A stretch of 64,000 nt of DNA from Sulfurovum sp. Lineage in GTDB: Bacteria > Campylobacterota > Campylobacteria > Campylobacterales > Sulfurovaceae. The DNA is taken from NCBI RefSeq assembly GCF_015493435.1, contig NZ_WGDD01000032.1:26-64025 (forward strand). The letters run 5' to 3'. Every line of letters begins with the position of its first letter. Within the stretch, counting starts at the first letter, position 1. Below the pieces are notes generated by a model that was not told where the DNA came from, did no database searches, and worked only from the letters and a program-made list of their open reading frames with translations. Shown piece after piece: positions 1 to 64,000 of this stretch. The translations under genes and the position numbers were made by a program.

Positions 1-177
1 GGCATTCTGTGCCCCTACAGTAATATTTCCTGTATGCGCAGTCAATGCTGTTGCAGGAGGAAAAACCAAAACACGGTCCCCGCTGTGCATTTTGGACAAT
101 TTTGCCTCGAGTGTTTTCAGATAGGCTTGTGTGCTTGCCCGGGTATGGTTCATTTTGAAATTGGCTGCATAAATCAT
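1..177 (-). CDS. tpiA: Triosephosphate isomerase, N-terminal part (runs off the window start)
   Basis: Manual translation [17 protein letters not shown]...VFPPATAL...VGAQNA carries the TIM motifs ANFKM and GAQN; its ATG overlaps the pgk TGA stop. Confidence 0.93.
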
Positions 178-1370
178 TTTTCCAATGCCTCTATCCCGGG
201 AAGTTTCACACCTTCAATGAGTTTCAGGCTTGCACCGCCGCCGGTACTGACAAATGTCATTTCATCCACATCACCTGCACGCTGTGCTACATCGGCAGTA
301 TCACCTCCTCCTACTATGGTCGTTGCATGTGTCTCCGCTATATGGTGTGACATCATGAGACTTCCTTTGGAGAACTTGTCCATTTCATACACCCCCATCG
401 GACCGTTCCAGATGATCGTCTGCGCATCATTGAGTACTTCCCTGAAAAGCCGTGAAGAAGCAGGACCGGTATCGAGCCCCATCCAGTCATGCGGGATCTC
501 CTGGGAAGGCAGATACTTGACTGCTGTATTTTCAGAAAATTCCGGAGCCACGACAAAATCGACCGGCAGGTAGAATTTTACCCCCAGGGAATGTGCTTTC
601 TCCATAATATCTCTTGCTTCATCGATCAAATCATCTTCAACAAGTGATTTACCGATTTCATAGCCCTGTGCTTTTAGAAAAGTAAAAGCCATACCTCCAC
701 CGATGATCACTTTGTCAACTTTGTTCAGCAGGTTATTCAGCGCCTGAAGTTTTCCGGAAACTTTTGATCCTCCGACCACTGCAATGAAAGGCCTGATAGG
801 ATCTTCAAGTACTTTACTGAAAAAGTTCACTTCCTTGCTCAAAAGGAAACCGGCTGCTTTGTGCTCTTTGTCAAACTGCATCGCAATAGCGTAAATGGAC
901 GCATGCTTTCTGTGGCAGGCACCGAAAGCATCATTAATGTACACATCAGCAAACGATGCAAGCTCTTTGGCAAAGGTTTCATCATTGGCTGTTTCCCCTG
1001 CTTCATAACGGAGGTTTTCAAGCATCAAAATATCTCCAGGCTGAAGTTTTGATGCTTTTTCTTTGGCGTCCGGACCGACAACATCATTTGCCATATAGAG
1101 TTCGTTTTTGATCTTCAAAAGCGTATGCAGTCTTTTGGCTATGGGGCGGAGAGAATATTTTTCCTCATACTTCCCCGGTTCCGGCCGCTCATAATGGGAA
1201 GCCAGAATGATCCTGCATTCTCTGTCAATACAGTAGCGGATCGTATGCAGCGCAGCACGGATACGTCTGTCATCCGTAATATTTCCAAATTCATCTTTTG
1301 GAACATTGAAGTCACAGCGTATAAATACTCTTTTCCCATCGATATCGATATCTTTGATCGTTCTTAGCAT
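174..1370 (-). CDS. pgk: Phosphoglycerate kinase
   Basis: Motifs [38 protein letters not shown]; start moved to MLRTIK, which follows a GGAGG RBS. Confidence 0.98.
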
Positions 1371-1384
1371 AAATCCTCCAAATG

Positions 1385-2380
1385 TTATTTTTTGCTGATA
1401 TGTACAGCCATATCTACAAGCCGGCAGGAGTATCCCCACTCATTGTCGTACCAGGAAAGTACTTTGACCATATTCCCGCCGATAACTTGAATAGTATCGA
1501 TAGCAACGACACTGCTGAGCTCTTCACCCACGAAATCCTGGGAGACCCGGTATTCTTCATCGACACCGAGGATACCTTTGTGTGTTCCTTCACTGGCGAT
1601 CTTAAAAGCGGCTTTCACTTCATCAAGTATCACTTCTTCTTTCAGTATTACGGTCAAATCCACCATGGAAACATCCGGGGTCGGTACCCTGATCGCCTGG
1701 CCGTTAAGTCTGCCTTCAAGCTGCGGAAGCACTTTGGAAATGGCTTTGGCCGCCCCGGTGGTCGTCGGTACGAGATTGCTCGCGCCGGAACGTCCTTTCC
1801 TTGGATCTTTTTTATGCTTTGCATCCAGAATCGGCTGAGAGGAGGTATAGGAATGGATCGTGGTCATCAAGCCTTTTTCAATGCCAAAAGCGTCATCCAG
1901 TACTTTGGCGACCGGTGCCAGGCCATTCGTAGTACAGCTTGCATTGGAAACAATGGCCTGCCCTTCATACGCCTCTGCATTGGCACCCAGTACGAATGTT
2001 GGCGTATCATCTTTTGCCGGTGCGGAAAAAAGTACCTTTTGAATACCGTTCTCAAGGTACGGCTGAACACTCTCTGCTGTCAAAAAAGCACCGGTGCATT
2101 CCAGTACGATCTCAGCGCCGCAGCCTGCAAAGTCGATCTTTTCAAGTGCGCGTTCCGCAAAGATCTTTGCCTTGTCTTTGCCTATACAAATATACCCATC
2201 CGCTACCTTGACATCCGTTCTTGTACCGTGTACGGAGTCATACTTTAAATTGTATTCAAGCATTGCTTCCGTCCCGCTCGCATTGACTGCCACAAGCTCG
2301 ATATCTTCTCTCTGGGCAATAATCCTTGCCACACATCTCCCGATTCTTCCCAAACCGTTTATCGCTACTTTTACCGCCAT
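1385..2380 (-). CDS. gap: Type I glyceraldehyde-3-phosphate dehydrogenase, probably NADP-preferring
   Basis: INGLGRIGR, catalytic [21 protein letters not shown]; start set at MAVKVA. Confidence 0.97.
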
Positions 2381-2557
2381 ACGCATCCCTTATGCTTTTT
2401 ATGCTAAAATGCGACCAGTCGCATCAGTAATCCCAAGAATACTTTCTGCGAACGCCTGCTGCCGGAATAAACCCGGTATTAGCGTTATTTTTTTGGGTTT
2501 TACCCAAAAAATGTCACATTAAATAGTATATTATTTTACAGTAAGTGAGGTTAGCAT

Positions 2558-3127
2558 TTGGTTAATCAGTCCAAGCCGGAAGTCGCAATATTCGGAGGGA
2601 GTTTCGACCCTCCCCACCGGGGACATCAGGAAATTGTTCTCAAGGCAGTTGAACATCTGGATATCGACCGGCTTATTATCGTTCCTGCCTATTTGAACCC
2701 TTTTAAAAGTACATCCCTGGCAAGTGCACAGAAACGTCTGAAATGGTGTCATCGGCTTTTTGATGACATTCCCAAAGTAACCGTTGATGACTATGAGATC
2801 AAACAAGGCAAAAGTATACGCACTTCACAAAGTGTACAATATTTTAACCGCACCTATAAGGTAAAGTATCTCATTATCGGATCTGACAATCTGTCAACAT
2901 TGACACAATGGCATGCGTTTGACTGGCTGAACAAAACGGTCACCTGGGTGATCGCCACCAGAGAGAACCATTTTCTTGATACGGACATGCTGAACTCATG
3001 GAAACTCTTGGAAATAGACTTTCCGGTCAGTTCCTCAGCCATCAGGGAGAAAAGAGATTTACACTATATTGACAGCAAAATAAAAAAATCGGTCCAAGAG
3101 ACTATAAATGACAACAAAAAAGGATAA
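2558..3127 (+). CDS. nadD: Nicotinate-nucleotide adenylyltransferase
   Basis: FGGSFDPPHRGH (HxGH), IIGSD, SSSAIR; TTG start. Confidence 0.93.
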   Translation: MVNQSKPEVAIFGGSFDPPHRGHQEIVLKAVEHLDIDRLIIVPAYLNPFKSTSLASAQKRLKWCHRLFDDIPKVTVDDYEIKQGKSIRTSQSVQYFNRTYKVKYLIIGSDNLSTLTQWHAFDWLNKTVTWVIATRENHFLDTDMLNSWKLLEIDFPVSSSAIREKRDLHYIDSKIKKSVQETINDNKKG

Positions 3128-3135
3128 AACAAAAC

Positions 3136-3477
3136 ATGACAACAAACGACAGAATAGAACATATCGTAAAGGTACTGGATGAAAAAAAAGCGGAAGAGAT
3201 CGAAGTATTCGACCTTGGAAATACAGATTATATTGCCAAACATGTGGTAATCGCCAATTCACTGAACGGCAAACATACCGTAGCACTTTTTGAACATCTC
3301 AAAAAAGATCTCAAACCGCTTGGCGAAACATTTCTGGCAACAGATATCAGTGATGACTGGGCTGTAGCGGATCTGGGCGATATACTGATCCATATTATGA
3401 TTCCCGAGTACAGACAGCGCTATTCACTGGAAACATTCTTAAGCGAACTCGTGGAAAATCAAAAAAAAGAACAGTAG
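3136..3477 (+). CDS. rsfS: Ribosome silencing factor
   Basis: LDEKKAEEI..., WAVADLGDILIHIM, R..YSLE pattern; standard position after nadD. Confidence 0.92.
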   Translation: MTTNDRIEHIVKVLDEKKAEEIEVFDLGNTDYIAKHVVIANSLNGKHTVALFEHLKKDLKPLGETFLATDISDDWAVADLGDILIHIMIPEYRQRYSLETFLSELVENQKKEQ

Positions 3478-3486
3478 GCAGGACGC

Positions 3487-3822
3487 TTAAAAAGCAAACA
3501 CATCCTCGTACCGTGATCCCTCAAGCAAAGAAAGTGCAATGAAGAGCGCAAGGGTGACTGCCGGTGAAAAAATCACCCACCAGTAATATTTGCCTCTGAA
3601 CAGATAATACAGCAGCCCACCCCACGCAAAGACCACCAATATGACATGCGCCAAAAAAAGAGGAATGATCTGCCGGGTAATATTGCCCATAATCCCAAAA
3701 GAAATGAGCAACACAAATGTACCCAGTGCTATCAAAAGTTTTTTCAGATCCCTGTTGCGGTAATAAAGAAAAAAGATGAGCCCAAATGTTGCAAGGATAC
3801 CCACTACTATCAGTGCCTTCAT
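3487..3822 (-). CDS. Hypothetical small multi-pass membrane protein
   Basis: About four hydrophobic segments in 111 aa; co-oriented just downstream of argS. Confidence 0.75.
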   Translation of the reverse strand: MKALIVVGILATFGLIFFLYYRNRDLKKLLIALGTFVLLISFGIMGNITRQIIPLFLAHVILVVFAWGGLLYYLFRGKYYWWVIFSPAVTLALFIALSLLEGSRYEDVFAF

Positions 3823-3835
3823 ATCAATATCTCCT

Positions 3836-5533
3836 TTAGAGTTTATCTACCACATCAATACCGAGTATATCCAAGCCCTGCTTAATGGTTTTTGCTGTCA
3901 TATCCGCCAAAACCAGACGAGAGAGTTTCACTTCTTCATCAACGCCCTCTTTCAAAATAGGATTCTGCTCATAAAAACGCATAAACAGTGTGACCAATTC
4001 GTACAGATAGGTTGTGATCTGGTTGGGTGCAGCATCCTCCGCTGCCCGGTCAAGTACTTCTTCAAAGCGAAGCAGCATCACACCCAAACGATGCTCAAGC
4101 ACATCCGTAATGACAACACTCCCTTTGATCTCTCCTCTGTAGCGCCTGAAAATACTCTGTATGCGCGCATAGGCATACTGCATATATAACGAGGTATTGC
4201 CTTCGAATGACAACATCTTGTCCCAGTTGAAAATATAGTTCGATTCACGGTTGATGGAAAGATCGGCATACTTCACGGCACCGATACCGATGATCTTCGC
4301 CAGTCTTTCCACTTCCTCTTCAGAGTAGTCATCTTTTTCTTTAATCGCCGCCTTGGCTTTAACGACAGCCTCATCCAAAAGATCAATAAGCTTTACGGTA
4401 CCACCGTCACGCGTTTTGAACGGCTTGCCGCCTTTGTCCATCATGGTCCCGAAAGCGACATGTTCAAGTTTGACATCTTCCGGCACAAAACCGGACATTT
4501 TGGCTACTTTGAAAATTTGTCTGAAATGTTCCCCCTGCCGTGCATCCACAACATAGGAGATACGTTTTGCACCCAGGATATTGGCTCGGTACCGGAGTGC
4601 TGCAAGGTCAGTCGTTGCATAGAGGTACCCGCCATCCCCTTTCTGCACGATCACAGGAATCTCTTCATCTTCAAAGAAGACACACTGGGCCCCTTCACTC
4701 TCTTTCAGTCTGCCTTCTTCTGCAAGATCAGCAACGACTTCCGGGAGATCTTCATTATAGAAACTTTCCGCTTTGACATCCTCACGTGTCAGCCTGACAC
4801 AGAGTTTGTCATATACTTCTTCACAATGCCCCAAAGAGATATCGATGAATTTCTGCCAGAGATTCAGACAGTGTTCATCTCCGCCTTGGATCTTGACGAC
4901 ATATTCTCTTGCTTTGTCGGCAAATGCTTCATCCTCGTCAAAACGTTTCTTGGCATCTTTGTAGAACTGTTCCAAGTCTTTCAGGCTGCCCGAACCGTCT
5001 TCTCCCCTCTCTTCGAGATAGGCGATCAGCATACCAAACTGTGTTCCCCAGTCGCCAATATGGTTCTGCCTGATCACTTCATCACCCAGAAATTCCAGAA
5101 GGTTCGACAGTGTATCGCCGATAATCGTGGAACGCAAATGTCCCACATGCATTTGTTTTGCCATGTTCGGACCCGAATAATCAACGACAACTTTAATCGG
5201 AGCACTCTTTTTTGAAACTCCCAGCCTCTTGTCTTCACGTGCCTCACGACATTTTTCAGCAATGACATTGTCATTCAGCCATAAATTGATAAACCCCGGT
5301 CCTGCGATCTCCGCTTTGCTTACAATGCCGGAAAGGTCAAGGTTTTCAAGGATCCCGGAGGCGATCTCTCTGGGGTTCTTCCGCAGTTCTTTGGAGAGTG
5401 CCATGGCACCATTGAACTGATAATCACCGAATTCCGGCTTAGTCGCTTCCGAAACATTGATAGGCTGTGCATCGATACCTGTTTTTTGAAAAGCTGTTTG
5501 TATAACTTTATTGACTTCTTCTTTTAACTTCAT
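3836..5533 (-). CDS. argS: Arginine--tRNA ligase
   Basis: DYSGPNMAKQMHVGHLRS (HIGH), GDWGTQFG, KTRDG, GAVKYADL, YMQYAYARI. Confidence 0.98.
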   Translation of the reverse strand: MKLKEEVNKVIQTAFQKTGIDAQPINVSEATKPEFGDYQFNGAMALSKELRKNPREIASGILENLDLSGIVSKAEIAGPGFINLWLNDNVIAEKCREAREDKRLGVSKKSAPIKVVVDYSGPNMAKQMHVGHLRSTIIGDTLSNLLEFLGDEVIRQNHIGDWGTQFGMLIAYLEERGEDGSGSLKDLEQFYKDAKKRFDEDEAFADKAREYVVKIQGGDEHCLNLWQKFIDISLGHCEEVYDKLCVRLTREDVKAESFYNEDLPEVVADLAEEGRLKESEGAQCVFFEDEEIPVIVQKGDGGYLYATTDLAALRYRANILGAKRISYVVDARQGEHFRQIFKVAKMSGFVPEDVKLEHVAFGTMMDKGGKPFKTRDGGTVKLIDLLDEAVVKAKAAIKEKDDYSEEEVERLAKIIGIGAVKYADLSINRESNYIFNWDKMLSFEGNTSLYMQYAYARIQSIFRRYRGEIKGSVVITDVLEHRLGVMLLRFEEVLDRAAEDAAPNQITTYLYELVTLFMRFYEQNPILKEGVDEEVKLSRLVLADMTAKTIKQGLDILGIDVVDKL

Positions 5534-5710
5534 AATAACCGTTTCCGTAAATAGTGTGGGATAGTATTACTGTACCAAGTATATACCTAAATGTTTGGTA
5601 CGGTAATAGATGAATGTGTGAGGAACACATTATGTAGAATATTCTGAACACTCAACGTGCCCGGCCAAAAGGACACATGCCTCTGGCTTATTGAACGTTC
5701 AGCACTTGAT

Positions 5711-5935
5711 TTAAGCGTTCTCGCTTTTTTTCTCTTCTGCTGCCGCTTCGACTTTCGGCTCTTCTTTCTTGGCAATCTCTTTTACCTCTTCTTCGTCATC
5801 TTCTTTGATGGCTTTCTTGAAGTCTTTGATACCTTTACCCATTCCTTTTGCAAGATCTGGAATTTTTTTCGCTCCGAAAAGAAGTACAACGATCGCCAAA
5901 ACGATCAATAACTCCGGCATACTTGGCATACCCAT
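5711..5935 (-). CDS. tatA: Twin-arginine translocase TatA
   Basis: N-terminal TM helix, then [23 protein letters not shown] and a charged tail. Confidence 0.95.
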
Positions 5936-6016
5936 AATTCATCCTTTGTCTGCACTTACTATATAGTGCAATGTTAAAATTTTAATAATTATACTTAAAA
6001 ATGTTTAAGACAAGCT

Positions 6017-6640
6017 CTATCCGTCCCAAACTCCAAGCCACTGTTGTATAAATTCGGCTTCTTCTTCTTTACTCTGTTTCAGTCTGGCTGCCCTGGCAAC
6101 ACTGGTAAATTTCTGTGCTGCCTCTTCTACCGTATCGTTAATGATTGTAAAATCATATTCTCCTACTGCTTTGATCTCCTCTTTTGCATTCTCAATACGC
6201 CGCAAAATAACTTCTTCTGTATCCGTACACCGTGCCCGGAGCCTCGACTCAAGATCTTTGAGTGTCGGAGGGGTAATGAACGCTGACGTAGTAATGTCAT
6301 CCATCTTTGCACGTACCAGACGATGTCCCTGAATATCAATATCAAAGATTACCAGTTTATCCTGATCGAGTGCTTCTCTTACAGGTTTGAGTGAAGTACC
6401 GTAGTAATTTCCGTGTACCTGGGCATACTCCAGAAAATTTCCAGCCTTGATATCTTCCTCAAAACATGCTTTGCTCACAAAGAAATAGTCCACTCCGTCT
6501 TCTTCACCCGCCCTTGGTGCTCTTGTCGTTGTCGAAATAGAAAAATAATATTCGCCTATTTTATCCGAAGCCGCATTGATCACTGTACTTTTTCCCGCTC
6601 CGCTTGGTCCGGACAATACCAGTATTGCACCATTATACAT
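6017..6640 (-). CDS. gmk: Guanylate kinase
   Basis: P-loop GPSGAGKST, TTRAPR..E..GVDYFFVS, FLEYA.VHGNYYGT. Confidence 0.97.
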   Translation of the reverse strand: MYNGAILVLSGPSGAGKSTVINAASDKIGEYYFSISTTTRAPRAGEEDGVDYFFVSKACFEEDIKAGNFLEYAQVHGNYYGTSLKPVREALDQDKLVIFDIDIQGHRLVRAKMDDITTSAFITPPTLKDLESRLRARCTDTEEVILRRIENAKEEIKAVGEYDFTIINDTVEEAAQKFTSVARAARLKQSKEEEAEFIQQWLGVWDG

Positions 6641-7506
6641 CAGTTCCCACCCTTTAGTTTCAATGTTATTTTTACGTTCTTCCCCTTAAGAAGTTTCCTG
6701 ATCTTTTTAGGCTTGAGCTTGAAAAGTGCTTTCATAAACTGTTTTTGAAGCACTTCAAACTCTTTGGGATTGAAAGGCCCTGTCTCTTCTCTTTTTCTCT
6801 TTTTCTTGGACTTGCTGTCTGAATGGAGTGCCTCTACAATCTCTTTTTCATCCACGATCTCCAATCCCTCTGAGATCAGCTGTGCGGTAATAGCATCTAC
6901 CTTGCGCTGTTCAAGCACCTCTTCTGCTACCTCTTCTTCAAAAGAAGGTATTTCTTCTTCATCCATATCAAGCAGATCTTTGATCTTTTCGATCTCTCTG
7001 CTGTCAAGTATGCGGGAACTTTCCTGACCCATCTCCAAAAGATCCTCTTTTGGTACTGATTGTGCTTCTGTCTGGGGCAAAATAGAGGCAGACAGTGTTT
7101 CAGCCGGCATCGAACTTTCTGTTTCTTCTTCAGATAACGTTTCCTCTTCCAGAGGAAAGATCACAGGCTCTTCTATTTCTTTTTCCGGTTCACGCACACT
7201 ATCGACACTTTCCATCAATGTCAAAATCTGAGAAGGCAGAAACGGCTTTTTAAGCGTAATATCAAAACCGGGTACCGATGCATCGTCATACGAAAGAAAT
7301 ACCGTTCTCCCTCTCTCCCGGCTGTCTATGAATTCTTTGACACTGCCCGTATAGGAAGCGTCGTCCACAAAAAGCAGGTCATACTTATTTTCGGGTCCAA
7401 TCTCGCCGACACTCTGCACTTCATCCAATACTACATGCGCATCTCGGGTACACAGCGCAAAGAGTCTGGAAACAACAGGATTTAAATTAACAAGCAGGAT
7501 TTTCAC
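6640..7506 (-). CDS. Hypothetical acidic protein with a receiver-like N-terminus
   Basis: 288-aa ORF with GTG start, KILLV N-terminus, Glu-rich middle and Lys-rich C-terminus; stop overlaps gmk start. Confidence 0.7.
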   Translation of the reverse strand: MKILLVNLNPVVSRLFALCTRDAHVVLDEVQSVGEIGPENKYDLLFVDDASYTGSVKEFIDSRERGRTVFLSYDDASVPGFDITLKKPFLPSQILTLMESVDSVREPEKEIEEPVIFPLEEETLSEEETESSMPAETLSASILPQTEAQSVPKEDLLEMGQESSRILDSREIEKIKDLLDMDEEEIPSFEEEVAEEVLEQRKVDAITAQLISEGLEIVDEKEIVEALHSDSKSKKKRKREETGPFNPKEFEVLQKQFMKALFKLKPKKIRKLLKGKNVKITLKLKGGN

Positions 7507-7689
7507 AGCAGAGACTCCACAGAATAGTTTGTTCTTATTGTAATATAAATTTGGTTAGGCATGGTTAATTTATCGTATGTAACGAAAAACCCGTTTCATA
7601 TGGCTTAAAATAAAAAACGGAAGAGTGTGAAAGAAATGATTGCCCTTGTACCCCGAACCAAGCCGGAACGGGATAAATATTAAAATATT

Positions 7690-9045
7690 TTATGGTTCAC
7701 TCACAACAACAGGTGCTTTCCCCGTAACCCCATCAAGTGTTGCAGATACTGTTGTACTACCAGCTGCTACGCCTGTAACTTTCGAGTTTCTCTGTAAAAG
7801 ATCCATAGATGCGATACTTTGATCTTGGGACTTCCAGAAAACAGTCGTTGTTACACGTTCTTTTGTTCCATCTTTGTGGACGAGCCATGCGTTGATGCAT
7901 TGTTCTTCATCAATTGTCAATTCAAGCGGATTGCTATCATCTATGATGTCAGTTTGACTGGAAGAGCAGCCTTCCTGAATTTCAATTGTACTTGCAGTGA
8001 CATTCACTGCAACTTCTGCATGCACACCTTGCCAGTCTACATTGATGGTTGCAGTACTTGGATTTCTTCCGTGAACATTTGAATCAATTTCATCGATCAC
8101 ATACGCAACATTTCGATCACTTGAAGAATAGGAAACATATCTATTGATATCCTCTTTACTGCCATCAGAATAATGCCCGTATGCTGTGATCCATTCCTTG
8201 TCACCCTGTGGCAGATCAAATGATTTGCCAGTCACATCTCCATACGTACTTTAGATCAGTTCGATACTTGTCAGTGCAGGATCTTGTGGTAATACTGTAA
8301 CAGAAAGTTCTGCTTTTAGACCCTGATAGGCTGCTGTGATAGTAGCAGTTCCTGTATCTCTACCGTACACATATGAAGATTTCAAATAGTTAATACTGGC
8401 AATTTGCTGATCACTTGACCACCATACTGTATCTGTATTGATATACTCTCTTGATCCATCTGAATAGATACCCCATGCAGTGATATACACGTCTGTGGTA
8501 ATTGGTACATCCAATGATGTGATAGGTGTAGGGGTATCAGGACTGTATCCCTTTTCGATTTGGATTTTCGTTAAGGTTGCCGCTGTTACCGTCATAGCAT
8601 GTGTTGCCATGATACTGCTATTATTTTTAGCTGCAGCTGTGATAACTACTTTTCCTTCTGCTACTCCTCTTACATCTCCACTTGCTGTTACTGTCGCAAC
8701 AGCACTATCGGAAGAAGTCCAGTTCACTTTGTCGTTTACAGTATATCGTTTTCCATCACTCAGTGTCAGGATCGCATCTAAATGCTCTGTAACACCTATA
8801 GGAACAATACTGTTACCTTCAATGGTCAATGAATCAAAAGATGGCGGTGCAGCCAGAACATCTAACTCTGCGATGCCGGTTTTTTCTATGTCACCATCAG
8901 TATAGGTAGCTGCGATTTCCACAGTACCAACACTTTGTCCTGTTGCTGTTCCTTTTTCGTTAATGACTGCAATACTTGTGTCAGTGACATTCCATGTTGC
9001 ACTGGAAGTCACATCTTTGCTTGAGCCGTCACTATAAACACTTGT
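7690..9045 (-). pseudogene. Bacterial Ig-like (Big_2) repeat surface protein, 5'-truncated and split by an in-frame TAA
   Basis: Repeated motifs YSDG..., V.W.SSD..VA, TITA. ORFs 8251-9012 and 7690-8235 share a frame and are separated only by TAA at 8251-8253. The frame opens mid-repeat after a TAG at 9046-9048, with no signal peptide or RBS. Confidence 0.85.
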
Positions 9046-9336
9046 CTATCCGTTTTCAGAAATTTTTGAAGAAAAAACCCGATTTTATCCAAAAACTTTC
9101 AAAAAACTAAAACCATTAGGGAAAAAACCTCACAGACTTACGACCCCAGTAAGAATTAATCCTTCCACCATATCCAGACCATCCCCTCCCATTAAGTATA
9201 TTAGGAACTTTTCAGCACATTTTTGTTTCTTCTGTAACGTTAGCACCTGTCACTCTGCACTGTCCATCTCCTGATAGTGTTAAACCCACCCACATTCCAT
9301 GTAGCCGTGCTACCGCATCAAATGTAATTGACAAAA

Positions 9337-9359
9337 CATGATGCTTTCGTAGCATCATG
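9337..9359 (-). terminator. Rho-independent terminator downstream of the 539-aa lipoprotein gene
   Basis: Perfect 9-bp stem CATGATGCT/AGCATCATG with a 5-nt loop, followed by TTTTG on the minus strand. Confidence 0.75.
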
Positions 9360-9416
9360 CAGCTAAAAGAAGTGTGCTTCCCTATCCCTCATAGTTGGTC
9401 AGGTAGAAAGTACACG

Positions 9417-11036
9417 CTAGTGAGCACTATCATCTTGTATACAGCGTACTGTAAGACCAAAGGCACGTCCCAGATGCTCATATATATGTATACTAGAAGA
9501 TTCAAACTGAATTGCCATTGACGCAGGTGAACTGCTCCCTCCAGGGTCACTATTTATATACGGTGTTGATGTCCAAAATGCCGAAAAGTCATTATACGTA
9601 TCTATTTGACCATCATCTGCGAGACGCATTCCAGCGCCTGGGATTTTCAAGAAACTATCAAAAGCTTCATCGGAGCTATGGATTGTATTTTGAACCTCGC
9701 TATAAAGTTCTGAAAAACTTGGCACCCTAAATCCTACAGGGCAAAGATTTGTTCCATCCGTCACTGACCAGTTCGCACTTCTCTGGGAGCCTTCGCTATC
9801 TATTGCTGCCCATTCATAAGAAGAGCTATCGGTATTTGTTATGTATTTGCCAAGTATTTCATTCTGTACAGGATTGAATTGTGTCGCCAGTGTATCATTG
9901 GTATCGCTAGTACTATTTTCATGCCCATCAGCATTTCTACCCCATTGGTAGTAGTCTCCAAAACAAGCTGTATCAGTTATACTGGTACAGACTCGTGCCG
10001 CCCCCAAATTTCTGTCGAACCATACCTTACATGTCTTTGGAGACACTACCAGACAGTATTCTGTACCATTATGTGTTACAGGAGTATCACATTCACAATT
10101 CAAAATTGTAATGTTGACATCTTGTGTTGCTTCATTTCCAGATGTATCTGTAGCACTGGCGGTAAATTCATAATTTGTTTTGCAACTTTCATAATCAGGT
10201 GCCACTTTGAACGTAACATCACCCGTAGTGCTGTCGACATTAAAGCTGTTAGCATCGTCACCGCCGTTTATACCGTAGGTTACAGTGCTTTCATCTGTAG
10301 CGACAAGCGTAAGGGCCGATGTTTTGTTTTCAAGCACTTGAACATTTGCATTTGAGGTAAATACCGGTGCCGTTGTATCAGGTGTTGGTGTTGGTGTCGG
10401 TCCAGGAGGTGTTGGTGTCGGGCTCGGCTCTGGTGTTGGCTCCAGTGATGGACTTGGAACTGGTACCAAATCACTTGCCCAGTCAGGAACCACACCACCT
10501 GCTGCTACAATATTTTCATTCAGTTTTTTCTGTGCATCATGTGCGGATGGAAGAGCGATCCCCAGAGCTTTTTCAATATCTTCTCTGAATGTCAGACTGT
10601 GAAAGTCAATATCCGCGGGCAGTCTGTCCAGCAGGGAAAGGTCAATGTTGATAAGACCATTATGCAGATCTCCATCCTTATCCAAAGCTTGGATCAATGC
10701 TACAAGGTTCAAAGATGCTTCAAGGTCACCTGGAAAGACTGAGTATGGCGTATAGAAAGCGCTTTGTGCGGGTAGTGTCCCCAGCAGAATATTCTCTCCC
10801 AAGCTGAAAACAACATCATCTCCTTCCTTACAGGTGTAATGACCATTGTTATCAGTCAGACCTTTTGCTCCAGACGAGCAGCTATAATTTAACCCCTGCA
10901 CAACATCATCAATGAATTGGCCTTCGACTGAAGCCGTCGGGGCAGTACTTCCGCTACTGCTTCCTCCTCCACATGCCGTGAGTATCAATGCGGCACTTGT
11001 AGCCAATATAAGGTTTATACTACGAACTTTAAACAT
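9417..11036 (-). CDS. Surface lipoprotein: N-terminal domain, Pro/Thr linker, cadherin-like domain and C-terminal FISUMP/Fib_succ_major-like domain
   Basis: Lipobox LTAC-GGG; PTPEPSPTPTPPGPTPTPTP linker; TTAPVFTS...APDYE...ATD cadherin motifs; WFDRNLGA, GDYYQWGR, CPVGFRVPS, GLTVRCI. Confidence 0.85.
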   Translation of the reverse strand: MFKVRSINLILATSAALILTACGGGSSSGSTAPTASVEGQFIDDVVQGLNYSCSSGAKGLTDNNGHYTCKEGDDVVFSLGENILLGTLPAQSAFYTPYSVFPGDLEASLNLVALIQALDKDGDLHNGLINIDLSLLDRLPADIDFHSLTFREDIEKALGIALPSAHDAQKKLNENIVAAGGVVPDWASDLVPVPSPSLEPTPEPSPTPTPPGPTPTPTPDTTAPVFTSNANVQVLENKTSALTLVATDESTVTYGINGGDDANSFNVDSTTGDVTFKVAPDYESCKTNYEFTASATDTSGNEATQDVNITILNCECDTPVTHNGTEYCLVVSPKTCKVWFDRNLGAARVCTSITDTACFGDYYQWGRNADGHENSTSDTNDTLATQFNPVQNEILGKYITNTDSSSYEWAAIDSEGSQRSANWSVTDGTNLCPVGFRVPSFSELYSEVQNTIHSSDEAFDSFLKIPGAGMRLADDGQIDTYNDFSAFWTSTPYINSDPGGSSSPASMAIQFESSSIHIYEHLGRAFGLTVRCIQDDSAH

Positions 11037-11394
11037 ATTTTTCCTCCATTTTATAAGTTGTAATAAAGAAAATTATTAAATTCCCTTTATTTAATTATAG
11101 CATCAATACGAATGAAAATATGATTTTCCTACTTTTTCAACCAATAATTTTCTCTCTATGTAGACAAATATCACATACTTCCAATCTCATAAGGTTTGGA
11201 TATTAACACCAAAATCCGAACCACCCCAGGCATTTTTTTCAGGTAAGCATCTTTTCTCACTATTGATACACCTTCGTCATCATTGGCACCTGCCACTCTT
11301 CGCTGTTTATCTGTTTATAACAACGAATCACGACATCATGTATTTGCTCCGCAACGAGCCTAAACTATGACATATCATACATAAGGAGGATACT

Positions 11395-11670
11395 ATGTTA
11401 AGTGTTCGAATTACAGACCTTTCCTCCTATAACAGTGGCTTTCTCTCTGGTTCATAGGTTCAACTTCCCCTGATCCGCTTCGAACTCTCACAGGCCATTT
11501 CAGAAGTGCCTACAGAAGGCAAGCATGTCTCAGGCGAAGCCAAACCATGAAGAGATCTTCATCACCGATTAGGAATGGGATGATCTGGATCTCTTAGATG
11601 TGGACAAATATGACGATCCCTACGAACTGTGCCAACAGAGGGAGACTCTGTGCAATAACGGTGTAAGTTA
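11395..11670 (+). pseudogene. ardA: Degraded antirestriction protein ArdA, N-terminal part
   Basis: AAGGAGG RBS, then MLSVRITDLSSYNSGFLSGS*VQLP... and, after a frameshift, NHEEIFITD*EWDDLDLLDVDKYDDPYEL. This fits the ArdA pattern L..YN.G.L.G.W..LP...EE..I.DYE with stops at the W and Y positions. Confidence 0.75.
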
Positions 11671-11809
11671 GACAGCCTGCACTGTGCACTGTGGACTATT
11701 GTTCCACCCGATATTTCCGCTCGGTAATTCACGCAAACTTATATTTGTTTTCTTGCAGTGCAGCTTCCTTGTCCACTAACATACAGTGTAGTAAAGCACA
11801 AAAAAATTC

Positions 11810-11833
11810 AAAAGTGGGATAAAAAGTAGGAGT
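11810..11833. repeat. Tandem 12-bp imperfect direct repeat, possible integrase arm-type site
   Basis: AAAAGTGGGATA / AAAAGTAGGAGT, about 70 bp beyond the tRNA-Arg 3' end. Confidence 0.4.
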
Positions 11834-11899
11834 TACCTATACCTTCAAGCAATAAAGAAAAATTATATATTGAAACAACGGCCAAACCGTCAATAGAAG

Positions 11900-11976
11900 T
11901 GGTACGCCCATCAGGATTCGAACCTGAGACCTTCGGTACCGCAAACCGATGCTCTATCCAGCTGAGCCATGAGCGC
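11900..11976 (-). tRNA. tRNA-Arg(GCG)
   Basis: Cloverleaf GCGCTCA...TCGGT-TTGCGGT-ACCGA...TTCGAAT...TGGGCGT-ACCA. Confidence 0.97.
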
Positions 11977-12028
11977 ACATTTAGAAGTTGCTGCGATATT
12001 TAGTGAGCGAATTGTAGCGAAAAATTCT

Positions 12029-12730
12029 TTATTTATCAAGTAACTGCATCGGACCGAAAAGATCAAGTGCTTTGGAATTGGTAATGAATGTATGATTATA
12101 GGGATGCTCCAGCTCAATTGTCTCGAAGTTTTCAAGCGGCAGATGCTTTTTCAGTTCTTTGGCATGGTTTCCAAAAAGAATCAGTTTCGGCGCCTGAGGC
12201 TCAAGCGAGTGCAGCAAACTCTGAACAAAAGGCCGCCATGCTTTTACATGTCTCGCCGAACTTTTCTTGTCTGTAAAAACAAGCGCTGTATTGAGGAGCA
12301 GAACACCGTTCCTCTCAAAGTTGCATCTAAGTTCCCCGATAGAAGAGATAAATGCCGTTTTGTCAAGAGCGGCAATGGCATCCTGTGACAGATCATCAGG
12401 GGACAGGTCACCTCGTGCAAGCAGCGCCATCTTTACAAAATTGCGCAAACTTGTAGCCCGGTTCACCTCTTTGCTGAGACCTTTTTCGGAGAAGATCGTT
12501 TTAACCCTGGCGTCGATAAAAGCATATCCGCTGGCACTTTCGGCTCTCGGATAGGGATCCTGTCCGAAAAGAATATAGTTCACTTTCTCTTTCGGAAGGG
12601 TTTTGAATGCATTCAGATAATTTTCTTTATTGGGGATATATGCAGTGTTTTCTTCAAGAAAAAAACGGTAATCCGCTTCAAGCTCTTCGTAGGCTTCTTT
12701 AAGAATGTAGTCCCAGTTGTCAGACGGCAT
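12029..12730 (-). CDS. ung: Uracil-DNA glycosylase family protein
   Basis: ILFGQDPYP, GVLLLNTAL, LEHPYN; start set at MPSDNW. Confidence 0.85.
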   Translation of the reverse strand: MPSDNWDYILKEAYEELEADYRFFLEENTAYIPNKENYLNAFKTLPKEKVNYILFGQDPYPRAESASGYAFIDARVKTIFSEKGLSKEVNRATSLRNFVKMALLARGDLSPDDLSQDAIAALDKTAFISSIGELRCNFERNGVLLLNTALVFTDKKSSARHVKAWRPFVQSLLHSLEPQAPKLILFGNHAKELKKHLPLENFETIELEHPYNHTFITNSKALDLFGPMQLLDK

Positions 12731-13040
12731 GGTCTTTTTTGATCCTGTCAAACTTGATGATTAGTTCGATCTTACTGATAGGAATACCGAGTTCATCCGA
12801 GATCTCTTCCCTGCTTTTTCCCTCTTCCAGCAATGTCATCACTTCATCATGTGCCGAAAGATTTTCAATGACATCCTTCACGGCAACACGTGAAGCCTGT
12901 AAATTCTGTATGGTGGTATCTTTCACTTCCAGTGTTTCCTGCAACACCTTTTTCTCTTTCTTCAATTTGCTGTTCACTGCAAAAAGATAAAAGACGACTA
13001 TAACCAGCAAAGCGATGATCCCTATTTCCAAATAAGCCAT
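12720..13040 (-). CDS. Hypothetical membrane-anchored coiled-coil protein with an HTH-like C-terminus
   Basis: N-terminal TM segment, coiled region, GKSREEISDELGIPISKIELI. Confidence 0.7.
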   Translation of the reverse strand: MAYLEIGIIALLVIVVFYLFAVNSKLKKEKKVLQETLEVKDTTIQNLQASRVAVKDVIENLSAHDEVMTLLEEGKSREEISDELGIPISKIELIIKFDRIKKDHAV

Positions 13041-13931
13041 TTATGCTACCTCCAAGATAATGAAAAACAGAAAAACAAAACCAAGATATCCGTTCACGGT
13101 GAAAAAAGCTCTGTCTATCTTTGTAAAGTCTTTGTTGACAAGATAGTGTTCATATGTCAACATAATCGCAGCAAAAACAACTGCCGCATCAGCCCAGATG
13201 CCAAGTCCTGCACGCATCACAAATGCTGCCCAGAAAAACACGGTAAGCACATGAAAACCCCGTGCAATCAGCATTGTTTTTTCAGGACCGAATTTTGAGG
13301 GGATAGAATGCAGATCGTTTGCTTTGTCAAATGCCATATCCTGCAGTGAATAAAGCAGATCAAATCCTGCTACCCAGAACATCACCCCGGCAGCAAGATA
13401 AAGCGACCAGACTGTGATTTCCCCCGAGACAGCTACCACTCCTGCAATCGGTGCCAAACCAAGGCTTACCCCAAGTATGAGGTGAGCCAGAGCAGAAAAA
13501 CGTTTAAAAAACGTATAGGCACCCAGCACTATCAGAATGGGTACAGCCAGTTCAAAAGCAAGGGTATTGATGAGATAGGCCACCCCTATGAAAAGCAGTG
13601 CGTTCACTGCAACAAAAAATAACATTTGTCCGGAGGAGACCCGTCCGTCCACCGAGGGCCTGTTCTTTGTTCTCGGGTTGAGTATATCGATATCTCTGTC
13701 AAGATAGCGGTTGACACCCATGGCAAAATTCCGTGCAGAAACCGCCGCAACAGTCCCCAGTACAAGCAGTCTCCACCCGAACCATCCGGAACCGCTGTCT
13801 AAATAGGAAGCGACCAGCATTGCGATGAAAATAAACGGCAATGAAAATACCGAGTGTTTGAACATTACCAGTTCGGAAAAATCATTCAGTTTTTTGAGAA
13901 ATCCATTCTCACCCAATTCTTTGCTTTTCAC
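13041..13931 (-). CDS. mqnP: UbiA-family polyprenyltransferase (MqnP, futalosine menaquinone pathway)
   Basis: FKHSVFSLPF, NRYLDRDID..NPRTKNRPS, AGFDLLYSLQD, HSIPSKFG, AFFTVNG. Confidence 0.88.
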   Translation of the reverse strand: MKSKELGENGFLKKLNDFSELVMFKHSVFSLPFIFIAMLVASYLDSGSGWFGWRLLVLGTVAAVSARNFAMGVNRYLDRDIDILNPRTKNRPSVDGRVSSGQMLFFVAVNALLFIGVAYLINTLAFELAVPILIVLGAYTFFKRFSALAHLILGVSLGLAPIAGVVAVSGEITVWSLYLAAGVMFWVAGFDLLYSLQDMAFDKANDLHSIPSKFGPEKTMLIARGFHVLTVFFWAAFVMRAGLGIWADAAVVFAAIMLTYEHYLVNKDFTKIDRAFFTVNGYLGFVFLFFIILEVA

Positions 13932-13947
13932 TTTTCTCTCTTTGTTT

Positions 13948-14505
13948 TTAGGGATGTGGTATCTTCAGCTTGCTGTTCAACGACCAGGCGATTCCTACAA
14001 CCATCAGGGTGATCACAAAAACACTTGGAATAATGTTATAGCTGAACAGCAGATAGAGTATCCAGAGCAGAATAGCACCCAGCGGGGTCGGTACACCTTC
14101 AAAATATTTCGCCACTTCGCCCGCATCCACCTTCAGGTTGAATTCCACCAGTCTGCGAAGTCCCAAAATAATATAGGCGATAAAAACCGCACCGACTGCC
14201 ATCTCTTCCCATCCGCTTGAAAAACTGCCTTTGAGTGCATAGAACAGCAGGAACGGCGGCATGACAACAAAAGAGATAAAATCGGCAAAACTGTCCAATT
14301 GTATACCGAATTCGGTCGAGAGTTCATATTTTCGCGCCAGCTTGCCATCGATAATATCGCAGGCTCCCGCGATCCATGCCAATACGATAGCCGTAAAAAA
14401 ATCTTCCTTGACAATAAAATAAATGGCAATGACCCCCAGTGAAACATTCAGATAGGTCACTATATTGGCAATATTGAAACGGTTATCTTTGTCAAATAGA
14501 TCCAT
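13948..14505 (-). CDS. CDP-alcohol phosphatidyltransferase (PssA-like)
   Basis: Signature CDIIDGKLARK...FGIQLDSFAD; FEGVPTP. Confidence 0.9.
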   Translation of the reverse strand: MDLFDKDNRFNIANIVTYLNVSLGVIAIYFIVKEDFFTAIVLAWIAGACDIIDGKLARKYELSTEFGIQLDSFADFISFVVMPPFLLFYALKGSFSSGWEEMAVGAVFIAYIILGLRRLVEFNLKVDAGEVAKYFEGVPTPLGAILLWILYLLFSYNIIPSVFVITLMVVGIAWSLNSKLKIPHP

Positions 14506-14620
14506 GCACTCTCCAAAATATTAGCCTGAGTCCAGCCCTGTCGTGTGGCCGCAGGTTAGTTATGTACAATTTTACCCTCTTCGTACTTAACACTTAGCCG
14601 CAACTTGTTATCATAATAAC

Positions 14621-15514
14621 ATGAATAGCCTCAGACAACTTGCTCTTATCGGTCCTACTGCATCGGGGAAAACAGCACTTTCCATCAAAACAGCAGAGGC
14701 TCTTGATGCCTACATTCTTTCCATAGATTCACTCTCCATTTATAAAGATATAAACATTGTTTCCGCAAAACCGACGCTAAAAGAACGCCAGGGAATAGAG
14801 CATTTTGGCATCGACTACATTTCTCCTGATGAAGATTTTAATGTAACCACCTTTATTCAGCTCTATCATGATACCTATAAAAAAGCCCTTGCCGACAGAA
14901 AAAACCTTGTCATTGTCGGAGGAACAAGTTTTTACCTCAAGATGCTGATGGAGGGTATCAGCGAACTTCCAAAGATATCGGAAGAAACAAGCATAAAATC
15001 AAAAGAGGCACTGAGAGATCTTTCCGGCACGTATACGTGGCTTTGCCGTATGGACACCGACTATATGCAAAAGATCGCTGCAAATGATCCCTACCGCATT
15101 GAAAAAGCACTGAATATCTACTTTGAAACAGGGTTAACCCCTACTGCATATTTCAGAGAATTCCCTCCCCGGCCCGCCATGAATCCAGGGCTCTCTCTCT
15201 ACCAGATAGAGGTCGACAGAAAAGTACTTAGAGAGCGTATTGCCCGACGTACCAAAATGATGCTGGAAGAGGGGCTTATCGATGAGATATGCATGCTGGA
15301 GCGGAAGTATACCCGGACACCCCGCTGCATGAAAGCCATCGGTATCAAAGAAACACTTGCCTACCTTGACGGTATTTATGATAAAACCATGCTTCAAGAG
15401 AAGATCACTACCAATACCGCCCGACTTGCAAAAAGGCAGACTACGTTCAATCATTCACAGTTTGACACTGTCATAAAGGGAAGTGTTTCGGAGTTGGAGA
15501 AACTGTTACTGTAG
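14621..15514 (+). CDS. miaA: tRNA dimethylallyltransferase
   Basis: IGPTASGKT, SIDSLSIYK, VGGTSFY, AIGIKE, LAKRQTTF. Confidence 0.96.
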   Translation: MNSLRQLALIGPTASGKTALSIKTAEALDAYILSIDSLSIYKDINIVSAKPTLKERQGIEHFGIDYISPDEDFNVTTFIQLYHDTYKKALADRKNLVIVGGTSFYLKMLMEGISELPKISEETSIKSKEALRDLSGTYTWLCRMDTDYMQKIAANDPYRIEKALNIYFETGLTPTAYFREFPPRPAMNPGLSLYQIEVDRKVLRERIARRTKMMLEEGLIDEICMLERKYTRTPRCMKAIGIKETLAYLDGIYDKTMLQEKITTNTARLAKRQTTFNHSQFDTVIKGSVSELEKLLL

Positions 15515-15603
15515 GGTGCGTAAGACGCACCGCTTCATCCGGTCCGTGTAAAAAATAACACTAACCGGAAGGATCAAAAAAGGTGCGTAGATACGCACCC
15601 TAC
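15511..15603. repeat. Inverted pair of GTAG-type REP palindromes
   Basis: GTAGGGTGCG-TAAGA-CGCACC (15511-15531) and inverted GGTGCG-TAGATA-CGCACCCTAC (15582-15603). Confidence 0.8.
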
Positions 15604-15612
15604 GATGGCGTT

Positions 15613-17103
15613 TTAATAACCTGAAGCCGAGATCATATAGTATATATAGGATACCAGCGGCTGTACATAGAAGATCGCTGCCACCGTAGCCAGTGTCGCA
15701 AACCCTACCACAGCCATCAAAGGCTTGGATGAATTATATTGTACTGTATCGACATCTTTTACCGGTTCTTTCAGGAACATGTAGACAACAAGCTTCAAAT
15801 AGTAGTATGCCGCGATCGCTGAGTTAAGTCCCATCACGACAGCCAGCCATACATACCCTGAATTCACCGCTGCCTGCATGACATAAATTTTACCCCAGAA
15901 TACCGAGAATGGAGGAACACCTGCAAGAGACAGCATAAAGATCGCCATGATCACTGCACCGACAGGCCGGATACTGATCATACCGGCAAATTTTTCATAC
16001 GGATGGTCATATCGTGCATCGAATCTTCTGACTTTATGTCTCGAAATCCAAAGCATCGTGAAGGCTCCCAGGTTGGTAAACATAAAGAGTGCATAGTAGA
16101 AGAAAATAGCTGTCGTACCTTCTGTTGTATCAAGTGCCAGTGCTGCAATAATAAAACCGGCATGGGAAATAGACGAATACGCAAGCATACGTTTGACATC
16201 TTCCTGAACCAGGGCCATGACATTTGCCAGTGTCATGGTAAGTACGGCAAGTACGATAATCACGATACGGACCCATTCAACACCAAGGTCGATATACATA
16301 CCGAAAATCCTGATGGAAACAACAAAGGCTGCTACCTTTGGAACTACTGACATATATCCTGCCAACGGTGCAGACGCACCTTCATACACATCCGGTGCCC
16401 ATGTATGGAACGGGAAGAGAGAAAGCTTAAAGGCAAAGGCCACCAGCAGAAGCACAGCAGATCCGAAGACTGCTATCATCAATCCTGTTTCATTCATACG
16501 TGCAGCCAATACATCCGCTACCCTGTAGAGTTCAATAGAACCTGTCAATCCGTAGATCACGGCTGACCCCATAGCAAAGAAGCCGGCTGCCAGCGCACCC
16601 ATAGTGAAATATTTCACTGCCGCCTCATAGGAATTGCTTCTGTTGTGCAGTGCAATAAGCGTATAGAGTGCAAGTGATGCTGTTTCCAGACCGACAAAGA
16701 TCAGAATCAGGTTGTCACTTGCCACCATAAACTGGAATCCCGCAACCATGAACAGGAACAGTGCAAAGAACTCCGGATAGGAGTACTCATGAAAACGCTT
16801 TGAAGTCAGCGCCAACGGTGTAAATATAATGGAAGCTACAATGATCAGAAGCTGCGAAACGATGGAAACCCCATCGATCAGCATAACATCAAAGAAACCC
16901 CGTTCATTCACATTGAGCCCCAGTGTGGCACCAAAATCAACCACCAGTACCAGAATGGTCAGCATCACATAGAGAGACTTGTGCAGTTTCCCATTGATCA
17001 GGTCAAGTATCAGGATAATCAAACCACCGGCAACTGCAATAAGCATTGGTGCGAGTGTAATGAGATTAAGACTTTCCAAACTTACATTAATAGGCTGTAA
17101 CAT
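15613..17103 (-). CDS. nuoN: NADH-quinone oxidoreductase subunit N
   Basis: EAAVKYF, FKLSLFPFHTWAPDVYEGA, KRMLAYSSISHAG. Confidence 0.96.
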   Translation of the reverse strand: MLQPINVSLESLNLITLAPMLIAVAGGLIILILDLINGKLHKSLYVMLTILVLVVDFGATLGLNVNERGFFDVMLIDGVSIVSQLLIIVASIIFTPLALTSKRFHEYSYPEFFALFLFMVAGFQFMVASDNLILIFVGLETASLALYTLIALHNRSNSYEAAVKYFTMGALAAGFFAMGSAVIYGLTGSIELYRVADVLAARMNETGLMIAVFGSAVLLLVAFAFKLSLFPFHTWAPDVYEGASAPLAGYMSVVPKVAAFVVSIRIFGMYIDLGVEWVRIVIIVLAVLTMTLANVMALVQEDVKRMLAYSSISHAGFIIAALALDTTEGTTAIFFYYALFMFTNLGAFTMLWISRHKVRRFDARYDHPYEKFAGMISIRPVGAVIMAIFMLSLAGVPPFSVFWGKIYVMQAAVNSGYVWLAVVMGLNSAIAAYYYLKLVVYMFLKEPVKDVDTVQYNSSKPLMAVVGFATLATVAAIFYVQPLVSYIYYMISASGY

Positions 17104-18638
17104 TACTTAACCTCCCCTCTGTTTAGTGTTGTTTTAGAAACTTTGATCATATCTTTTGCCTCTTGGGTGATCGCTTTGGCATCCATAAATGCCAACATTG
17201 CCTTCACAGAATTATCAATCGGCGCAAGTACCGGTTTGGGGTAAACCCCAAGCCAGACAACGATAAGAACCAAAGGTACCAGAGACCATGTCTCTTTACT
17301 GCTTAAATCTTTAAGTGTTTTATTGGCTTCATTGGTCACCGGCCCGAAGAAACTCTTTTTAAACAACGTGAGCATATAGATCGCCCCGATGATAATGGAT
17401 GTACCTGCAAGAGCAGTCAATACCGGTGATACATGATAGAATCCGAGCAGAACCAGGAATTCACCGACAAATCCGATCGTTAGCGGCAAGCCGACGGAAG
17501 CCATCAGCATAATACCGAAGATCACGGCATACTTTGGCATCACCGATGCCAATCCGCCGAATTCACTCATCAGCTTTGTATGTCTTCTGTCATAGATCAC
17601 GCCGACAAGCATAAATAATGCACCCGACACGATACCGTGTGAGAGCATCTGGAAAACAGAACCACTGATACCTTCGGCATTCATGGCAAAAATACCGAGC
17701 ATGATAATACCCATATGAGACACAGATGAATACGCAATAACCTGTTTCATATCTTTCTGTGCATAGGCGACCATTGCTGTATAGATGATCATTACAATGG
17801 AAAGCGCAGCGATCGGCATGATTGCCATGACAGAGGCATCAGGGAACATGGGAAGTGAGAATCTTACGAAACCGTATGTACCCATTTTCAACAGGACTGC
17901 TGCAAGAATGACGGAACCGATGGTAGGTGCCTGACCGTGTGCATACGGCAGCCAGGTATGGAACGGGAACATCGGAACCTTGATCGCAAAACCGACGAAG
18001 AAGGCAGCAAAGAGCCAAAGCTGATAATTGACCGGAAGCACCAGTGCATACCAGTCTGTAATAGCAAAACTCCATACCCCGGTAAGATTATGGTAAACAT
18101 AGGCTACGAACAGCATACCTACCAGCATGATCAGGGACCCCGTAAAGGTATACAGGAAGAACTTCACAGCCGCATAAACTCTGAGCGGTCCGCCCCATGC
18201 ACCGATAATATAAAGCATCGGCACAAGCGAAAGTTCCCAGAAAAGGTAGAAGATAATCGCATCAAGGGAAACAAAGACCCCTACCATTGTCATTTCAAGG
18301 AAAAGCAATGTGATGATCATATTTTTGATATTCTCTGTAATACTCATACTCATCATACCGATCAGCGTCATCAATGTCGCCATCAGAATAATGAAGAGAG
18401 AAATACCGTCTACACCAAGATAATAACTGATACCAAAATCAGGAATGATAGGAATCAGTTCGACAAACTGCATTCCTGCATTTGCCGTATCAAAACTGAA
18501 CCACAGCCAGACAGAGAGAAGAAACTCGATCGCTGCTACAGTAATACCGTAGGCACGTGCACTCTCTTTATCTACAACAAATCCCAACAATCCAGCGATT
18601 GCAGGAAAAAACACCAATATACTTAAAATATTTTCCAT
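17103..18638 (-). CDS. nuoM: NADH-quinone oxidoreductase subunit M
   Basis: LGVDGISL, FWELSLVPM, KVPMFPFHTWLP.AH, LLKMGTYG. Confidence 0.96.
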   Translation of the reverse strand: MENILSILVFFPAIAGLLGFVVDKESARAYGITVAAIEFLLSVWLWFSFDTANAGMQFVELIPIIPDFGISYYLGVDGISLFIILMATLMTLIGMMSMSITENIKNMIITLLFLEMTMVGVFVSLDAIIFYLFWELSLVPMLYIIGAWGGPLRVYAAVKFFLYTFTGSLIMLVGMLFVAYVYHNLTGVWSFAITDWYALVLPVNYQLWLFAAFFVGFAIKVPMFPFHTWLPYAHGQAPTIGSVILAAVLLKMGTYGFVRFSLPMFPDASVMAIMPIAALSIVMIIYTAMVAYAQKDMKQVIAYSSVSHMGIIMLGIFAMNAEGISGSVFQMLSHGIVSGALFMLVGVIYDRRHTKLMSEFGGLASVMPKYAVIFGIMLMASVGLPLTIGFVGEFLVLLGFYHVSPVLTALAGTSIIIGAIYMLTLFKKSFFGPVTNEANKTLKDLSSKETWSLVPLVLIVVWLGVYPKPVLAPIDNSVKAMLAFMDAKAITQEAKDMIKVSKTTLNRGEVK

Positions 18639-18649
18639 CTATCTTCTCC

Positions 18650-20548
18650 TTACACAAACATCGCTGAAATGACTGCGATAACCAATAGGAATACAGAACC
18701 CACAGCCATCCAATTCAGATAGTTGGACAGGTTACCTGTCTGCATCTTTCTTGAAGCATCCCCGCTCTTATAGAGGAATTTGGCAATGCCGTCAACGGTT
18801 GCATCTACAATTTTCATATCTACATCTTTCCACATCATTTCCGAGAGCATCGCATACGGCTTTGTAATGATTGCTTCATACAGATTTGGAATATAGTACT
18901 GATTTGCCAAAAGTTTGTATGTGAAACTGTTCTCCAGTTTCTTGTCTCTTTTGAGTCCCTTATAGTACTTTCTGTATGCCAGTACAATACCGCCTACCGC
19001 AAAGGCAAGGACAATCAGTCCCAGCATCATTGAAAGATGGTGTGTATGCTCACTCATATGGTAGTCTGGCAGCAGCTTGGTTACAAAGTGCTCAAACGTA
19101 CCCTGTGCAAAACCGGCTATCACTGCAAGTATTGCCAACGGTGACATTGCAATAAGAACATATTTATACATTTCATGCGGATGAATACCGAATGCTTTGT
19201 ATCTTTCGTCCCCTTCGAAAGTAAGGAAGACCTGTCTGAAGCTGTAGAATGCAGTCATACCTGCCGTCACGACAAGGATAACCCATAGAAACAATGTTCC
19301 TTCATTGAAGGCCGTTTCGATGATGGCATCTTTGGAGAAGAAACCTGCAAACGGAGGAATTCCTGCCAAAGCCAGGGAAGCGACTCCCATATAGATATAA
19401 GTCCACTTCATCGCTTTTTTCAATCCACCCATTTTGAAAATGTCAAGTTCATCATGCATTGCATGCATCACGTTACCTGCACCCAGGAAGAGCAGTGCTT
19501 TGAAGAAAGCGTGTGCCGCGAGGTGGAAAAGTGCGATCCAGTAAGCTCCCAGACCTGCCGCCGCAAACATATATCCCAGCTGAGAAAGTGTCGAGAAAGC
19601 GATAATACGCTTCAAGTCTCTGTTGACCAGTGCCATGGATGCCGCAAAGAAAGCGACAAAGGTACCCAGGGCCGCAATAAAATAGCTTACCTCCGGCGTC
19701 ATGGAAAAGAGCGGATTCGCTCTGATCACAAGGAATACACCGGCAGTTACCATGGTGGCCGCATGGATCAATGCAGAAACCGGCGTCGGGCCTTCCATTG
19801 CATCTGTCAGCCAGGTATGGAGCGGGAACTGTGCCGATTTACCCATTGCTCCGATAAAGAGTGCGATCGCTGCCGCATTCAGTACCGAGCCGCTCAAATC
19901 AGGAAGTGCCGCGAACACCACATCATACTGCAGACTGCCAACATTCCAGTAAAGGATGAAAAGTCCGATCAGCATTCCAAGGTCAGCGATACGGTTCATA
20001 ATAAATGCTTCATTCGCTGCCCAGGATGGAGAAATAGAGGGATTCTCTTCTCTGGATACATCTTCTTTGTGATACCAGAAACCGATCAGAAGCCATGAAC
20101 AGACCCCCACACCTTCCCATCCGATGAAAAGTCCGGCAAAGTTATCTGACATAACAAGGATCATCATCGAAAAAACGAAGGCTGACAGGTATGAGAAGAA
20201 TCGGTTGAAACTCTTATCATGGTCCATATATCCTATAGAATAAACATGAACCACTGTCGAAACAAGTGTGACAACGGTCATCATGGTCACGGAAACCTGA
20301 TCCACCACAAAACCGAACGGAATATGAAGATCACCTGCAGAGATCCAATCCATCATTGTAACATGTATGCCTGCCCCTGTGGTCCAGACATGAAATGCCA
20401 GCATAGCCGAAGCACAGAACGATGCAAAAAGCAGCAGAGACGCTACAATACCTACAAATGTTTGTTTTGGACTCATTCCGAACAAAGCTGCGAACAGCGA
20501 ACTCGCAAACGGAGCAAACAGTGCTATATATACTAAAGTTTCCATCAT
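18650..20548 (-). CDS. nuoL: NADH-quinone oxidoreductase subunit L
   Basis: GWEGVG, GKSAQFPLHTWL.DAMEGPTPVSALIHAATMVTAG, HAFFKALLFL. Confidence 0.97.
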   Translation of the reverse strand: MMETLVYIALFAPFASSLFAALFGMSPKQTFVGIVASLLLFASFCASAMLAFHVWTTGAGIHVTMMDWISAGDLHIPFGFVVDQVSVTMMTVVTLVSTVVHVYSIGYMDHDKSFNRFFSYLSAFVFSMMILVMSDNFAGLFIGWEGVGVCSWLLIGFWYHKEDVSREENPSISPSWAANEAFIMNRIADLGMLIGLFILYWNVGSLQYDVVFAALPDLSGSVLNAAAIALFIGAMGKSAQFPLHTWLTDAMEGPTPVSALIHAATMVTAGVFLVIRANPLFSMTPEVSYFIAALGTFVAFFAASMALVNRDLKRIIAFSTLSQLGYMFAAAGLGAYWIALFHLAAHAFFKALLFLGAGNVMHAMHDELDIFKMGGLKKAMKWTYIYMGVASLALAGIPPFAGFFSKDAIIETAFNEGTLFLWVILVVTAGMTAFYSFRQVFLTFEGDERYKAFGIHPHEMYKYVLIAMSPLAILAVIAGFAQGTFEHFVTKLLPDYHMSEHTHHLSMMLGLIVLAFAVGGIVLAYRKYYKGLKRDKKLENSFTYKLLANQYYIPNLYEAIITKPYAMLSEMMWKDVDMKIVDATVDGIAKFLYKSGDASRKMQTGNLSNYLNWMAVGSVFLLVIAVISAMFV

Positions 20549-20850
20549 TACCCCTTCATATTTGCAAGATCATCAAGATCGAGACTACCGTGTTTTTTAT
20601 ACAATACGATCAGTATACCCAGACCAACGGCCACTTCACTCGCAGCGATCGCGATAATAAAGAATGCAAACATTTGACCCGTAAGATCATTATAGTAGTG
20701 TGAAATCGCTGCAAATGCGATATTGACCGCATTGAGCATCACTTCCGTTGCGAAGAAAAGCATTAAAAGATTTCTTCTTCTCAATACACCCATCAACCCG
20801 ATAGAGAAGATCAGTGCTGAGATGACAAGATAGTGAGTTAAACCTATCAT
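20548..20850 (-). CDS. nuoK: NADH-quinone oxidoreductase subunit K
   Basis: EVMLNAVN, AASEVAVGL; position in operon. Confidence 0.96.
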   Translation of the reverse strand: MIGLTHYLVISALIFSIGLMGVLRRRNLLMLFFATEVMLNAVNIAFAAISHYYNDLTGQMFAFFIIAIAASEVAVGLGILIVLYKKHGSLDLDDLANMKG

Positions 20851-21410
20851 TTTACATCCTTTTTTATCAAGATTTCATCATCTACACAAGTGTCCTTGGT
20901 GAGACTCTGATCCATTTTCTTACCGGCAAGGATAATCCCTGAGATCATCGCTACCAATAACATAACCGCTGCAACTTCAAACGGGATAAGATACTTGGTA
21001 AAGAGTACGATACCGACATCCTGTGCATTCCCGACACCTTCATGCATCGGATAAAGCGCCTGGATCGATTCATTGTAGATCGGTGCAGCGAACATCAGTA
21101 CCAATGACAGGGCGCTCAAACCGCCCAATACAAAGATCAAGGCAGGATTGGTATTTTTTTCTTTGATCGATTTGGTTGAATCAAAGAACATCATTGCAAA
21201 CGAATAAAGTGCCATAATGGCACCGACATATACAATGAGCTGAACCACACCAAGGAAATCTGCCCCCAGAATAAAGAAAAAGCCTGAGATCAGCACCATC
21301 CCTGCAGCAAGCGATGTCATGGCATACAAGACATTCTTGCTAAAGACCGTGATGAGGAAAAGTCCTATTGTTAAAGCCGAAAATAGGTAAAAGGCTATTG
21401 TTTCATACAT
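20847..21410 (-). CDS. nuoJ: NADH-quinone oxidoreductase subunit J
   Basis: QLIVYVGAIMAL, YLIPFEVAAVMLLVA. Confidence 0.95.
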   Translation of the reverse strand: MYETIAFYLFSALTIGLFLITVFSKNVLYAMTSLAAGMVLISGFFFILGADFLGVVQLIVYVGAIMALYSFAMMFFDSTKSIKEKNTNPALIFVLGGLSALSLVLMFAAPIYNESIQALYPMHEGVGNAQDVGIVLFTKYLIPFEVAAVMLLVAMISGIILAGKKMDQSLTKDTCVDDEILIKKDVK

Positions 21411-21421
21411 ATCTGCTCCTC

Positions 21422-22045
21422 CTAATACGCTAATGGCGTTTTTTTGATATTTTCATCAGCATTCGGTGAGACAGCGCCAAATCCGTCATATTCCTGCTGA
21501 AGGTTGAGTTTGTCGATCGGTGTCAACATATCTTCAAAAAGTGAGAAACTCGCTCTCTGCTCGGAAGCTGTTTCATATCTCGGTCCATGTACGATCGCCA
21601 GTTCCGGACATACTTCCGCACAATACCCGCAGAAGATACAGCGTCCGAAGTTGATCGTATATTCACTGACTTCTTTTCTCTGGTTTTCATCGTATCTTGT
21701 ATCCATTGTGATACAGTTTGAAATACAGATCTTTTCACACAATCCGCATCCGATACATCTGTAATGACCGCTTTCAAGCAGTCTGAGCATATCATGGATC
21801 GCTCTGTATCTCGGAGAGATCGGCAGTTTTTCAAACGGATATTTTACTGTATGCATCTGTCCTTTGAACAGTGCATTGATCATTTCCCGCATTGTGACCC
21901 AAAGTCCTACAAGCAGTTCGCCCTTGAACGTCCTGTCTAAGACCTGCTTGAACTTACCCATGCCTGTTTCGGGACTCTGCCCAAGATCAAGCATCTTATA
22001 GTTCTGTGTACCTACATTTCTATTTTTAAATTGTTCTAAACCCAT
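21422..22045 (-). CDS. nuoI: NADH-quinone oxidoreductase subunit I
   Basis: CIGCGLCEKIC and CIFCGYCAEVCP; YPFEK. Confidence 0.96.
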   Translation of the reverse strand: MGLEQFKNRNVGTQNYKMLDLGQSPETGMGKFKQVLDRTFKGELLVGLWVTMREMINALFKGQMHTVKYPFEKLPISPRYRAIHDMLRLLESGHYRCIGCGLCEKICISNCITMDTRYDENQRKEVSEYTINFGRCIFCGYCAEVCPELAIVHGPRYETASEQRASFSLFEDMLTPIDKLNLQQEYDGFGAVSPNADENIKKTPLAY

Positions 22046-22054
22046 ACCTGCTCC

Positions 22055-23086
22055 TTACACCATCATCACAATACCTGTGATCACTATATTGATCACAGCT
22101 ATCGGCATCAATACTTTCCAGCACAGCCACATCAACTGATCCGGTCTCACATGCGGCCATGCTGCTCTGACCCATAGCATCAGGAAGAAAAAGAACCCTA
22201 CCTTCAGAATGATCGTCAGCCAACCTATACCCACTTCGCTGTAACCACCGAGGAAAACAACTGCCGCAATGATAGAAATAGTGATCATATTGGCATATTC
22301 ACCAATAAAGAACATACCCCATCTCATACCCGAATACTCTGTTGCATATCCGGAAACCACTTCCGCTTCATGCTCAAGGAGGTCGAACGGTGTCCTGTTC
22401 GTCTCGGCAAACCCTGCAATAAGGAAGAGTACGAACGCAACCGGCTGCTGCCAGATAAGCCAGTGGCTGATGCCGCCTGCCTGTGCGTTATTGAAGTCAA
22501 CGAAAGAAAGTGAACCTACCAGCATGATCGGAGCCAGGATGGAAAGACCTGTCACTACTTCATAACTCAAAAACTGGATTGCCGTTCTTGCCGCACCGAT
22601 AATACCCCATTTGTTCGCCTGTGCCATACCTGCAAGCAAAGGACCATAAAGTCCTGCCGCCATCATTCCCAGCACAAAGAGAATCCCGATATTCAGGTCT
22701 GCCGCAATAGAAGGTACAAAAACACCTCCAAGCAAAGGCACCCACTCAGGAATGGTAAAGTCCGGGAATACCGGTACTGCAGCCAGCGCAATAAAGGCTG
22801 TTGCTGCCGTAATGGAGGGTGCGATCTTGAAGATAAGGGAGTTTGCATTCTGGGGGACAATATCTTCTTTGGTAAAAAGTTTGATACCATCCGCCACAAG
22901 CTGAAGCAAACCGTAGGGACCTACGTGCATAGGTCCGAGTCTTCTCTGCATGAATGCCAGTACCTTTCTTTCAATAAAAGTACCGAAACCGGCGATCGCC
23001 GCGATCACTGCCAGAATAAGGATGGCTTTAATGATAACACCGGCCGCCGTCACTTCCGGTAAATTTTGTACGAGTGTTGTTTCCAT
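22055..23086 (-). CDS. nuoH: NADH-quinone oxidoreductase subunit H
   Basis: ERKVLAFMQRRLGP, ADGIKLFTKE, ETNRTPFDL.E.E.E.V.G, EYSG. Confidence 0.97.
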   Translation of the reverse strand: METTLVQNLPEVTAAGVIIKAILILAVIAAIAGFGTFIERKVLAFMQRRLGPMHVGPYGLLQLVADGIKLFTKEDIVPQNANSLIFKIAPSITAATAFIALAAVPVFPDFTIPEWVPLLGGVFVPSIAADLNIGILFVLGMMAAGLYGPLLAGMAQANKWGIIGAARTAIQFLSYEVVTGLSILAPIMLVGSLSFVDFNNAQAGGISHWLIWQQPVAFVLFLIAGFAETNRTPFDLLEHEAEVVSGYATEYSGMRWGMFFIGEYANMITISIIAAVVFLGGYSEVGIGWLTIILKVGFFFFLMLWVRAAWPHVRPDQLMWLCWKVLMPIAVINIVITGIVMMV

Positions 23087-23087
23087 A

Positions 23088-25550
23088 TTACACCTTTCTC
23101 ATTGTTACTGTTTGATATCTGGCCGGGCCAAATAGCTCATACACGTTCTGAGCACTCTTGAAATCGGACAGTTTTGTGATATCACCGGTCATCTTCTCAT
23201 CCGCGATCACATCGACGACGATACTTCCATTCCCGAATACCACTTCCACTTTCTCTCCAAGCGCCTCAGCTTTCTCGGCACTGGCATACAGACCGAACGG
23301 TTCAAATATCTCATGTGCCTTGTCCGAGAAGTCGGAAAACTGTCTGGCCGGGTTGCACCGGTACACGATCTCGCCTTCCAGTGCTGCATGCTCATCGAAC
23401 TTCTCTACAGAAGGTGTTTTAGCCTTTCTGTTGGATGTTTTCAACAAATAACCCCTGTTCTCCGTACCGTCGTTGCTGTAACCGTTCGGCAATGCATCGA
23501 ACTCTATGGCACGGAAGCCCTTTGAAGCAGGCAGCCTGACAGTCCAGTCAACGGTCAGGCTTTCCCCTTCCTCAATGAGTTCCGAGACAAGGTCATTCAG
23601 CTCATATCCGCCGTATTCGACAGCGGCATTGGTCGGTACCACTCTCTTGGAAATATTGGTGAAGGTCCCTTCCTGCTGGTTCATCGCCGGCATATCCAAG
23701 TCTCCGTCACCCAGTGCGGAGAGTCTGAAATCGCCGATCTCGTTATATCCGATCGTATAGCCTTCGGCTTCATCATCAAGATCACAGATCAGCGCTACAC
23801 CGAGCGCATTGGCTTTTGGCGGAGCCATTACGACATCGATCTCGGAAGTCTCTTCGATCAGGGCAATGAGTTTCGCCAGGTTCTCCGCTTTGTCATGATA
23901 ATAGAAATCTTCACCGATCATCATGGAGAAGGATTCTTTTTTCTTCATCATTTTCTCAAAGGTATCTGTAAAAGTAGAAGAATTGCCGCCAAGCAGGTCT
24001 ACCAGACCGTTCTTCTCGACCGTGATCTCTTTGTCTACCATTTCAGGGACTTTCTTGGTCACTTCTTTGCTCTCGCCTGTTTCCTCATCAACCACGGTTT
24101 CAGTCACATCCTTCATCACTTTCTCTTTGATCGTCTTCGTTTCGGTCGTTTTGAAACTTGCAAGATATTCTTTCACCTCTTCAGGCAGTTTCTCTTTGTC
24201 GGCAAAAAGATCGAGTACAAGGTAAAGGGCAGCCTCTTCCAGACCCGGTTTGTGGGTAAAACACTCCACATTTTTACCAAAGCTTGGAATGAGGGTATCG
24301 GCAATCGGATGAAAATAGAGTCCCGCCCCCTTGTTCAGCTTTTGAACATTGTTGAAGGCATACTTCATCCCCGGTGCATCATTTCTGAGTGCAGAGCCAA
24401 GGGCAATGACAAAGTCACTCTTTTTCATGATTGCATCGTTGTCCGTCGTCCAGAATCTATTGCCTGAAGCTTTTTGATAATAGCCGAGGAACTTCTGGAA
24501 AGCGCGTACTTCAGGATTATAAAGTTTCAATCCCCTCTTTTCCTTGAGCGTCTGGAGCATCAAGGCTTCTTCATTGGTGATCACAGAATTGAAACGTACG
24601 GTCTGCGCATTTTTGAATGCTTCCAGTGCTTTTGCGAATGCTGCTTCATCTTTTGTAACATCAGTATTTTCAAAATCATAGGCAAAACGTGCTGCACCGT
24701 CCAATGAAACATAGTTCCACTCATTGGTCACACGGAAGATCTTTTCATTTCTGTTCTCAATGGAAGCAGGTTTCACTTCGTAATAAATCTGGAAACCGTC
24801 CGAAGAATGTGCAGAAACTGCGGGAATCCTCTTGAGGTCCCACGCGTTTGATTTATACTGGAAATCTCTGCTGACCAGTGCACCTACCGGACAGACAGCC
24901 GCACATTCGCCACAGTCCGAACAGTTCGTATATTCTGTTCCGTTGCTTGGTGCGATGACAGATTTCTGCAGTTTGTTCCACATTGCATAGGCATCTTTCG
25001 GCATCGTTTCTTTAAAGCCTTTGTCAAGTGCCTCTCCGCCTCTTTTTACGGTAGTAAGTGCCGCATCTCCGATCATATCTTTACAGACGGTCGTACAACG
25101 TTCACATACGATACAGAGACCTGCATCGTAATGCAGTACGGAACTCCAGTTCTTGACCTCTCTTTTGGTATCCGGAATCATGTAGGACTGTGAATCCACA
25201 CCGAGTTCAAGCGTATAATTCTGAAGTTCGCACTCTCCGCTCTTGTCGCAGACGCCGCACTGAAGCGGGTGGTTCACGTCATAAACTTCCATGATCGCAC
25301 GACGCTCTTCAAGAATGTTGGGTGTATCGACCGTGATCTCCATACCCTCCTTGACTTTTGCGTTACATGCATATACCTGTTTTCCGTCGGCCTCTACCAG
25401 ACAAAGACGGCACGCCAGTGTTGGCGAACATCGTGTCAAATAACAGATCGCGGGAATAAAAATATCGTTGGCACGTGCGGCATTGAGGATATATTCACCC
25501 TCTTTGACCGCGACTTCCCTGCCATCGATTTTAATATTGACTGTACTCAT
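23088..25550 (-). CDS. nuoG: NADH-quinone oxidoreductase subunit G, Campylobacter type (extra 4Fe-4S motif, degenerate N7)
   Basis: CYL..CSPTLACRLC, HPLQCGVCDKSGEC.LQ, CIVCERC...C, CSDCGECAAVCP; start set at MSTVNI. Confidence 0.93.
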   Translation of the reverse strand: MSTVNIKIDGREVAVKEGEYILNAARANDIFIPAICYLTRCSPTLACRLCLVEADGKQVYACNAKVKEGMEITVDTPNILEERRAIMEVYDVNHPLQCGVCDKSGECELQNYTLELGVDSQSYMIPDTKREVKNWSSVLHYDAGLCIVCERCTTVCKDMIGDAALTTVKRGGEALDKGFKETMPKDAYAMWNKLQKSVIAPSNGTEYTNCSDCGECAAVCPVGALVSRDFQYKSNAWDLKRIPAVSAHSSDGFQIYYEVKPASIENRNEKIFRVTNEWNYVSLDGAARFAYDFENTDVTKDEAAFAKALEAFKNAQTVRFNSVITNEEALMLQTLKEKRGLKLYNPEVRAFQKFLGYYQKASGNRFWTTDNDAIMKKSDFVIALGSALRNDAPGMKYAFNNVQKLNKGAGLYFHPIADTLIPSFGKNVECFTHKPGLEEAALYLVLDLFADKEKLPEEVKEYLASFKTTETKTIKEKVMKDVTETVVDEETGESKEVTKKVPEMVDKEITVEKNGLVDLLGGNSSTFTDTFEKMMKKKESFSMMIGEDFYYHDKAENLAKLIALIEETSEIDVVMAPPKANALGVALICDLDDEAEGYTIGYNEIGDFRLSALGDGDLDMPAMNQQEGTFTNISKRVVPTNAAVEYGGYELNDLVSELIEEGESLTVDWTVRLPASKGFRAIEFDALPNGYSNDGTENRGYLLKTSNRKAKTPSVEKFDEHAALEGEIVYRCNPARQFSDFSDKAHEIFEPFGLYASAEKAEALGEKVEVVFGNGSIVVDVIADEKMTGDITKLSDFKSAQNVYELFGPARYQTVTMRKV

Positions 25551-25551
25551 A

Positions 25552-27810
25552 TTAATTTCCTGCCCTTTCAAAATCTAACCTCTTAAATCTATAAGAGGAT
25601 ACCAAAGCTCCACTTAATCCCATGTCAAATGTCGGATTAAGGGCGATGGTTCCTTTCATGGTTGTGTCGATCTTAAACAGTCGATCGAAATCCACACCAT
25701 CGATAGCGAACGTGATACGGTCACCATCTTTCAGTCTGGTTGCCGTAGCGAACTGCTGTGAACCCAGAAGTACGGCTTCGTCTTCCAACAGGGATGACTT
25801 GGCTGTAAAAGCCGAGAACTGTTCGACAGGATCGCAGCGGTATACTACAGCTCCGTCATAGCCTTCGAGCTCTTCCACTTCGTCAAAATTTCTGCTGACA
25901 GAAACCTTTCGGGCCTTCAGCAGATAGCCTCTGTGCTCAGTGCCTACACTGTCAAAATAATCCGGAAGCGCATCGAATTCAATCGCTTCAAAACCCTTCT
26001 CTTCCGGCAGTATTTTCGTATATTCAATGGTATATTCCGCATCCATTCCCAAAACATTGGCGACATCATTCAAAACATAGCCCCCATACGGAAGGGCTGC
26101 ATTCATAGGTACGACACGCTTGTCCACTGTAGTAAGCGTACCCTCCTGCTGATTCATTGCCGGCATGTCAAGATCACCGCCGCCCAATGCGGAAAGGGTA
26201 AAGTCGGCAGGCATATTGTAACCGACCGTAGCACCTTCTGCTTCATCATCAAGATCACAGACGAGTGAAATACCCATGGCATTACCCGCTGGAGGGACAC
26301 AGACCACATTGAAACCGGCATACTGTTCAAGCAGTGCTGCCAGTTTCGCGATCTGCTCTGCTCTGGGATGGGCATAAAGGTCAGAGCCGACTACCAAAGA
26401 GAATCCGCTCTTCTTCAACAGAGATTTTCTCAGCGCTTCAAGCTCCTCTTCCCCTACATTGGTCTCGGCTGACAGATAGCCGATATCGAGATCATCCAGG
26501 AAAGAACGTACCGCTTTGGGCAATTCTGTTTCTTTAAGCAGTGTATCGGCCAGCAAAGCGGCCACACCCTCTTCGCTTCCCACTTCATATTTAATGAACT
26601 GTGTCACGATATTCTGTATCTCTTTGTCTTCGATCGGATGCATATAGGCGACTCTGGCCTGATGCCACTTGCTTGCCATATTGACATGATATTTCACCGC
26701 TGGTGCATCGTCATTGATTCGCGAACCGAAAATGATCACCGCTTTTGACTCGGAAATACGTTTAAGGGTACCGCCATAGAGATGTTTTCCGGTAATATTG
26801 CCGTAGGCCTGCATAAATTTCTGGTAGGCTCGCGCTTCGGGGGAGACCAGTTTGAAACCGAGCTTCTCTTTGAGTTTCTGAAGGATCAGCGCTTCTTCAT
26901 TCGAAGTCTGGTTCGACAGAAGGACCGTATCTGCTTTGTTGAAAGCTTCAACCGCTTTTGCAAAAGCCTCTTTGTCTTTTGTCACACCTTCATTGGCATA
27001 GTCAAAACCGAATCTGCCTGCGCCGCAGAGAGTACTGAATTCAAACTCGTTGGTCACACGGTAGATCCTGTCCTGCTTCACTTCGTAATACATCTGGCAT
27101 CCGCCGCCGCAATGCGGACAGGCACTCGGAATCTTCGTCAACTCCCAGGCATTGGCCGTGTATTTGAACTTCGTACTGACCAGTGCCCCGACAGGGCAGA
27201 CCGCTGCTGCTTCACCCAGAGAAGCGTAGTTCTTCTCTTTTTTGGTATTGACAATGGTTGATCCGTATCCGCCGAACTTGATCTTGAGCGCTTCATCCCC
27301 CGTGATCTCGGTCGAAACACGTACACACTTCTCACACATGATACAGAGTGCAGGGTCGTAGGAAACATGTCCCCAGTTCTCTACCGGCCTGTTCTGGTCT
27401 CTTGCCGTGAAGTCCTGTGCCTCGAGGTTGAACTCCATGGTCTTGTTCTGAAGGTCGCATTCCCCACTTTTGTCACAGACACCGCATTCGAGCGGATGGT
27501 TGACATTATAGAGCTTCATAATGCTCTGGCGTTCCTCAAAAAGGGCATCGCTGTCAGTAGTAATGACTGCGCCGTCCGTCGCTTTTTCCTGGCAGGAGAG
27601 GATCATCCCTTCCACACCTTCGACCTCTACCACACACATACGGCATGAACCTATCGGCTGGACCTTGGTCAAATAGCACATGGTCGGGACATAAATATCA
27701 TGCTCTCTGGCGATCTCCAGTATGGTTTTGCCAAAAGTACTTTTGAACTCCTGACCGTTAATGGTAACGCTGATCTCTTTCCCGGTATTCATAGAATTAT
27801 GTGCACTCAT
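25552..27810 (-). CDS. Second NuoG-like Fe-S subunit (N7 motif intact)
   Basis: GSCRMC, HPLECGVCDKSGEC.LQ, CIMCEKC, VCPVGAL, CPHCGGGC...LCGAGRF. Confidence 0.9.
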   Translation of the reverse strand: MSAHNSMNTGKEISVTINGQEFKSTFGKTILEIAREHDIYVPTMCYLTKVQPIGSCRMCVVEVEGVEGMILSCQEKATDGAVITTDSDALFEERQSIMKLYNVNHPLECGVCDKSGECDLQNKTMEFNLEAQDFTARDQNRPVENWGHVSYDPALCIMCEKCVRVSTEITGDEALKIKFGGYGSTIVNTKKEKNYASLGEAAAVCPVGALVSTKFKYTANAWELTKIPSACPHCGGGCQMYYEVKQDRIYRVTNEFEFSTLCGAGRFGFDYANEGVTKDKEAFAKAVEAFNKADTVLLSNQTSNEEALILQKLKEKLGFKLVSPEARAYQKFMQAYGNITGKHLYGGTLKRISESKAVIIFGSRINDDAPAVKYHVNMASKWHQARVAYMHPIEDKEIQNIVTQFIKYEVGSEEGVAALLADTLLKETELPKAVRSFLDDLDIGYLSAETNVGEEELEALRKSLLKKSGFSLVVGSDLYAHPRAEQIAKLAALLEQYAGFNVVCVPPAGNAMGISLVCDLDDEAEGATVGYNMPADFTLSALGGGDLDMPAMNQQEGTLTTVDKRVVPMNAALPYGGYVLNDVANVLGMDAEYTIEYTKILPEEKGFEAIEFDALPDYFDSVGTEHRGYLLKARKVSVSRNFDEVEELEGYDGAVVYRCDPVEQFSAFTAKSSLLEDEAVLLGSQQFATATRLKDGDRITFAIDGVDFDRLFKIDTTMKGTIALNPTFDMGLSGALVSSYRFKRLDFERAGN

Positions 27811-27811
27811 A

Positions 27812-29821
27812 TTACACCGCCACCATTGAAATATAGTAACATCGCATACATCTTTCCGCTTCTGCGATCGCTTCTTCGCCTGTAAATCCGAGATTGACTT
27901 CTTTGTTGTTGCTCTTTCTTTCGTCTACACCGAGTTTTTCACTTTCGGCTCTCGGAAGTCCCGGCATCCAGCCTGTGATCTTTTCCTTCTTGTCATACAC
28001 CCTGAGTTTGGCAAGATGGTCTTCCATGATCTCGTCATCTGTCAGGGTACATTTTCCGTCATAGATATAGCGGCTGATGACCGAAGCGGCACGCCGTGCC
28101 TGTCCCACTGCATTGACGATGGTCATAGGGCCGTACTCACAGTCACCCGCGGCAAAAAGCCCCGGACGGGAAGTCATGAAATCTTTTCCGTTCGTCAAAA
28201 TACTGTTCCAGGATGTCATTTCAAGATTCCATTCTTCAGGCAGAAGCTGTGTATCCAGTGCCTGGGAAACCGCCGGGATCAGGTAGTCACACTCGATCTC
28301 GAAGTCACCGCCTTCAATCTTGACAAGCTGTGCACGCCCGCCGTTAGGGTCCGGTACAAGCTCGAAACGGTTCACTTTGAGTTTCGTGATATTTTCACCG
28401 TCATCAAATATTTCTTCAATCGCAGAATGGAAGATAAATTCCACCCCCTCTTCGACTGCTTCATGATATTCTTCATAAGTCGTGTTGCGAATGATCGTTT
28501 TCTCATCACGGCGGTAGAGCATGATCACCTTCTTCGCGCCTTCACGAATGGAGCATCGGACGACATCCATCGAGGTAAACCCGCCGCCGACACAAACAAC
28601 AACTTTGTCTTTAAGTTCATTGGAAGCGGGTGACCCGATGTTGTATTTATGCCAGAGATTGACTTTGTCCAGCATATCGATCGCACCCCAGTAGCCGCCC
28701 ATTTTAGTGTTTTCGTTCTCAGCACGCACTTTTTTCGAAAGTCTCGCGCCAAATCCGAGCAGTGTCGCATCATATTCGGCATCGAGCTCCTTGAGACGCT
28801 CTGCATTCACTCTGTAATTATTGGTGATACTTACCGTCGGCATACTGAGTACCAGCTCAATGTCCTTGTTGTACTTGTCCACAGGCATTCTGTACTCAGG
28901 TACACCTACCGCGACTTCACCGCCATTGACAGGAAGTTCTTCAAAGATATCAACCTGTATTCCTTCGAGTGCCAGATAATATGCCGCGGTCAATCCTGCG
29001 GGACCTGCACCGACGATTGCCACTTTTTTGCCATCGTTTCTCGGAGGCTTCGGCGTTCGAGGATGCAGCCATTCAAGATCATGGTCCGTTTCATAGTCCG
29101 CACCAAGACGCTTCAGCTCCATAATAGAGATAGGTTCATCGAGGTTTGCACGCCGGCAAGCATCTTCACACGGATGGGGGCAGACACGCCCGCAGGTATG
29201 TGCCAGAGGCATGGTCTGTCTTGTCGCTGCCAAAGAATCGGTAAAGACCATATCTCTTACCCCTTCTATATAGGCGGGAATATCCACGTGTGCAGGGCAC
29301 ATATCTGTACACGGTGCAGTGACCTTGGCGATATAGTCCGTATTGCCGCCGTAATGCCTCGACGGGATCTGCAGTTCGATACAGGTATCGAACTGCGCTT
29401 CGTAATGTTCCATCAGATCAAGGATCGGTTTGGGGACTGTTTTCCCGATCTCGCATTTTGATGTAGCCATCATCGTTTTGCTGATCTCTTTAAGATGGGC
29501 TATGTCATCATGCGAACCTTCTCCTCTGGCGATCTTGTCAAGCAAATCGTACAGAATCCTGCCGCCCCATCTACCCGGTGCGCAGCGGCCGCAGGCTTCG
29601 GAATATTCCTGATACTGTGCCGCATACTTCGAAGCCAGTTCCACCGCATCGATATCTTCGTCAAAGATGGCAACACCATCCCAGCCGATGAACGCTTTGG
29701 AGTTCTTCTCCCCGTGATAGGTTTCAGGCAGTTTGAATTCGGACTGGCTCGACTCGTCAGAGGATTTACCGCGGTTGTCGATAAACTCGCCTCTCCAAGT
29801 TGAGAATACAATTCCAGACAT
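27812..29821 (-). CDS. Fe-S flavoprotein: NuoF-C-terminal-like domain fused to a GltD/SudA/NfnB-like oxidoreductase
   Basis: EACGRCAPGRWG...KCEIG; CTDMCPAH, CGRVCPHPCEDACRR; GAGPAG; GGGFTSMD...YRR; EAERCMRC. Confidence 0.88.
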   Translation of the reverse strand: MSGIVFSTWRGEFIDNRGKSSDESSQSEFKLPETYHGEKNSKAFIGWDGVAIFDEDIDAVELASKYAAQYQEYSEACGRCAPGRWGGRILYDLLDKIARGEGSHDDIAHLKEISKTMMATSKCEIGKTVPKPILDLMEHYEAQFDTCIELQIPSRHYGGNTDYIAKVTAPCTDMCPAHVDIPAYIEGVRDMVFTDSLAATRQTMPLAHTCGRVCPHPCEDACRRANLDEPISIMELKRLGADYETDHDLEWLHPRTPKPPRNDGKKVAIVGAGPAGLTAAYYLALEGIQVDIFEELPVNGGEVAVGVPEYRMPVDKYNKDIELVLSMPTVSITNNYRVNAERLKELDAEYDATLLGFGARLSKKVRAENENTKMGGYWGAIDMLDKVNLWHKYNIGSPASNELKDKVVVCVGGGFTSMDVVRCSIREGAKKVIMLYRRDEKTIIRNTTYEEYHEAVEEGVEFIFHSAIEEIFDDGENITKLKVNRFELVPDPNGGRAQLVKIEGGDFEIECDYLIPAVSQALDTQLLPEEWNLEMTSWNSILTNGKDFMTSRPGLFAAGDCEYGPMTIVNAVGQARRAASVISRYIYDGKCTLTDDEIMEDHLAKLRVYDKKEKITGWMPGLPRAESEKLGVDERKSNNKEVNLGFTGEEAIAEAERCMRCYYISMVAV

Positions 29822-30459
29822 TATTTAGCCTTTGGTTTTCTGGCAGTGTTTCTTCTGGCTGCAGATTTTTTTACAGGCTTTTTTGCGGGTGCCGGTTTTT
29901 CTGCTTTTGCAGCTGCTTCTTTGGCTGCAGCTTCCTCTGTCGCCTTTTTTTCCGCTTCGGCTTCTTCTGCCGCTGCTTTTTCTGCTTCAGCTTTGGCTTT
30001 AGCCTCTTCTTCCGCTTTTTTGGCTGCATCTTCCGCCGCTTTCTTTTCTGCTTCCGCTTTGGCAGCCGCTTCTTTGGCTTCCGCTTCCGCTGCTGCTTTT
30101 TCTGCTTCTTCTTTGGCTTTTGCCTCTTCGGCTGCTTTCAGTGCAGCGGCTTCTTCCGCCCCTTTGGCCGCTTTTTCTGCGGCCGCTTTGGCAGCAGCGA
30201 TTTTTTCGGCACGTTCTTTTCTTACTTCTTCATCCACTTTTTTGACGACGACCGTCCAGTCCACTTCATTGAACTTCAGTGAATTCATCAGATCATGCCC
30301 TGTTTCTTTAATGACATCGGCAGACTTTTGAATGGAAGAGAAATCTCCTACTTCGAAAAGGAAGATGCCTGCTTCTCCGACTTTCAGCCCGTTATCGATA
30401 AGTTCGACCATTCTGTCATAGAAATCGTCATGTAAATGTCTTAAATCATATCTTTTCAT
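29821..30459 (-). CDS. NuoX-like (Campylobacterota 'NuoE family') subunit with a long Ala/Lys/Glu-rich tail
   Basis: N-terminal ~75 aa MKRYDLR...LFEVGDFS...LMNSLKFNEVDWTVVVKK; sits directly after nuoD; AEK repeats. Confidence 0.8.
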   Translation of the reverse strand: MKRYDLRHLHDDFYDRMVELIDNGLKVGEAGIFLFEVGDFSSIQKSADVIKETGHDLMNSLKFNEVDWTVVVKKVDEEVRKERAEKIAAAKAAAEKAAKGAEEAAALKAAEEAKAKEEAEKAAAEAEAKEAAAKAEAEKKAAEDAAKKAEEEAKAKAEAEKAAAEEAEAEKKATEEAAAKEAAAKAEKPAPAKKPVKKSAARRNTARKPKAK

Positions 30460-30467
30460 AGTCTCTC

Positions 30468-31697
30468 CTATCTGTCAACTTCACCGAATACGATATTGGT
30501 AGAACCAATGATCGTAACGACGTCAGCAATATATGTTCCTACAAGAATTTCCTGCAGCAGTCCTGTATGGAAAAAACTCGGTGCTCTACACTTCAGTCTG
30601 TAAGCATACGGTTCACCTTCCGACTTAATATAGAAACCAAGCTCGCCTTTTGGTGACTCTGTCGGTACATAGACTTCACCTTTAGGCGGTCTCATACCCT
30701 GTGTGACCAGAACAAAGTGCTGCATCAACGCATAGTTCTGTGTCATGATCTCCTCTTTCGGAGCTGAAATGTACTGCGGAGCATGTGCCATCAGCTGAGG
30801 ATCGGATTCTTTGTACATCGGTACAAGCTGTCTCAAAATTCTCGTAGATTGTTTCATCTCTTCCATATAGAGTCTGTAGCGTCCGTAGGAATCACATCTG
30901 TTACTTACAGGAATGTCAAAGTCAAGTTCACCGTAAAGCTCATACGGTTCCTCTTTTCTGATATCCCAGTTGACACCGGAACCTCTGAGCATTGGTCCGG
31001 TACAGCCCCAGGAAAGCGCATCTTCTGCCGAGATAACCCCGACATCTTCCAGACGCATTTTCCAAATACGGTTTTCCTGAAGCAGAGCATTATAGGTATG
31101 CTCCAGCTCATGATCTACTTTATCACAGAATGAGATCATGTTAATGATCCAGTCTTTCGGGAGGTCAAGAGGCACTCCGCCGATACGTACAGATGAGTGG
31201 GTCAGTCTGGCACCGCAGTACTCTTCCATCAGGTCCATCGCATATTCACGTTCACGGAAAGCATACAGAAATACGGACATAGCACCGACATCGAGGGCAT
31301 GGGTTGCAATAAAGAAAAGGTGTGAGATGACTCTGTTCAATTCAAGCAGCATCGTTCTGATCACCTGTGCACGTCTTGGTGCTTCAATACCAAGCAGTTT
31401 CTCTACAGCCAGGGCATAGGCATAGTTGTTTGAAGTAGACGCGATATAGTCAAGTCTGTCCGTCGTTGGCAAAAACTCATTATAAGTCATGTTCTCTGCC
31501 ATTTTTTCGATACCTCTGTGAAGGTAACCAATATCCGGATAGGCTTTAACGACCTGTTCACCATCCAGTTCAAGAACCAGTCTTAACTGACCGTGCGCAG
31601 AAGGGTGCTGCGGACCGAAGTTGATGACCATCGTATTGTCATCTCTCTCAAAATTGAGGTTTTCAAAAAACGGGGTTAGTTTATTGGGTTGTTGCAT
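30468..31697 (-). CDS. nuoD: NADH-quinone oxidoreductase subunit D
   Basis: [37 protein letters not shown]. Confidence 0.97.
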
Positions 31698-31705
31698 CTT
31701 CTTCC

Positions 31706-32491
31706 CTACCTTCTCTCATCTAATTGCTTGGATGAATTTTTATTGTAATCCACAAGGATCGTTTCACTGTATTCGATTGGCTGCTCTTTCTCTCCTTCGG
31801 AGATATCGGCACCGAACGGTACTTCGTATCCGACTCTGGAGAAACGCTTCGTATCGTATCTGTCAATACGCGCAGGGTCTCTGTTTTCCGGCCCGATCAC
31901 ATCTCTGTACTCTTTGCCGAAGATCTTGTCGACTTCATACCATGAAGCGAATTCATCGCCATGCAGCGGATAGGTTTTCAAAAGCGGGTGTCCTTCCCAG
32001 TCATCCGGCATAAGAATACGCTTGAGGAAAGGATGGTTGTTAACCTTGATACCGAACATATCGAACATTTCACGCTCAGCAAAGTTCGCCGATCTGAAGA
32101 GCGGTTCGATGCTTTCGATCGCTTCCTTTTCTTTGATGCGTGTCACTACTCTGACTCTTTTGGCTTCGGTAATGTTGAGCAGCTGCCAGAACAGTTCGAA
32201 CTCTCCGTCCTGTGCAAGATAGTCCACGGCGGACTGCTCGGAACACTGCGTATAGCCGCACTCTTCTTTAAGGGTTTTCATGACATCAAAATTATCTGTT
32301 GATTTTATGTGTATGACAAGCTGACCGACAGAGACATAGGACTCTTTGGCTTTTCTGCCCAATGCTTTGACGACATCGGCAAAATGGCTTCCTGCCTCTA
32401 CTTCTGTCTGCGGCACACGCGGCGCGACCCAGTATCTGTCCGTATAATAGGACTTTTTCTGTACATTGTCTTTGGGAGTATATTTTCTCAT
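31706..32491 (-). CDS. nuoC: NADH-quinone oxidoreductase subunit C
   Basis: [29 protein letters not shown]. Confidence 0.95.
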
Positions 32492-33009
32492 TACACCAAC
32501 CTCAAATTCTGTTTTGTATTGTTATTCATATTGGCAGACTCTCTTCTGATCTTCTTTTGAAGCATCATCAACGCATACTGAAGCGTCTCCGGTCTCGGTG
32601 CACAGCCCGGAAGGTAAATATCTACCGGTATGATCCTGTCAACCCCCTGCACTGTCGCATACGTATTGAACATACCGCCGGTATTGGCACAGGACCCCAT
32701 GGAGATAACCCACTTGGGCTCTGTCATCTGGTCATAAAGTCTTCTCGCGAACTCAGAGTGTTTTTTGGAAAGTGTTCCCGCAAGGATCATGACGTCCGCC
32801 TGTCTCGGGGAAGCCCTGAAGATCGTACCCATACGGTCGAAGTCGTAGCGTGATGCACCCGATGCCATCATTTCGATCGCACAACATGCGAGCCCGTATG
32901 TCAGTGGCCAGAGCGAGTTCGAACGCCCCCAGTTTACCAATTTGTCTACCGACGTCAATGCTATCGGCAAGCCTGCTGCTGAGGCATAATTTACTTGATG
33001 CTGTGCCAT
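32491..33009 (-). CDS. nuoB: NADH-quinone oxidoreductase subunit B
   Basis: [33 protein letters not shown]. Confidence 0.97.
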
Positions 33010-33380
33010 TCAAGTGCTCCTTTCTTCCATGCATATACAAAACCGATCGCGAGTAATACGATAAAGAGTATCATCTCCGCAAATCCGAACCAGCCAAGCA
33101 GTTTAAAGTCGATCGCCCACGGGAACATAAAGATGATCTCCACATCGAAGAGGATGAAAAGAAGTGCGATCAGATAGAACTGCGCCGAGATCGTGTTTGG
33201 CTGTTTAGTGACTTCCGGGCCACATTCGTAGATGGTAAGCTTGAGCTTTTCCGTATCAAGTTTGGCCAGTTTTCTACTGACAATACGTGCCAGTGCGAGT
33301 GTTGCAGGAAATGCAACGGCTGTCAAAGCAAATAAAACAAAGACACCGAAATACGGGTGTTCTGTAATTACATGAGTCAT
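32991..33380 (-). CDS. nuoA: NADH-quinone oxidoreductase subunit A
   Basis: [29 protein letters not shown]. Confidence 0.96.
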
Positions 33381-33563
33381 AGTTATCCCTTTTCGTTATT
33401 TGAGAGTTTTCTCAGAATATCACTTTTATACTATCCAAAAGAGTATTAAAGTAGTTGAGCACCTATTTTTGTTTCCGAATGAGAAAGTGTGACTGTAACT
33501 AAGTGAAACAGAAAAACAGCTACAATGTCGGTTGAATTATCATGTTTATAAGGATTTGCTGTA

Positions 33564-33965
33564 ATGAAAAAGACCAATATTCTCTACTGGATCGCAATGG
33601 CAGGCGTGCTTTTTTACATTGCCTATACTAAAGGCTGGATCCTTGCACCCTTTGAATCGATCAGTCCCAAACAGGCTGCTCTACTCATAGAGAAAGGTGA
33701 CAATGTTTCGCTTTTGGATGTCAGAACCATCCCGGAATACAAAAGCGGTCACATCAGAGGTGCCCAACTCATCCCGCTGGGCCAGCTTGAGAGCAACCTT
33801 GACAAGCTCAAAACCGACAAAAACAAAAAGATCATCGTCTACTGCCGCAGCGGAAGCCGCAGCGTTGCAGCTTCACGCATTTTGGAAAAGCACGGTTTTG
33901 TACCGCTCAATGTAAAACAGGGGATGATCGGCCTGCGGGGGACCGACCTGGAGATCGTGAAGTGA
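33564..33965 (+). CDS. Rhodanese-like domain protein with an N-terminal membrane anchor
   Basis: LLDVRT..EY..GHI.GA, YCRSGSRS. Confidence 0.9.
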   Translation: MKKTNILYWIAMAGVLFYIAYTKGWILAPFESISPKQAALLIEKGDNVSLLDVRTIPEYKSGHIRGAQLIPLGQLESNLDKLKTDKNKKIIVYCRSGSRSVAASRILEKHGFVPLNVKQGMIGLRGTDLEIVK

Positions 33966-34003
33966 TTTTAGGATTTGTGTCTGATTGAAATGCATGGGTT
34001 CGT

Positions 34004-34085
34004 GGTGCTGTCGGGGGACAGCACCCTACGCGAATTGCAATATGATCATGAATACCCACGTAGGGTGCCGTGTCCCCACGGCACC
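34004..34085. repeat. Pair of GTAG-type REP palindromes in opposite orientation
   Basis: GGTGCTGTCGGGGGACAGCACCCTAC (34004-34029) and GTAGGGTGCCGTGTCCCCACGGCACC (34060-34085). Confidence 0.8.
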
Positions 34086-34105
34086 ATTTCAGTTTTTTTC
34101 CGGGT

Positions 34106-35857
34106 TTATACCTTGAAGCCCATACTCTTTGCCCCGTCAAAACTGGAACCCATCTCTTTTTCTATTTCTTCAAGAAAATCCTGGTTACTGAAAACACTTT
34201 CCTCTCTTACAGCCACTTTATATGCCGTATTTTTGATGACAAGATTGATCTGTCCGCCTGTCAATTCATATTTTGAGAGTGCTTCTACATTGAAACCCTC
34301 ATCGTAGTCCGCTTTTTCGGGGAGCATGAACTGCCAGAGTCTCAGGCGCTGTTTTTTGCCCGGTTTCTTGAACTCTATTTTATAGTTGAAACGTCTTGAA
34401 AATGCTTTGTCAATGTTCCCCAGCAGATTCGTTGTCGCGATGAGGATGCCTTCGAATTTTTCTATCTGCTCGAGGAAGATATTTTGCATCTGGTTATGCA
34501 TTTTGTCTGCCGAAGAGCCTGCCCCTTCACTGCGCGAACTGAGGAACTGGTCGGCTTCGTTGAGAAGCAGAATGGGGTCGACCTTTGCTTTTCGGCTCAG
34601 TTCTTTGAAGTCATCGAAGATCCTTCTGACATTCTTTTCGCTCTCGCCCACGTACATGGAGAGGATCTTTGAACAGTCAAAAGAGAGAATAGGACGCTTG
34701 AGCGTTTTGGCAAGGCTCATCGCTGTCATCGTTTTTCCCGTACCCGCGGCACCGTAGAAAATGATACGCGCATCAATACCTTTGCGTTTGTCTTTGATGC
34801 CCCATTCTTTGAGTTTTTTGAACACTTCCTTGTCAACCTGTTTAACAACATTGTTCAGTGTTTCCCTTGTTTTGGGATGCAGTACGACATCATCAAGCGT
34901 TGTAACGGGCTTGAGGTACTCGAAAAGCTCCTGTTCCTGTACCAGAGCATCAAGCTTGAGTTTCGTCACCTTTTTCTTTTTCTTGGGATGGATGATCCGC
35001 TGCATCACCTCTTCCTGCAGGTAGAAAGAACGGCTTACCCCGCCGAACATGTTGAGAATTTCCTCATAGTCGATGATTCCCTCAGTAATGAGTTTTGCGC
35101 CATCTTCAAGCAGGGCACGGTTCTTGATCTTTTCATATTCGTCGAAGGAGATCAGTTCTATAAGCGTGTTCATATCGCGGAATTGCCCTTCTCCGCCGCT
35201 GTACTCTTCTTTCAGCAGCGCAAGAAAAATACGCTGTTCTTTTTCATCAAGCTGTTTTTCGCTGAAAAATTCCTCTACAACGATGGCTGTCTCCGTGATC
35301 TTTACTCGCTCTTCGATACGTTTTGTCAACAATGTCAACTTGTTCTTCAGCCGGCCTATGCTCAAAGAGTTGTCCGCAAAACCCTGCTTGAACGTAGCGA
35401 TCTTATGCAGCAGGGCAACCATGTCGAACTGATCCTGAAGATATTCAAGGTGGTCCGTATAGGGTTTCACTTCAGGCAGGGAGAGTTCTAAAGAGCCTTC
35501 TTCAAGCAAGCGAAGCAGCGAGATGCTCGGAGTGATCGAAGTATTTAAAAGTTCAAGCTGTGAAGTTTCGTGTGCCTTGACCTGTCCGAAACTCATTTGT
35601 ATGAACCAGCCCAGGTCGAGCAGGTTTTTGACCACATCCAGTTTTTTCAGATAGGCATATCCCGGCTGGGAAAATTTGTCCTGCAGCAGTTCAAGGACAG
35701 AGATTTCCTCAATACCTTTGACATACCTGCGGCAGACATACTGAATGAGTTCTGCTTCTTCTCTGGTACATTTCAAATGTTTGAAGATCGATGCTTTTGA
35801 CACATCTTTTGTTTCTATAAAATCAATGAGATATTTCAATCGTTTTCCTGTAATCAT
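34106..35857 (-). CDS. AAA+ family ATPase
   Basis: Walker A GAAGTGKT, SMYVGESEKN, Walker B variant LLLNEAD, ATTN, AFSRRF, LTGGQI. Confidence 0.9.
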   Translation of the reverse strand: MITGKRLKYLIDFIETKDVSKASIFKHLKCTREEAELIQYVCRRYVKGIEEISVLELLQDKFSQPGYAYLKKLDVVKNLLDLGWFIQMSFGQVKAHETSQLELLNTSITPSISLLRLLEEGSLELSLPEVKPYTDHLEYLQDQFDMVALLHKIATFKQGFADNSLSIGRLKNKLTLLTKRIEERVKITETAIVVEEFFSEKQLDEKEQRIFLALLKEEYSGGEGQFRDMNTLIELISFDEYEKIKNRALLEDGAKLITEGIIDYEEILNMFGGVSRSFYLQEEVMQRIIHPKKKKKVTKLKLDALVQEQELFEYLKPVTTLDDVVLHPKTRETLNNVVKQVDKEVFKKLKEWGIKDKRKGIDARIIFYGAAGTGKTMTAMSLAKTLKRPILSFDCSKILSMYVGESEKNVRRIFDDFKELSRKAKVDPILLLNEADQFLSSRSEGAGSSADKMHNQMQNIFLEQIEKFEGILIATTNLLGNIDKAFSRRFNYKIEFKKPGKKQRLRLWQFMLPEKADYDEGFNVEALSKYELTGGQINLVIKNTAYKVAVREESVFSNQDFLEEIEKEMGSSFDGAKSMGFKV

Positions 35858-35928
35858 GCATATTTTTTGTTTGAGTATAACAAATATTTGATATACTCTT
35901 ACTAATCACTTTTTTTCGGAGGATCATA

Positions 35929-36345
35929 ATGTATAAACTTTTCTTAGCGTTCATTGCCCTGACTGCCCTTCTTGCGGCAGAAGCCACCATGGTCAAAGAC
36001 AGCCGGCACGGTCTGATGTGGGAAGACACACCGCACGTCAGAGAGACCAAGGTCACACAGCCGCGGGCAAAAGAATACTGCAGCGAACTCAAACTGGGCG
36101 GATTTGACAACTGGAGACTGCCGACGATCCATGAACTGCTTACGATCGTTGACTATCATCGTGTTTCTCCAGCTCTTCCCAAAGCATTCTCTTACGTGGA
36201 AGATGAATCCTTTTACTGGACAAAAACACATGTTGCCGATGAGGATGATGCATTCTGGGGTGTGAATTTCAAACGCGGCGCAAGCAGCAAGGCATCTCAG
36301 TACTATGACCGCTATGTCCGTTGTGTCCGTGATTTGAAAAAATAA
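35929..36345 (+). CDS. Secreted DUF1566/Lcl-type domain protein
   Basis: Signal peptide, GLMWED, YCSELKLGGFDNWRLPTIHEL, FYWTKT, YVRCVR. Confidence 0.85.
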   Translation: MYKLFLAFIALTALLAAEATMVKDSRHGLMWEDTPHVRETKVTQPRAKEYCSELKLGGFDNWRLPTIHELLTIVDYHRVSPALPKAFSYVEDESFYWTKTHVADEDDAFWGVNFKRGASSKASQYYDRYVRCVRDLKK

Positions 36346-36382
36346 TATCTTCTGTCCGGCTCTCCGGTATGCAGGGAATACT

Positions 36383-36772
36383 TCAGTCTTCTTTGAAATA
36401 GAGGGAGAGCTTCTCTGTAAACGTATTGATGTCATAGGGTTTGAGAATAAAATCATTCGCGCCCATTTTTCGGAACTCTATTTCATCGAGTCCGTCAACC
36501 GTAATGATGAGCACCGGCAGGTTATCCATAGATTTATCGGCTCTGATCTCCTGAAGTATTTCCCTGCCGCTTTTCCCTGGCAGGTGCAGATCAAGCAGAA
36601 CCATATCGATCTGGGGCTCTCCCGACGACAGCATCTGCAAGGCTTCGTCTCCGTCATCTGTCGACACGACCGTGGCATTTATGATCCTGGAAAGGATCGT
36701 TTCAATGAGCTGGATATTGAAGGTGTCATCCTCAACGATCAGTATATTCTTGCTTATATTTTTAAATTCCAT
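36383..36772 (-). CDS. Stand-alone response regulator receiver protein
   Basis: ILIVEDD, VLLDLHLPGKSG, GANDFILKP. Confidence 0.9.
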   Translation of the reverse strand: MEFKNISKNILIVEDDTFNIQLIETILSRIINATVVSTDDGDEALQMLSSGEPQIDMVLLDLHLPGKSGREILQEIRADKSMDNLPVLIITVDGLDEIEFRKMGANDFILKPYDINTFTEKLSLYFKED

Positions 36773-37041
36773 TCTTTCCCTTTCTAATATATCTCCGGCT
36801 ATTATATATCATTTAAAATAAAATCATCATATTTCCTATGGAGGGATTTGACTCATAGTTATTTCTGATTAAAAATTTGATATACTGCCTCTACTCGGAT
36901 CATGCCATAGAATACCGGTCTTCAGCATATCGCAGGTATGCACCAAACAGGCACTTACAGCATGTTGGCCATTTAAGTGTATCATCCGGGATAAAATAAA
37001 GGGTACCTCTAATCATAGGTGCCCTAAAACGGAAGCGTGTA

Positions 37042-38874
37042 ATGCTACAACTTTTTCAACAGCTTTTTGGGAAAAAGCCCCATACCATACAGCTTCATAT
37101 CTCTTCAGCCAACGGTTTTCATCTTCGGCCCGTTGCGGAATTCGTCAACACGGCAAAAACATTCGCCTGTGACATCAGTGCCTTGCACCAGCACAAAAGC
37201 GTCAGTGCCAAAAGTGTCAATGCGCTGCTTTCCCTCGGGCTTGAAAAGGGGGACAGCTTTACACTGCTTGCCCGGGGCAAAGATGCCAAGGTGGCCACAG
37301 AAACACTTCAGGCACTCTTTGCACGTTTGATGCAGGAGGACAAAGAGGTCAGCACATTGGGCAAAGAGACCAAAGTCTATGACGGACAAATCATAGAGGG
37401 GGAGATTATTTCCAGAGGCGTGGTCATTGCACCTGTCTGCCGTTATGCGGAACGCGAATTTGCCACAGAAGCCAGGCTGGACTTTTCAGAAGCGCTTGCA
37501 AAAAGTTTGGATGAGCTGGAAATACTTTACCTTGCGCACAAAGAGGAGGAAAACGGCAGTATCTATCTTGCCCAGAAAGCACTTTTGCATGCTATAGCAG
37601 ACGATCTTGACTCATTTGAAACGTTTGAACTGACCATTGCAGAAGCGTCTGCCCATCTTACGGGAAGCAAAATGGCATCCAAGATCATAGACTATCAAGA
37701 TATTCTCCGGCGTGTCAAAAACCATATGGGGATCAAAACAGAAATGATCCTTCCTGAAACTTCCGCCATTCTTTTAGCCGAAGATCTTCTTCCCAGTCAG
37801 ATAACGCAACTTCGCAGCAGCCGTGTTGAGGGGGTGGTACTCAAGGAAACCACCCTGACATCACATACCGCCATTTTGCTGCGTGCTGCGGGTATTCCCT
37901 CGCTTATCGCCGACTACAGTACGGTGGAAGAGCACAGCAGGGTCATTCTTGATGCCAACAGCGGTATGATAGTGTCAAAACCGAGCGAAAAGGATCTTAC
38001 CGAAGCAGAAAAACGCAAAACAGAGGACAGAAAGCAAAGAAACATTGCTGCAAACAAACGTTTTGAAAAAGCACTGACCCGCACACAAAAACAGATTCAT
38101 ATCCTATCCAACGTCACCGATATCGATTCGGCAAAAGAAGCCAGGGCAGAAGGGGCGGAAGGGATTGGACTTTTGAGGACCGAATTTCTTTTTAAAAACA
38201 GAAAACCTTCCCTGGAAGAGCAAACAAAGGCGTACACAGAGATCTTTTCCTGTTTTGAAAATATTACCGTACGTACCCTGGATGTAGGCGGAGACAAAAA
38301 ACTGCCCTATCTCACGCTGCAGGAAGAGGACAACCCCTTCCTCGGCATACGGGGTATACGCCTGTTCAAAACACATCCACAGCTGATGGAAGAGCAGCTG
38401 CATGCTATCTTTCTGGCTGCCAATGGACGCCCGATCAAAGTGATGTTCCCCATGGTCAGCACCGTCGAAGAGTTCATGCACGCCAAAGCGTTTGCTTTCC
38501 GGACAGCGGAAAAATATGACCTTGACATTTCCGCTATGCTTTTCGGCATCATGGTAGAAGTACCTTCCGTACTCTTTTTGATCAAAAATTTCAACAGGGT
38601 CACGGACTTTTACTCCATCGGGACCAACGATCTCACACAATATTTGTTCGCCATAGAAAGAACCCACCCTTCGCTCAAAGTCGATGAACACTCTTCCGTA
38701 GTATTTGACGCCATCAAAACAGTCATTGACCAGGCAGACAAGCCGGTCAGCATCTGCGGAGAACTGGCTGCCGACCCTAAAGCTGTAGGGACACTGCTGA
38801 AGATCGGTATTGAGACACTGAGTGTATCACCCAAACGCATTGCAGCCACCAAAGAGGAGATCAGACATGTTTAG
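37042..38874 (+). CDS. PTS HPr-Enzyme I fusion (PEP-protein phosphotransferase)
   Basis: HPr motifs GFHLRP and AKSVNALLSLG; EI motifs TSHTAIL, GIGLLRTEF, RTLDVGGDK, NPFLGIRGIR, SIGTNDLTQY, ICGELA. Confidence 0.95.
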   Translation: MLQLFQQLFGKKPHTIQLHISSANGFHLRPVAEFVNTAKTFACDISALHQHKSVSAKSVNALLSLGLEKGDSFTLLARGKDAKVATETLQALFARLMQEDKEVSTLGKETKVYDGQIIEGEIISRGVVIAPVCRYAEREFATEARLDFSEALAKSLDELEILYLAHKEEENGSIYLAQKALLHAIADDLDSFETFELTIAEASAHLTGSKMASKIIDYQDILRRVKNHMGIKTEMILPETSAILLAEDLLPSQITQLRSSRVEGVVLKETTLTSHTAILLRAAGIPSLIADYSTVEEHSRVILDANSGMIVSKPSEKDLTEAEKRKTEDRKQRNIAANKRFEKALTRTQKQIHILSNVTDIDSAKEARAEGAEGIGLLRTEFLFKNRKPSLEEQTKAYTEIFSCFENITVRTLDVGGDKKLPYLTLQEEDNPFLGIRGIRLFKTHPQLMEEQLHAIFLAANGRPIKVMFPMVSTVEEFMHAKAFAFRTAEKYDLDISAMLFGIMVEVPSVLFLIKNFNRVTDFYSIGTNDLTQYLFAIERTHPSLKVDEHSSVVFDAIKTVIDQADKPVSICGELAADPKAVGTLLKIGIETLSVSPKRIAATKEEIRHV

Positions 38875-40255
38875 TCTTTTGCAAAAGATCGGCAAGGCAC
38901 TCATGACCCCTATTGCAGTATTGCCGGTTGCGGCACTGCTGCTGCGTCTGGGTTTTGGAGATATTTTCGACGGGCAGACCGCCCTCATTATGAAAAGTGC
39001 CGGAGAGACGGTGTTCGGCAACCTCGATCTGCTTTTTGGTATTGGTATTGCCTACGGACTGGCCAAGAACCACGATGGTGCCGCGGCACTTTCCGGTGCC
39101 ATCGGTGTGCTCATCGCCAAGGCCGTGTATGTCAGCATTGACAAAGATGTCAACATGGGAGTCTTTGTCGGGATCATCATCGGTGTCCTTGCCGGAACGC
39201 TCTACAACCGTTTTCACAATATCAGACTGCCGGAATTTCTCGGTTTTTTCGGAGGCAAACGTTTTGTTCCCATCATTACCTCTATTGCCGCTATATTTGT
39301 AGGTATACTTGCCGGATATTTCTGGCCTTATGTCCAAAACGGCATTGATGCTTTCTCCAATATGATCATCGGGCTTCATGAGTTCGGAACCTTCCTTTAC
39401 GGTGTACTCAACCGTCTGCTCATTCCACTGGGGCTGCATCATATTCTCAACTCGATCTTCTGGTTCCAGCTCGGAGAATATACCTATGTCAAGAACGGTG
39501 TGGAAATGGTAGCCAATGGAGATCTGCACCGTTTCTTTGCCGGAGACCCTACTGCCGGAATCTATATGTCGGGTTTTTATGTCGTGATGATGTTCGGACT
39601 GCCGGCCATGGCCCTGGCGATCTACCTCAACACGCCAAAAGCCTATCGGGTCAAAGCAGGTGCCATTCTTGCAGGGGTAGCTTTCACCTCCTTTTTGACC
39701 GGCATTACGGAACCGATGGAATTTCTTTTCCTCTTTGCTGCCCCGCAGCTTTTTATCCTGCATGCCGTTTTGACAGGCTTGGCACTTGCCACGGCACAAA
39801 TGCTCGATATTCATGCGGGATTCGGTTTTTCTGCAGGCTTTATCGACTATGTCATCAATTATAAACTGGCGACCAATCCCATTTTGATTTTACCGCTGGG
39901 TGCCGTGTTTGCAGTGATCTATTTCGTCTCAAGCTACTACCTGATCAAACTGCTTAAACTCAAAATCATGGAAACAGAACTCGCCGATGATACAAAAAAA
40001 GAGAACCCAAATACCTCTTCGGAAGCGGAAGCATTCATCGCAGCACTGGGAGGCAGAGAGAACATTCTGAACACCGATGCCTGTATCACCCGCCTGCGTA
40101 TGAATGTAAATGACAGCAGTTCCCTGGAAGACAAGGACTTTACAGCCTTGGGAGCCAAAGGGGTCATACGGCCGGACAAAGGCTCGATACAGATCATTCT
40201 GGGAACCAAAGCAGAAAAAGTGGCAGAAAAGATCAGAGATGTGCTGACCCGATAA
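38867..40255 (+). CDS. nagE: PTS N-acetylglucosamine-type EIICB
   Basis: LQKIGKALM.P.AVLP.A, GGKRFVP, LNRLLIPLGLHH, GDLHRFFAGDPTAG, TGITEP.EF; EIIB DACITRLR; start overlaps the EI stop. Confidence 0.9.
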   Translation: MFSLLQKIGKALMTPIAVLPVAALLLRLGFGDIFDGQTALIMKSAGETVFGNLDLLFGIGIAYGLAKNHDGAAALSGAIGVLIAKAVYVSIDKDVNMGVFVGIIIGVLAGTLYNRFHNIRLPEFLGFFGGKRFVPIITSIAAIFVGILAGYFWPYVQNGIDAFSNMIIGLHEFGTFLYGVLNRLLIPLGLHHILNSIFWFQLGEYTYVKNGVEMVANGDLHRFFAGDPTAGIYMSGFYVVMMFGLPAMALAIYLNTPKAYRVKAGAILAGVAFTSFLTGITEPMEFLFLFAAPQLFILHAVLTGLALATAQMLDIHAGFGFSAGFIDYVINYKLATNPILILPLGAVFAVIYFVSSYYLIKLLKLKIMETELADDTKKENPNTSSEAEAFIAALGGRENILNTDACITRLRMNVNDSSSLEDKDFTALGAKGVIRPDKGSIQIILGTKAEKVAEKIRDVLTR

Positions 40256-40315
40256 ACCCCGGGAAATCCTTGTTCTCCTGAAACCAATATGCTGCCTCTT
40301 CCAAAGTAGCGCCGA

Positions 40316-40348
40316 GGTAATACTGGGGTAATAGTCCTATCTTATAAT
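40316..40348 (+). promoter_or_regulatory. Promoter unit 1: direct-repeat operator plus -10 box
   Basis: GGTAAT-ACTGG-GGTAAT-AGTCCTATCT-TATAAT. Confidence 0.7.
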
Positions 40349-40434
40349 TTTGGGGTCGGACAGCAGATATCCGATACAATTATTTTATCCACAGTGATGC
40401 ATAGAACATTGCTGCGGTTTTCAAAGGACGAATC

Positions 40435-40638
40435 ATGAAAAAACTTCTTACATTTGCAAGCATACTTGCACTCACAAGCCTCTTTGCACATGCAAACGAT
40501 ATGGAAAAGGTAAAATCCACCATCACTATGGCGGCACAAGACACCACACAGGCAGCTCCAGGTGAAGAGCCACAGGTTCCGAAAACAAAACAGGACGACA
40601 AGAACAGCAGCGAAAAGGATCAGACAGAAAACAAATAA
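40435..40638 (+). CDS. Small secreted low-complexity protein (67 aa)
   Basis: AAAGGA RBS; signal peptide MKKLLTFASILALTSLFAHA with an AxA site; polar, probably disordered mature part. Confidence 0.75.
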   Translation: MKKLLTFASILALTSLFAHANDMEKVKSTITMAAQDTTQAAPGEEPQVPKTKQDDKNSSEKDQTENK

Positions 40639-40775
40639 CGTACCAAAAACATAACTCCTAAATTTTCCTTATACTCCTTCCCGGCAATATGCCGGGGCAT
40701 ATCATCCTTTTTCCATTTCATCATACCTTGTGATAGATATAGTAAACCAAAAACCGGCTGAAGTACGCTTCTGCA

Positions 40776-40808
40776 GGTAATAATAGAGTCACGGTATTGC
40801 ATTATACT
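40776..40808 (+). promoter_or_regulatory. Promoter unit 2 (second half-site degenerate)
   Basis: GGTAAT-AATAG-AGTCAC-GGTATTGCAT-TATACT, same spacing as units 1, 3 and 4. Confidence 0.55.
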
Positions 40809-40865
40809 TTAGGAGTTCGGATATTACCATATCCGAATCGGACAAACCACTCCAAAGGATAAACA

Positions 40866-40964
40866 ATGCAAGAACTTATTTTAGCCACCGTGCTTATTGC
40901 AATACTGACCCTCCCATTCAGTGTCTTCTTTACTACACTTATCTGGACCTTTCTATATCCGTAG
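40866..40964 (+). CDS. 32-aa single-pass membrane peptide (below the ORF-track cutoff)
   Basis: AAAGGA RBS; MQELILATVLIAILTLPFSVFFTTLIWTFLYP*; has its own promoter upstream. Confidence 0.6.
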   Translation: MQELILATVLIAILTLPFSVFFTTLIWTFLYP

Positions 40965-41000
40965 ACACAAAAAACCATTTATCTTAAATCATAGCAGACA

Positions 41001-41033
41001 GGTAATACTGAGGTAATACTCTTTCACTATAAT
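41001..41033 (+). promoter_or_regulatory. Promoter unit 3
   Basis: GGTAAT-ACTGA-GGTAAT-ACTCTTTCAC-TATAAT. Confidence 0.7.
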
Positions 41034-41035
41034 TT

Positions 41036-41146
41036 GACTGTATCAGATATTTGATACAGTCTTTTTCAAAGGAGTTCACAGAGAACATATAGCCCTCCAT
41101 TAGCCTTACTTCTTAAATTTTACTTACTCCGGCATTTTTGCCGGAG
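41036..41146 (+). ncRNA. Candidate sRNA, or an ORF-less relic of a small gene
   Basis: Follows promoter unit 3. 10-bp hairpin GACTGTATCA/TGATACAGTC, CU-rich middle, end hairpin CTCCGGCA/TGCCGGAG; no start codon after the AAAGGAG. Confidence 0.4.
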
Positions 41147-41242
41147 AGCAGATCGTATTCCACTTTTTTATACATCCCTGCACTTAAATCAAAATTTGCT
41201 ATAATCAATATAATTATTCACTATAATTCACAGGAGAGCCTA

Positions 41243-42046
41243 TTGAAACATTTTGTACTTATTGTTCTTTTGTTCCTTATGAATGGATGTTCAGTCAATG
41301 AACTGTTCCTATTTAATGAAATTAACCGGGTCACCCTTGTTAAATCCACTCCCGAGGTCAAACACTACAGAGCCTATTTTGCAAGAAGTGAGTTGAAACC
41401 GGTATGGAAAAAACAGAAATATCTTTTCCTCTATAATAGGCACAAGCATGATCTCGGCCTTGTACTGCGTCATCACAATACCTATACGCTGTACCATTTT
41501 TCCCACAGAAATCTTCCGGTGGTCAAACTGAAGATCACTTCCCGTCACAGAGAAAGACATATGCTGCATTCTTTTGCCAAGATAGGATACCGCACCGCAG
41601 ACTTGAAAGCACTCGGATACAGGACAAAAGTAGGGTTGCGCCGATACAAAGGGGTTAAAACACTCATGTTCGAAGTAAAAGATTATCACCGCCGGCCAAA
41701 AGAAAAAGAAGCAAATGAAAATCCAACACAGTCAACACAGGGACAGTCTGTTACTCTCATGGATACAGATTCGGAAAATACTCAGATAAAGCCTCTGTAC
41801 CCCTACTATCTGCACTACGCTTCGTCAGCTGAGCTGGACCGTTACCTCAAAGATCCCCAGACCGTCAAAACACTCAGCAGCGGCCAGCTGGCAAGCCTCA
41901 AAACACGTCTCTCCAAACTTCGGAAAGAAACACTTTTAACCGAAGGTTCCCTGGAAACACTGATAGAAGCGTACAAAAAGGACAAAGACCCTGAGATAAA
42001 AAAGCGTATCATGGTCTTGCTGAAACAGCAGCAGTCAAAGAACTAA
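41243..42046 (+). CDS. Hypothetical basic lipoprotein
   Basis: CAGGAG RBS, TTG start, lipobox LMNG-C; TGCTATAAT extended -10 at 41197-41205. Confidence 0.75.
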   Translation: MKHFVLIVLLFLMNGCSVNELFLFNEINRVTLVKSTPEVKHYRAYFARSELKPVWKKQKYLFLYNRHKHDLGLVLRHHNTYTLYHFSHRNLPVVKLKITSRHRERHMLHSFAKIGYRTADLKALGYRTKVGLRRYKGVKTLMFEVKDYHRRPKEKEANENPTQSTQGQSVTLMDTDSENTQIKPLYPYYLHYASSAELDRYLKDPQTVKTLSSGQLASLKTRLSKLRKETLLTEGSLETLIEAYKKDKDPEIKKRIMVLLKQQQSKN

Positions 42047-43089
42047 CCCATAATACGGGAAAGATCCAGGCGGATCTCCGTTCCCTGATGCACCTGGCTT
42101 TTAACTTCTATGCCGATATGCATTTCATCACAAAGTTTTTTCACGATATGCATCCCGATCCCTATGCCTCTCTCCTGTTCCTTGTAATAACGCCTGAATA
42201 CTTTTGAAGGTTCCTCAATACCTTTGCCTGTGTCTTTGATCGACAGTATCGTACCGCTGAACACAATAAAAACTTCTCCTGATGTTTTGTTGTACTTGCC
42301 TGCATTACTCAGGAGATTATCAAGTATCCGTATGAACGCATCTCTGTTTGTTACGATCTTAACTGCCGGAACATCGATGTGATAGGCAACATCCGAATAC
42401 AGTACCTGAAAATAAGAAACCCTTTCCCGGGTCAGCGTCTGAAGTTCGACATATTCTACCTGGGTACGTGCTTCCTGCAAAAAGACTTGTAAATTATTTT
42501 GGAGAGAAAGAATGGTTTCAATATTGTTTTCCACCCTTTGAATCTTCGGATTGGGACCGATCTCTTTTTTAAAAAGCTGAAAATTGATCTTCATCGAGGT
42601 AAGCGGTGTGTTGAAATCATGCAGAATATCTTTTACAAATTCTTCATTCAGACGCAGTGCCCTGTGCAGAGGCAACAGGGCATAAATGGAAAATAAAAAC
42701 GAAATAAGTGCTGCAACCAGGGAATAAAGCAGAAATCTCTTCTCCAGAAGTACTTTTATCTCCTGAATATGTGCTTCGTATTTGGTTCTGGGATAGACCA
42801 CTTTCATGAGAGATTTCTTGACATTCGGCAGTGCAAAATAACTGATGAAATCGTTATCCTTGTACAGAATATTTTCTTCTGTATCTTTTCCCTTGTCGAC
42901 AAAATCCGTTTTCAAGCCTTCACACTGCACCGTATAGGCACATAGTTTCATTTCTATTTCAATCTTTTTTTCAAGCTCGATCTTTTTAACTCTGAATTCA
43001 TACCAGAAATTAATAGCCAGCAGTATTTCGAGCAGTATCAGAAAAATAAAAAAACTTTTGACAAAAGACTCTACCTCATACGTTTTCAA
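42043..43089 (-). CDS. Sensor histidine kinase
   Basis: Two TM helices, H-box ILHDFNTPL, N-box NLLSNAGKY, DTGKGI, G.GIGMHIV. Confidence 0.95.
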   Translation of the reverse strand: MKTYEVESFVKSFFIFLILLEILLAINFWYEFRVKKIELEKKIEIEMKLCAYTVQCEGLKTDFVDKGKDTEENILYKDNDFISYFALPNVKKSLMKVVYPRTKYEAHIQEIKVLLEKRFLLYSLVAALISFLFSIYALLPLHRALRLNEEFVKDILHDFNTPLTSMKINFQLFKKEIGPNPKIQRVENNIETILSLQNNLQVFLQEARTQVEYVELQTLTRERVSYFQVLYSDVAYHIDVPAVKIVTNRDAFIRILDNLLSNAGKYNKTSGEVFIVFSGTILSIKDTGKGIEEPSKVFRRYYKEQERGIGIGMHIVKKLCDEMHIGIEVKSQVHQGTEIRLDLSRIMG

Positions 43090-43711
43090 TCATATACCCC
43101 TGCCCCCTGATATTTCTGATCTCGATACCCAGTTTGTTTTTCAGTTTTGCCAGATTGACCCTTAATGCATTGGCACTCGGCTGTTCAAGCATATCCATGA
43201 GGGTATAGCTGCTGACAATTTTATTTTGTTCCGTGATCAGACTGTGAAAAAGATTATGCTGTACTTCTCCGAGAATAACTGTTTTCCCCTCTTTCTCTAT
43301 GACTCGTGAAACCGGATCATAGCGAATATCGCCAAGAACGATCCATTGGCCCGTTCGTTCATATTTGTTCTTGATACGGATGATCAGTTCTTCGGGATCG
43401 AAAGGTTTTTTAATATAATCTTCCGCACCGATCTCAAACCCTCTGGAAATTGAATTGATATCCGTCAATGCTGTAATATAGATCGCAGGGGTATCATCTC
43501 CCGCTTCTCTGAGTGCGGAAAGGACATCAAAGCCGTCCGTGTCAGGCACATTGATATCTAAAATATAAAGATCATACACCGTAGGAAATGTCAAATCGAA
43601 CACTTCGGTACCGCGATGAGCCTTATCGACATCGTATCCTTCATATTCCAGCAGCTCTTTCAGGCTGTCACACAGTATTTTGTCATCTTCAAGCAATAAT
43701 ATTTTCATCAT
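43076..43711 (-). CDS. OmpR/PhoB-family response regulator
   Basis: LLLEDD, ILDINVP, GAEDYIKKPF, C-terminal winged helix LRVNLAKLK...IRGQGY. Confidence 0.95.
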   Translation of the reverse strand: MMKILLLEDDKILCDSLKELLEYEGYDVDKAHRGTEVFDLTFPTVYDLYILDINVPDTDGFDVLSALREAGDDTPAIYITALTDINSISRGFEIGAEDYIKKPFDPEELIIRIKNKYERTGQWIVLGDIRYDPVSRVIEKEGKTVILGEVQHNLFHSLITEQNKIVSSYTLMDMLEQPSANALRVNLAKLKNKLGIEIRNIRGQGYMIENV

Positions 43712-43718
43712 AGTTCAT

Positions 43719-43751
43719 ACTATATAAGAAATGGCTTACCCAAACATTACC
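43719..43751 (-). promoter_or_regulatory. Promoter unit 4, upstream of the response regulator (likely autoregulatory, leaderless mRNA)
   Basis: Minus strand GGTAAT-GTTTG-GGTAAG-CCATTTCTTA-TATAGT; ATG 7 nt after the -10, with no SD. Confidence 0.65.
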
Positions 43752-43859
43752 TGAAGTTCTGAACCTATTTTTTTTTCTTTGGACTCTTCAAAACAATAAA
43801 AAAAATAACAAGTACAACAGCATAGGCTACGTAATGATAGATATTATCCCCCCGTGGCA

Positions 43860-44330
43860 TTATTTTACCTCCATGATCAGATCGGCACATTTTACGATCT
43901 TTATTGTTTTTTCTATTTCCCTGACGTCACTTTCATCGGAGACAATGACGGGAGTGACTATATCTTTGGCATGTTCGGTAATATAGGGCAGGTCAACCCT
44001 GATCACAGGATCGCCCGCCTTGATCTCGTCACCTTCGTTCGCAAGCCGTTCAAAGCCCTCTCCGTTCAGAGAAACCGTATCAAGACCGATATGGACCATC
44101 ACTTCCAGATCTTTGTCGCTTTTGATACTGTACGCGTGGTTGGTCGTAAATATCTTGGTTATTGTTCCGTCTATGGGAGCACAGAAAGTATTGGAAACCG
44201 GAATGACCGCAACACCGTCACCCACCATTTTAGCGGAAAAGACCTCATCGTCCACTTTTTCTATTTCTATGACCTGACCGTCTACCGGAGAAAGAATCTC
44301 TCTATTTTTTCGTTTTAAAAATCCAAACAC
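43860..44330 (-). CDS. PTS EIIA, glucose/GlcNAc family
   Basis: FSAKMVGDGVAV.P, FTTNHAY, VHIGLDTVSL.GEGF. Confidence 0.93.
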   Translation of the reverse strand: MFGFLKRKNREILSPVDGQVIEIEKVDDEVFSAKMVGDGVAVIPVSNTFCAPIDGTITKIFTTNHAYSIKSDKDLEVMVHIGLDTVSLNGEGFERLANEGDEIKAGDPVIRVDLPYITEHAKDIVTPVIVSDESDVREIEKTIKIVKCADLIMEVK

Positions 44331-44333
44331 TGT

Positions 44334-45461
44334 TTATCCTTTATTGTATTTCACTTCACCCTCGACAATAGTTGTTATGATACTGAAATCTTTATCAAAA
44401 ATGACTATGTCCGCAGCATAACCGTTTTCCAGCTTCCCTAGGTCCAATCCCAGTTTTTTCGCAGGTATGCAGGTGACAGCATTGACTGCCTCAATACGTG
44501 TCATATCGGAAACGTTCGTCATATTCCGAAGGGCCTCATTCAGTTTCAGAACAGAACCGGCCAATGTACCGTCCTGTAAAACAGCTTTGCCGTTTTCAAC
44601 ACTCACCGGCCTTCCTCCCAGATCGTAAGAACCGTTTTGCATACATCCTGCGCGCATAGCATCGGTAATGAGCATCAGTTTGTCACCTTTTATCCGGTGG
44701 GTCAGTTTCAGGACAGACGGATGTACATGCACCCTATCCGCAATAATGTCACAGGTAATATCTGAATCGAACACGGCACCGGTGATCCCCGGTTCTCTGT
44801 GAAAGCAGGGGTTCATTGCGTTAAAAAGATGTGTCGCATGGGTAATGCCCCATGCAAAACTTTCTTTACTCTGCTCAAAACTTGCATTGCTGTGCCCGAT
44901 ACTTAAAATAATATGGGGGAATTTCCCGGAAAGCATCCGGATAAATTTTTCCGCTCCTGCTATTTCCGGAGCCATCGTGATCATCCTGATCTGGTCGAGA
45001 TACGGCGCGATGAGTTCAACGCTGGGTTCACGAATATACTGTTTATCCTGTGCACCGTGTTTTTCCGGGTTCAAAAAAGGCCCTTCAAGGTGAACACCTA
45101 TGACCCTGGCACCCTTTACAAGGGAGGCGTGCTGTTTTACATTTTGTAAAGCATTCTCAATAGCAGATGTTGACATCGTCATGGTAGTAGCAAGGAAAGA
45201 AGTAGTACCCGTCTGAACCAGGGTTTCAGATATGGTCTGAAGAGCCTCCGGTGTAGCATCCATCACATCAGCACCGCCTGAACCATGTATATGCAGGTCT
45301 ATGAAACCCGCAGAGACATACTGCCCTTTGGCATCGATCACTTCGATGCCGCTTAGATTCCGCATATCACACACCGCAACGATCGTTTTATCAAAAAGAA
45401 GGATCTTCTCTTCCGTGATTTGATCGTTGACAATCAGTTTACCATTTACAATCGCTTTGAT
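44334..45461 (-). CDS. nagA: N-acetylglucosamine-6-phosphate deacetylase; apparent ATC start
   Basis: GFIDLHIHG, HLEGPFL, GHSNA, THLFNAM, LITDAM, LAGSVL; the frame extends upstream to SD-preceded ATC AAA GCG ATT GTA AAT GGT (xKAIVNG). Confidence 0.9.
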   Translation of the reverse strand: MKAIVNGKLIVNDQITEEKILLFDKTIVAVCDMRNLSGIEVIDAKGQYVSAGFIDLHIHGSGGADVMDATPEALQTISETLVQTGTTSFLATTMTMSTSAIENALQNVKQHASLVKGARVIGVHLEGPFLNPEKHGAQDKQYIREPSVELIAPYLDQIRMITMAPEIAGAEKFIRMLSGKFPHIILSIGHSNASFEQSKESFAWGITHATHLFNAMNPCFHREPGITGAVFDSDITCDIIADRVHVHPSVLKLTHRIKGDKLMLITDAMRAGCMQNGSYDLGGRPVSVENGKAVLQDGTLAGSVLKLNEALRNMTNVSDMTRIEAVNAVTCIPAKKLGLDLGKLENGYAADIVIFDKDFSIITTIVEGEVKYNKG

Positions 45462-45500
45462 GTTTCTTCCTTTTTCACCGGGCGGATATAGGGCGCCGTC

Positions 45501-47039
45501 CTATGCATTCAAATGCTCTTTTAGCACGCGTTTGAGCACTTTGCCTGTAGCATTTTTGGGCAGTTCATCAATAATATGTATCTGTTTTGGAATCTTGAAA
45601 TTTGCAAGATGCTCCCTCATGTGTGCCTTCAGGCCCGACTCGCTGTAACTGTCTTTTTCTGCTTCAAGCTCAATATAGGCAACAGGTATTTCGCCGCTTT
45701 TCTCGTCTTTCATACCAATCACCGCAGAAGCGGAAACTCCGTCAAAAGCATCGATAATCTCTTCAATTTCACGCGGATAAATATTGATCCCTTTGGAAAT
45801 AATAAGATCTTTTTTCCTATCTACGATAAAAAGAAAACCTTCTTCATCCATGTATCCCATATCTCCTGTCAAAAGCCAGTCATTTACAATGGTTTCCCTG
45901 GTTGCTTCGGGACGCTTGAAATACCCCTGCATAACATGGTCGCCTTTGACAATAATATCTCCGATCTGCCCGTGAGGAAGCTCGTTCATTTCTTCATCAA
46001 CGATTTTGATCTCATACCCGTAGGCTGCCGTACCTACTGAACCTGCTTTCTGTTTTTTCAGTGTGTTCACGCAGACAACAGGACTTGCCTCACTCAGACC
46101 ATAGCCTTCAAGCAGTTTGGCCCTTTTGAACTTTTTTGCCATAGCATCAAGGGTTTTAGGCTGTAAGGCAGATGCCCCGGAAATAAAGGCACGTATATTG
46201 TTGAACCATAAAAAATACCACGGAAGCTTTGCTTTTGCCAGCGCATTGTACACATTGGGTATACCAAAGAAAAGTGTAACCCGTTTTGTCAGTACCTGTT
46301 TAAAAATATTGGAGAAAGGCTGCAGTGATTTTATGATCACCATACTTCCCCCGACATACAGAGGCATGATCACCCCGACCGTAAAGGTAAAAGAGTGGAA
46401 CATGGGCAGAAATACAATAACACGGTCTTTAGGTTTTACTTTGATCAGTTTTCTTGCAAACTCAATATTGGAAAGCAGGTTTTTATTGCTGAGCATCGCC
46501 CCTTTTGGTTTTCCGGTCGTGCCGGAAGTATAGATCAATACTGCCGTATCGTCAAGACCTCTCACAACATGGGCCGTCTCGGCAGATGTTGCCAAAGCTT
46601 CTGAAAAACTGACATTTTTTTCATCCAGCGGGGGTGAAGCACCTTCCCAGACAAGCAGTTGGCATTGAACCTGTGCATTCGACCTGTTCACAACTTCTGC
46701 ATGGACGGTTGAAGCAATCAGTACCGTACTCTCGCTGTCCTTGAGAATATAACTGAGTTCTTCCTCTTTGAGGAAGGTATTGACAGGGACAGTGATCGCA
46801 CCTATTTTGGATACAGCAAATACAGTATAGATGAATTCCGGAGAATTGCGCAGGAAGAGTGCGACCTTGTCGCCTTCCCTGATGCCTTTTTGAGACAAAA
46901 AGGCGGCGAACCTGTCAATCTTTTCAAGCAGGACACCATACGTGATCTTTTCATCATCAACAAAAAGGGCGACCTTGCGTCTGTGTCTTTGTGCCTGAGC
47001 GAACAGAAACTCATAAAAATTACTGTAGGGGTACTCCAT
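45501..47039 (-). CDS. fadD: Long-chain fatty acid--CoA ligase (AMP-binding family)
   Basis: YTSGTTGKPKGA, EGYGLSEASP, TGDMGY, DRKKD, NATGKVLK; start set at MEYPYS. Confidence 0.85.
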   Translation of the reverse strand: MEYPYSNFYEFLFAQAQRHRRKVALFVDDEKITYGVLLEKIDRFAAFLSQKGIREGDKVALFLRNSPEFIYTVFAVSKIGAITVPVNTFLKEEELSYILKDSESTVLIASTVHAEVVNRSNAQVQCQLLVWEGASPPLDEKNVSFSEALATSAETAHVVRGLDDTAVLIYTSGTTGKPKGAMLSNKNLLSNIEFARKLIKVKPKDRVIVFLPMFHSFTFTVGVIMPLYVGGSMVIIKSLQPFSNIFKQVLTKRVTLFFGIPNVYNALAKAKLPWYFLWFNNIRAFISGASALQPKTLDAMAKKFKRAKLLEGYGLSEASPVVCVNTLKKQKAGSVGTAAYGYEIKIVDEEMNELPHGQIGDIIVKGDHVMQGYFKRPEATRETIVNDWLLTGDMGYMDEEGFLFIVDRKKDLIISKGINIYPREIEEIIDAFDGVSASAVIGMKDEKSGEIPVAYIELEAEKDSYSESGLKAHMREHLANFKIPKQIHIIDELPKNATGKVLKRVLKEHLNA

Positions 47040-47040
47040 T

Positions 47041-48225
47041 TTAGAACTCGTATGCCACACTCAATGTTGTCAAGACGGCACCTCCTCCGTTAAATGATCC
47101 GCCGTTGTTCAGAACAGGGTTCGCATTGACACCCTTTGGCATACTGACAGGATCTTTGGAGTCAACCAAAAGTGCCGCACCCCAGGAAAGGTTCTGGGTT
47201 TGCTGGTATCTGAATCCCATGGAAAAGATCTTTGCATCACTGTCAGGCAGTTCAAAACCTAAATTTTCAACAGGCACAGGTGTTTCGTCGATCGCAAATC
47301 CCATCATCATGGTGATTTTATCCATCACCATCGTAGCACCGATCCTGAAGGTATTGGTATCCTGCCAGTTTTTAGGTGTCACAGGAAGAGGGGTACCTAC
47401 AAATTCCAGATTTTTATAGGTTGACCAGTATGTCCTTTCATAAACCGCTTCAAGTGTAAATGTATTGGCCCATGTTTTGCTCGCTGCGATATTTAGCGCA
47501 GCTGGCAAAGGCACCGTTACACTGGCATCCATAGCATGCCCGTTGATCGTCGCAGTTCCCTCTTCTTTCAAGTCCACATTCGAACGGTAGGTTGCTGCAA
47601 GCGTAATATCTGCAGTCGGTTTGTAGCTGAGTGCCAGATTATATCTGAACTCGACCGTATCTCCATCCATATTGACAGTCAGAGGCATCCCGATACTTGT
47701 AGCATCGCTTTTCACAACGCCGGTACTGTATACAAGTCCTACACCTGCACCGATACTGAGATTATCCATTACTTTGTAGGAAACAGAAGGGTTCAATTCC
47801 AGTATCTTGAGTGTAAACTCCTGTGCAAAAGCTTTCTGATACGGTGTATTCCATTTCTTGGTCAATCCTCCCGGTGCGGTTAGACTCACACCCCATCTGA
47901 AATCGCCTATCGCATTGGATACATAATGCAAATTGGGAATGACAATATTCTCTGTTTCCGTATTTCCGCTGTAAGGCGCCATCAGCACATAGTCAGTTTG
48001 CGGCAGATGCGCCAGGGTCAGTCCGCCTTCTATGTACTGTCTGTCTTCCATAAAAACCATATTGGCCGGGTTGAAATAAGCTGTATCCGCACCGCTTGTA
48101 TGTGCCACATACGCTGCACCCAGCGCCATAGAATTAAGAGACTGTTCAGGTATCTTGTACCCGCCTGCCATAAGTATGCTTCCCGCCACGGCACTCAGTG
48201 CCAGCCCTTTTACGATCGTTTTCAT
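47041..48225 (-). CDS. FadL/OmpP1/TodX-family outer-membrane transporter
   Basis: Signal peptide, hatch motif GYKIPEQS...LGAAY...AYFNPANM, PDSD, C-terminal YEF; start set at MKTIVK. Confidence 0.88.
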   Translation of the reverse strand: MKTIVKGLALSAVAGSILMAGGYKIPEQSLNSMALGAAYVAHTSGADTAYFNPANMVFMEDRQYIEGGLTLAHLPQTDYVLMAPYSGNTETENIVIPNLHYVSNAIGDFRWGVSLTAPGGLTKKWNTPYQKAFAQEFTLKILELNPSVSYKVMDNLSIGAGVGLVYSTGVVKSDATSIGMPLTVNMDGDTVEFRYNLALSYKPTADITLAATYRSNVDLKEEGTATINGHAMDASVTVPLPAALNIAASKTWANTFTLEAVYERTYWSTYKNLEFVGTPLPVTPKNWQDTNTFRIGATMVMDKITMMMGFAIDETPVPVENLGFELPDSDAKIFSMGFRYQQTQNLSWGAALLVDSKDPVSMPKGVNANPVLNNGGSFNGGGAVLTTLSVAYEF

Positions 48226-48251
48226 TTTCTTCTCCTTGTTTTTTATGTCCA

Positions 48252-48309
48252 TCACATGTTGAACTTGATTCAATATCCGCCAAGGATCCTCAATCAAGTT
48301 CAAGGTGAC
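48252..48309. repeat. Intergenic palindromic element
   Basis: TTGAACTTGATT...AATCAAGTTCAA 12-bp arms with inner ATCC/GGAT and outer TCAC/GTGA. Confidence 0.7.
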
Positions 48310-48321
48310 GCACGCTTATGT

Positions 48322-49212
48322 CTATTTTTCCACCAACGCGTAGAGTGCCTTGATCTCCTCAGGCCAGAGCGATTCATCGATGGTTTCCAGAATGAGCGGT
48401 ATGTCGTCCATGCGCGGGTCGTTCATGATGAATTTGAAAGCATCCCAGCCGATCTCTCCCTGTCCCAGTGAGGCATGCCTGTCCACCCTGGAACCCAGTT
48501 TCGGTTTGGAATCGTTGATGTGCATACCCATCAGATATTTGAACCCGACGATGCACTCGAAAGCATCCATCGTTTCATCATACGCTTCTCTGGTACGCAG
48601 GTCGTAGCCGGCGGTGAAAGTATGGCAGGTGTCAAGGCAGACGCCGACCCTGCTTTTGTCCTCTACTTTCTCTATGAGGTGTGCCAGGTGTTCGAAACGG
48701 TAGCCGAGGTTGGAGCCCTGCCCTGCCGTGTTTTCAATGACCAGTTTGACATCGGAACCTTTGGTCGCTTCAATGGCAAGGTTCATCGACTCGGCGATCA
48801 CATCGAGACAGTTCAGTTCTGCCTCCATCAGCTTCTCTTCATACTCCGGGTCTTTTTTGGGGATCTTCACCAAATGGGAACCGGGGTGGAAGTTCAGCTT
48901 GTCCACTCCAAGCTGCCCACAGCGTTCAAGCTCATCAATAAAAGCATTCCTCGATTTTTCCAGTTTTTCTGCTTCCGGATGCCCGAGATTGATCAGGTAG
49001 GAGTCATGGGGGAGTACATGCCTGGGAAGGATACCTGCTGTTTCAAGGTTTTTTTTGAAGGCTTCTATGGTTTTTGCTTCCAGCGGTTTGGCCACCCACT
49101 GCCTCTGGTTCTTTGTAAATACAGCAAATGCTTTTGCCCCTATGGCCATAGCGTTAAGCGGTGCATTATCCACTCCGCCGCTTGCACTGACATGCGCTCC
49201 TACGAACTTCAT
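48322..49212 (-). CDS. nfo: Endonuclease IV
   Basis: [53 protein letters not shown]. Confidence 0.97.
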
Positions 49213-49694
49213 TGTTTGATCACCTTGATGAGAATTTCATTTATTGTATCACGGAAGAGAATTTCATTATTTAAAACCCTGTATTCAATGTTGTATTTGC
49301 CGGGATTTTTGATCGTTTGTGTAAAGCCGTTACTTTTTTTCGTCATATTCACACCGTTGAAGACCGGTTTTCCCCGGAAAATATTTTCCACAATATCCTT
49401 CGGGTAATCACGGTTCAGTACCTGTGCATTAAATGTATTCTTGGACATACACTTCAGGCGGCTCATACAGATAGAATCTTTGGATATCTTCAATGTCATC
49501 AGTGCCTGACCGCTACTGTATATCTCTGCCTTGACCGCATCACTGTTTTCATAAAGGAAGCCCATATCGGCATATTTGACCGTAGGGGTTTTGAGCACGA
49601 TGTAGGCACTGTTCTGCTGGCTGTAGCTTGGTTCGCTGCATCCCCACAGGGACCATAACACTAAAAAAATGATAATATATTTCAGATATCGCAT
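49209..49694 (-). CDS. Hypothetical lipoprotein
   Basis: Lipobox-like LWG-C after a hydrophobic N-terminus; overlaps the nfo start. Confidence 0.75.
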
Positions 49695-49782
49695 TTGAAT
49701 TCCTGTTTTTTAGGTAAATTATACCCAACTTAAGAGTTATTTAAGCGGTCAATCTATATAATTTCGTCCACAAGTTGTGAAT

Positions 49783-49857
49783 GGCCCCTTCGTCTAGCGG
49801 TTAGGATCCATGGTTTTCATCCATGTTACAGGAGTTCGAGTCTCCTAGGGGTCACCA
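49783..49857 (+). tRNA. tRNA-Glu(TTC), copy 1
   Basis: GGCCCCTT...CATGG-TTTTCAT-CCATG...GTTCGAGT...GGGGTCACCA. Confidence 0.96.
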
Positions 49858-49885
49858 TTTGTATCTTGTACACTATTATTTTGTT

Positions 49886-49960
49886 GGCCCCTTCGTCTAG
49901 CGGTTAGGATCCATGGTTTTCATCCATGTTACAGGAGTTCGAGTCTCCTAGGGGTCACCA
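49886..49960 (+). tRNA. tRNA-Glu(TTC), copy 2
   Basis: Identical 75-nt sequence to copy 1, after a 28-bp spacer. Confidence 0.96.
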
Positions 49961-50038
49961 ACATAACTTCCCAAAACTTTAATCAACATTCAATGATATC
50001 CATACACGCTTATTAATCGCAGGCGCATACTGTCGATC

Positions 50039-51328
50039 TCATCGGCCTATGGCATGATCGAGCTGTGCCAGTGCGATAAAATAATCGTAATAGGCATTGA
50101 CCAGATCGGAGAGGGAACGAATGTACCCCTGCTGGGCATCCTGCAGTTCGATGTAGTCCGAAAGGTCGTTCTCGTAGCGTTTTTGTGCCTGAATGAATTT
50201 TTGATGACTGGCATGGGCGATCCCCTCGGAAAGCTTGACATTGTTCCCGTTCCTGCGCAGAGAGATATGTGCCTCCAGTACCTGGCGCTTGATGGCTAGT
50301 TTGACACTTTGCACCTGCGAAGAAGCCTTGAGCACATTGATCTTCGCCTCTTCGACGCTGGCATCAGTCTGAAAACCGGAAAAAAGATTCCAGTTCATCG
50401 TGACCGTGACCTGCCCCTGTTCTTCAGGGCTGAGTGCCAGCACAGTGTCATCCACGTGTTGTCTGCTGTATTGGCCGTTCAGCGTAATGGTCGGAGCGTA
50501 GTCGCCTTTTTCCGCTTTCACATTGGCTTTGGCCCCGGAGACGATATGTCTGGAACTCTGCAGTACATACCGGTGATCATAGGCGAAGGACTGCAAACGG
50601 TAAAGAGAGGTTTTTACCCGGGGCAGTGTCTTGCTCACTTTAGGCAGGGAGAGTTTTCTACTGTAGAGAATGTAGTTACCGTTGTAGGGGACGTAGCCCA
50701 GCGTCTCTTCCAGTCTGGCCCGCTGTTCTTCAAGTTCATACCGGGCATTCTCCAGGTCCAGGCGTGCCTGTTCCAGGCGTACTTTGGCATCGGAAACATC
50801 GATGATCGTTTTAATACCAGAGGCAAGATATCTCTGGGCACGATGAAGCTGTTCCTCCTGCAGTTTCACGTTCTTCCGCTCCACCTCTATGATGCTTTTG
50901 GTTTTCAGAATATCATAATAGCGCTGCTTGACTTCCAGGATCTTGTCGGAAATAACCTGCTGCATCTGTGCCTGCAGTGCCAAAGTCTCGGCATGGGCAC
51001 CCGAGATCCTGCCGGATGTTTTCCCAAAATCGTACAGAAGCTGGGAAACCCCCAGCGAACCGGCCAGCATGTCAGAATAGTTCGTGGTATGGTTCTTAAG
51101 CTCTGCCCGCTGTTTTCCGCCATTCAGCGCCGCATCCAGCCTCGGAAGATAAAAGCCTTCCGTATATTTGGCACGCTGCTGAGCCCCTTCGAAATCGAAA
51201 CGGCTGATATCGATATCCGGACTGTGCTCCAGGGCTATCTTGATCAGTGCATCCACGGTAAGAGTATGGGGTGTCGCCTGTATGGCCGTAAACAACAAGA
51301 GCATGATAAACAGAGACCTAAGATACAT
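50039..51328 (-). CDS. TolC-family outer-membrane efflux protein
   Basis: Signal peptide, ALEHSPDI, SQLLYDFGK, WNLFSGF, alpha-barrel repeats. Confidence 0.92.
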   Translation of the reverse strand: MYLRSLFIMLLLFTAIQATPHTLTVDALIKIALEHSPDIDISRFDFEGAQQRAKYTEGFYLPRLDAALNGGKQRAELKNHTTNYSDMLAGSLGVSQLLYDFGKTSGRISGAHAETLALQAQMQQVISDKILEVKQRYYDILKTKSIIEVERKNVKLQEEQLHRAQRYLASGIKTIIDVSDAKVRLEQARLDLENARYELEEQRARLEETLGYVPYNGNYILYSRKLSLPKVSKTLPRVKTSLYRLQSFAYDHRYVLQSSRHIVSGAKANVKAEKGDYAPTITLNGQYSRQHVDDTVLALSPEEQGQVTVTMNWNLFSGFQTDASVEEAKINVLKASSQVQSVKLAIKRQVLEAHISLRRNGNNVKLSEGIAHASHQKFIQAQKRYENDLSDYIELQDAQQGYIRSLSDLVNAYYDYFIALAQLDHAIGR

Positions 51329-54300
51329 TGTCTTCCTTTACGAACTTTTCTTTGAGCCGTTCCAGGACGACGAAGAGGACCGGTGTCAGCAAAAATGTCA
51401 ACAGTGTTGACAGGAACATCCCGCCAAAGACCGCCGTACCCAGAGACTGTCTCGACGCCGCACCCGCTCCCGAAGCGAACACAAGCGGCAAAATACCCAG
51501 CAGAAAAGCGAATACGGTCATCAGGATGGCCCTGAATCTTAGTACGGAAGCCTGTATGGCACTCTCCACCAGTCCCATGCCTGAATTGTGCAGTTCTTTG
51601 GCGAACTCTACCACCAGGATCGCATTTTTGGAGGACATCCCGATAAGCAGGACCAGCCCTATTTGTGTATAGGTGTCGTTGAGCAGGCCGGCGAGCATGT
51701 TGGCGCCCAGCGCACCGAACATGACCACCGGGATAGGCAGCATGATGATCAGCGGTGTCATCCAGCTCTCGTACTGTGCTGAAAGAAAGAGAAAGACCAT
51801 CAGCAGGGAGAGTATAAAGATATACACTGCCGCATTACCCGCCTCTTTCTCCTGCAGTGTGATCCCGGAGTATGCATGTCCGATCGAAGCGGGAAGCTGT
51901 GTCGCGGCCAATTCTTCAATGGCAGCGATCGCATCGGCAGAGCTGAATCCGCCCTTGATGTTATGCACACCGTTAACCGCGATACTCTGATAACCGTTGA
52001 AATGGGTGATGGAGTTCGGACCGCTGATATTTCTTATTTTTACAATCGTACTTAGCGGGATCATCTCATTCTTGCTGTTCTTGACAAAGAAGGCCGAAAT
52101 ATCGTTTCTGTTGGTCCTGTAACTCTCATCTGCCTGAATGAAGACCCTGTAAGTCTTGCCGAACTTGTTGAAATCATTGACATACAGGGAACCAAGATAG
52201 GTACGCAGTACCGAAAAGACATCCTGCAATTTCAAGCCCAGAGAGAAGACCTTGTCACGGTCTATGTCGACATAGAGCTGAGGATAGTCGGCATTGAACA
52301 TCGTATAGGCCATAGCAATACGTTTATCGGCATTCAGTTTTTTTATGAAATCACGTGCATAGTGTCCAAACTCTTTCAGCGGCATGGCAGTGAGGTTCTG
52401 CAGCTTGAATTCAAATCCTCCCACAGCAGAGAGGCCTGGTACGGATGGCGGACTGAAGAGTCTTACTGTGGCCGACGGAATCTTTGATCTGGCCTCTTGT
52501 GTCATTTTTGACATCAAGTACTTCACGGAGGTTTCTTTGGATTTTCTCTTTTTCCAGTCATCCAGAATGATAAAGAGTGTACTTGTCGAGGAGTCGAGCG
52601 CTCCGGTGATCATGTTGAAACCGTTCACGGAAATGACATCCGATACCCCTTTGGTCTTTTTAAAGATCTCCACGGCTTTTTTTGTACTCTCTTCTGTTTT
52701 TTGCAGAATACTCCCCGGGTCCAGGGCAATGGAAGCGATCAGTGTTCCCTGATCTTCATTGGGAAGGAATCCTATAGGCAAAAGCTTGAACACACCATAG
52801 GTCGCCCCCAGTAAAAGCATATAAACTACCATGACGGCGACCCAGTGTTTCAAGAGTATTTTCAGAAAAGCGGCATAACGCTTCTTTACCGTTTCCAAAC
52901 CACGGTCAAAGGCTGTGAAGAACCTGTTCTTCTCTCCCTTCCTTCTGCGAAGGATACCTGCTGCGAGTGCCGGGGAGAGTGTCAATGCCATCAAAGCGGA
53001 GATCAGGACGGCAAAAGAGATGGTCAGGGCAAACTGTTTGTACAGGGCGCCCGAGATACCCGGGATGAATGTTACAGGCACAAAAACAGCCAGAAGTACG
53101 AGTGTCGTGGAGATGATCGGCGCAAAGATCTCCTTCATCGCCTGTTTCGTTGCCTCCTTGACAGAGATATCGGGATCCTTTTCCAAATTGGCTTCTACGT
53201 TCTCAACGACCAGGATGGCATCATCCACTACGATACCGATCGCCAGGATGAGTCCGAAGAGTGTCAGGGTGTTGATGGAAAAACCCATCAGCAGCAGTAC
53301 GGCAAAGGTACCTATGAGCGAAACAGGAATAGCCAGTGCCGGGATGATGGTCGCACGGAAAGACTGCAAAAAGAGGTAGACTACCAACAGCACAAGAAGC
53401 AGTGCTTCAAAGAGCGTTTTTATCACCTCATCGATGGAAACTTCCACAAACTTAGTTGTATCGTATGTAGGCTTGACGATGATATCTTTGGGGAAACGCT
53501 TCTTGAGTTCTTCAAGTTTCTTCTGTACCTTTTGGGCAACATCCAGTGCATTGGCATCGGGGAGCTGATAGATACCAAGAAGCGCTGCAGGTTTGTTGTT
53601 GAGATCGGCAGACCACATGTAGGACTCCGCCCCCAACTCAACACGGGCGATATCTTTTATGCGGACCCTGCTGCCATCTTCGTTCTCCTTGATGACGATA
53701 TTCTCGAACTCTTTGCTTGAGTCCAGTCTGGTCTTGGATACAAGTGTATATTGGAATTTGTTCTGGGAGGTAAGCGAAGTTTCACCTATCTTTCCCAGGG
53801 CGATCTGCAGGTTCTGGTCCTGTAGTGCCTGCGTCACATCATTAACAGTCAGGCCCAGAGCGGAAAGTTTGTCCGGGTCGACCCAGATACGCATGGAGTA
53901 CTTCCGCTCCCCCATGTTCTGCACATCACCGACACCATCGATCCTTTTCAGCTCTTCGAGGATATTCAGGCTGGCGAAGTTGGAGAGAAAAAGTGCATCA
54001 TGCTTCGGATTGCTCGACTGCACCGTCACGATCTGCACCATGGAGGTCGAGAGTTTCTTGGTAGAAACACCTGTCTGTTTGACCGTATCGGGCAGAACAG
54101 GCGTAGCCAGGGCGACCCTGTTCTGTACATCTACTGCCGCGATATCGAGATCATAGCCCAATTCAAAATAGACCTTGATGGTCGAAGAGCCATCCGAAGA
54201 GGAGATGGAATCCATATAGATCATCCCTTCGACACCGTTAAGCCGTTCTTCAATAGGTGAAGTCACGGACTTCTCGACCACTTCCGCCGACCCGCCGGTG

Positions 54301-54449
54301 TAGTTCGCCGAGACCTGTATCGTCGGGGGTACGATCTCGGGAAACTGTGCAATAGGCAGAAGCTTCATCGCAATAAGCCCCACGATCACGATAAAGATCG
54401 AAATCACCTTTGCAACCACCGGCCGCTCGATAAAAAAGAGTGGGAACAT
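51318..54449 (-). CDS. RND efflux permease (HAE1/AcrB type)
   Basis: FFIERPV, AIGIVVDDAILVVENV, LIGMSSKNAILVVEF, RFRAILMT. Confidence 0.96.
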   Translation of the reverse strand: MFPLFFIERPVVAKVISIFIVIVGLIAMKLLPIAQFPEIVPPTIQVSANYTGGSAEVVEKSVTSPIEERLNGVEGMIYMDSISSSDGSSTIKVYFELGYDLDIAAVDVQNRVALATPVLPDTVKQTGVSTKKLSTSMVQIVTVQSSNPKHDALFLSNFASLNILEELKRIDGVGDVQNMGERKYSMRIWVDPDKLSALGLTVNDVTQALQDQNLQIALGKIGETSLTSQNKFQYTLVSKTRLDSSKEFENIVIKENEDGSRVRIKDIARVELGAESYMWSADLNNKPAALLGIYQLPDANALDVAQKVQKKLEELKKRFPKDIIVKPTYDTTKFVEVSIDEVIKTLFEALLLVLLVVYLFLQSFRATIIPALAIPVSLIGTFAVLLLMGFSINTLTLFGLILAIGIVVDDAILVVENVEANLEKDPDISVKEATKQAMKEIFAPIISTTLVLLAVFVPVTFIPGISGALYKQFALTISFAVLISALMALTLSPALAAGILRRRKGEKNRFFTAFDRGLETVKKRYAAFLKILLKHWVAVMVVYMLLLGATYGVFKLLPIGFLPNEDQGTLIASIALDPGSILQKTEESTKKAVEIFKKTKGVSDVISVNGFNMITGALDSSTSTLFIILDDWKKRKSKETSVKYLMSKMTQEARSKIPSATVRLFSPPSVPGLSAVGGFEFKLQNLTAMPLKEFGHYARDFIKKLNADKRIAMAYTMFNADYPQLYVDIDRDKVFSLGLKLQDVFSVLRTYLGSLYVNDFNKFGKTYRVFIQADESYRTNRNDISAFFVKNSKNEMIPLSTIVKIRNISGPNSITHFNGYQSIAVNGVHNIKGGFSSADAIAAIEELAATQLPASIGHAYSGITLQEKEAGNAAVYIFILSLLMVFLFLSAQYESWMTPLIIMLPIPVVMFGALGANMLAGLLNDTYTQIGLVLLIGMSSKNAILVVEFAKELHNSGMGLVESAIQASVLRFRAILMTVFAFLLGILPLVFASGAGAASRQSLGTAVFGGMFLSTLLTFLLTPVLFVVLERLKEKFVKEDNVS

Positions 54450-54452
54450 TGA

Positions 54453-55580
54453 CTATTCCGACACCGTCACGGTATTGTTCACTTCGATCGGCGTTACCTT
54501 GACCCCCGGAGTGATCGCACGGATCGTTTCAGCCAGTACTCTTTTACCGATGAATTCTTTCGGGAGTATCACCATATCATTAGTGCTGAATACCGGATGG
54601 ATCTGCATGACTTCGATCGTATTGTTGGCATCTACGACATAGACATACTGCCCCTGCTGGTTTTGGTAGACCTGATCGGGATCGACGGCCACTACCGGCA
54701 TTTTGTCAGATATCAACACATCGATGATCACGAAACTGCCGGGGAAAATGACCCTGTCCGGATTATATACTTTTGCCCTGACCGGTACGGTCCCCGTGGA
54801 AGCGTTGGAGACACTGTCGATAAACTCGATCTTCCCTTCCAGTACGATCTTTGTTTTCTTACCGCTCCGCAAATAGACTTTCACACTGGGATTGGTCTGG
54901 GATTTGTATTTCTGGATCACAGCGATCTCTTCTGCAGAGGGATTGAAGTTGACATACAGATACTCGGCATTGACGATTTTGGCCAACTCCGTTCCGGGTT
55001 TAACGATATTGCCTGCCAGTACCATCTCTTTCCCTATCTGTCCATCGATACTTGCTTTGACGTCACAATAGGAGAGATCGAGTTCTGCCGCTTCAAGCGC
55101 AGCTTCATCTGCACGGATCGTCGCTTCAAGCTGCTTTTGCGTGGCCACAAGTTCATCAAGCTTCTCCCTGGGTGCCAACTGCTCCTTCACCAGGGGGCGG
55201 TAACGTTTTACGTTGGCATTCGCCAGTTTCAGGCTGGCCCTGTCCTTCTCCAAAATCGCTTTCTCCTGATCTACGGCTGCCTGATATTTTCTTTTGTCTA
55301 TCACAAAGAGAACCTGATCCTTCTTGACCATATCTCCTGGATTGAAAAGACGCTCTTTAAGCTCCCCTTCCACACGCGAGAGGACCATAACTTCGTCAAC
55401 TGCCTGTGTTTTTCCGGTAAAGGTTCCCCAGATAGGATACACCTCTTTTTTCAGCGTATGGACTTTTACCGCTAATGGTTTTTCTTCTATATCGCTCTGT
55501 TTTGTTTTATCTGTACTGCCGCAGCCATAGAGGAACAGCAGAGAAATAATTGACAATAGTATGGTTCTCTTTTGCAACAT
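54453..55580 (-). CDS. RND periplasmic adaptor (membrane fusion) lipoprotein
   Basis: Lipobox LYG-C, SRVEGEL, G..VKKDQVLF.ID, VKASIDG.IG, TGTV.VRA. Confidence 0.93.
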   Translation of the reverse strand: MLQKRTILLSIISLLFLYGCGSTDKTKQSDIEEKPLAVKVHTLKKEVYPIWGTFTGKTQAVDEVMVLSRVEGELKERLFNPGDMVKKDQVLFVIDKRKYQAAVDQEKAILEKDRASLKLANANVKRYRPLVKEQLAPREKLDELVATQKQLEATIRADEAALEAAELDLSYCDVKASIDGQIGKEMVLAGNIVKPGTELAKIVNAEYLYVNFNPSAEEIAVIQKYKSQTNPSVKVYLRSGKKTKIVLEGKIEFIDSVSNASTGTVPVRAKVYNPDRVIFPGSFVIIDVLISDKMPVVAVDPDQVYQNQQGQYVYVVDANNTIEVMQIHPVFSTNDMVILPKEFIGKRVLAETIRAITPGVKVTPIEVNNTVTVSE

Positions 55581-55664
55581 GGACGTACTGTACCTTCTGT
55601 TTATTTGTAATGATTTTACTTAAAAAGTACTACATGGATGCTGAACGTTGCCTACAGTCGAAGA

Positions 55665-56081
55665 TCACTTCTCCGGCTTATCCGTGATCGTAATGCTGTT
55701 CTTTGTCTTGATAGAACTTTTTCGCTCATCAAAAGCCTTGAGCTCTTTGTCATTCTTCTCTTTGAGCTTTTTGCGCATACGTGCAAATTCTCTCTCTTTA
55801 AATGCAGCGATCTGCTGTTCCAGACTGTCAATGTAGGCATTCAGCTCATCGATCAGGTCCTTGTACTTGTCACAACTCTCGTAAGTGTTGTTGATGACCC
55901 TATTGTCGACAAAAGCCGTATCCACATAAGGTCTGACAATGGGCCTGTCTACAGGACGTACAGGTTCTATGGGGTGCACGGGACGAGGTGGGATGATGGG
56001 TCTTTTGTGCATGGTGACATCTGCATAGGAAGAAATGTTCATTCCGCCCAGCAGAAGAAACAAGAATAGAAACGCTTTCAT
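55665..56081 (-). CDS. Hypothetical secreted protein with a Pro-rich region and coiled coil
   Basis: Signal peptide, RPIIPPRPVHPIEPVRPVDRP, heptad region. Confidence 0.7.
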   Translation of the reverse strand: MKAFLFLFLLLGGMNISSYADVTMHKRPIIPPRPVHPIEPVRPVDRPIVRPYVDTAFVDNRVINNTYESCDKYKDLIDELNAYIDSLEQQIAAFKEREFARMRKKLKEKNDKELKAFDERKSSIKTKNSITITDKPEK

Positions 56082-56345
56082 GAATAATACCTTCTTTTTG
56101 TATCTTGACGGAATTATTATAGCAAATTGTGAAAAGAGTTGTCGTGTTGTTTTGGAAAACAGTACAAGTGCTACTCATCTTACTTATCTTCCTTGGATGA
56201 AACACGAAAATGATTTGTTAAAAGATTCATTGGGGCTTTATAGGCTTAATGACATATCTGGCATAATATCTTATACAAATCTTAAAAGGTGTGTAATGCA
56301 GCAGAATTACCTGACTAACATTATCCAAAAGCGTAAAGGTGTTCG

Positions 56346-57326
56346 ATGAGTAACTATATACCGCCATACGCCATTACATCAAAGATATTGTTGTTGACCA
56401 ATGAGATCACCGAGATGATCACCGAAGTCAGCTCCATCAAAAAAGACAGGACGACACCAATACTACGTAAAAAGAACCGTATCCGCTCCATAACCGGTTC
56501 TTTGCAGATAGAGGGTAATACCCTCAGTGAAGAGGAGGTAACAGCACTCATAGAGGGCAAAAGAGTTCTGGGAAGTGTACGGGAGATAGAGGAAGTCAAA
56601 GGTGCCATCAAATCATATGAGTTGATAGAAGAGTATGATGCTAAAAAGCTTGATGACTTGCTTTTGGCACATAAACGGATGATGGGTGGCATTTTGGAAA
56701 ATGCAGGACACTTTAGAAGTGGCAATGTCGGAGTATATGGCAAAGAGGGTGTCTCTCATGTTGCACCACCGCCATACCGTGTACCTGAGCTTATAGGCGA
56801 ACTGTTTGACTGGCTTGGCAAAACTAAAGAACACCCCTTGGTTGCTAGTTCAGTGTTTCATTATGAGTTTGAATTTATCCACCCTTTCAGTGATGGTAAT
56901 GGGCGTATAGGAAGACTCTGGCAGAGTGTGATACTGGGGAGTTTTCGGGATATTTTTTATTATGTACCTATAGAGAGTGTGGTCAAAGAGCATCAAAAGG
57001 CATATTATGAAGCCCTTGAAGCGGCAGGTAGTGTCGGTGAGAGTACACCTTTTGTAGAGTTTATGCTTGAAAGCATTCATCAATCTGTAAAAGAATTTCT
57101 CGAAGAATACCAAAAAAGTGACCATAAAAGTACCCTGAAAAGTGACCAGAAAATATATGAACTGATGAAAGAAGACCGTACGATCACGATCAAAGAACTT
57201 GCGCTAAGACTCAACATGAGTGAGTCGGGAATCAAAAAAATGATCAACAAACTCAAAAAAGAAGGAAAAATAGAACGGATCGGTAGTGCCAAAGGCGGAA
57301 AGTGGGAGGTGTTAGATGAAGTTTAA
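56346..57326 (+). CDS. Fic-family AMPylase (class II, internal inhibitory helix) with a C-terminal HTH
   Basis: HPFSDGNGRIGR; N-terminal SLQIEGN; ITIKELA.RL.MSESGIKK.I..LK..G. Confidence 0.93.
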   Translation: MSNYIPPYAITSKILLLTNEITEMITEVSSIKKDRTTPILRKKNRIRSITGSLQIEGNTLSEEEVTALIEGKRVLGSVREIEEVKGAIKSYELIEEYDAKKLDDLLLAHKRMMGGILENAGHFRSGNVGVYGKEGVSHVAPPPYRVPELIGELFDWLGKTKEHPLVASSVFHYEFEFIHPFSDGNGRIGRLWQSVILGSFRDIFYYVPIESVVKEHQKAYYEALEAAGSVGESTPFVEFMLESIHQSVKEFLEEYQKSDHKSTLKSDQKIYELMKEDRTITIKELALRLNMSESGIKKMINKLKKEGKIERIGSAKGGKWEVLDEV

Positions 57327-57402
57327 TGGTGGAGACTATCGGGATCGAACCGACGACCTCTTCGCTGCCAGCGAAGCGCTCTCCCAGCTGAGCTAAGCCC
57401 CC
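57327..57402 (-). tRNA. tRNA-Ala(GGC)
   Basis: GGGGGCTTAGCTCAGCTGGGAGAGC-G-CTTCG-CTGGCAG-CGAAG...GGTTCGATCCC...CTCCACCA. Confidence 0.97.
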
Positions 57403-57465
57403 AAAGATTAGGTGAAAAGGATTTTAGCATAAGATGGATAAAACATTACCCATCTTAGTGCATTT

Positions 57466-57747
57466 TTATGAACGTTCTGTGATCTCGAGCAGGTGATAAC
57501 CGAACTGTGTCTTGACGGGACCGTGTACAACACCGACCTCATCATTAAAAACCACCTTGTCGAATTCGGGTACCATCTGTCCCTGTGAAAATGTGCCCAG
57601 CTCCCCGCCTCTTGCGCCTGACGGGCAGGTCGAGTATTTTTTTGCCGCTGCCTCGAACGTGGTTTCGCCCGAGTTGATCTTCTCTTTGAGCTCTTTGCAG
57701 AGCGCTTCGTCGTTCACCAGAATATGTCTTGCACTTGCTGTTGCCAT
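57466..57747 (-). CDS. ppiC: Parvulin-type peptidyl-prolyl isomerase
   Basis: ARHILV, FEAAAKKYSTCPSG..GGELG, MVPEFD, TQFGYHL. Confidence 0.93.
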   Translation of the reverse strand: MATASARHILVNDEALCKELKEKINSGETTFEAAAKKYSTCPSGARGGELGTFSQGQMVPEFDKVVFNDEVGVVHGPVKTQFGYHLLEITERS

Positions 57748-57817
57748 GTTTTTTCCTTTGGAGTATTCAAGTAGGTGAAATACTACGACAATAAGCCTTT
57801 AAAACCGGCATATTCAT

Positions 57818-59470
57818 CTAAGCACTTTCAAAAGCGACCAATTCTCCGCGTTTGAGCCGCGGAATAATATCGGTTTTGATCTTTCGTATCAGGAAGCTCT
57901 TTTTCTCGAAGGGAATGGTCCGGTCGGCAACGATATGTTTAAGTTCCATGTCGTAATGTTTGATCAAAAAGTTCCGAAGCACCCCCTGAAGTTCTGCTTC
58001 ATCCATTACCTGGAAGGTCTCGTCCACTGCCAGTCCCATGAGATGCGGATGTTCTTTTTCTCCGTTGATCAGCGCAGAGAACATGGCGGCATAGCCGCCA
58101 AACATATTGACATCGATGACATCCAGTACCGAGTCGATGAGTTCGGGTTTTTCCAAGAGGGTCTTGAGAATACTCAGCTGTGCCACATCATCTTTTTTCT
58201 GGGAAAAACTCTCTTTAGCCCTGCTTGCCTGTGTCTGCTGCCCGAAAAGCACAGGGGCAACACCCAGCAGTGTCGCAGCCATGGGGATATAGGCATCCTT
58301 GATGATAGGGCTCAGGCCGTCAAGGAACTGTTTGGCAGCCCCGAAGGCCGCCTCTTTGGCACGCGGATCGTTCAGCTCATAGGCATAGATCGTCTTTTCA
58401 AGTACGAAAGGAATGAGCGGTTTGGCCTCACGCAGCAGTTTGGCGACCGATTCACTCTCTCCTTTGGCAATGAGGTCCGCAGGATCCTGGCCGTCCGGAA
58501 AAAGTACTACGCCGCCGTCAAAGCCGGAGACACTCAGCATCTGTGCTGCTTTCAAAGCCGCAGCAACCCCCGCCTTGTCCCCGTCATATGCCAGGATCAC
58601 TTTGGGATCACCCTTTCTGAGCAGAGGCAGGTGTTCGGCCGTCAATGCCGTACCCAGTGTAGCTACCGCTTCGGTAAAGCCTGCCTGATGGAACATTACA
58701 ACATCCAGGTACCCTTCGCAGACGATCAGTTTCTTGTTTTTGTAGATACTCTCTTTTGCCAGATCGTACCCGTAAAGCAGACGTGACTTGTTGAAAAGTT
58801 TGGTCTGAGGAGAATTGATATATTTTGCCGGATGGTTGGTAATGGTACGTCCCCCGAAACCGACAGCCGCCCCGCTCGTAGAGTAGATGGGAAACGTAAT
58901 ACGCTCCACCAGACGGGCATAATACCTTCCGCCCTCACCCTGGGCTATGACACCGGCCTCTACCGCTTTTGGCAGAGGCAGCAGTGCAGAATTGAGGAAA
59001 TTGATCACAGAATTCCCGTCGGGCACATATCCGATCCCGAAACGCTCTATGGAACTCTGGGCGACCCCTCTGTCGAGTAGATACTGTTTTGCCGTGGGGT
59101 TGTTCTCCAGGTTCTTGACATACCAGGTCTGTATGGTCTCGAGTACCCGCTTGGCATCGGAATAGTCCGAACTTCCCTTGGTATAGTTGAGCGAAAAGTT
59201 GTACATGGAAGCCAGTTTTTCGATCGCCTCAGGGTAGGAGAGCTTTTCCAGTTCCATCACGAATTTGATGCTGTCCCCGCCTACACCGCAGCCGAAACAG
59301 TGGTAGATCTGCTTGCTGGGACTCACCACGAATGAGGGGGTCTTCTCGCCGTGGAAAGGACAGTTCGCCTTGTAGTTCGCACCGGCTTTTTTCAGCTCGA
59401 TGAAGTTTCCTATCACATCTACAATATCGATACTGTTCTTGAGGGATTCAATGGAGGCATTATCTATCAT
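57818..59470 (-). CDS. dnaG: DNA primase
   Basis: Zinc finger CPFHGEKTPSF...YHCFGC, KYINSP, EGYLDV, YDGD.AG, DP; start set at MIDNAS. Confidence 0.97.
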   Translation of the reverse strand: MIDNASIESLKNSIDIVDVIGNFIELKKAGANYKANCPFHGEKTPSFVVSPSKQIYHCFGCGVGGDSIKFVMELEKLSYPEAIEKLASMYNFSLNYTKGSSDYSDAKRVLETIQTWYVKNLENNPTAKQYLLDRGVAQSSIERFGIGYVPDGNSVINFLNSALLPLPKAVEAGVIAQGEGGRYYARLVERITFPIYSTSGAAVGFGGRTITNHPAKYINSPQTKLFNKSRLLYGYDLAKESIYKNKKLIVCEGYLDVVMFHQAGFTEAVATLGTALTAEHLPLLRKGDPKVILAYDGDKAGVAAALKAAQMLSVSGFDGGVVLFPDGQDPADLIAKGESESVAKLLREAKPLIPFVLEKTIYAYELNDPRAKEAAFGAAKQFLDGLSPIIKDAYIPMAATLLGVAPVLFGQQTQASRAKESFSQKKDDVAQLSILKTLLEKPELIDSVLDVIDVNMFGGYAAMFSALINGEKEHPHLMGLAVDETFQVMDEAELQGVLRNFLIKHYDMELKHIVADRTIPFEKKSFLIRKIKTDIIPRLKRGELVAFESA

Positions 59471-59549
59471 AGCGGTATTATATCTAATTTGATATAATCT
59501 ACCATATTTTATTTGATCACCCCTGCAAACAAACATATAAAGGCAATTC

Positions 59550-60596
59550 TTGGAAAATATTCTACCTGCATACAATGACCCGCTGTTCAGTATTCTGCTG
59601 ATCATTGTCATTGCACTGATCATCTCTGTCGTCACCTATGCCTGGGGACTTTACAGGCAGCAGAAAGAAGAAGGGAATCTTCTGAAGTTCCTTGAGAAAT
59701 TCGACAGTGCAGAGTGTTCCCTAGATACAGATGATATGCCGTTTGAAACCCATATGTTCAAACCGCTCACCCTGCTTGCCAAAGCATTCGAAAATTCCGG
59801 AGAGTACCACAAGGCGATCAACATTTATCTTTACATCATTAAGAATATCGCTGATGAGCCTGCCAAAATGGAATTGATGGAGCGCCTGGGAAACACTTAT
59901 CTGCATGCCGGATTCCTTGAACGTGCCCGTTCGATCTATACAGAAATCCTCAGAAAGCGCCCACGGAACATAAAAGTGCTTTATGAACTCGGGGTCGTCT
60001 ATGAAATGATGCATCATTACGAAAAAGCCCGGGAGATCATCGAGCCGCTCAATACCCTCAATGAAGACACCCATACGCTGAGTAAGTTCCTTGAACTTTC
60101 CGCACTGATCTCCGACAAGATGCTCCGTGCGGATGAAAAAGCCGAAGCATTGAAAACGATCCTTGAGGAAGAGCCGAAACTCTACCGGCAGATCGTTGAT
60201 ACTCTGCTGAAACTTGATACAACTGCAGCATGGCAAGTCATCGATCCACAGCGCATCAAAGAGGTGATCGACATCCTCTGGTTCTTACCGAATTCACAAC
60301 TCGATTTAGATATAATCACATCTAATGAAACACTCAGTACGCTTTATTATGCCAAAGGATATCTGCAAAAACAGCCGGTAGCCAAAAGCGGATTTTTTGC
60401 ACTCGATATGCTGGCAACAGCCAGAGAAAGCGGATTTGAGAAGGGAGACCTTCTCTTCTCCTATCTGTGTACAAAATGCAAACAGAGCTTCCCGGTCTCG
60501 TTCAGAAGATGTCCGAACTGCATGGCGATAAACTCAGTAGAAGTGGAGGAACAAATTGCAAAAGCAAACCCGCAAACAGATTACTCTCTATTCTGA
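59550..60596 (+). CDS. Membrane-anchored TPR protein with a C-terminal Cys4 zinc ribbon (LapB-like)
   Basis: TM anchor, TPR-like helices, YLCTKC...RRCPNC; TTG start. Confidence 0.8.
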   Translation: MENILPAYNDPLFSILLIIVIALIISVVTYAWGLYRQQKEEGNLLKFLEKFDSAECSLDTDDMPFETHMFKPLTLLAKAFENSGEYHKAINIYLYIIKNIADEPAKMELMERLGNTYLHAGFLERARSIYTEILRKRPRNIKVLYELGVVYEMMHHYEKAREIIEPLNTLNEDTHTLSKFLELSALISDKMLRADEKAEALKTILEEEPKLYRQIVDTLLKLDTTAAWQVIDPQRIKEVIDILWFLPNSQLDLDIITSNETLSTLYYAKGYLQKQPVAKSGFFALDMLATARESGFEKGDLLFSYLCTKCKQSFPVSFRRCPNCMAINSVEVEEQIAKANPQTDYSLF

Positions 60597-60999
60597 CGGA
60601 TCGAGCCTCGGCAATCCGGGTCCGGGCGGCTACGGCGGCATACTGGAATTTCGGGGAAACCGCAAAGAATATTTTGGGGGAGAGAAAGAGACCACGAACA
60701 ACCGGATGGAACTTCGGGGAGTCATTGAAGGATTGAAACTGCTCAAGGAGCCTTGTGAGGTAAAAGTGGTCTCCGACAGTTCCTATGTCGTCAAAGCGAT
60801 CAATGAATGGCTGGAAAACTGGGTTAAAAAAGACTTTAAAAAAGTAAAAAATGTCGATCTCTGGAAAGCCTACCTTGAAGCGGCTGCACCGCACCAAGTA
60901 CATGGCATCTGGGTACGAGGACATAACGGACACCCGGAAAATGAACGCTGTGACGAATTGGCAAGGAATGAAGCTGAACGCATAAAGGCTTCCCTTTAA
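60556..60999 (+). CDS. rnhA: Ribonuclease HI
   Basis: YSDGSSLGNPGPGG, TTNNRMEL, SDSSYV, WVRGHNGHPENERCD. Confidence 0.97.
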   Translation: MQKQTRKQITLYSDGSSLGNPGPGGYGGILEFRGNRKEYFGGEKETTNNRMELRGVIEGLKLLKEPCEVKVVSDSSYVVKAINEWLENWVKKDFKKVKNVDLWKAYLEAAAPHQVHGIWVRGHNGHPENERCDELARNEAERIKASL

Positions 61000-61001
61000 A
61001 A

Positions 61002-61063
61002 GGTACCCACGAGGGGTACCCCTACAGCTATATTGTCGTAGGGGCAATCCTTTATGGTTGCCC
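61002..61063. repeat. Pair of GTAG-type REP palindromes
   Basis: GGTACCCACGAGGGGTACCCCTAC (61002-61025) and GTAGGGGCAATCCTTTATGGTTGCCC (61038-61063). Confidence 0.78.
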
Positions 61064-61096
61064 TTCATAAAATAACAGAATAAAGGAACAAAAACA

Positions 61097-61768
61097 ATGA
61101 ACGATTACAGTCAGCTTGAACAAAGACTGAACTATACATTCAGGAACAAGCAATTGATTATTGAGGCTTTAACGCACAAGAGTTACAAAAAGCCTTACAA
61201 TAATGAGCGGCTTGAATTTCTCGGAGATGCAGTACTTGACCTTGTCGTCGGAGAGTACCTCTTCAAGAAATTTCCAAAATCAGACGAAGGTATCCTCTCC
61301 AAGATAAGGGCTTCGCTTGTCAATGAGAGCGGCTTTACCCTGCTCGCACGCGAAATAAATCTCGGTGCCTACATTTACCTTTCACTGGCAGAGGAGAACA
61401 ATAACGGACGAGACAAACCGTCTCTGCTTTCCAATGCTTTTGAAGCGGTCATCGGAGCTGTTTATCTTGAAGCCGGTCTCCAGACAGTCAAAGAGATATC
61501 GATCAAACTGCTCGAGGAGTGCCATCCCAAAATCGATCTGCAGACACTTTCCAAAGATTACAAAACGGCACTTCAGGAGCTGACACAGGCGACACATGGC
61601 GTCACGCCAAACTATGAGATGCTCGGTTCTTCGGGTCCTGACCATAAAAAAGAGTTCGAGATCGCTGTCATACTTGACAACAAGACCATCGCTTCGGCCA
61701 AAGGGAAAAGCAAAAAAGACGCACAGCAGAAAGCGGCAAAGATCGCCTTAGCGAAGCTGAAAGGATAA
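61097..61768 (+). CDS. rnc: Ribonuclease III
   Basis: [12 protein letters not shown], ds[11 protein letters not shown]...GPDHKK.F...G.SKK.AQQ.AA. Confidence 0.98.
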
Positions 61769-61771
61769 ACA

Positions 61772-62845
61772 GTGAACACTTTTGGAAAGAAACTGACACT
61801 CACCACTTTCGGTGAATCCCACGGAAAAGCGATCGGATGCATACTTGACGGTATTCCTGCCGGCCTTACCATAGATGAAGCTTTCATCCAGTCCGAACTC
61901 GACAGACGCAAACCAGGCAAAAGCAAACTGGAGACCGGACGCAAAGAGGATGACAGGGTTGAGATCCTCTCCGGCGTATTTGAAGGCCTGAGTACGGGTA
62001 CGCCCATCGCAATGATCATCTTCAACACCAATCAGAAGTCGAAGGATTACGACAATGTCAAGGACCTCTTCCGTCCGGGACATGCCGATTTCACCTACTT
62101 TCACAAGTACGGACTGAGAGACTACAGGGGCGGCGGACGAAGTTCTGCCAGAGAGACCGCTGCACGCGTGGCGGGCGGGGCCATCGCCAAACTGATGCTC
62201 AAAGAGCTGGGCATGGAGATACAGAGCGGACTGTGCGAAGTGGATGGCATCAAAGGGAACAAGCAGGATTTTGACTATGCGAAAACATCCAAACTCTATG
62301 CGCTTGACCCTGCTGTGGAAGCGGCACAGGAGCAGGCGATACTGACCGCCAAAGAGAAGCACGATTCCGTAGGCGGGGTGGTACTGACCACTGCGACCGG
62401 GGTTCCTGTGGGACTGGGCGAACCGCTCTACTACAAACTCGATGCCATCCTTGCCGAAGCGATGATGGGCATCAATGCCGCCAAAGCGGTAGAAATCGGT
62501 GACGGTATCGCCAGTACCCACCTCAAAGGTTCGCAGAACAATGACGAGATCACACTCAACGGATTTAAAAGCAACCATTCCGGAGGCATACTCGGAGGCA
62601 TCAGCAACGGGGATACGCTCATTGTCAAGACCCACTTCAAACCGACCCCTTCCATTTTTCAGGAACAGCAAACCATTACCACGAACAAGGAAGAAGTAAC
62701 CTGCAACCTCAAGGGACGCCATGACCCCTGTGTCGCCATACGGGGTTCAGTGGTATGCGAAGCTATGATGGCACTCACTCTTGCCGATATGGCTCTGCTC
62801 AATATGGGTAAAAAAATGGATCACCTCAAACGTATCTATGATTAA
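61772..62845 (+). CDS. aroC: Chorismate synthase
   Basis: TFGESHG, RPGHAD, GGGRSSARET, GGILGGIS, KPTPSI, GRHDPCV. Confidence 0.98.
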   Translation: MNTFGKKLTLTTFGESHGKAIGCILDGIPAGLTIDEAFIQSELDRRKPGKSKLETGRKEDDRVEILSGVFEGLSTGTPIAMIIFNTNQKSKDYDNVKDLFRPGHADFTYFHKYGLRDYRGGGRSSARETAARVAGGAIAKLMLKELGMEIQSGLCEVDGIKGNKQDFDYAKTSKLYALDPAVEAAQEQAILTAKEKHDSVGGVVLTTATGVPVGLGEPLYYKLDAILAEAMMGINAAKAVEIGDGIASTHLKGSQNNDEITLNGFKSNHSGGILGGISNGDTLIVKTHFKPTPSIFQEQQTITTNKEEVTCNLKGRHDPCVAIRGSVVCEAMMALTLADMALLNMGKKMDHLKRIYD

Positions 62846-62855
62846 AGGAAATGCT

Positions 62856-64000
62856 ATGAAAAAACTCGCTTTCGGTCTCATCGGACTTGTCCTGATCGCA
62901 GTGATCTATTATTTTATGAACGGGTCGGCACAGATCACACAGGAAGCAAAACAGGAACTCAACCATGCCTTAAGCACACTTCAGCAAAGCGGGTTTTCCG
63001 TCAACGCACGAAAAAGTACCCAAAAGACAGATCATTTCATCATCCGTTTTGACGAACCCGAAAAGATCACACGGTACCTAAACAAACAAGGTGTAGAAAT
63101 GACCCTGGAGGAAGCCAAGGCACTCAAGGGCCTTCAGGTCGGAGTAGAGACACAATATCTGCCTGATCGCTCCACTGCACTTTCACTCAACCTCTATCCC
63201 GTTGCCCTGCCGGACCAGATGATGAAAGACCTCAGCCATGAAGACAAACAGCTGGCAGATCACATTAGGGGAATGCTTGACAAAAGAGCACTGCTGCTCC
63301 ATATAGACTTCAACAAAATGCTCTCGGGTTTCAAAGGCTATGTCAAAGATATCAATGAGACGATCGAAGAAGACGGGGAAAAAGTAAAAGTTGCGGCAAA
63401 AGGTATGACCTTTGAAGGGAATTTCAAAGCAGGCAGGATCCATGAATTTTCCCAGAAGGCCGCACTGGTCTCTCTTGATGCAGACAAAGAGCTTCAGCTC
63501 AAGATCTCCGGGATCGAGGGCCGATACACTGCGACGGGTACCAGCCCCTATGACATCTCTTCACACTATCATGCCAAAACCGTTGCCATCACTTCGGGGC
63601 AGACACTTTCAGTGCTTGCTCAAAATGTAGATAATACCACACAGAACAGTGTACATAACGGCCTGCTCAAAAGTGTCATACGCAGCAAAGCAGAAAGTAT
63701 CGAGATCAGTGAAGCACAAAAGAAACACACGATCCACACTATGCTGTTTGACTTTACTGCCAATAATCTCGATATTGCTGCGATTGAAGCATTGCAGAAA
63801 ACTGATCCCAAAGATAAAACACGCATCAGTCAGCTGACACAGCAGATGCTCTCAAAAGGTATTACCTTCACACTGAATACCCTCTCTGCCAAAAAGATCA
63901 CTGAAAACGGCAGCACGATAGACGGGTTTGACATCAACGGAACTGTCAGTATCGCCAAATCCTTCAATATCAATGCCGCTTCCCAAAATCCTCTCCTTGT
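62856..64000 (+). CDS. Membrane-anchored exported protein, DUF945/YdgA-like (runs off the window end)
   Basis: AAGGA RBS, then MKKLAFGLIGLVLIAVIYYF...; the frame appears open to the end of the window; family call is by resemblance only. Confidence 0.65.
   Translation, partial: MKKLAFGLIGLVLIAVIYYFMNGSAQITQEAKQELNHALSTLQQSGFSVNARKSTQKTDHFIIRFDEPEKITRYLNKQGVEMTLEEAKALKGLQVGVETQYLPDRSTALSLNLYPVALPDQMMKDLSHEDKQLADHIRGMLDKRALLLHIDFNKMLSGFKGYVKDINETIEEDGEKVKVAAKGMTFEGNFKAGRIHEFSQKAALVSLDADKELQLKISGIEGRYTATGTSPYDISSHYHAKTVAITSGQTLSVLAQNVDNTTQNSVHNGLLKSVIRSKAESIEISEAQKKHTIHTMLFDFTANNLDIAAIEALQKTDPKDKTRISQLTQQMLSKGITFTLNTLSAKKITENGSTIDGFDINGTVSIAKSFNINAASQNPLL

Follow-up and report, generated by a model that had tools for sequence, protein, structure and literature searches.

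A complex I operon with two NuoG copies has already been described for Sulfurimonas and Sulfurovum (McNichol and Sievert, bioRxiv 10.1101/717884), and Weerakoon and Olson 2008 is cited as the earlier description of this layout in Sulfurimonas denitrificans and Sulfurovum. In S. denitrificans, the layout consists of a long NuoG (Suden_1822), a short NuoG (Suden_1823) and an NfnB-like protein (Suden_1824), and both NuoG copies are transcribed at similar levels (bioRxiv 10.1101/717884). In Campylobacter jejuni and Helicobacter pylori, complex I is flavodoxin-dependent, and NuoX (Cj1575c) and NuoY (Cj1574c) take the places of NuoE and NuoF. The NuoG of Aquifex aeolicus (PDB 7q5y) has an additional [4Fe-4S] cluster, and in the Sporomusa ovata StnABC transhydrogenase (PDB 8oh5; PMC10482914), StnC wires a GltD-type NADPH/FAD module via a NuoG-like Fe-S chain. 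StnC also carries two FdhF-like side-branch clusters that are unused in electron transfer and matter for assembly (PMC10482914), and the N7 cluster of E. coli NuoG, an off-pathway side branch or remnant of electron transfer, is needed for stability and has frequently been lost in evolution. Among the PDB entries searched, there was no structure of a Campylobacterota complex I.

The window analyzed here, a stretch of 64,000 nucleotides from Sulfurovum sp. (contig NZ_WGDD01000032.1), contains a non-canonical nuo operon of a Sulfurovum species (Campylobacterota). Its top homologs are Sulfurovum proteins (76-92% identity), which places it in the Sulfurovum/Sulfurimonas host group, and the nearest loci belong to Sulfurovum metagenome-assembled genomes and Sulfurovum sp. 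CS9. Pfam and NCBIfam profiles identified a PF16514 protein in the NuoE slot and an NfnB/GltD-like one in the NuoF slot. Two proteins above the NF006305 cut-off, first the short and then the long one, are encoded between the latter slot and nuoH. The operon consists of the following genes, all on the minus strand:

30468..33380, minus strand: nuoA, nuoB, nuoC and nuoD, from open reading frames and translations, with orthologs in 80 loci.
29821..30459, minus strand: NuoE-slot protein of 212 aa, with a NuoX-type PF16514 domain (3.4e-38) and an Ala/Glu/Lys-rich tail.
27812..29821, minus strand: NuoF-slot protein of 669 aa, a NuoF C-terminal 4Fe-4S domain (PF10589) fused to a GltD/NfnB-like FAD/NADPH module (PF14691, PF07992; NF009410/NF009454).
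25552..27810, minus strand: short NuoG of 752 aa, an accessory paralog with N1b, N5, N4 and N7 and without the second ferredoxin-type cluster, X (NF006305, 845 bits; Pfam).
23088..25550, minus strand: long NuoG, the predicted core NuoG, with N1b, N5, N4 and the extra cluster X but having lost the N7 ligands (full-length NF006305 match; in a clade with sole NuoGs).
15613..23086, minus strand: nuoH, I, J, K, L, M and N, from the sizes and order of the nuo-operon open reading frames, with nuoH and nuoI orthologs in related loci.

The order ABCD-E-F-Gshort-Glong-HI is kept, wherever the contig allows, in 80/80 species-level loci from Sulfurovum, Nitratifractor and Hydrogenimonas. Thus the tandem NuoG system of the window is of a known kind, with the layout already known in relatives. 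With the published pair of S. denitrificans and Sulfurovum it has in common both insertions of the long copy and the NfnB/GltD-like NuoF-slot protein. However, the published short copy is described as retaining the cysteines of an additional cluster (bioRxiv 10.1101/717884), whereas the short copies of the window and of most Sulfurovum lack all four, and in a Sulfurovum subclade the long copy, unlike that of the published pair, also lacks N7. Operons of the C. jejuni/H. pylori type have a NuoE-slot protein of the same NuoX type (PF16514) and a single NuoG orthologous to the long NuoG but, unlike the window, no GltD-like flavoprotein. When the locus was sought in RNA-seq runs, none matched, and the matching datasets were hydrothermal vent DNA metagenomes only.

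Judged by profile scores, both paralogs are divergent NuoG-family proteins and not canonical equivalogs. Against NF006305/PRK08493 (Campylobacterota-type NuoG, cut-off 591), the short NuoG scored 845.2 bits and the long NuoG 1069.9 bits over the full profile length, and against the general NuoG profile TIGR01973 (cut-off 470) they scored 239 and 167 bits, respectively. Their sequences share 42% identity from end to end, and Aquifex 7q5y is the best PDB sequence match of both. The short NuoG matches the Pfam domains Fer2_4, NADH-G_4Fe-4S_3, Fer4_Nqo3, Molybdop_Fe4S4 and Molybdopterin. In AF2 monomer models, whose N-terminal Fe-S domains have low confidence in both paralogs, both proteins matched FdsA and NuoG chains along their whole length (TMq 0.69-0.73 for the short and ~0.5 for the long NuoG), and a molybdopterin-oxidoreductase-like C-terminal body is present in both. 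The most likely start of the long NuoG is the ATG at 25550 (820 aa), which is preceded by AGGA and lies 1 nt past the stop of the short paralog; the TTG at 25571 (827 aa) is the less probable alternative. Both genes are under purifying selection, with dN/dS of ~0.06 for the short and ~0.045 for the long NuoG, estimated from the closest pairs only, dS being saturated in most pairwise comparisons. The low dN/dS (at most 0.06), the 1-nt gap and the full NuoG/FdsA folds in the models show that both genes are functional.

Ligands for N1b (four Cys), N5 (HxxxCxxCxxxxxC) and N4 (CxxCxxC...CP) are complete in both paralogs and invariant in ~80 orthologs of each. In the short NuoG they are C45, C56, C59 and C73 for N1b; H105, C109, C112 and C118 for N5; and C156, C159 and C162 with C205-P for N4. 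The remaining sites of the two paralogs are as follows, with residues of the long NuoG in 827-aa numbering:

27313..27345, minus strand: ferredoxin motif I of the short NuoG, CIMCEKCVRVS, with three N4 ligands and Ser166 in place of the fourth Cys (an X ligand).
27193..27228, minus strand: degenerate motif II of the short NuoG, YASLGEAAAVCP, whose sole remaining ligand is C205 of N4.
27016..27120, minus strand: N7 site of the short NuoG, CPHCGGGC ... LCGAG, which is CCCC in 73/81 and CCHC in 8/81 short paralogs.
25083..25115, minus strand: ferredoxin motif I of the long NuoG, CIVCERCTTVC, residues 153-163, four Cys.
24948..25013, minus strand: conserved insertion specific to the long type, KETMPKDAYAMWNKLQKSVIAP, between the ferredoxin motifs.
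24888..24923, minus strand: ferredoxin motif II of the long NuoG, CSDCGECAAVCP, residues 217-228, four Cys, predicted to hold N4 and X together with motif I.
24684..24815, minus strand: degenerate N7 region of the long NuoG, SAHSSDGF ... LDGAARF, with S, S, F and D at the ligand positions.

All four X ligands are missing from the short NuoG (S166, Y195, L198 and A201), and this SYLA pattern is common to 34 related loci; X is absent from the short NuoG of the window and of 50/81 relatives. The long orthologs have CCCC at X in 78/78 informative cases, and N1b, N5, N4 and X are invariant in long and sole NuoGs across every context examined. N7 is complete in the short NuoG (C231, C234, C238 and C262), and the long NuoG, with N1b and N5 intact, lacks all four N7 cysteines. 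A sequence-only reading of this DNA had assigned N7 and a single ferredoxin-type cluster to the 752-aa protein, two full ferredoxin motifs and an N7 region without Cys to its neighbor, and N1b and N5 to both, and the ligand-by-ligand comparison bears out each of these assignments; both reading frames also lie on the minus strand at precisely the positions given. Having a single ferredoxin-type cluster is not a loss peculiar to the 752-aa NuoG; it is the canonical NuoG state, seen also in the alignment to Mycobacterium NuoG (8e9g_G), which has an identical CxxCxxCxxxS ... CP pattern. The eight-Cys double ferredoxin motif of the long NuoG is shared with Aquifex NuoG in the alignment to 7q5y_A, and by this comparison the extra cluster X is the one known from Aquifex. 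Unlike the long NuoG, Aquifex NuoG keeps N7, has normal NuoEF partners and is a single copy in 7q5y.

In the NuoG tree, the long NuoG falls in one clade with the sole NuoG of Helicobacter and Sulfurospirillum (SH-aLRT 99). Every long and sole NuoG, that of Helicobacter cetorum among them, carries the insertion KETMPKDAYAMWNKLQKSVIAP, and none of the short-type or outgroup proteins does. The phylogeny thus identifies the long NuoG as orthologous to the single NuoG that Helicobacter and Sulfurospirillum have, and for this reason it should be the core wire that docks NuoBCDI. It would occupy the normal NuoG position and feed NuoI, NuoB and the quinone site.

The short NuoG follows the flavoprotein. 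A full-length short NuoG always lies downstream of a GltD-like gene (~70 informative loci plus L087), and the co-occurrence is strict for the Fe-S half of the short NuoG. Where the GltD-like gene is missing, the short NuoG is N-terminally truncated and lacks N1b, N5 and N4 in 4/4 operons, the four verified truncated operons on which the co-loss argument is built; one such operon falls inside the Sulfurovum clade, adjoining the window in the tree. Truncated intermediates of 446-524 aa were found in NuoX-NuoY-NuoG operons. A further candidate for a truncated short NuoG (P0151) proved to be part of a long NuoG cut off by the end of its contig and was excluded. Fusions that join the N-terminus of a NuoG to GltD occur naturally and are represented by the PRK12814 profile and by StnC. 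Since the Fe-S half is lost in 4/4 GltD-less operons, the short NuoG Fe-S half and the GltD-like flavoprotein probably form an NADP(H) branch. The NuoF-type domain of the flavoprotein has three invariant Cys only, so its bridging cluster is uncertain. The earlier proposal of subfunctionalized subunits, one docking the flavoprotein and the other flavodoxin/ferredoxin or the NuoBCDI core, therefore stands in outline, with the short Fe-S half tied to the GltD-like protein and the long NuoG orthologous to sole NuoGs, but the cluster inventories are not supported as its basis.

We consider it likely that the long NuoG is the core wire, that the short NuoG is an old paralog whose Fe-S chain serves with the flavoprotein as an NADP(H) side arm, and that the complementary losses were separate and recent. 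The N-terminal chain of the short NuoG (N1b, N4 and N5) and the NuoF-slot flavoprotein would make up the NADP(H)-linked arm, which in a CO2-fixing sulfur oxidizer would probably run in reverse and make NADPH from quinol and the proton-motive force. We infer that both NuoGs sit in one complex with an electron path between them. A GltD-type module wired via a NuoG-like Fe-S chain, as proposed here, is seen in StnC; however, StnC is a soluble one-polypeptide fusion on a bifurcating HydBC-type module, whereas the window encodes separate proteins in a membrane complex I operon and, unlike StnABC, has neither NuoE nor an FMN-binding NuoF.

McNichol and Sievert proposed instead an electron-bifurcating or confurcating hub, in which a complex I running in reverse would use the NfnB-like protein and the two NuoGs to reduce NADP+ and ferredoxin jointly, with the branch point at an extra short-NuoG cluster next to N7. 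Because X is missing from the short NuoG of the window and of 50/81 relatives, this bifurcation site is not general. NuoF is indeed replaced by an NfnB-like flavoprotein, both reductants are needed by the rTCA cycle (bioRxiv 10.1101/717884), and the invariant extra cluster of the long NuoG could serve a ferredoxin or flavodoxin site. However, bifurcating enzymes of the Bfu type (HydABC, NfnABC and StnABC) combine an FMN/NADH-binding NuoF-like subunit with a [2Fe-2S] NuoE-like subunit, and the operon has neither: only the PF10589 part of NuoF is kept in the NuoF-slot protein, and PF16514 in the NuoE slot is not of the NuoE fold family. In addition, StnC has a homologous GltD domain, and this domain does not bifurcate (PMC10482914). 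We therefore regard this hub as unlikely in the proposed form.

The likely scheme of a core wire with a side arm treats the complementary inventories as the outcome of two separate losses, whereas under an adaptive partition they would give rise to a longer or branched wire dependent on this very combination. All five cluster sites are kept in both paralogs in 30/75 informative related genomes, X is lost from the short NuoG alone in 25/75, and the loss of X from the short NuoG co-occurs with the loss of N7 from the long NuoG in 20/75, namely the window and 19 related genomes. The reverse combination, a short NuoG with X beside a long NuoG without N7, was not seen among the 75 informative genomes. 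In the sampled orthologs, the short NuoG is never without N7 and the long NuoG never without X, an asymmetry that favors a partition and is compatible with some real specialization. Nevertheless, each loss maps to 1-2 events, nested and lineage-limited within Sulfurovum, so the nesting carries no statistical weight, and a correlated-evolution test on independent pairs had a single informative pair. On the concatenated tree, the N7 loss of the long paralog needs at least 3 changes, one of them an implausible regain. When the tree was built from the long paralog only and the N7 region was left out, the proteins without N7 grouped into a single clade, apart from L037, a pattern that we read as 1-2 losses with some exchange between lineages and not as many parallel losses. 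One relative (L082) has an N7-less long NuoG like that of the window, yet it lacks any short-NuoG Fe-S domain.

N7 ligands were also lost in Sulfurospirillum NuoG, and this loss and that in the long NuoG fit the N7 of E. coli and Thermus, which is off-pathway, contributes to stability and is often lost; unlike in E. coli and Thermus, the loss in the window stands beside a second NuoG that always keeps N7. The lost clusters, N7 and its neighbor, are part of a side branch; in E. coli NuoG this branch is off-pathway, and in StnC it is a remnant (PMC10482914). The motif losses are not conserved in orthologs beyond a Sulfurovum subclade, an outcome that the sequence-only reading had itself named as grounds for rejecting it. 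That the complementary inventories define the division of labor, as first read from the sequence, is thus not borne out, and we judge an adaptive partition improbable. On present motif states and trees, the inventories appear to be derived by two separate, recent side-branch losses and not by a built-in partition: the short NuoG would have lost X early in Sulfurovum, and the long NuoG would have lost N7 later, in a Sulfurovum subclade.

In Helicobacter-type operons, the second NuoG has shrunk to 260-330 aa without Fe-S sites. The NuoY-slot proteins of two Helicobacter species and Sulfurospirillum, the representatives compared, among which there was no named Campylobacter locus, match the short-NuoG HMM at 1e-22 to 2e-51 vs 2e-9 or worse for the long-NuoG HMM, and their homology to the short NuoG covers its middle and C-terminal regions. 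The homology is strongly supported by these matches, which identify NuoY of Helicobacter-type operons as a shrunken relic of the short NuoG. The idea that NuoY is a second NuoG was not found stated in our literature search, in which Weerakoon and Olson 2008 was represented by the papers citing it. Beside the long NuoG, many lineages, Helicobacter included, retain relics unable to carry electrons, which argues for a structural role alongside, and not instead of, the long NuoG. It is very improbable that the two NuoGs are interchangeable isoforms, each serving its own complex I population or growth condition. The N1b-N4-N5 chain is complete in each of them and each has a full NuoG fold, but their genes are adjacent in one operon with a 1-nt gap, transcript levels are similar in S. 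denitrificans (bioRxiv 10.1101/717884) and such relics persist.

The C-terminal body of the short NuoG is therefore probably a fixed structural part of Campylobacterota complex I, surviving as NuoY where all the rest is gone. More tentatively, and with the odds slightly against it, a scaffold of two NuoGs may underlie every Campylobacterota complex I, that of Helicobacter and, by synteny, of Campylobacter included, with NuoY as the degenerate short-NuoG body and the full-length form ancestral, having its own Fe-S wire to the NADPH flavoprotein. The ancestral complex would then have linked quinone, NADP(H) and ferredoxin/flavodoxin as a three-way hub. The link between NuoY and a NuoG ancestor offers a structural hypothesis for an essential, unexplained subunit of the respiratory chain of a pathogen.

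At vents and sulfidic redoxclines, carbon fixation is dominated by chemoautotrophic Campylobacterota, and the leading candidate for supplying their rTCA cycle with NADPH and reduced ferredoxin is the two-NuoG complex I. Our results narrow the models of how it may do so: the core wire would be the long NuoG, the Fe-S half of the short NuoG would belong with the NADPH flavoprotein, most Sulfurovum lack the short-NuoG cluster that was proposed as the bifurcation site, and the reciprocal loss of clusters would be evolutionary trimming of a side branch.

The window carries a nuo operon of 15 genes on the minus strand, running from 33380 down to 15613, in which the NuoE and NuoF positions (the E-slot and F-slot) precede two NuoG genes.

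operon start, minus strand: ORFs for nuoA, nuoB, nuoC and nuoD
29821-30459, minus strand: E-slot protein of 212 aa, residues 1-74 matching Pfam PF16514 ('putative NADH-UOR chain E', NuoX type)
27812-29821, minus strand: F-slot protein of 669 aa, with a NuoF C-terminal 4Fe-4S domain (PF10589) and a GltD/NfnB-like module (Fer4_20 and Pyr_redox_2)
25552-27810, minus strand: short NuoG of 752 aa
23088-25550, minus strand: second (long) NuoG, an 827-aa ORF after the 752-aa NuoG
operon end, minus strand: nuoH to nuoN, after the long NuoG

Since an ATG lies 1 base past the stop of the short paralog and is preceded by AGGA, the start of the long NuoG is most likely at 25550 rather than the TTG codon at 25571, and translation of the two genes is coupled. 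The nearest homologs are Sulfurovum proteins (76-92% identity), and the window sequence occurs in hydrothermal-vent metagenomes. Passages of McNichol and Sievert (bioRxiv 10.1101/717884) describe non-canonical NuoE/F and two NuoG copies in Sulfurimonas denitrificans and other chemoautotrophic Campylobacterota, and attribute the two-NuoG observation to Weerakoon and Olson (2008). The same passages list a short copy (Suden_1823), a long copy (Suden_1822) with two regions that the short one lacks, and an NfnB-like protein (Suden_1824), with similar transcript levels for both NuoG copies. The system in the window is this known two-NuoG complex I.

Several further features of the locus were observed. 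The E-slot protein has a C-terminal tail of ~135 residues, Ala/Glu/Lys-rich and of low complexity, and tail length varies widely among relatives, whose products range from about 75 to 275 aa. The F-slot protein has Cys 77, 80 and 123 as the sole invariant Cys of its NuoF-type 4Fe-4S domain, with Gly in place of the third canonical Cys; the missing ligand might come from an invariant C-terminal CxxC (658, 661). An AAA+ ATPase of ~580 aa with a winged-helix domain (34106-35857, minus strand) lies immediately upstream of nuoA on the same strand, as it does in other Sulfurovum-like contigs (L081:2902-4638 and the start of L082) and in Sulfurospirillum (L086:207-1940); it is not found at the Helicobacter locus, and it could serve as a conserved partner or in assembly. 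A rhodanese-domain gene (33564-33965, plus strand) sits beside the nuo promoter region, and a rhodanese gene adjoins nuoA in the related loci L082-L084 too.

The two NuoGs share 42% identity across their full length, and both pass the Campylobacterota NuoG model NF006305 (cut-off 591 bits) with 1070 bits for the long and 845 bits for the short paralog; both score below the cut-off of the general NuoG model TIGR01973. In the short paralog, the ligands are C45, C56, C59 and C73 for N1b, H105, C109, C112 and C118 for N5, C156, C159, C162 and C205 for N4, and C231, C234, C238 and C262 for N7, while the positions of the extra ferredoxin-type cluster (X) hold S166, Y195, L198 and A201. In the long paralog, N1b and N5 are accompanied by two full CxxCxxCxxxC(P) motifs, and the N7 positions hold S, S, F and D. 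This ligand reading confirms every motif quoted in the sequence-only reading, which had described the short paralog as having N7 and one ferredoxin-type cluster and the long one as having two such clusters without N7 cysteines. Having a single such cluster is not a deficit, as that reading had implied, but the normal NuoG condition: the HMMER alignment shows the same 'CxxCxxCxxxS ... CP' pattern in Mycobacterium NuoG. The long paralog instead shares the eight-Cys arrangement of Aquifex aeolicus NuoG, which there binds an additional cluster, as quoted in a passage of McNichol and Sievert (bioRxiv 10.1101/717884).

We scanned one genome per species, which gave 80 loci from Sulfurovum, other Sulfurovaceae, Nitratifractor and Hydrogenimonas, and scored the cluster ligands in a joint alignment of both paralogs. 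The gene order nuoABCD, E-slot, F-slot, short NuoG, long NuoG, nuoHI is constant wherever the contig reaches.

Cluster ligands in the scanned paralogs
Short paralog: N1b, N5 and N4 always kept; N7 CCCC in 73 and CCHC in 8; X intact in 31, lost in 50
Long paralog: N1b, N5, N4 and X always kept; N7 intact in 55, lost in 21

Both paralogs are complete in 30 genomes, only the short one lacks X in 25, and both losses occur in 20; the reverse combination (short with X, long without N7) occurs in no genome of this tally. The complete state is found in Hydrogenimonas, Nitratifractor and deep Sulfurovaceae, and X and N7 are both present in nearly all more distant family representatives. Trees computed after removal of the trait columns require 1-2 events for the loss of X from the short paralog and 1-2 events inside Sulfurovum for the loss of N7 from the long paralog; the Sulfurospirillum-type NuoG lost N7 separately and independently. 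A few nested historical losses therefore add up to the pattern that the window shows. As mapped on these trees, complementarity is a trait of one Sulfurovum subclade and not of the two-NuoG system, and outside that subclade the losses are not conserved in orthologs, an outcome that the sequence-only reading had itself named as refuting its proposal. The asymmetry, in which N7 is never lost from the short paralog and X never from the long one, may be meaningful. McNichol and Sievert, in passages of the same preprint (bioRxiv 10.1101/717884), propose reverse electron flow with bifurcation, for which they suggest the additional cluster in the short NuoG as a possible site; since the short NuoG of the window lacks X, as do those of 50 of 81 relatives, X there is no general requirement for that model. 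The CCHC form, in which His replaces Cys as the third ligand of N7 in the short NuoG, belongs to one Sulfurovum subclade (loci L018, L024, L025, L027, L028, L030, L035 and L044). In L025 and L028 the short NuoG falls in this clade and the long NuoG in the N7-less clade, a grouping which suggests that part of the operon was exchanged between Sulfurovum lineages.

Both paralogs are intact in all loci of the scan, dN/dS is 0.045-0.06 for both in comparisons with unsaturated synonymous sites, and the AF2 models of both match, along the full length, NAD-dependent formate dehydrogenase alpha subunits and NuoG chains, which indicates that both genes are functional. A tree of family representatives groups the long paralogs in a single clade (SH-aLRT 99) with the NuoG that Helicobacter sp. 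MIT 11-5569, H. cetorum and Sulfurospirillum each have as their only copy. Between the ferredoxin motifs, a strongly conserved insertion of 22 residues (24948-25013; KETMPKDAYAMWNKLQKSVI, K-E-x-M-P-K-D-A-Y-x-M-W-N-K...) is common to the long paralogs and the sole NuoGs, including those of Helicobacter, and is absent from short-type and outgroup proteins. The shared clade and insertion show, at the level of sequence, orthology between the long NuoG and the single NuoG found elsewhere; the long NuoG is therefore the core NuoG, and it should occupy the canonical site beside NuoI. A type-specific insertion of the long NuoG (24006-24134, ~45 charged residues) is modelled by AF2 as a long two-stranded beta-hairpin arm; either insertion could be a docking element.

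The GltD-like gene precedes every full-length short paralog that has upstream sequence (about 70 loci and the distant Campylobacterales contig L087). The search among family representatives also recovered proteins of 446-524 aa that align to the short paralog only from residues about 225-290 onward and are always nearer to it than to the long one. The four checked on their contigs each lie between a PF16514 gene and a long NuoG, and none of these operons contains a GltD-like gene.

L081:8001-9488, L082:8001-9437, L088:237-1811 and L089:1313-2860: N-terminally truncated short-NuoG homologs of 478-524 aa, between the NuoX-type gene and the long NuoG

Some of these retain the N7 cysteines. One truncated pair nests in the Sulfurovum short-paralog clade, beside the window, with a long NuoG that, like the window's, reads SSFD at the N7 positions and keeps X intact; truncation seems to have occurred several times, once inside Sulfurovum. 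Co-occurrence and co-absence indicate that gain or loss affects the flavoprotein together with the Fe-S half of the short NuoG, as one unit, and spares the C-terminal body, and these gene contents show the Fe-S domain to be dispensable wherever the flavoprotein is absent. Natural fusions point to the same unit. In the PRK12814 profile, the first ~100 positions align to the NuoG N-terminus and the remainder to the F-slot protein. In StnABC, the StnC subunit fuses [2Fe-2S], GltD and NuoG parts in that order and passes NADPH electrons via NuoG-like clusters, and its two side-branch clusters are electron-transfer remnants yet required for assembly (PMC10482914).

A further reduction is seen in the proteins of the NuoY slot, which correspond to 25552-26790 and nearby in the window.

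L085:4548-5390: Helicobacter sp., 280 aa
L086:5222-6004: Sulfurospirillum, 260 aa
L091:2006-3004: H. cetorum, 332 aa

Two of the three match the short paralog by BLASTP (E 5e-19 and 1e-24, residues about 341-524 and 633-731). The short-paralog family HMM detects all three (Helicobacter sp. 1.7e-31, H. cetorum 1e-22, Sulfurospirillum 1.9e-51), compared with 8.7e-8, no hit and 2e-9 for the long-paralog HMM, and their sole NCBIfam match is NF006305, under its cut-off. They are therefore clearly homologous to the short NuoG in its middle and C-terminal parts, with a far weaker match to the long one, which together with the 446-524-aa intermediates indicates that NuoY descends from the short NuoG by reduction. 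No NuoY-NuoG link was found in the literature searched, a set outside which Weerakoon and Olson (2008) falls.

Electrons would pass from NADP(H) to FAD and the two GltD-type clusters, through the NuoF-type domain to N1b, N4 and N5 of the short NuoG, and then along the long NuoG chain to NuoI, NuoB and menaquinone. The long NuoG may offer a separate ferredoxin/flavodoxin site, as in C. jejuni, and in an rTCA autotroph the physiological direction would probably be reversed. X and N7 form a side branch off N4, and N7 is off-pathway in E. coli NuoG, so that loss of one or the other in a lineage can be read as tolerable trimming. Of the earlier proposal of subfunctionalised subunits, the idea of different partners is supported by orthology, the insertion and GltD-like co-occurrence; the cluster pattern falls away as its ground because the losses are lineage-limited. 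The complementary inventory is real, but it is a lineage-limited and probably near-neutral variant of the two-NuoG complex I.

Follow-up and report, generated by a model that had tools for sequence, protein, structure and literature searches.

The nuo operon of Sulfurovum sp. carries, in the slot that belongs to NuoF in canonical complex I, a gene for a 669-residue flavoprotein (referred to below as FLAV) that combines the C-terminal domain of NuoF with a permuted GltD-like module for FAD, NADPH and two [4Fe-4S] clusters. On balance we favour the view that FLAV is an SfrB-type electron input/output subunit that replaces NuoF in a non-canonical complex I and whose flavin does not bifurcate. Sulfur-oxidising Campylobacterota that fix CO2 through the rTCA cycle account for much of the primary production at vents and in sulfidic waters. 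How donors of high potential can provide them with both NADPH and reduced ferredoxin is a pertinent question, and as far as NADPH is concerned FLAV is the foremost candidate for an answer.

The idea of an NADPH flavoprotein replacing NuoF is already known (McNichol and Sievert 2019, bioRxiv 10.1101/717884). These authors identified Suden_1824 of Sulfurimonas as an NfnB homologue in place of NuoF, pointed to its Tyr-Arg-Arg NADPH site and the two NuoG proteins, proposed a reverse or bifurcating complex I serving the rTCA cycle, and described the composition as universally conserved in Sulfurimonas and Sulfurovum; for the non-canonical complex I of the two genera they cite Weerakoon and Olson (2008), a source that we use here as cited by them. 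The gene described here is an orthologue of Suden_1824 that belongs to the same family and occupies the same slot, accompanied by the same NuoE and NuoF replacements and two NuoG, and nothing essential differs. The suspicion in the original prediction, made from the DNA letters alone, that similar operons had already been noted was thus correct, and the earlier description extends to Sulfurovum. The preprint compares the protein only with Thermotoga maritima NfnB, proposes bifurcation, and makes no mention of the retained part of NuoF, the lysine ligand, the three-cysteine site or the circularly permuted topology, all of which are detailed below. We found no biochemistry on this subunit in the literature.

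Genomic context

The FLAV open reading frame occupies positions 27812–29821 on the minus strand of the window, by which we mean the whole 64-kb (64,000-nucleotide) stretch of DNA analysed, and starts with ATG (ORF, Pfam and NCBIfam evidence). The operon, all on the minus strand, reads nuoABCD-NuoX-FLAV-NuoG1-NuoG2-nuoHIJKLMN. Upstream of FLAV lies the nuoABCD block (30468–33380; Pfam and synteny), composed of nuoA (32991–33380), nuoB (32491–33009), nuoC (31706–32491) and nuoD (30468–31697), followed in the nuoE slot by a NuoX-like gene (29821–30459). The product of the latter matches PF16514 (E 3e-38) and is homologous to PDB 2lxr (E 2e-23), an entry titled ‘NADH dehydrogenase I subunit E’; it is devoid of cysteine and ends in an Ala/Lys/Glu-rich tail of about 135 residues. 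Directly downstream of FLAV follow the extra NuoG paralogue NuoG1 (752 residues, 25552–27810) and NuoG2 (827 residues, 23088–25571), of which the latter matches the NCBIfam NuoG model PRK08493 over its full length, and the remaining genes nuoH, I, J, K, L, M and N (15613–23086; ORFs and synteny). FLAV overlaps the NuoX-like gene by one nucleotide (TAATG) and is separated from the NuoG1 start by a one-nucleotide gap; it is translationally coupled within the nuo operon.

A canonical NuoE finds no match in the 64-kb window by tblastn or Pfam, and a tblastn search with the N-terminal half of NuoF likewise detects no FMN/NADH half there; the window holds no FMN subunit. The operon is thus devoid of any other recognisable N-module in the window, NuoE-like or bearing the NuoF FMN domain, which speaks for a role of FLAV in complex I.

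Domain architecture and cofactor sites

Pfam divides FLAV into the NuoF C-terminal domain NADH_4Fe-4S (PF10589; residues 66–145, E 2e-19), Fer4_20 (residues 168–247, E 8e-23) and Pyr_redox_2 (residues 265–575, E 3e-26). The NuoF-derived part is a remnant comprising the end of the SLBB domain and the four-helix N3 domain (residues 31–148, positions 29378–29731, minus strand; Pfam, NCBIfam and tblastn). It corresponds to NuoF residues 262–377, the sole NuoF match in the window, and to positions 295–408 of the TIGR01959 model, in other words the last 115 or so residues of NuoF, whereas Pfam finds no match in FLAV to Complex1_51K (PF01512), the FMN/NADH domain. What has been retained is only the N3-carrying part that contacts NuoG, a further point in favour of a complex I role.

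The N3 motif itself is altered and reads C77-G-R-C80-A-P-G83...C123, the third cysteine being replaced by glycine. All 122 Campylobacterota sequences have the combination A76, C77, C80, G83, C123 and G126, and the three-cysteine site is never compensated in this phylum, which is a new observation; the site may be altered or non-functional. C147 was considered as a substitute fourth ligand and rejected: it is a cysteine in just 101 of the 122 sequences and is not conserved elsewhere.

The Fer4_20 domain (residues 168–247, positions 29081–29320, minus strand; Pfam) contains only six cysteines (171, 175, 210, 214, 218 and 222), of which C210 is an extra one that is not invariant. The ligands for two clusters are nevertheless available, as two of them come from the motif C658-x2-C661 in the C-terminal tail outside Fer4_20 (residues 627–669, positions 27815–27943, minus strand; alignment and invariance). 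C171 and C222 together with C658 and C661 are the predicted ligands of the distal [4Fe-4S] cluster, and C175, C214, C218 and K237 those of the FAD-proximal one, as assigned by alignment to Csac NfnA (9bov_A), in which C108, C147, C151 and K170 ligate cluster A7 (PMC11829005). Residues 632–661 of FLAV align with residues 13–42 at the N-terminus of T. maritima NfnB, and the tail, which also aligns with StnC and NfnA, is the circularly permuted counterpart of the NfnB/GltD N-terminus. The AlphaFold2 model (pLDDT 90.8, pTM 0.89) ends in a β-strand at residues 663–668.

The two-Rossmann FAD/NADPH module (residues 265–575, positions 28097–29029, minus strand; Pfam and alignment) has R311, an FAD site with VGAGPAGL (residues 269–276, the GxGxxG being placed at 271–276) and an NADPH site formed by GGGFTSMD (412–419, with GGGFTS at 412–417) and the subsequent Y436-R437-R438. 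The observations behind the original prediction are confirmed by these analyses. It had placed the gene inside the nuo operon with one-nucleotide spacing to its neighbours, had noted the absence of the FMN/NADH-binding NuoF domain and the N3-like motif with one cysteine missing (CGRCAPG...C), and had recognised both the FAD site and the GGGFTSMD...YRR dinucleotide site, whose motifs are intact; its GltD-type domain with two [4Fe-4S] clusters stands as well, with the refinement that two of the ligands lie in the tail.

Conservation and distribution

More than 120 orthologues named Sulfurovum are 84–93% identical to FLAV, and gene order is the same in five of five other Campylobacterota loci, so the observation is not due to chance. 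These loci, from Nitratifractor, Sulfuricurvum, Sulfurimonadaceae and two Campylobacterales MAGs, share the order nuoABCD-NuoX-FLAV-NuoG1-NuoG2-nuoHI; the orthologues of Sulfurimonadaceae and Sulfuricurvum are 68% identical to FLAV and fully syntenic. Among relatives of 30–70% identity, C77, C80, C123, C171, C175, C214, C218, C222, C658 and C661 are invariant, as are R311 and the Y436-R437-R438 triad, and K237 is kept in at least 90%. The triad is furthermore invariant in 25 diverse family members and present in nearly all of 150 representatives; family representatives align with FLAV from end to end (residues 1–669), and in the best 150 of the 50%-identity set Lys237 and the C-terminal CxxC are present almost without exception.

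A genome scan for FLAV loci covered at least 600 stretches, and the taxa named here are a sample rather than a census. At every locus examined (L001–L019 and others) a NuoG-like gene adjoins FLAV. Beyond the Campylobacterota, the order nuoABCD-FLAV-NuoG-nuoHIJKL is found in a Syntrophobacterales MAG (L010) and on a 1.17-Mb contig (L003), each with a single NuoG in the operon, directly after FLAV. The family appears to have been recruited independently into the nuo operons of this Syntrophobacterales-type lineage, an observation that is new here.

In a tree built by neighbour joining from Kimura distances only, the sister clade of the Campylobacterota FLAV (79 of 100 bootstraps) consists of Desulfuromonadales proteins encoded in a two-gene pair with a NuoG-like gene, a pair that we take to be SfrB/SfrA-like. 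As for the second NuoG, NuoG1 arose by duplication of NuoG2 within the Campylobacterota: the possibility that it is an imported SfrA, recruited together with FLAV, was rejected since NuoG1 and NuoG2 are monophyletic with respect to the SfrA-like partners in 200 of 200 bootstraps.

Relationship to known flavoproteins

By both sequence and fold the closest solved relatives of FLAV are NfnA of NfnABC (Bfu type; 9bov_A, 9n5u_A) and StnC of Sporomusa ovata StnABC (8oh5_C), with sequence matches of E 1e-80 to 1e-66 and Foldseek E values of about 1e-42; NfnB/NfnL, GltD and DPD rank behind them. These proteins have the same permutation (a C-terminal CxxC), the same FAD and NADPH residues and a lysine ligand (K170 in StnC, K237 in FLAV), and FLAV is placed by its aligned residues in their circularly permuted, lysine-liganded clade, an assignment that is new here. 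In StnC and NfnA, however, the module lies within a polypeptide that resembles NuoG, is partnered with the FMN-containing StnAB/NfnBC and delivers electrons to a bifurcating FMN subunit (StnB/NfnB), whereas FLAV is a separate 669-residue protein in which the module is preceded by a NuoF-like N3 domain minus the FMN domain, and it sits in the operon of a quinone-reducing membrane complex. The FAD of StnC and NfnA takes a hydride from NADPH and has been shown to be non-bifurcating, at the end of a linear iron-sulfur wire that it feeds (PMC10482914; PMC11829005).

The bifurcating NfnSL large subunits NfnB, NfnL and SudA (4ylf_B, 5jca_L) share the GltD fold, FAD, the Tyr-Arg-Arg triad and two [4Fe-4S] clusters with FLAV at about 33% identity. 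These proteins, in contrast, are non-permuted, their CxxC being N-terminal where that of FLAV is C-terminal; they have glutamate at the proximal-cluster ligand position (4ylf_B, 5vj7_A) where FLAV has K237, require an NfnA/NfnS partner and contain no NuoF-derived domain. Canonical NuoF and FLAV have in common the operon slot and the C-terminal four-helix domain with its N3 motif, but FLAV lacks the FMN/NADH domain and the third N3 cysteine and has an additional 500-residue FAD/NADPH module. The complex I of Campylobacter jejuni and Helicobacter pylori resembles the present one in having NuoX in the nuoE slot and a PRK08493-type NuoG, and differs in that NuoY follows NuoX where the window has FLAV and an extra NuoG; according to Weerakoon and Olson (2008), as cited in bioRxiv 10.1101/717884, the C. 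jejuni enzyme uses flavodoxin.

SfrAB of Geobacter sulfurreducens is described in the literature as a soluble NADPH:Fe(3+) oxidoreductase, in which a GltD-like subunit for NADPH is combined with one that resembles NuoG. Proteins of the SfrB family resemble FLAV in their length of about 650 residues, in the succession of an N3 domain and a permuted GltD module, and in a NuoG-like gene downstream, as with NuoG1 after FLAV (one-nucleotide gap). The link from FLAV to SfrB is drawn from literature descriptions and a seven-residue primer-derived peptide rather than from the G. sulfurreducens SfrB sequence: this peptide, GRTIVDN, was set against the motif G..[IV][IV]DNR at the N-terminus of the family over those seven residues only. 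The exact peptide occurs in none of the sequences searched, and no protein named SfrB is among the 120 matches listed for a Desulfuromonas homologue as query. The Desulfuromonadales proteins and the Campylobacterota FLAV have a common one-residue insertion before C77 and a glycine at position 83. The Desulfuromonadales and Deferribacter forms, at only about 41% identity to the FLAV of the window, differ in forming a two-gene pair outside any nuo operon and in compensating the lost third cysteine by C76 and/or C126, neither of which is present in the Campylobacterota. Some SfrB-family proteins have been labelled ‘formate dehydrogenase (NADP+) beta subunit’ by automatic annotation.

Proposed electron path and alternative explanations

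We infer that FLAV is a physical member of complex I. NADP(H) would exchange a hydride with its FAD, which would act as an ordinary two-electron/one-electron converter, and single electrons would pass from the FAD through the lysine-liganded proximal [4Fe-4S] cluster to the distal one and on to the three-cysteine N3-like cluster. The retained NuoF C-terminal domain would serve as an adaptor docking FLAV onto a NuoG, from which the path would continue via NuoI and NuoB to the quinone. The order of the clusters, and the step from the distal to the N3-like cluster above all, is a presumption: the domain ahead of the GltD module in the StnC and NfnA sequences is not its neighbour in the electron path, so the place of the N3-like domain next to the module in the FLAV sequence is no proof of a connection to the distal cluster. 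The link to NADPH, a part of the original prediction, is well supported by the conserved motifs and by the relatives of FLAV, given that Y436-R437-R438 is invariant and that the structural neighbours are all NADPH users; FLAV would accordingly be specific for NADPH. Reverse operation would predominate in a sulfur oxidiser that fixes carbon by the rTCA cycle, with the enzyme acting as a pmf-driven menaquinol:NADP+ reductase that makes NADPH; that it feeds the rTCA cycle in this way is physiologically plausible. The simple linear wire offers no explanation for the second NuoG, and taken alone it leaves unmet the additional demand of the rTCA cycle for reduced ferredoxin.

A rather unlikely alternative is that FLAV and NuoG1 share only their transcription with complex I and constitute an SfrAB-like enzyme of their own, soluble or loosely attached, which equilibrates NADP(H) with ferredoxin or flavodoxin, the membrane complex of NuoX, NuoG2 and the core being ferredoxin- or flavodoxin-dependent as in C. 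jejuni; with complex I running backwards, ferredoxin or flavodoxin would be reduced, and FLAV-NuoG1 would hand part of the reduced carrier on to NADP+. Both rTCA reductants would then be supplied, and the sister clade in Desulfuromonas, other Desulfuromonadales and Deferribacter is indeed a stand-alone pair separate from any nuo operon. The constant NuoG-like neighbour of FLAV, the full-length PRK08493 match that NuoG2 alone achieves, the homology of NuoX to 2lxr and the flavodoxin use of C. jejuni reported by way of the preprint (Weerakoon and Olson 2008) all fit as well. It is harder to reconcile with the location of the FLAV-NuoG1 pair amid the other nuo genes, where one nucleotide of overlap and one of gap set its borders and the order is kept in five of five loci, and with the origin of NuoG1 as an internal duplicate of NuoG2 rather than an imported SfrA (200/200 bootstraps). 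In L003 and L010, moreover, the sole NuoG of the operon comes after FLAV, which must therefore function with this one NuoG there. A branched N-module of Campylobacterota complex I built on the two NuoG paralogues, with an SfrB-type NADP(H) arm and a ferredoxin/flavodoxin arm (NuoX/NuoG, via either the exposed N3-like cluster with its three cysteines or an additional cluster in NuoG), taken together with the independent recruitment of the family in the Syntrophobacterales-type lineage, is a tentative proposal that we hold to be unlikely; if true, one pmf-driven enzyme would deliver both rTCA reductants.

Electron bifurcation or confurcation, as put forward by the original prediction and by McNichol and Sievert, appears improbable. 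The FAD or a junction in NuoG would split electron pairs, such that complex I in reverse would reduce NADP+ and ferredoxin together and in the forward direction NADPH would reduce quinone and ferredoxin. The need of the rTCA cycle for low-potential electrons speaks for it, as do the homology to NfnB/NfnL, the Tyr-Arg-Arg triad and the conservation of FAD residues, among them R311, the counterpart of R201 in NfnL (bioRxiv 10.1101/717884), while two NuoG paralogues and the odd three-cysteine cluster would leave room for a branched iron-sulfur network. The residues around the flavin point the other way: K237 stands where NfnB and NfnL have glutamate, and R311 does not discriminate, being conserved also in non-bifurcating enzymes. 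FLAV thus falls in the permuted lysine-type clade of StnC and NfnA with its non-bifurcating FAD and not in the glutamate-type NfnB clade (PMC10482914; PMC11829005), and bifurcation at its flavin is therefore not supported. FMN is absent, and no NfnA/NfnS-type [2Fe-2S]/FAD partner is found among the gene-sized ORFs of the operon (15613–33380), a check confined to the operon in which nuoD, NuoX, FLAV, NuoG1 and NuoG2 were classified by Pfam/NCBIfam and others by tblastn synteny, all of them as Nuo subunits or FLAV. Of the NADPH-linked, possibly bifurcating input module originally proposed, the NADPH-linked flavoprotein of a complex I operon remains and the bifurcation does not; FLAV has the appearance of a plain module for NADPH-linked electron input and output. 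That it uses another substrate pair, such as NADH, or is the remnant of an NADP-dependent formate dehydrogenase is most improbable. JGI names many homologues ‘formate dehydrogenase (NADP+) beta subunit’, the partner proteins have molybdopterin-oxidoreductase domains, and the NADPH loop of the Campylobacterota is divergent (GGGFTS versus GGGNTA, and two residues longer after YRR), but the Tyr-Arg-Arg phosphate-binding triad is invariant. Nor is it supported that the partners are true formate dehydrogenases: NuoG1, NuoG2 and the partner proteins all stay under the cut-off of the formate dehydrogenase alpha model and obtain higher scores as NuoG.

Implications

With the preferred placement of FLAV as a StnC/SfrB-type subunit of complex I, assays of NADPH:quinone activity and of pmf-driven reverse electron transfer are expected to work and a bifurcation assay probably not. 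The presence of the family in the nuo operons of an unrelated lineage also illustrates how complex I may acquire an input module, with only the NuoG-docking domain of NuoF being kept.

A complex I operon with a GltD-type flavoprotein

The nuo operon of the window comprises 14 open reading frames, all on the minus strand: nuoA (32991-33380), nuoB, nuoC and nuoD (30468-31697), a NuoX-like gene in the nuoE slot (29821-30459), the 669-amino acid flavoprotein FLAV (27812-29821), the two NuoG paralogues NuoG1 (25552-27810) and NuoG2 (23088-25571), and nuoH through nuoN (15613-23086). The FLAV start codon shares one base with the NuoX stop, and one base separates its own stop from the NuoG1 start. 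The original prediction is confirmed as an observation, strand being the sole correction.

Pfam divides FLAV into a NuoF C-terminal iron–sulfur domain (residues 66-145), a GltD/DPD-type Fer4_20 domain (168-247) and a pyridine-nucleotide-disulfide oxidoreductase module (265-575). No FMN/NADH domain is reported, bearing out the originally noted lack of this part of NuoF, and the NCBIfam NuoF model matches only over its last ~115 positions. Canonical NuoE and NuoF N-terminal queries (tblastn, 64-kb window) found no match besides FLAV itself. All motifs originally quoted were recovered, namely the N3-like C77-GR-C80-AP-G83...C123, VGAGPAGL (269-276) and GGGFTSMD (412-419) with Y436-R437-R438. The AlphaFold2 model (89-sequence alignment) is confident (pLDDT 90.8, pTM 0.89), and its PDB neighbours are, in rank order, NfnA(Bfu) of NfnABC, StnC of Sporomusa ovata StnABC, NfnB/NfnL, GltD and DPD.

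Both the observation and the hypothesis are already known; the original prediction suspected that similar operons had been noted. McNichol and Sievert (2019; bioRxiv 10.1101/717884) credit the non-canonical NuoEF and two NuoGs of chemoautotrophic Campylobacteria to Weerakoon and Olson, describe this complex I composition as universally conserved in Sulfurimonas and Sulfurovum, and identify Suden_1824 as an NfnB homologue with a Tyr-Arg-Arg NADPH site. We found no biochemical or structural work on this complex I subunit in the literature. What we add is the placement of FLAV in a permuted, Lys-type clade, a retained, putative NuoF docking domain with an uncompensated three-Cys site, a Desulfuromonadales sister group, and the independent presence of the family in nuo operons beyond the phylum.

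A permuted GltD module

The Fer4_20 region holds six cysteines, against the eight ligands required for two [4Fe-4S] clusters. The C-terminal tail (627-661, ...AEAERC658MRC661) matches residues 13-42 of NfnB from T. maritima, which lie just ahead of the HPCxxxCP motif of that protein, and is colinear with the C-terminal segments of Caldicellulosiruptor NfnA (9bov_A), Thermococcus NfnA (9n5u_A) and Sporomusa StnC (8oh5_C). On these alignments the module has the circular permutation of the StnC/NfnA(Bfu) group. Residues C175, C214, C218 and K237 align with Cys108, Cys147, Cys151 and Lys170, the ligands of the FAD-proximal cluster A7 in 9bov_A (PMC11829005), which would leave C171, C222, C658 and C661 for the distal cluster.

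Lys237 and the C-terminal CxxC occur together in nearly all of the best 150 representatives at 50% identity, drawn from 1.84 billion proteins. Ten cysteines (C77, C80, C123, C171, C175, C214, C218, C222, C658 and C661) are invariant in 25 family sequences of 30-70% identity, as are R311 and Y436-R437-R438, while K237 is kept in at least 90% of them.

The N3-like site

The site reads A76-C77-C80-G83-C123-G126 in each of the 122 Campylobacterota sequences. Family members with Cys83 have a canonical N3 site, and Gly83 forms outside Campylobacterota carry extra cysteines at positions 76 (74/75) and 126 (70/75); Campylobacterota alone thus have three uncompensated cysteines. The invariance of these three argues for a cluster still being bound, possibly a [3Fe-4S], or else a [4Fe-4S] whose fourth ligand is external or not a cysteine. 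Three residues, E75, W85 and E124, are both invariant and Campylobacterota-specific; to assign one of them the ligand role would be speculation. C147 was discarded as a candidate, its position not being conserved.

NuoG paralogues and NuoX

NuoG1 and NuoG2 are 42% identical and cluster with each other, apart from SfrA-like partners, in 200/200 bootstraps; the duplication is therefore a within-lineage one. All Cys motifs, those of an extra [4Fe-4S] and of N7 among them, are kept in both paralogues of Nitratifractor, Sulfuricurvum and Sulfurimonadaceae. In the window (23088-27810, minus strand) the losses are complementary, NuoG1 lacking the four cysteines of the extra [4Fe-4S] (S166, Y195, L198, A201) and NuoG2 the four of N7 (S253, S256, F260, D291). 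NuoG2 has no close homologue in the PDB, the top match being Aquifex NuoG over the N-terminal 300 residues only. The NuoX-like protein, a homologue of PDB 2lxr (‘NADH dehydrogenase I subunit E’, 76 aa; E 2e-23), is free of cysteine; its 74-aa PF16514 domain precedes an Ala/Lys/Glu-rich low-complexity tail of ~135 aa.

Family, genomic contexts and phylogeny

The architecture of an N3 domain joined to a permuted GltD module (635-685 aa) also occurs outside Campylobacterota. Alignments spanning residues 1-669 were obtained for at least 30 clusters (50% identity), and sources among the matches listed include Desulfuromonas, Desulfuromonadaceae, Deferribacter autotrophicus, Desulfomonilaceae, Acidulodesulfobacterium, Syntrophobacterales, Pelobacter, Sutterella, Aminicenantales, Bacteroidetes and a Loki archaeon; one automatic name is ‘formate dehydrogenase (NADP+) beta subunit’. 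A representative of 1034 aa (P0140) and an 826-aa protein of locus L003 fuse a complete NuoF, FMN domain included, to the FLAV-type GltD module, consistent with an origin of the 650-aa form through loss of the FMN domain. A further relative (P0122, 962 aa; a cluster of 8, contigs up to 190 kb; 53% identity to FLAV) has a low-complexity, repeat-like insertion of ~300 aa between N3 domain and GltD module.

Three contexts can be distinguished. Type 1 is a free-standing pair of FLAV followed by a NuoG-like gene, found in Deferribacter (L001), Desulfuromonas thiophila (L002), Desulfuromonadales (L009), Pelobacter and many others. Type 2, nuoABCD-FLAV-NuoG-nuoHIJKL with one NuoG and without NuoX, occurs in a Syntrophobacterales MAG (L010, 3492-13900) and on a 1.17-Mb contig (L003, 6110-19953). 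Type 3 is the Campylobacterota layout with NuoX and two NuoGs, shared without change by Nitratifractor, Sulfuricurvum, Sulfurimonadaceae and two Campylobacterales MAGs. Divergent from the L003 nuo operon, an operon at 1-5530 (minus strand) encodes a NuoE-like protein, the 826-aa fusion and a split NuoG/molybdopterin protein, so that long and truncated forms coexist in one genome.

In a neighbour-joining tree built on 482 columns of the GltD region the Campylobacterota sequences are monophyletic (100/100 bootstraps) on a long branch and sister to Desulfuromonadales pair-type proteins (79/100), with type 2 proteins in a separate clade. An independent character agrees: Campylobacterota, Desulfuromonadales-type and Deferribacter-type proteins share Gly83 and the insertion of one residue ahead of C77, and the four-Cys motif of type 2 proteins is canonical. 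The family has thus probably been recruited into nuo operons at least twice.

In the literature, G. sulfurreducens SfrAB is an NADPH:Fe(3+) oxidoreductase with a role in NADP regeneration as acetate is oxidised, SfrB being GltD-like, SfrA NuoG-like and the order sfrB-sfrA; a Deferribacter homologue annotated sfrB adjoins a molybdopterin-oxidoreductase-like gene. A published sfrB primer translates to GRTIVDN, resembling the N-terminal family motif (GREVVDN in Desulfuromonas, GEFIDN in the window). From these descriptions and the primer peptide we tentatively regard the family as SfrB-like.

Proposed function and alternatives

We lean towards FLAV taking the place of NuoEF as a non-bifurcating NADP(H) module and predicted part of complex I. 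Electrons would pass from NADPH to the FAD, the proximal cluster (three Cys and Lys), the distal cluster and the N3-like cluster, and thence through NuoG, NuoI and NuoB to quinone. The location of N3 in canonical complex I suggests that the kept NuoF domain may act as a docking adaptor, and with a single NuoG in type 2 operons NuoF-like docking is the simplest solution. A real caveat on this cluster order is that in StnC and NfnA electrons do not pass directly between the GltD module and the domain that precedes it in the polypeptide. The NADPH loop of Campylobacterota reads GGGFTS, as against GGGNTA, which bears on the predicted nucleotide specificity. In a sulfur oxidiser with an rTCA cycle the useful direction would be the reverse, pmf-driven menaquinol:NADP+ reduction; with standard potentials near -75 mV (menaquinone) and -320 mV (NADP+), the reaction is feasible if 4 H+ are used per 2 e-.

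The bifurcation originally entertained is improbable. FLAV falls in the permuted, Lys-type StnC/NfnA(Bfu)/SfrB-like clade, in which the StnC FAD is experimentally non-bifurcating and StnC K170 a functionally important ligand (PMC10482914); at the position of K237, T. maritima NfnB and Pyrococcus Xfn/NfnL have Glu. Rather less unlikely, though still doubtful, is that FLAV and NuoG1 form a soluble SfrAB-like NADPH:ferredoxin/flavodoxin enzyme serving a ferredoxin/flavodoxin-dependent complex I like that of C. jejuni. Activity on another substrate altogether seems very improbable to us. The non-bifurcating complex I module remains our preferred reading.

Other features of the window

A small ORF divergent from nuoA (33564-33965, plus strand) has a hydrophobic N-terminal segment and a CRSGSRS motif that, read by eye, resembles a rhodanese active-site loop. 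A 583-aa AAA ATPase with a winged-helix domain (34106-35857, minus strand) lies immediately upstream of the nuo region, and a 539-aa protein with a cadherin-type domain is encoded at 9417-11036 (minus strand). PTS genes at 37042-40255 (plus strand), encoding a 610-aa HPr/Enzyme I fusion and a 477-aa EIIC/EIIB protein, are unexpected in a presumed sulfur-oxidising chemolithoautotroph. The cluster at 45501-54449 (minus strand) encodes an acyl-CoA synthetase-like AMP-binding enzyme, a FadL/TodX-type outer-membrane transporter and an AcrB-type RND efflux pump with its outer-membrane factor.

What the first reader, a model, noticed from the sequence alone, without database searches (positions are those of the whole stretch)
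37042..45461. Apparently complete N-acetylglucosamine PTS in a Campylobacterota genome
Seen: HPr-EI fusion, EIICB, EIIA and NagA, with phosphoacceptor and catalytic motifs intact (GFHLRP, TSHTAIL, DACITRLR, VHIGLDT, HLEG/THLFNAM/TD). Established: Campylobacterota are generally described as lacking sugar PTS systems, and Sulfurovum-like organisms are chemolithoautotrophs. No nagB or NagC/NagR regulator is in this window. Inference: amino-sugar salvage, with GlcNAc from peptidoglycan turnover or host chitin converted to GlcN-6P for cell-wall synthesis instead of catabolism. Probably acquired horizontally.
Basis: partly seen in the sequence, partly recalled or inferred. Interest (0 to 1): 0.75.

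Follow-up and report, generated by a model that had tools for sequence, protein, structure and literature searches.

The report
Amino-sugar uptake system of Sulfurovum
A sulfur-oxidising, CO2-fixing vent bacterium (Sulfurovum) carries a complete, intact phosphotransferase system plus deacetylase for taking up the amino sugar N-acetylglucosamine, but this is an old, family-wide and already annotated trait, not a recent foreign acquisition.

Summary
The window encodes an HPr-Enzyme I fusion (37042-38874), an EIICB permease (38867-40255), a Crr-like EIIA (43860-44330) and NagA (44334-45461). All phospho-acceptor and catalytic residues are intact.

The contig is a core chromosomal segment of Sulfurovum (Campylobacterota), between the nuo operon and nfo. 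The same locus, in the same place, occurs in at least 80 species-level Sulfurovaceae genomes. These include the cultured S. riftiae, S. lithotrophicum, NBC37-1, XGS-02 and CS9.

The PTS proteins diverge in step with a flanking core gene and have the same GC content as core genes. No outside relative of the permease exceeds about 51% identity. A recent horizontal transfer is therefore not supported. An ancient one, into the family ancestor, remains possible.

The permease scores best as NagE-type, above PtsG-type, and EIIA is translationally adjacent to nagA. The substrate is therefore most likely GlcNAc.

No nagB or nagC lies in the window or within 10 kb in 80 genomes. Whole genomes could not be searched, so salvage versus catabolism stays open.

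The genes are annotated in public records, and one 2019 paper mentions the PTS in passing. No functional study was found. Verdict: real, moderately interesting, a new member of a known kind.

The parts
36876..36886 (+). Promoter-like extended -10 element (TTTGATATACT) about 155 nt upstream of ptsHI
   Evidence: Read directly. The same TTTG(N)TATACT motif lies 20-35 nt upstream of the ptsHI start in many orthologous loci. This is a consensus match only and is not proof of function.
37042..38874 (+). ptsHI fusion: HPr domain (about 14-99, His27), then full Enzyme I (EIN about 117-311 with His275, linker helix 316-340, PEP-binding TIM barrel 351-609 with Cys572)
   Evidence: Pfam and NCBIfam. PDB alignments to E. 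coli and S. carnosus EI. AF2 pLDDT 83.9 and Foldseek matches to full-length EI over about 542 columns. Catalytic motifs conserved in 64 orthologues.
38867..40255 (+). nagE-like EIICB permease (462 aa): EIIC with GLHHI and GITEPMEF motifs, EIIB with Cys406 (DACITRLR). Translationally coupled to ptsHI by an 8-nt overlap.
   Evidence: TIGR01998 (nag) 522 bits against TIGR02002 (glc) 436 bits. 46.5% identity to E. coli NagE against 41.8% to PtsG. 70-86% identity in 80 Sulfurovaceae genomes.
40435..40638 (+). 67-aa ORF with a signal peptide, weakly conserved in a few relatives. Not known to belong to the PTS.
   Evidence: Called as a gene on L001-L003. tblastx 33-41% in L005, L024, L026, L032 and L055. 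Sequence.
41138..42046 (+). Sulfurovum-specific lipoprotein (orfX) of unknown fold. Part of a three-gene module (orfX + RR + HK) inserted between nagE and crr in roughly a quarter of species.
   Evidence: No Pfam or NCBIfam hit. 34 homologues, with a conserved lipobox Cys51. AF2 pLDDT 79, no PDB fold match. Co-occurs with HK/RR.
42043..43089 (-). Sensor histidine kinase (HisKA + HATPase_c, two predicted TM segments with a short periplasmic loop of roughly 90 aa). Downstream of crr on the same strand.
   Evidence: Present in 22 of 80 species-level loci. A regulatory link to the PTS is inferred from position only.
43076..43711 (-). OmpR-family response regulator (receiver + Trans_reg_C), overlapping the kinase gene
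43860..44330 (-). crr-like EIIA of the glucose family (156 aa; His65 and phospho-acceptor His80)
   Evidence: PF00358 4e-49 and TIGR00830 156 bits, above the cut-off of 97.5. Alignment to E. coli IIA-Glc. 52% identity to Crr against 45% to the IIA domain of NagE. Both His residues conserved in 49 orthologues.
44334..45461 (-). nagA, GlcNAc-6-phosphate deacetylase (375 aa if read from ATC 45461). Stop codon is 3 nt before the GTG start of crr.
   Evidence: TIGR00221 361 bits, above the cut-off of 226. PDB alignments over the full length. Metal and catalytic residues H57, H59, E126, H190, H211 and D267 conserved in 42 orthologues. ATC start. Junction.
45501..48303 (-). fadL-like outer-membrane channel (47041-48303) and long-chain fatty-acid-CoA ligase (45501-47060), co-directional and only 39 nt upstream of nagA. 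Probable co-transcription. This is context, not a PTS component.
   Evidence: NCBIfam NF004837 585 bits, above the cut-off of 476; FadL 92 bits. Conserved next to nagA in about 37 of 47 loci.

Best explanation
The locus encodes a working phosphoenolpyruvate:sugar phosphotransferase system of the glucose family whose substrate is most likely N-acetylglucosamine, together with the first enzyme that processes the product.

The phosphoryl group passes along this chain:
1. PEP to His275 of the Enzyme I part of the fusion protein.
2. To His27 of the HPr domain on the same polypeptide.
3. To His80 of the separate Crr-like EIIA.
4. To Cys406 of the EIIB domain.
5. To GlcNAc as it crosses the membrane through EIIC.

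NagA then deacetylates GlcNAc-6-P to GlcN-6-P plus acetate.

Shown here: gene content, intact catalytic residues, strong purifying conservation, and operon-like coupling (ptsHI-nagE overlap; nagA-crr 3 nt apart).

Inferred:
- Substrate identity.
- The fate of GlcN-6-P. Most simply it enters UDP-GlcNAc synthesis (GlmM/GlmU) for peptidoglycan, lipooligosaccharide and protein glycans. That would be anabolic salvage of exogenous or turnover-derived amino sugar by an otherwise CO2-fixing organism.
- Regulation, possibly by the embedded two-component genes.

The system is an ancestral, vertically inherited trait of Sulfurovum/Sulfurovaceae. It is not a recent import.
For: - Domains and family scores.
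- Catalytic residues aligned to solved structures.
- Full EI fold.
- All catalytic motifs conserved in 42-78 species-level orthologues.
- NagE-type preferred over PtsG-type: TIGR01998 522 bits against 436 bits, and 46.5% against 41.8% identity. The nearest outside representatives that carry a name are all named GlcNAc-specific IIBC.
- nagA and crr are adjacent in 33 of 42 loci, and ptsHI and nagE in 65 of 72.
- Conserved position between nuoA and nfo in 80 species-level genomes, including a complete genome.
- Co-divergence with the flanking core gene, Mantel r 0.71-0.85, p<=0.0005.
- GC and GC3 like core genes.
- Present in cultured strains.
- No nagB or nagC in the window or in 1.26 Mb of flanks.
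- The neighbouring fadL-fadD pair fits a theme of scavenging building blocks.
Against: - There is no experimental or expression evidence: no RNA run holds the sequence.
- EIICB (522 bits against a cut-off of 553) and EI (311 against 342) fall just below NCBIfam's equivalog cut-offs, so specificity is not certified.
- Whole genomes could not be searched. A nagB or SIS-type deaminase elsewhere would turn salvage into catabolism.
- nagA begins with ATC in this organism, which may mean low expression.
- The co-divergence test used a linked gene, not a species tree.
- From my own knowledge, cultured Sulfurovum are described as strict chemolithoautotrophs.
Confidence: 0.7

Rival explanations
1. Catabolic or mixotrophic use. 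GlcNAc is taken up as a carbon, nitrogen or energy source. GlcN-6-P is deaminated to fructose-6-P by a NagB or SIS-type deaminase encoded elsewhere, and the acetate is assimilated. This is compatible with the best explanation up to NagA and differs only in the fate of the product.
For: - The pathway up to GlcN-6-P is complete.
- Sulfurovum MAGs are reported to encode hexosaminidase and complete gluconeogenesis (PMC11800652).
- Many loci come from epibionts or symbionts of tubeworms (L010, L058), and tubeworm tubes are chitinous (own knowledge). Chitin breakdown products should be available there.
- An acyl-CoA ligase lies next to nagA.
Against: - No nagB in the window or within 10 kb of the locus in 80 genomes.
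- In classic nag operons nagB is linked to nagA (E. coli).
- The Kebrit MAGs lack key heterotrophy enzymes according to PMC11800652.
- From my own knowledge, cultured strains are described as strict autotrophs.
Confidence: 0.3
2. Primarily a sensory or regulatory PTS. GlcNAc flux through the system changes the phosphorylation state of EIIA/HPr. Directly or through the embedded two-component proteins, this signals contact with chitinous or mucous animal surfaces or with biofilm, and controls attachment genes. Nutrition would be secondary.
For: - A kinase/regulator pair follows crr on the same strand in 22 of 80 loci.
- A hybrid kinase (HATPase_c + receiver) sits inside the nagA-crr operon in four other species.
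- A stand-alone receiver gene lies divergently upstream of ptsHI here.
- EIIA is more Crr-like than NagE-IIA-like.
- No classical NagC/NagR regulator is present.
Against: - The two-component module is absent from most species. It looks like a variable insertion between two conserved gene pairs.
- A full permease plus NagA is not needed for sensing alone.
- No shared operator was sought or found.
- Regulatory PTSs typically lack permeases (as noted in PMC6702916).
Confidence: 0.15
3. The permease transports a different sugar (glucose, glucosamine or another hexosamine), and NagA serves only internal peptidoglycan recycling.
For: - EIICB is below the TIGR01998 cut-off and also scores 436 bits on the glucose model.
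- It aligns well to E. coli PtsG structures.
- EIIA is Crr-like.
- In divergent Sulfurovaceae lineages ptsHI-nagE is not next to nagA.
Against: - The Nag model outscores the Glc model by 87 bits.
- Identity to NagE is higher than to PtsG.
- The nearest outside representatives that carry a name are named GlcNAc-specific.
- Convergent linkage with nagA-crr holds in most species.
- From my own knowledge, Campylobacterota generally lack the phosphofructokinase needed to use glucose-6-P glycolytically.
Confidence: 0.1
4. Recent horizontal acquisition, or an assembly or binning artefact that places a foreign PTS on a Campylobacterota contig.
For: Well-studied Campylobacterota lack HPr/NPr (PMC7948535). 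The closest outside relatives of EIICB are from Beta- and Gammaproteobacteria and Clostridia.
Against: - Same order on four independent assemblies and in a closed genome.
- Flanked by nuo, gap, pgk and nfo core genes.
- 80 species share the locus at one position.
- Co-divergence with a flanking core gene.
- Native GC content.
- Outside relatives are at most 51% identical.
Confidence: 0.03

Closest known systems
E. coli GlcNAc system: NagE (EIICBA) with general PtsH/PtsI, and the nagBACD operon
   Same: Same phosphorelay chemistry and the same glucose-family permease. Identities are 46.5% to NagE, 33% to NagA, 32% to EI and 40% to HPr. All catalytic residues are shared.
   Different: In the window, HPr and EI are fused into one protein and encoded next to the permease. 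EIIA is a separate Crr-like protein rather than the C-terminal domain of NagE. No nagB, nagC or nagD is linked. nagA is paired with crr.
E. coli IIA-Glc (Crr) serving EIICB permeases that lack their own IIA domain
   Same: EIIA is 52% identical to Crr, with both active-site histidines. It stands alone and must serve an EIICB without an IIA domain.
   Different: It is encoded with nagA rather than with ptsHI. No evidence was sought here for Crr's regulatory partners, such as adenylate cyclase or inducer exclusion targets.
Multiphosphoryl transfer proteins, e.g. Pseudomonas aeruginosa NagF (EIIA-HPr-EI) with NagE (EIICB), and E. coli FryA/PtsA (HPr-EI-EIIA). Recalled from my own knowledge, not tested here.
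   Same: HPr and EI are fused and dedicated to one sugar-specific permease encoded alongside. JGI names some Sulfurovum orthologues 'multiphosphoryl transfer protein' or 'FPr'.
   Different: The Sulfurovum protein has only HPr + EI in that order, with no EIIA domain. The Pseudomonas cluster, as I recall it, also carries a regulator and a GlmS-like deaminase, which are not linked here.
GlcNAc-specific IIBC(A) of Chitinolyticbacter, Nitrincola and Clostridium (nearest non-Sulfurovum cluster representatives)
   Same: 48-51% identity over the full EIICB. NCBI names them N-acetylglucosamine-specific.
   Different: The organisms and domain layouts differ (501-660 aa, some with a fused IIA). None is close enough to be a donor.

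Membership tests
PTS glucose-family permease, NagE subfamily (TIGR01998 / TC 4.A.1) | EIIC domain (PF02378) with the conserved GITE and HH motifs, followed by an EIIB domain with the phospho-acceptor Cys | tested here: met
   PF02378 4e-71 and PF00367 1e-11. GLHHI, GITEPMEF and DACITRLR are aligned to E. coli PtsG structures and conserved in 78 orthologues.
PTS glucose-family permease, NagE subfamily (TIGR01998 / TC 4.A.1) | Score at or above the curated equivalog cut-off of the GlcNAc-specific model | tested here: not met
   TIGR01998 scores 522.5 bits against a cut-off of 553.2. It is nevertheless the best-scoring model, 87 bits above the glucose model. Membership of the NagE-like clade is therefore likely but not certified.
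PTS glucose-family permease, NagE subfamily (TIGR01998 / TC 4.A.1) | Demonstrated PEP-dependent GlcNAc transport and phosphorylation | not testable with these tools
   This needs uptake assays or complementation.
PTS Enzyme I (TIGR01417) | Three-part architecture (EIN with HPr-binding helical subdomain, phospho-His swivel domain, PEP-binding TIM barrel) with the His189 and Cys502 equivalents | tested here: met
   His275 and Cys572 align to E. coli His189 and Cys502. AF2 plus Foldseek align about 542 columns to full-length EI structures and to isolated EIN. Pfam PF05524 was not detected by sequence.
PTS Enzyme I (TIGR01417) | Score at or above the curated cut-off | tested here: not met
   311.4 bits against a cut-off of 341.7. 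The match covers model positions 113-538 only, and the N-terminal domain is divergent.
HPr phosphocarrier (TIGR01003 / PF00381) | HPr fold with active-site His in the GxHxRP motif, score above the cut-off | tested here: met
   TIGR01003 scores 54.7 bits, above the cut-off of 47.9, and PF00381 gives 1.2e-19. G-F/V/L-H-L-R-P is present in 61 of 64 orthologues; the other three are not aligned at this point, i.e. gaps.
EIIA-Glc family (PF00358 / TIGR00830) | Two active-site histidines (E. coli H75 and H90) and score above the cut-off | tested here: met
   TIGR00830 scores 155.8 bits, above the cut-off of 97.5. H65 and H80 align to E. coli IIA-Glc and are conserved in 49 orthologues.
NagA, GlcNAc-6-P deacetylase (TIGR00221) | Amidohydrolase fold with metal ligands and catalytic Asp, score above the equivalog cut-off | tested here: met
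   361.5 bits, above the cut-off of 225.65. HxH, E126, H190, H211 and D267 are aligned to B. subtilis and V. cholerae NagA and conserved in 42 orthologues. The canonical start codon is missing; ATC is used instead.
Classical nag regulon (nagE-nagBACD type) | Linked GlcN-6-P deaminase (NagB) and a NagC/NagR-type repressor | tested here: not met
   tblastn with E. coli NagB and NagC gave zero hits in the window and in 84 related loci. No GntR or ROK domain was found in the window ORFs scanned with Pfam; the nuo genes and a few short ORFs were not scanned. Presence elsewhere in the genome was not testable.
Horizontally acquired genomic island | Atypical composition, mobile-element flanks, patchy distribution, or phylogeny incongruent with the host | tested here: not met
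   GC and GC3 are typical. The flanks are core genes. The locus is present in 80 species at one position. Distances correlate with those of a core neighbour.

The most novel reading that the evidence does not exclude
The GlcNAc PTS may be a family-defining adaptation of Sulfurovaceae to life on chitinous and mucous animal surfaces and in biofilms. Under this reading, these supposedly obligate chemolithoautotrophs routinely assimilate, and perhaps sense through the embedded two-component genes, amino sugars released from host tubes, cuticles or neighbouring cells. That would help explain why Sulfurovum is so often an epibiont, and it would blur the line between autotroph and heterotroph in vent primary producers.
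Probability: 0.2. Interest if true: 0.65.

Novelty: new member of a known kind. Interest (0 to 1): 0.4.

Why it matters
Sulfurovum is among the most abundant primary producers at hydrothermal vents, cold seeps and sulfidic sediments, and it is treated as a strict CO2 fixer in ecosystem models.

A complete sugar PTS kept under purifying selection across the whole family is unusual, because the well-studied members of the phylum have no PTS at all. It implies that these organisms take up at least one organic compound.

If the uptake is real, three things follow:
- Carbon and nitrogen budgets and isotope-labelling studies at vents need to allow for amino-sugar assimilation.
- There is a concrete, testable molecular handle on epibiosis on chitinous hosts.
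- The compact HPr-EI fusion system can be tested in E. coli.

If the genes merely serve cell-wall recycling, the finding is ordinary.

Tried and rejected
- **Expression evidence.** A search for RNA-seq runs holding the permease gene found none. DNA runs are all hydrothermal-vent metagenomes.
- **Known RNA elements.** An Rfam scan of the whole window found only four tRNAs and nothing in the PTS leader or the 1-kb gap after nagE.
- **Promoters and terminators.** Scans were no better than shuffled sequence. Only the -10-like motif shared with orthologous loci was retained.
- **Linked amino-sugar genes in relatives.** I looked for nagB, nagK, chitinase and regulators in the variable segments of 80 related loci. 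These segments contain two-component proteins, Mla/MMPL lipid-transport genes, a trypsin-like protease, an AAA_14 ATPase, and in one MAG a GH25+M23 cell-wall hydrolase. No nag genes were found. Only about 20 of 441 unmatched ORFs were scanned with Pfam, but tblastn with E. coli NagB and NagC covered all the DNA.
- **orfX.** It has 34 homologues, all without Pfam domains. The AF2 model (pLDDT 79) has no PDB fold match at E<0.001. Its function stays unknown.
- **Donor search.** The 50%-identity representative library gave no relative above about 51% identity, so no donor can be named.
- **Literature.** Nine full-text searches found no paper analysing a Sulfurovum GlcNAc PTS. Barabote & Saier 2005 (PMC1306802) is not held.
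- **Rejected: contig not Campylobacterota.**
- **Rejected: EI truncated at its N-terminus.** This was suggested by the missing PF05524 hit and is contradicted by the structure model.
- **Rejected: nitrogen-PTS (PtsP/NPr/PtsN).** There is no GAF domain, EIIA is type 1 rather than type 2, and a permease is present.

Full report
**1. What is in the interval**

- **ptsHI, 37042-38874 (+).** This encodes a 610-aa fusion with three Pfam domains: PTS-HPr (residues 17-94), the phospho-histidine swivel domain (241-308) and the PEP-binding domain (340-609).
- **nagE-like EIICB, from ATG 38867.** The start sits inside the last codons of ptsHI (overlap ATGTTTAG, preceded by AAAGAGGAG). The gene encodes a 462-aa EIICB.
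- **nagA, 45461-44334 (-).** It ends 3 nt before the GTG start of crr.
- **crr-like EIIA, 44330-43860 (-).** This is a 156-aa EIIA of the glucose family.

Alignments to solved structures place every catalytic residue correctly:
- EI His275 and Cys572 match E. coli His189 and Cys502.
- EIIA His65 and His80 match IIA-Glc His75 and His90.
- EIIB Cys406 and the EIIC GITE and HH motifs match PtsG.
- The NagA HxH, Glu, His, His and Asp set matches B. subtilis and V. cholerae NagA.

Pfam did not detect the EI N-terminal, HPr-binding domain, and the NCBIfam EI model matched only from position 113. I therefore modelled the protein from an alignment of 32 orthologues. The model has pLDDT 83.9. It shows HPr, an alpha/beta plus four-helix EIN, the linker helix and the TIM barrel. 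Foldseek aligns about 542 columns to full-length EI structures and about 240-256 columns to isolated EIN domains. The phosphorelay is therefore complete on paper.

**2.

Between the two gene pairs lie four further genes:
- a 67-aa secreted ORF (40435-40638);
- a lineage-specific lipoprotein, here called orfX;
- a histidine kinase (42043-43089, -);
- an OmpR-type response regulator (43076-43711, -).

The kinase and regulator follow crr on the same strand.

Upstream of nagA, 39 nt away and co-directional, are a long-chain fatty-acid-CoA ligase and a FadL-type outer-membrane channel.

nagA has no canonical start at its conserved N-terminus. The homologous first codon is ATC, preceded by AAAGGAAG. 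The first GTG would remove 29 conserved residues. Among 47 orthologues that codon is ATG in 24, ATC in 12 and ATT in 3. Gene callers consequently report a truncated 343-aa NagA.

**3. Whose genome is it**

The identical permease occurs on five contigs from hydrothermal-vent assemblies, with the same gene order.

A scan of one genome per GTDB species returned 122 relatives. The best 80 are 70-86% identical. Nearly all are labelled Sulfurovum, Sulfurovaceae, or unclassified Campylobacterota/Epsilonproteobacteria. They include the closed genome of Sulfurovum sp. CS9.

Protein searches add the cultured S. riftiae, S. lithotrophicum, NBC37-1 and XGS-02.

One locus is labelled Sulfurimonas sp. Kbt 03. 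By the paper that described those MAGs it probably corresponds to a Sulfurovum species (this mapping is my inference).

The rest of the window is core chromosome: pgk, gap, argS, gmk, the nuo operon, dnaG, rnc and aroC.

**4. Vertical or horizontal**

Across the 80 species-level loci the following order recurs:
nuoA - rhodanese - AAA ATPase - (Lcl_C protein) - ptsHI - nagE - [variable] - crr - nagA - (fadD - fadL) - nfo.

- ptsHI was found in 68 loci, crr in 53 and nagA in 47. Most absences are contig ends.
- ptsHI directly precedes nagE in 65 of 72 cases, and nagA directly precedes crr in 33 of 42.
- In a few deeper-branching lineages (L057, L059, L071, L079, L082, L083) ptsHI-nagE stay together. 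In the four of these with about 10 kb of downstream sequence (L057, L059, L071, L079), crr-nagA are not within that 10 kb; in L082 and L083 the contig ends just after nagE.
- Pairwise distances of EIICB, HPr-EI, EIIA and NagA correlate strongly with those of the flanking core AAA gene (Mantel r 0.71-0.85, p<=0.0005).
- GC and GC3 of the PTS genes lie within the range of core genes.
- No transposase or integrase flanks the cluster in the window.
- In a library of 50%-identity representatives, the best full-length outside hits are 48-51% identical. Those that carry a name are GlcNAc-specific IIBC(A) proteins of Chitinolyticbacter, Nitrincola and Clostridium.

Together this points to a trait inherited from the common ancestor of the sampled Sulfurovaceae. 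It may have entered that ancestor by transfer, because well-studied Epsilonproteobacteria lack HPr/NPr (PMC7948535). The evidence here can neither show nor exclude that.

One caveat applies: the co-divergence test used a linked gene rather than an independent species tree.

**5. Substrate and mechanism**

The permease scores 522.5 bits on the GlcNAc-specific model, against 435.7 on the glucose model. It scores 469 on the E. coli NagE model, against 391 on the PtsG model. It is 46.5% identical to E. coli NagE and 41.8% to PtsG. It falls just below the curated NagE cut-off of 553.

The tight pairing of EIIA with nagA in most species is independent support for GlcNAc.

EIIA itself is more Crr-like (52%) than NagE-IIA-like (45%).

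All catalytic motifs are conserved in 42-78 species-level orthologues. This argues for a functioning system under selection.

The most likely mechanism is therefore the classical relay: PEP, then EI, then HPr (within the fusion), then EIIA, then EIIB, then GlcNAc-6-P, followed by deacetylation to GlcN-6-P.

**6. Fate of the product**

E. coli NagB and NagC give no tblastn hit in the window or in the 84 related loci, 1.26 Mb in total. Pfam scans of genes inserted in the cluster in other species found no nag genes.

A deaminase elsewhere cannot be excluded.

The adjacent fadL-fadD pair suggests a second scavenging function in the same gene string. That also fits a building-block-salvage lifestyle, but it is an inference.

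**7. Regulation**

No NagC, ROK-type or GntR-type regulator is present.

In 22 of 80 species a module of lipoprotein, response regulator and kinase is inserted between nagE and crr. In four others a hybrid kinase lies between crr and nagA.

This recurrent association may mean two-component control or signalling. However, the module is absent from most species, and the lipoprotein has no recognisable fold. I treat it as a hypothesis only.

A TTTG(N)TATACT extended -10-like motif precedes ptsHI here (36876-36886) and in many orthologous loci.

**8. What is already known**

- Public records annotate these genes. The permease is called 'PTS transporter subunit EIIC' or 'PTS system N-acetylglucosamine-specific IIC component'.
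- The fusion is called 'HPr family phosphocarrier protein', 'multiphosphoryl transfer protein', or, wrongly, 'PTS fructose transporter subunit IIBC'.
- A 2025 paper on Kebrit Deep Sulfurovum reports hexosaminidase but assigns GlcNAc use to other community members (PMC11800652).
- I found no paper that analyses or tests the system.

**9. Verdict**

The horizontal-transfer reading is not supported as a recent event, and the trait is family-wide and already annotated. It is a new, unstudied member of a well-known kind of system, with a compact HPr-EI fusion and a stand-alone Crr-like EIIA.

Its interest is ecological rather than mechanistic. It predicts amino-sugar uptake by organisms regarded as strict autotrophs, and this can be tested directly in cultured strains.

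Noticed in passing
window 45459-45461 (- strand); orthologues in L009, L011, L017, L021, L023, L025, L032, L044, L047, L055, L058, L070: nagA lacks a canonical start. The conserved first codon is ATC here (ATC in 12 and ATT in 3 of 47 orthologues, ATG in 24), with a good Shine-Dalgarno sequence upstream. The N-terminal residues are conserved through synonymous changes, so they appear to be translated. This suggests recurrent use of a weak ATY initiation codon. Gene callers output a truncated 343-aa protein. The fadD stop codon TAG (45501-45503) is in frame with nagA.
   Followed up: partly
window 45501-48303 (- strand): A FadL-type outer-membrane channel and a long-chain fatty-acid-CoA ligase lie co-directionally just upstream of nagA-crr (39-nt gap). 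They are conserved there in most Sulfurovum species. This is a second apparent organic-compound scavenging function in a chemolithoautotroph.
   Followed up: partly
window 41138-43711; L043 9981-11996, L046 12028-14073 and 14107-15954, L034 2570-4558, L027 5628-7607: Two-component genes are repeatedly embedded in the PTS locus. A lipoprotein + OmpR-type regulator + kinase module sits between nagE and crr in 22 of 80 species. A 615-680-aa hybrid kinase (HATPase_c + receiver) sits between crr and nagA in four others.
   Followed up: partly
L081 11634-14609: In one Sulfurovum MAG a 991-aa protein lies immediately downstream of the GlcNAc permease. It combines a GH25 muramidase domain, an M23 peptidase domain and Ig-like/CARDB domains, so it is a likely cell-wall hydrolase. 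This is a possible source of cell-wall-derived sugars from other bacteria.
   Followed up: no
window 35929-36345 (+); many loci, e.g. L006 7825, L009 7826: A small secreted protein with an Lcl_C (DUF1566) domain precedes ptsHI. In many species its stop codon is only 3 nt before the ptsHI start, implying co-transcription. In the window a stand-alone receiver gene (36383-36772, -) has been inserted between them.
   Followed up: no
L054 8720-9886 and L081 8725-9885: A secreted trypsin-like serine protease with a PPC domain is inserted on the opposite strand between ptsHI and nagE in two MAGs, breaking the usual overlap of the two genes.
   Followed up: no
public records of orthologues (P0304, P0313, P0292, P0301): The HPr-EI fusion is misnamed 'PTS fructose transporter subunit IIBC' in S. 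lithotrophicum and one MAG, and reduced to 'HPr family phosphocarrier protein' elsewhere. Enzyme I is therefore easy to miss in annotation-based surveys.
   Followed up: no
window 34106-35857 (- strand): A 583-aa AAA ATPase with a winged-helix domain is conserved (76-91% identity) next to the PTS in nearly all Sulfurovum loci. Its best NCBIfam hit is the anti-phage ATPase IteA, but far below the cut-off (103 bits against 510), so its role is unclear.
   Followed up: no
window 41138-42046 compared with alignment A2: The orfX lipoprotein of this organism lacks a central segment of roughly 60-100 residues that most of its 34 homologues have. The annotated ATG start (41279) falls just before the lipobox cysteine, so the true start is probably an upstream non-ATG codon.
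   Followed up: partly
window 49783-49854 and 49886-49957 (+); 56346-57326 (+): Two tandem tRNA genes have identical Rfam scores. A Fic/DOC-family protein with a C-terminal HTH lies nearby. Both are unrelated to the PTS.
   Followed up: no
L020 (JBEWPY010000040.1): This GenBank record is titled 'Sulfurimonas sp. isolate Kbt 03', but it shares the Sulfurovum-type synteny (NuoA 92%, AAA 85%). The paper describing the Kebrit MAGs names two Sulfurovum species and one Sulfurimonas, so the record title is probably a mislabel.
   Followed up: partly
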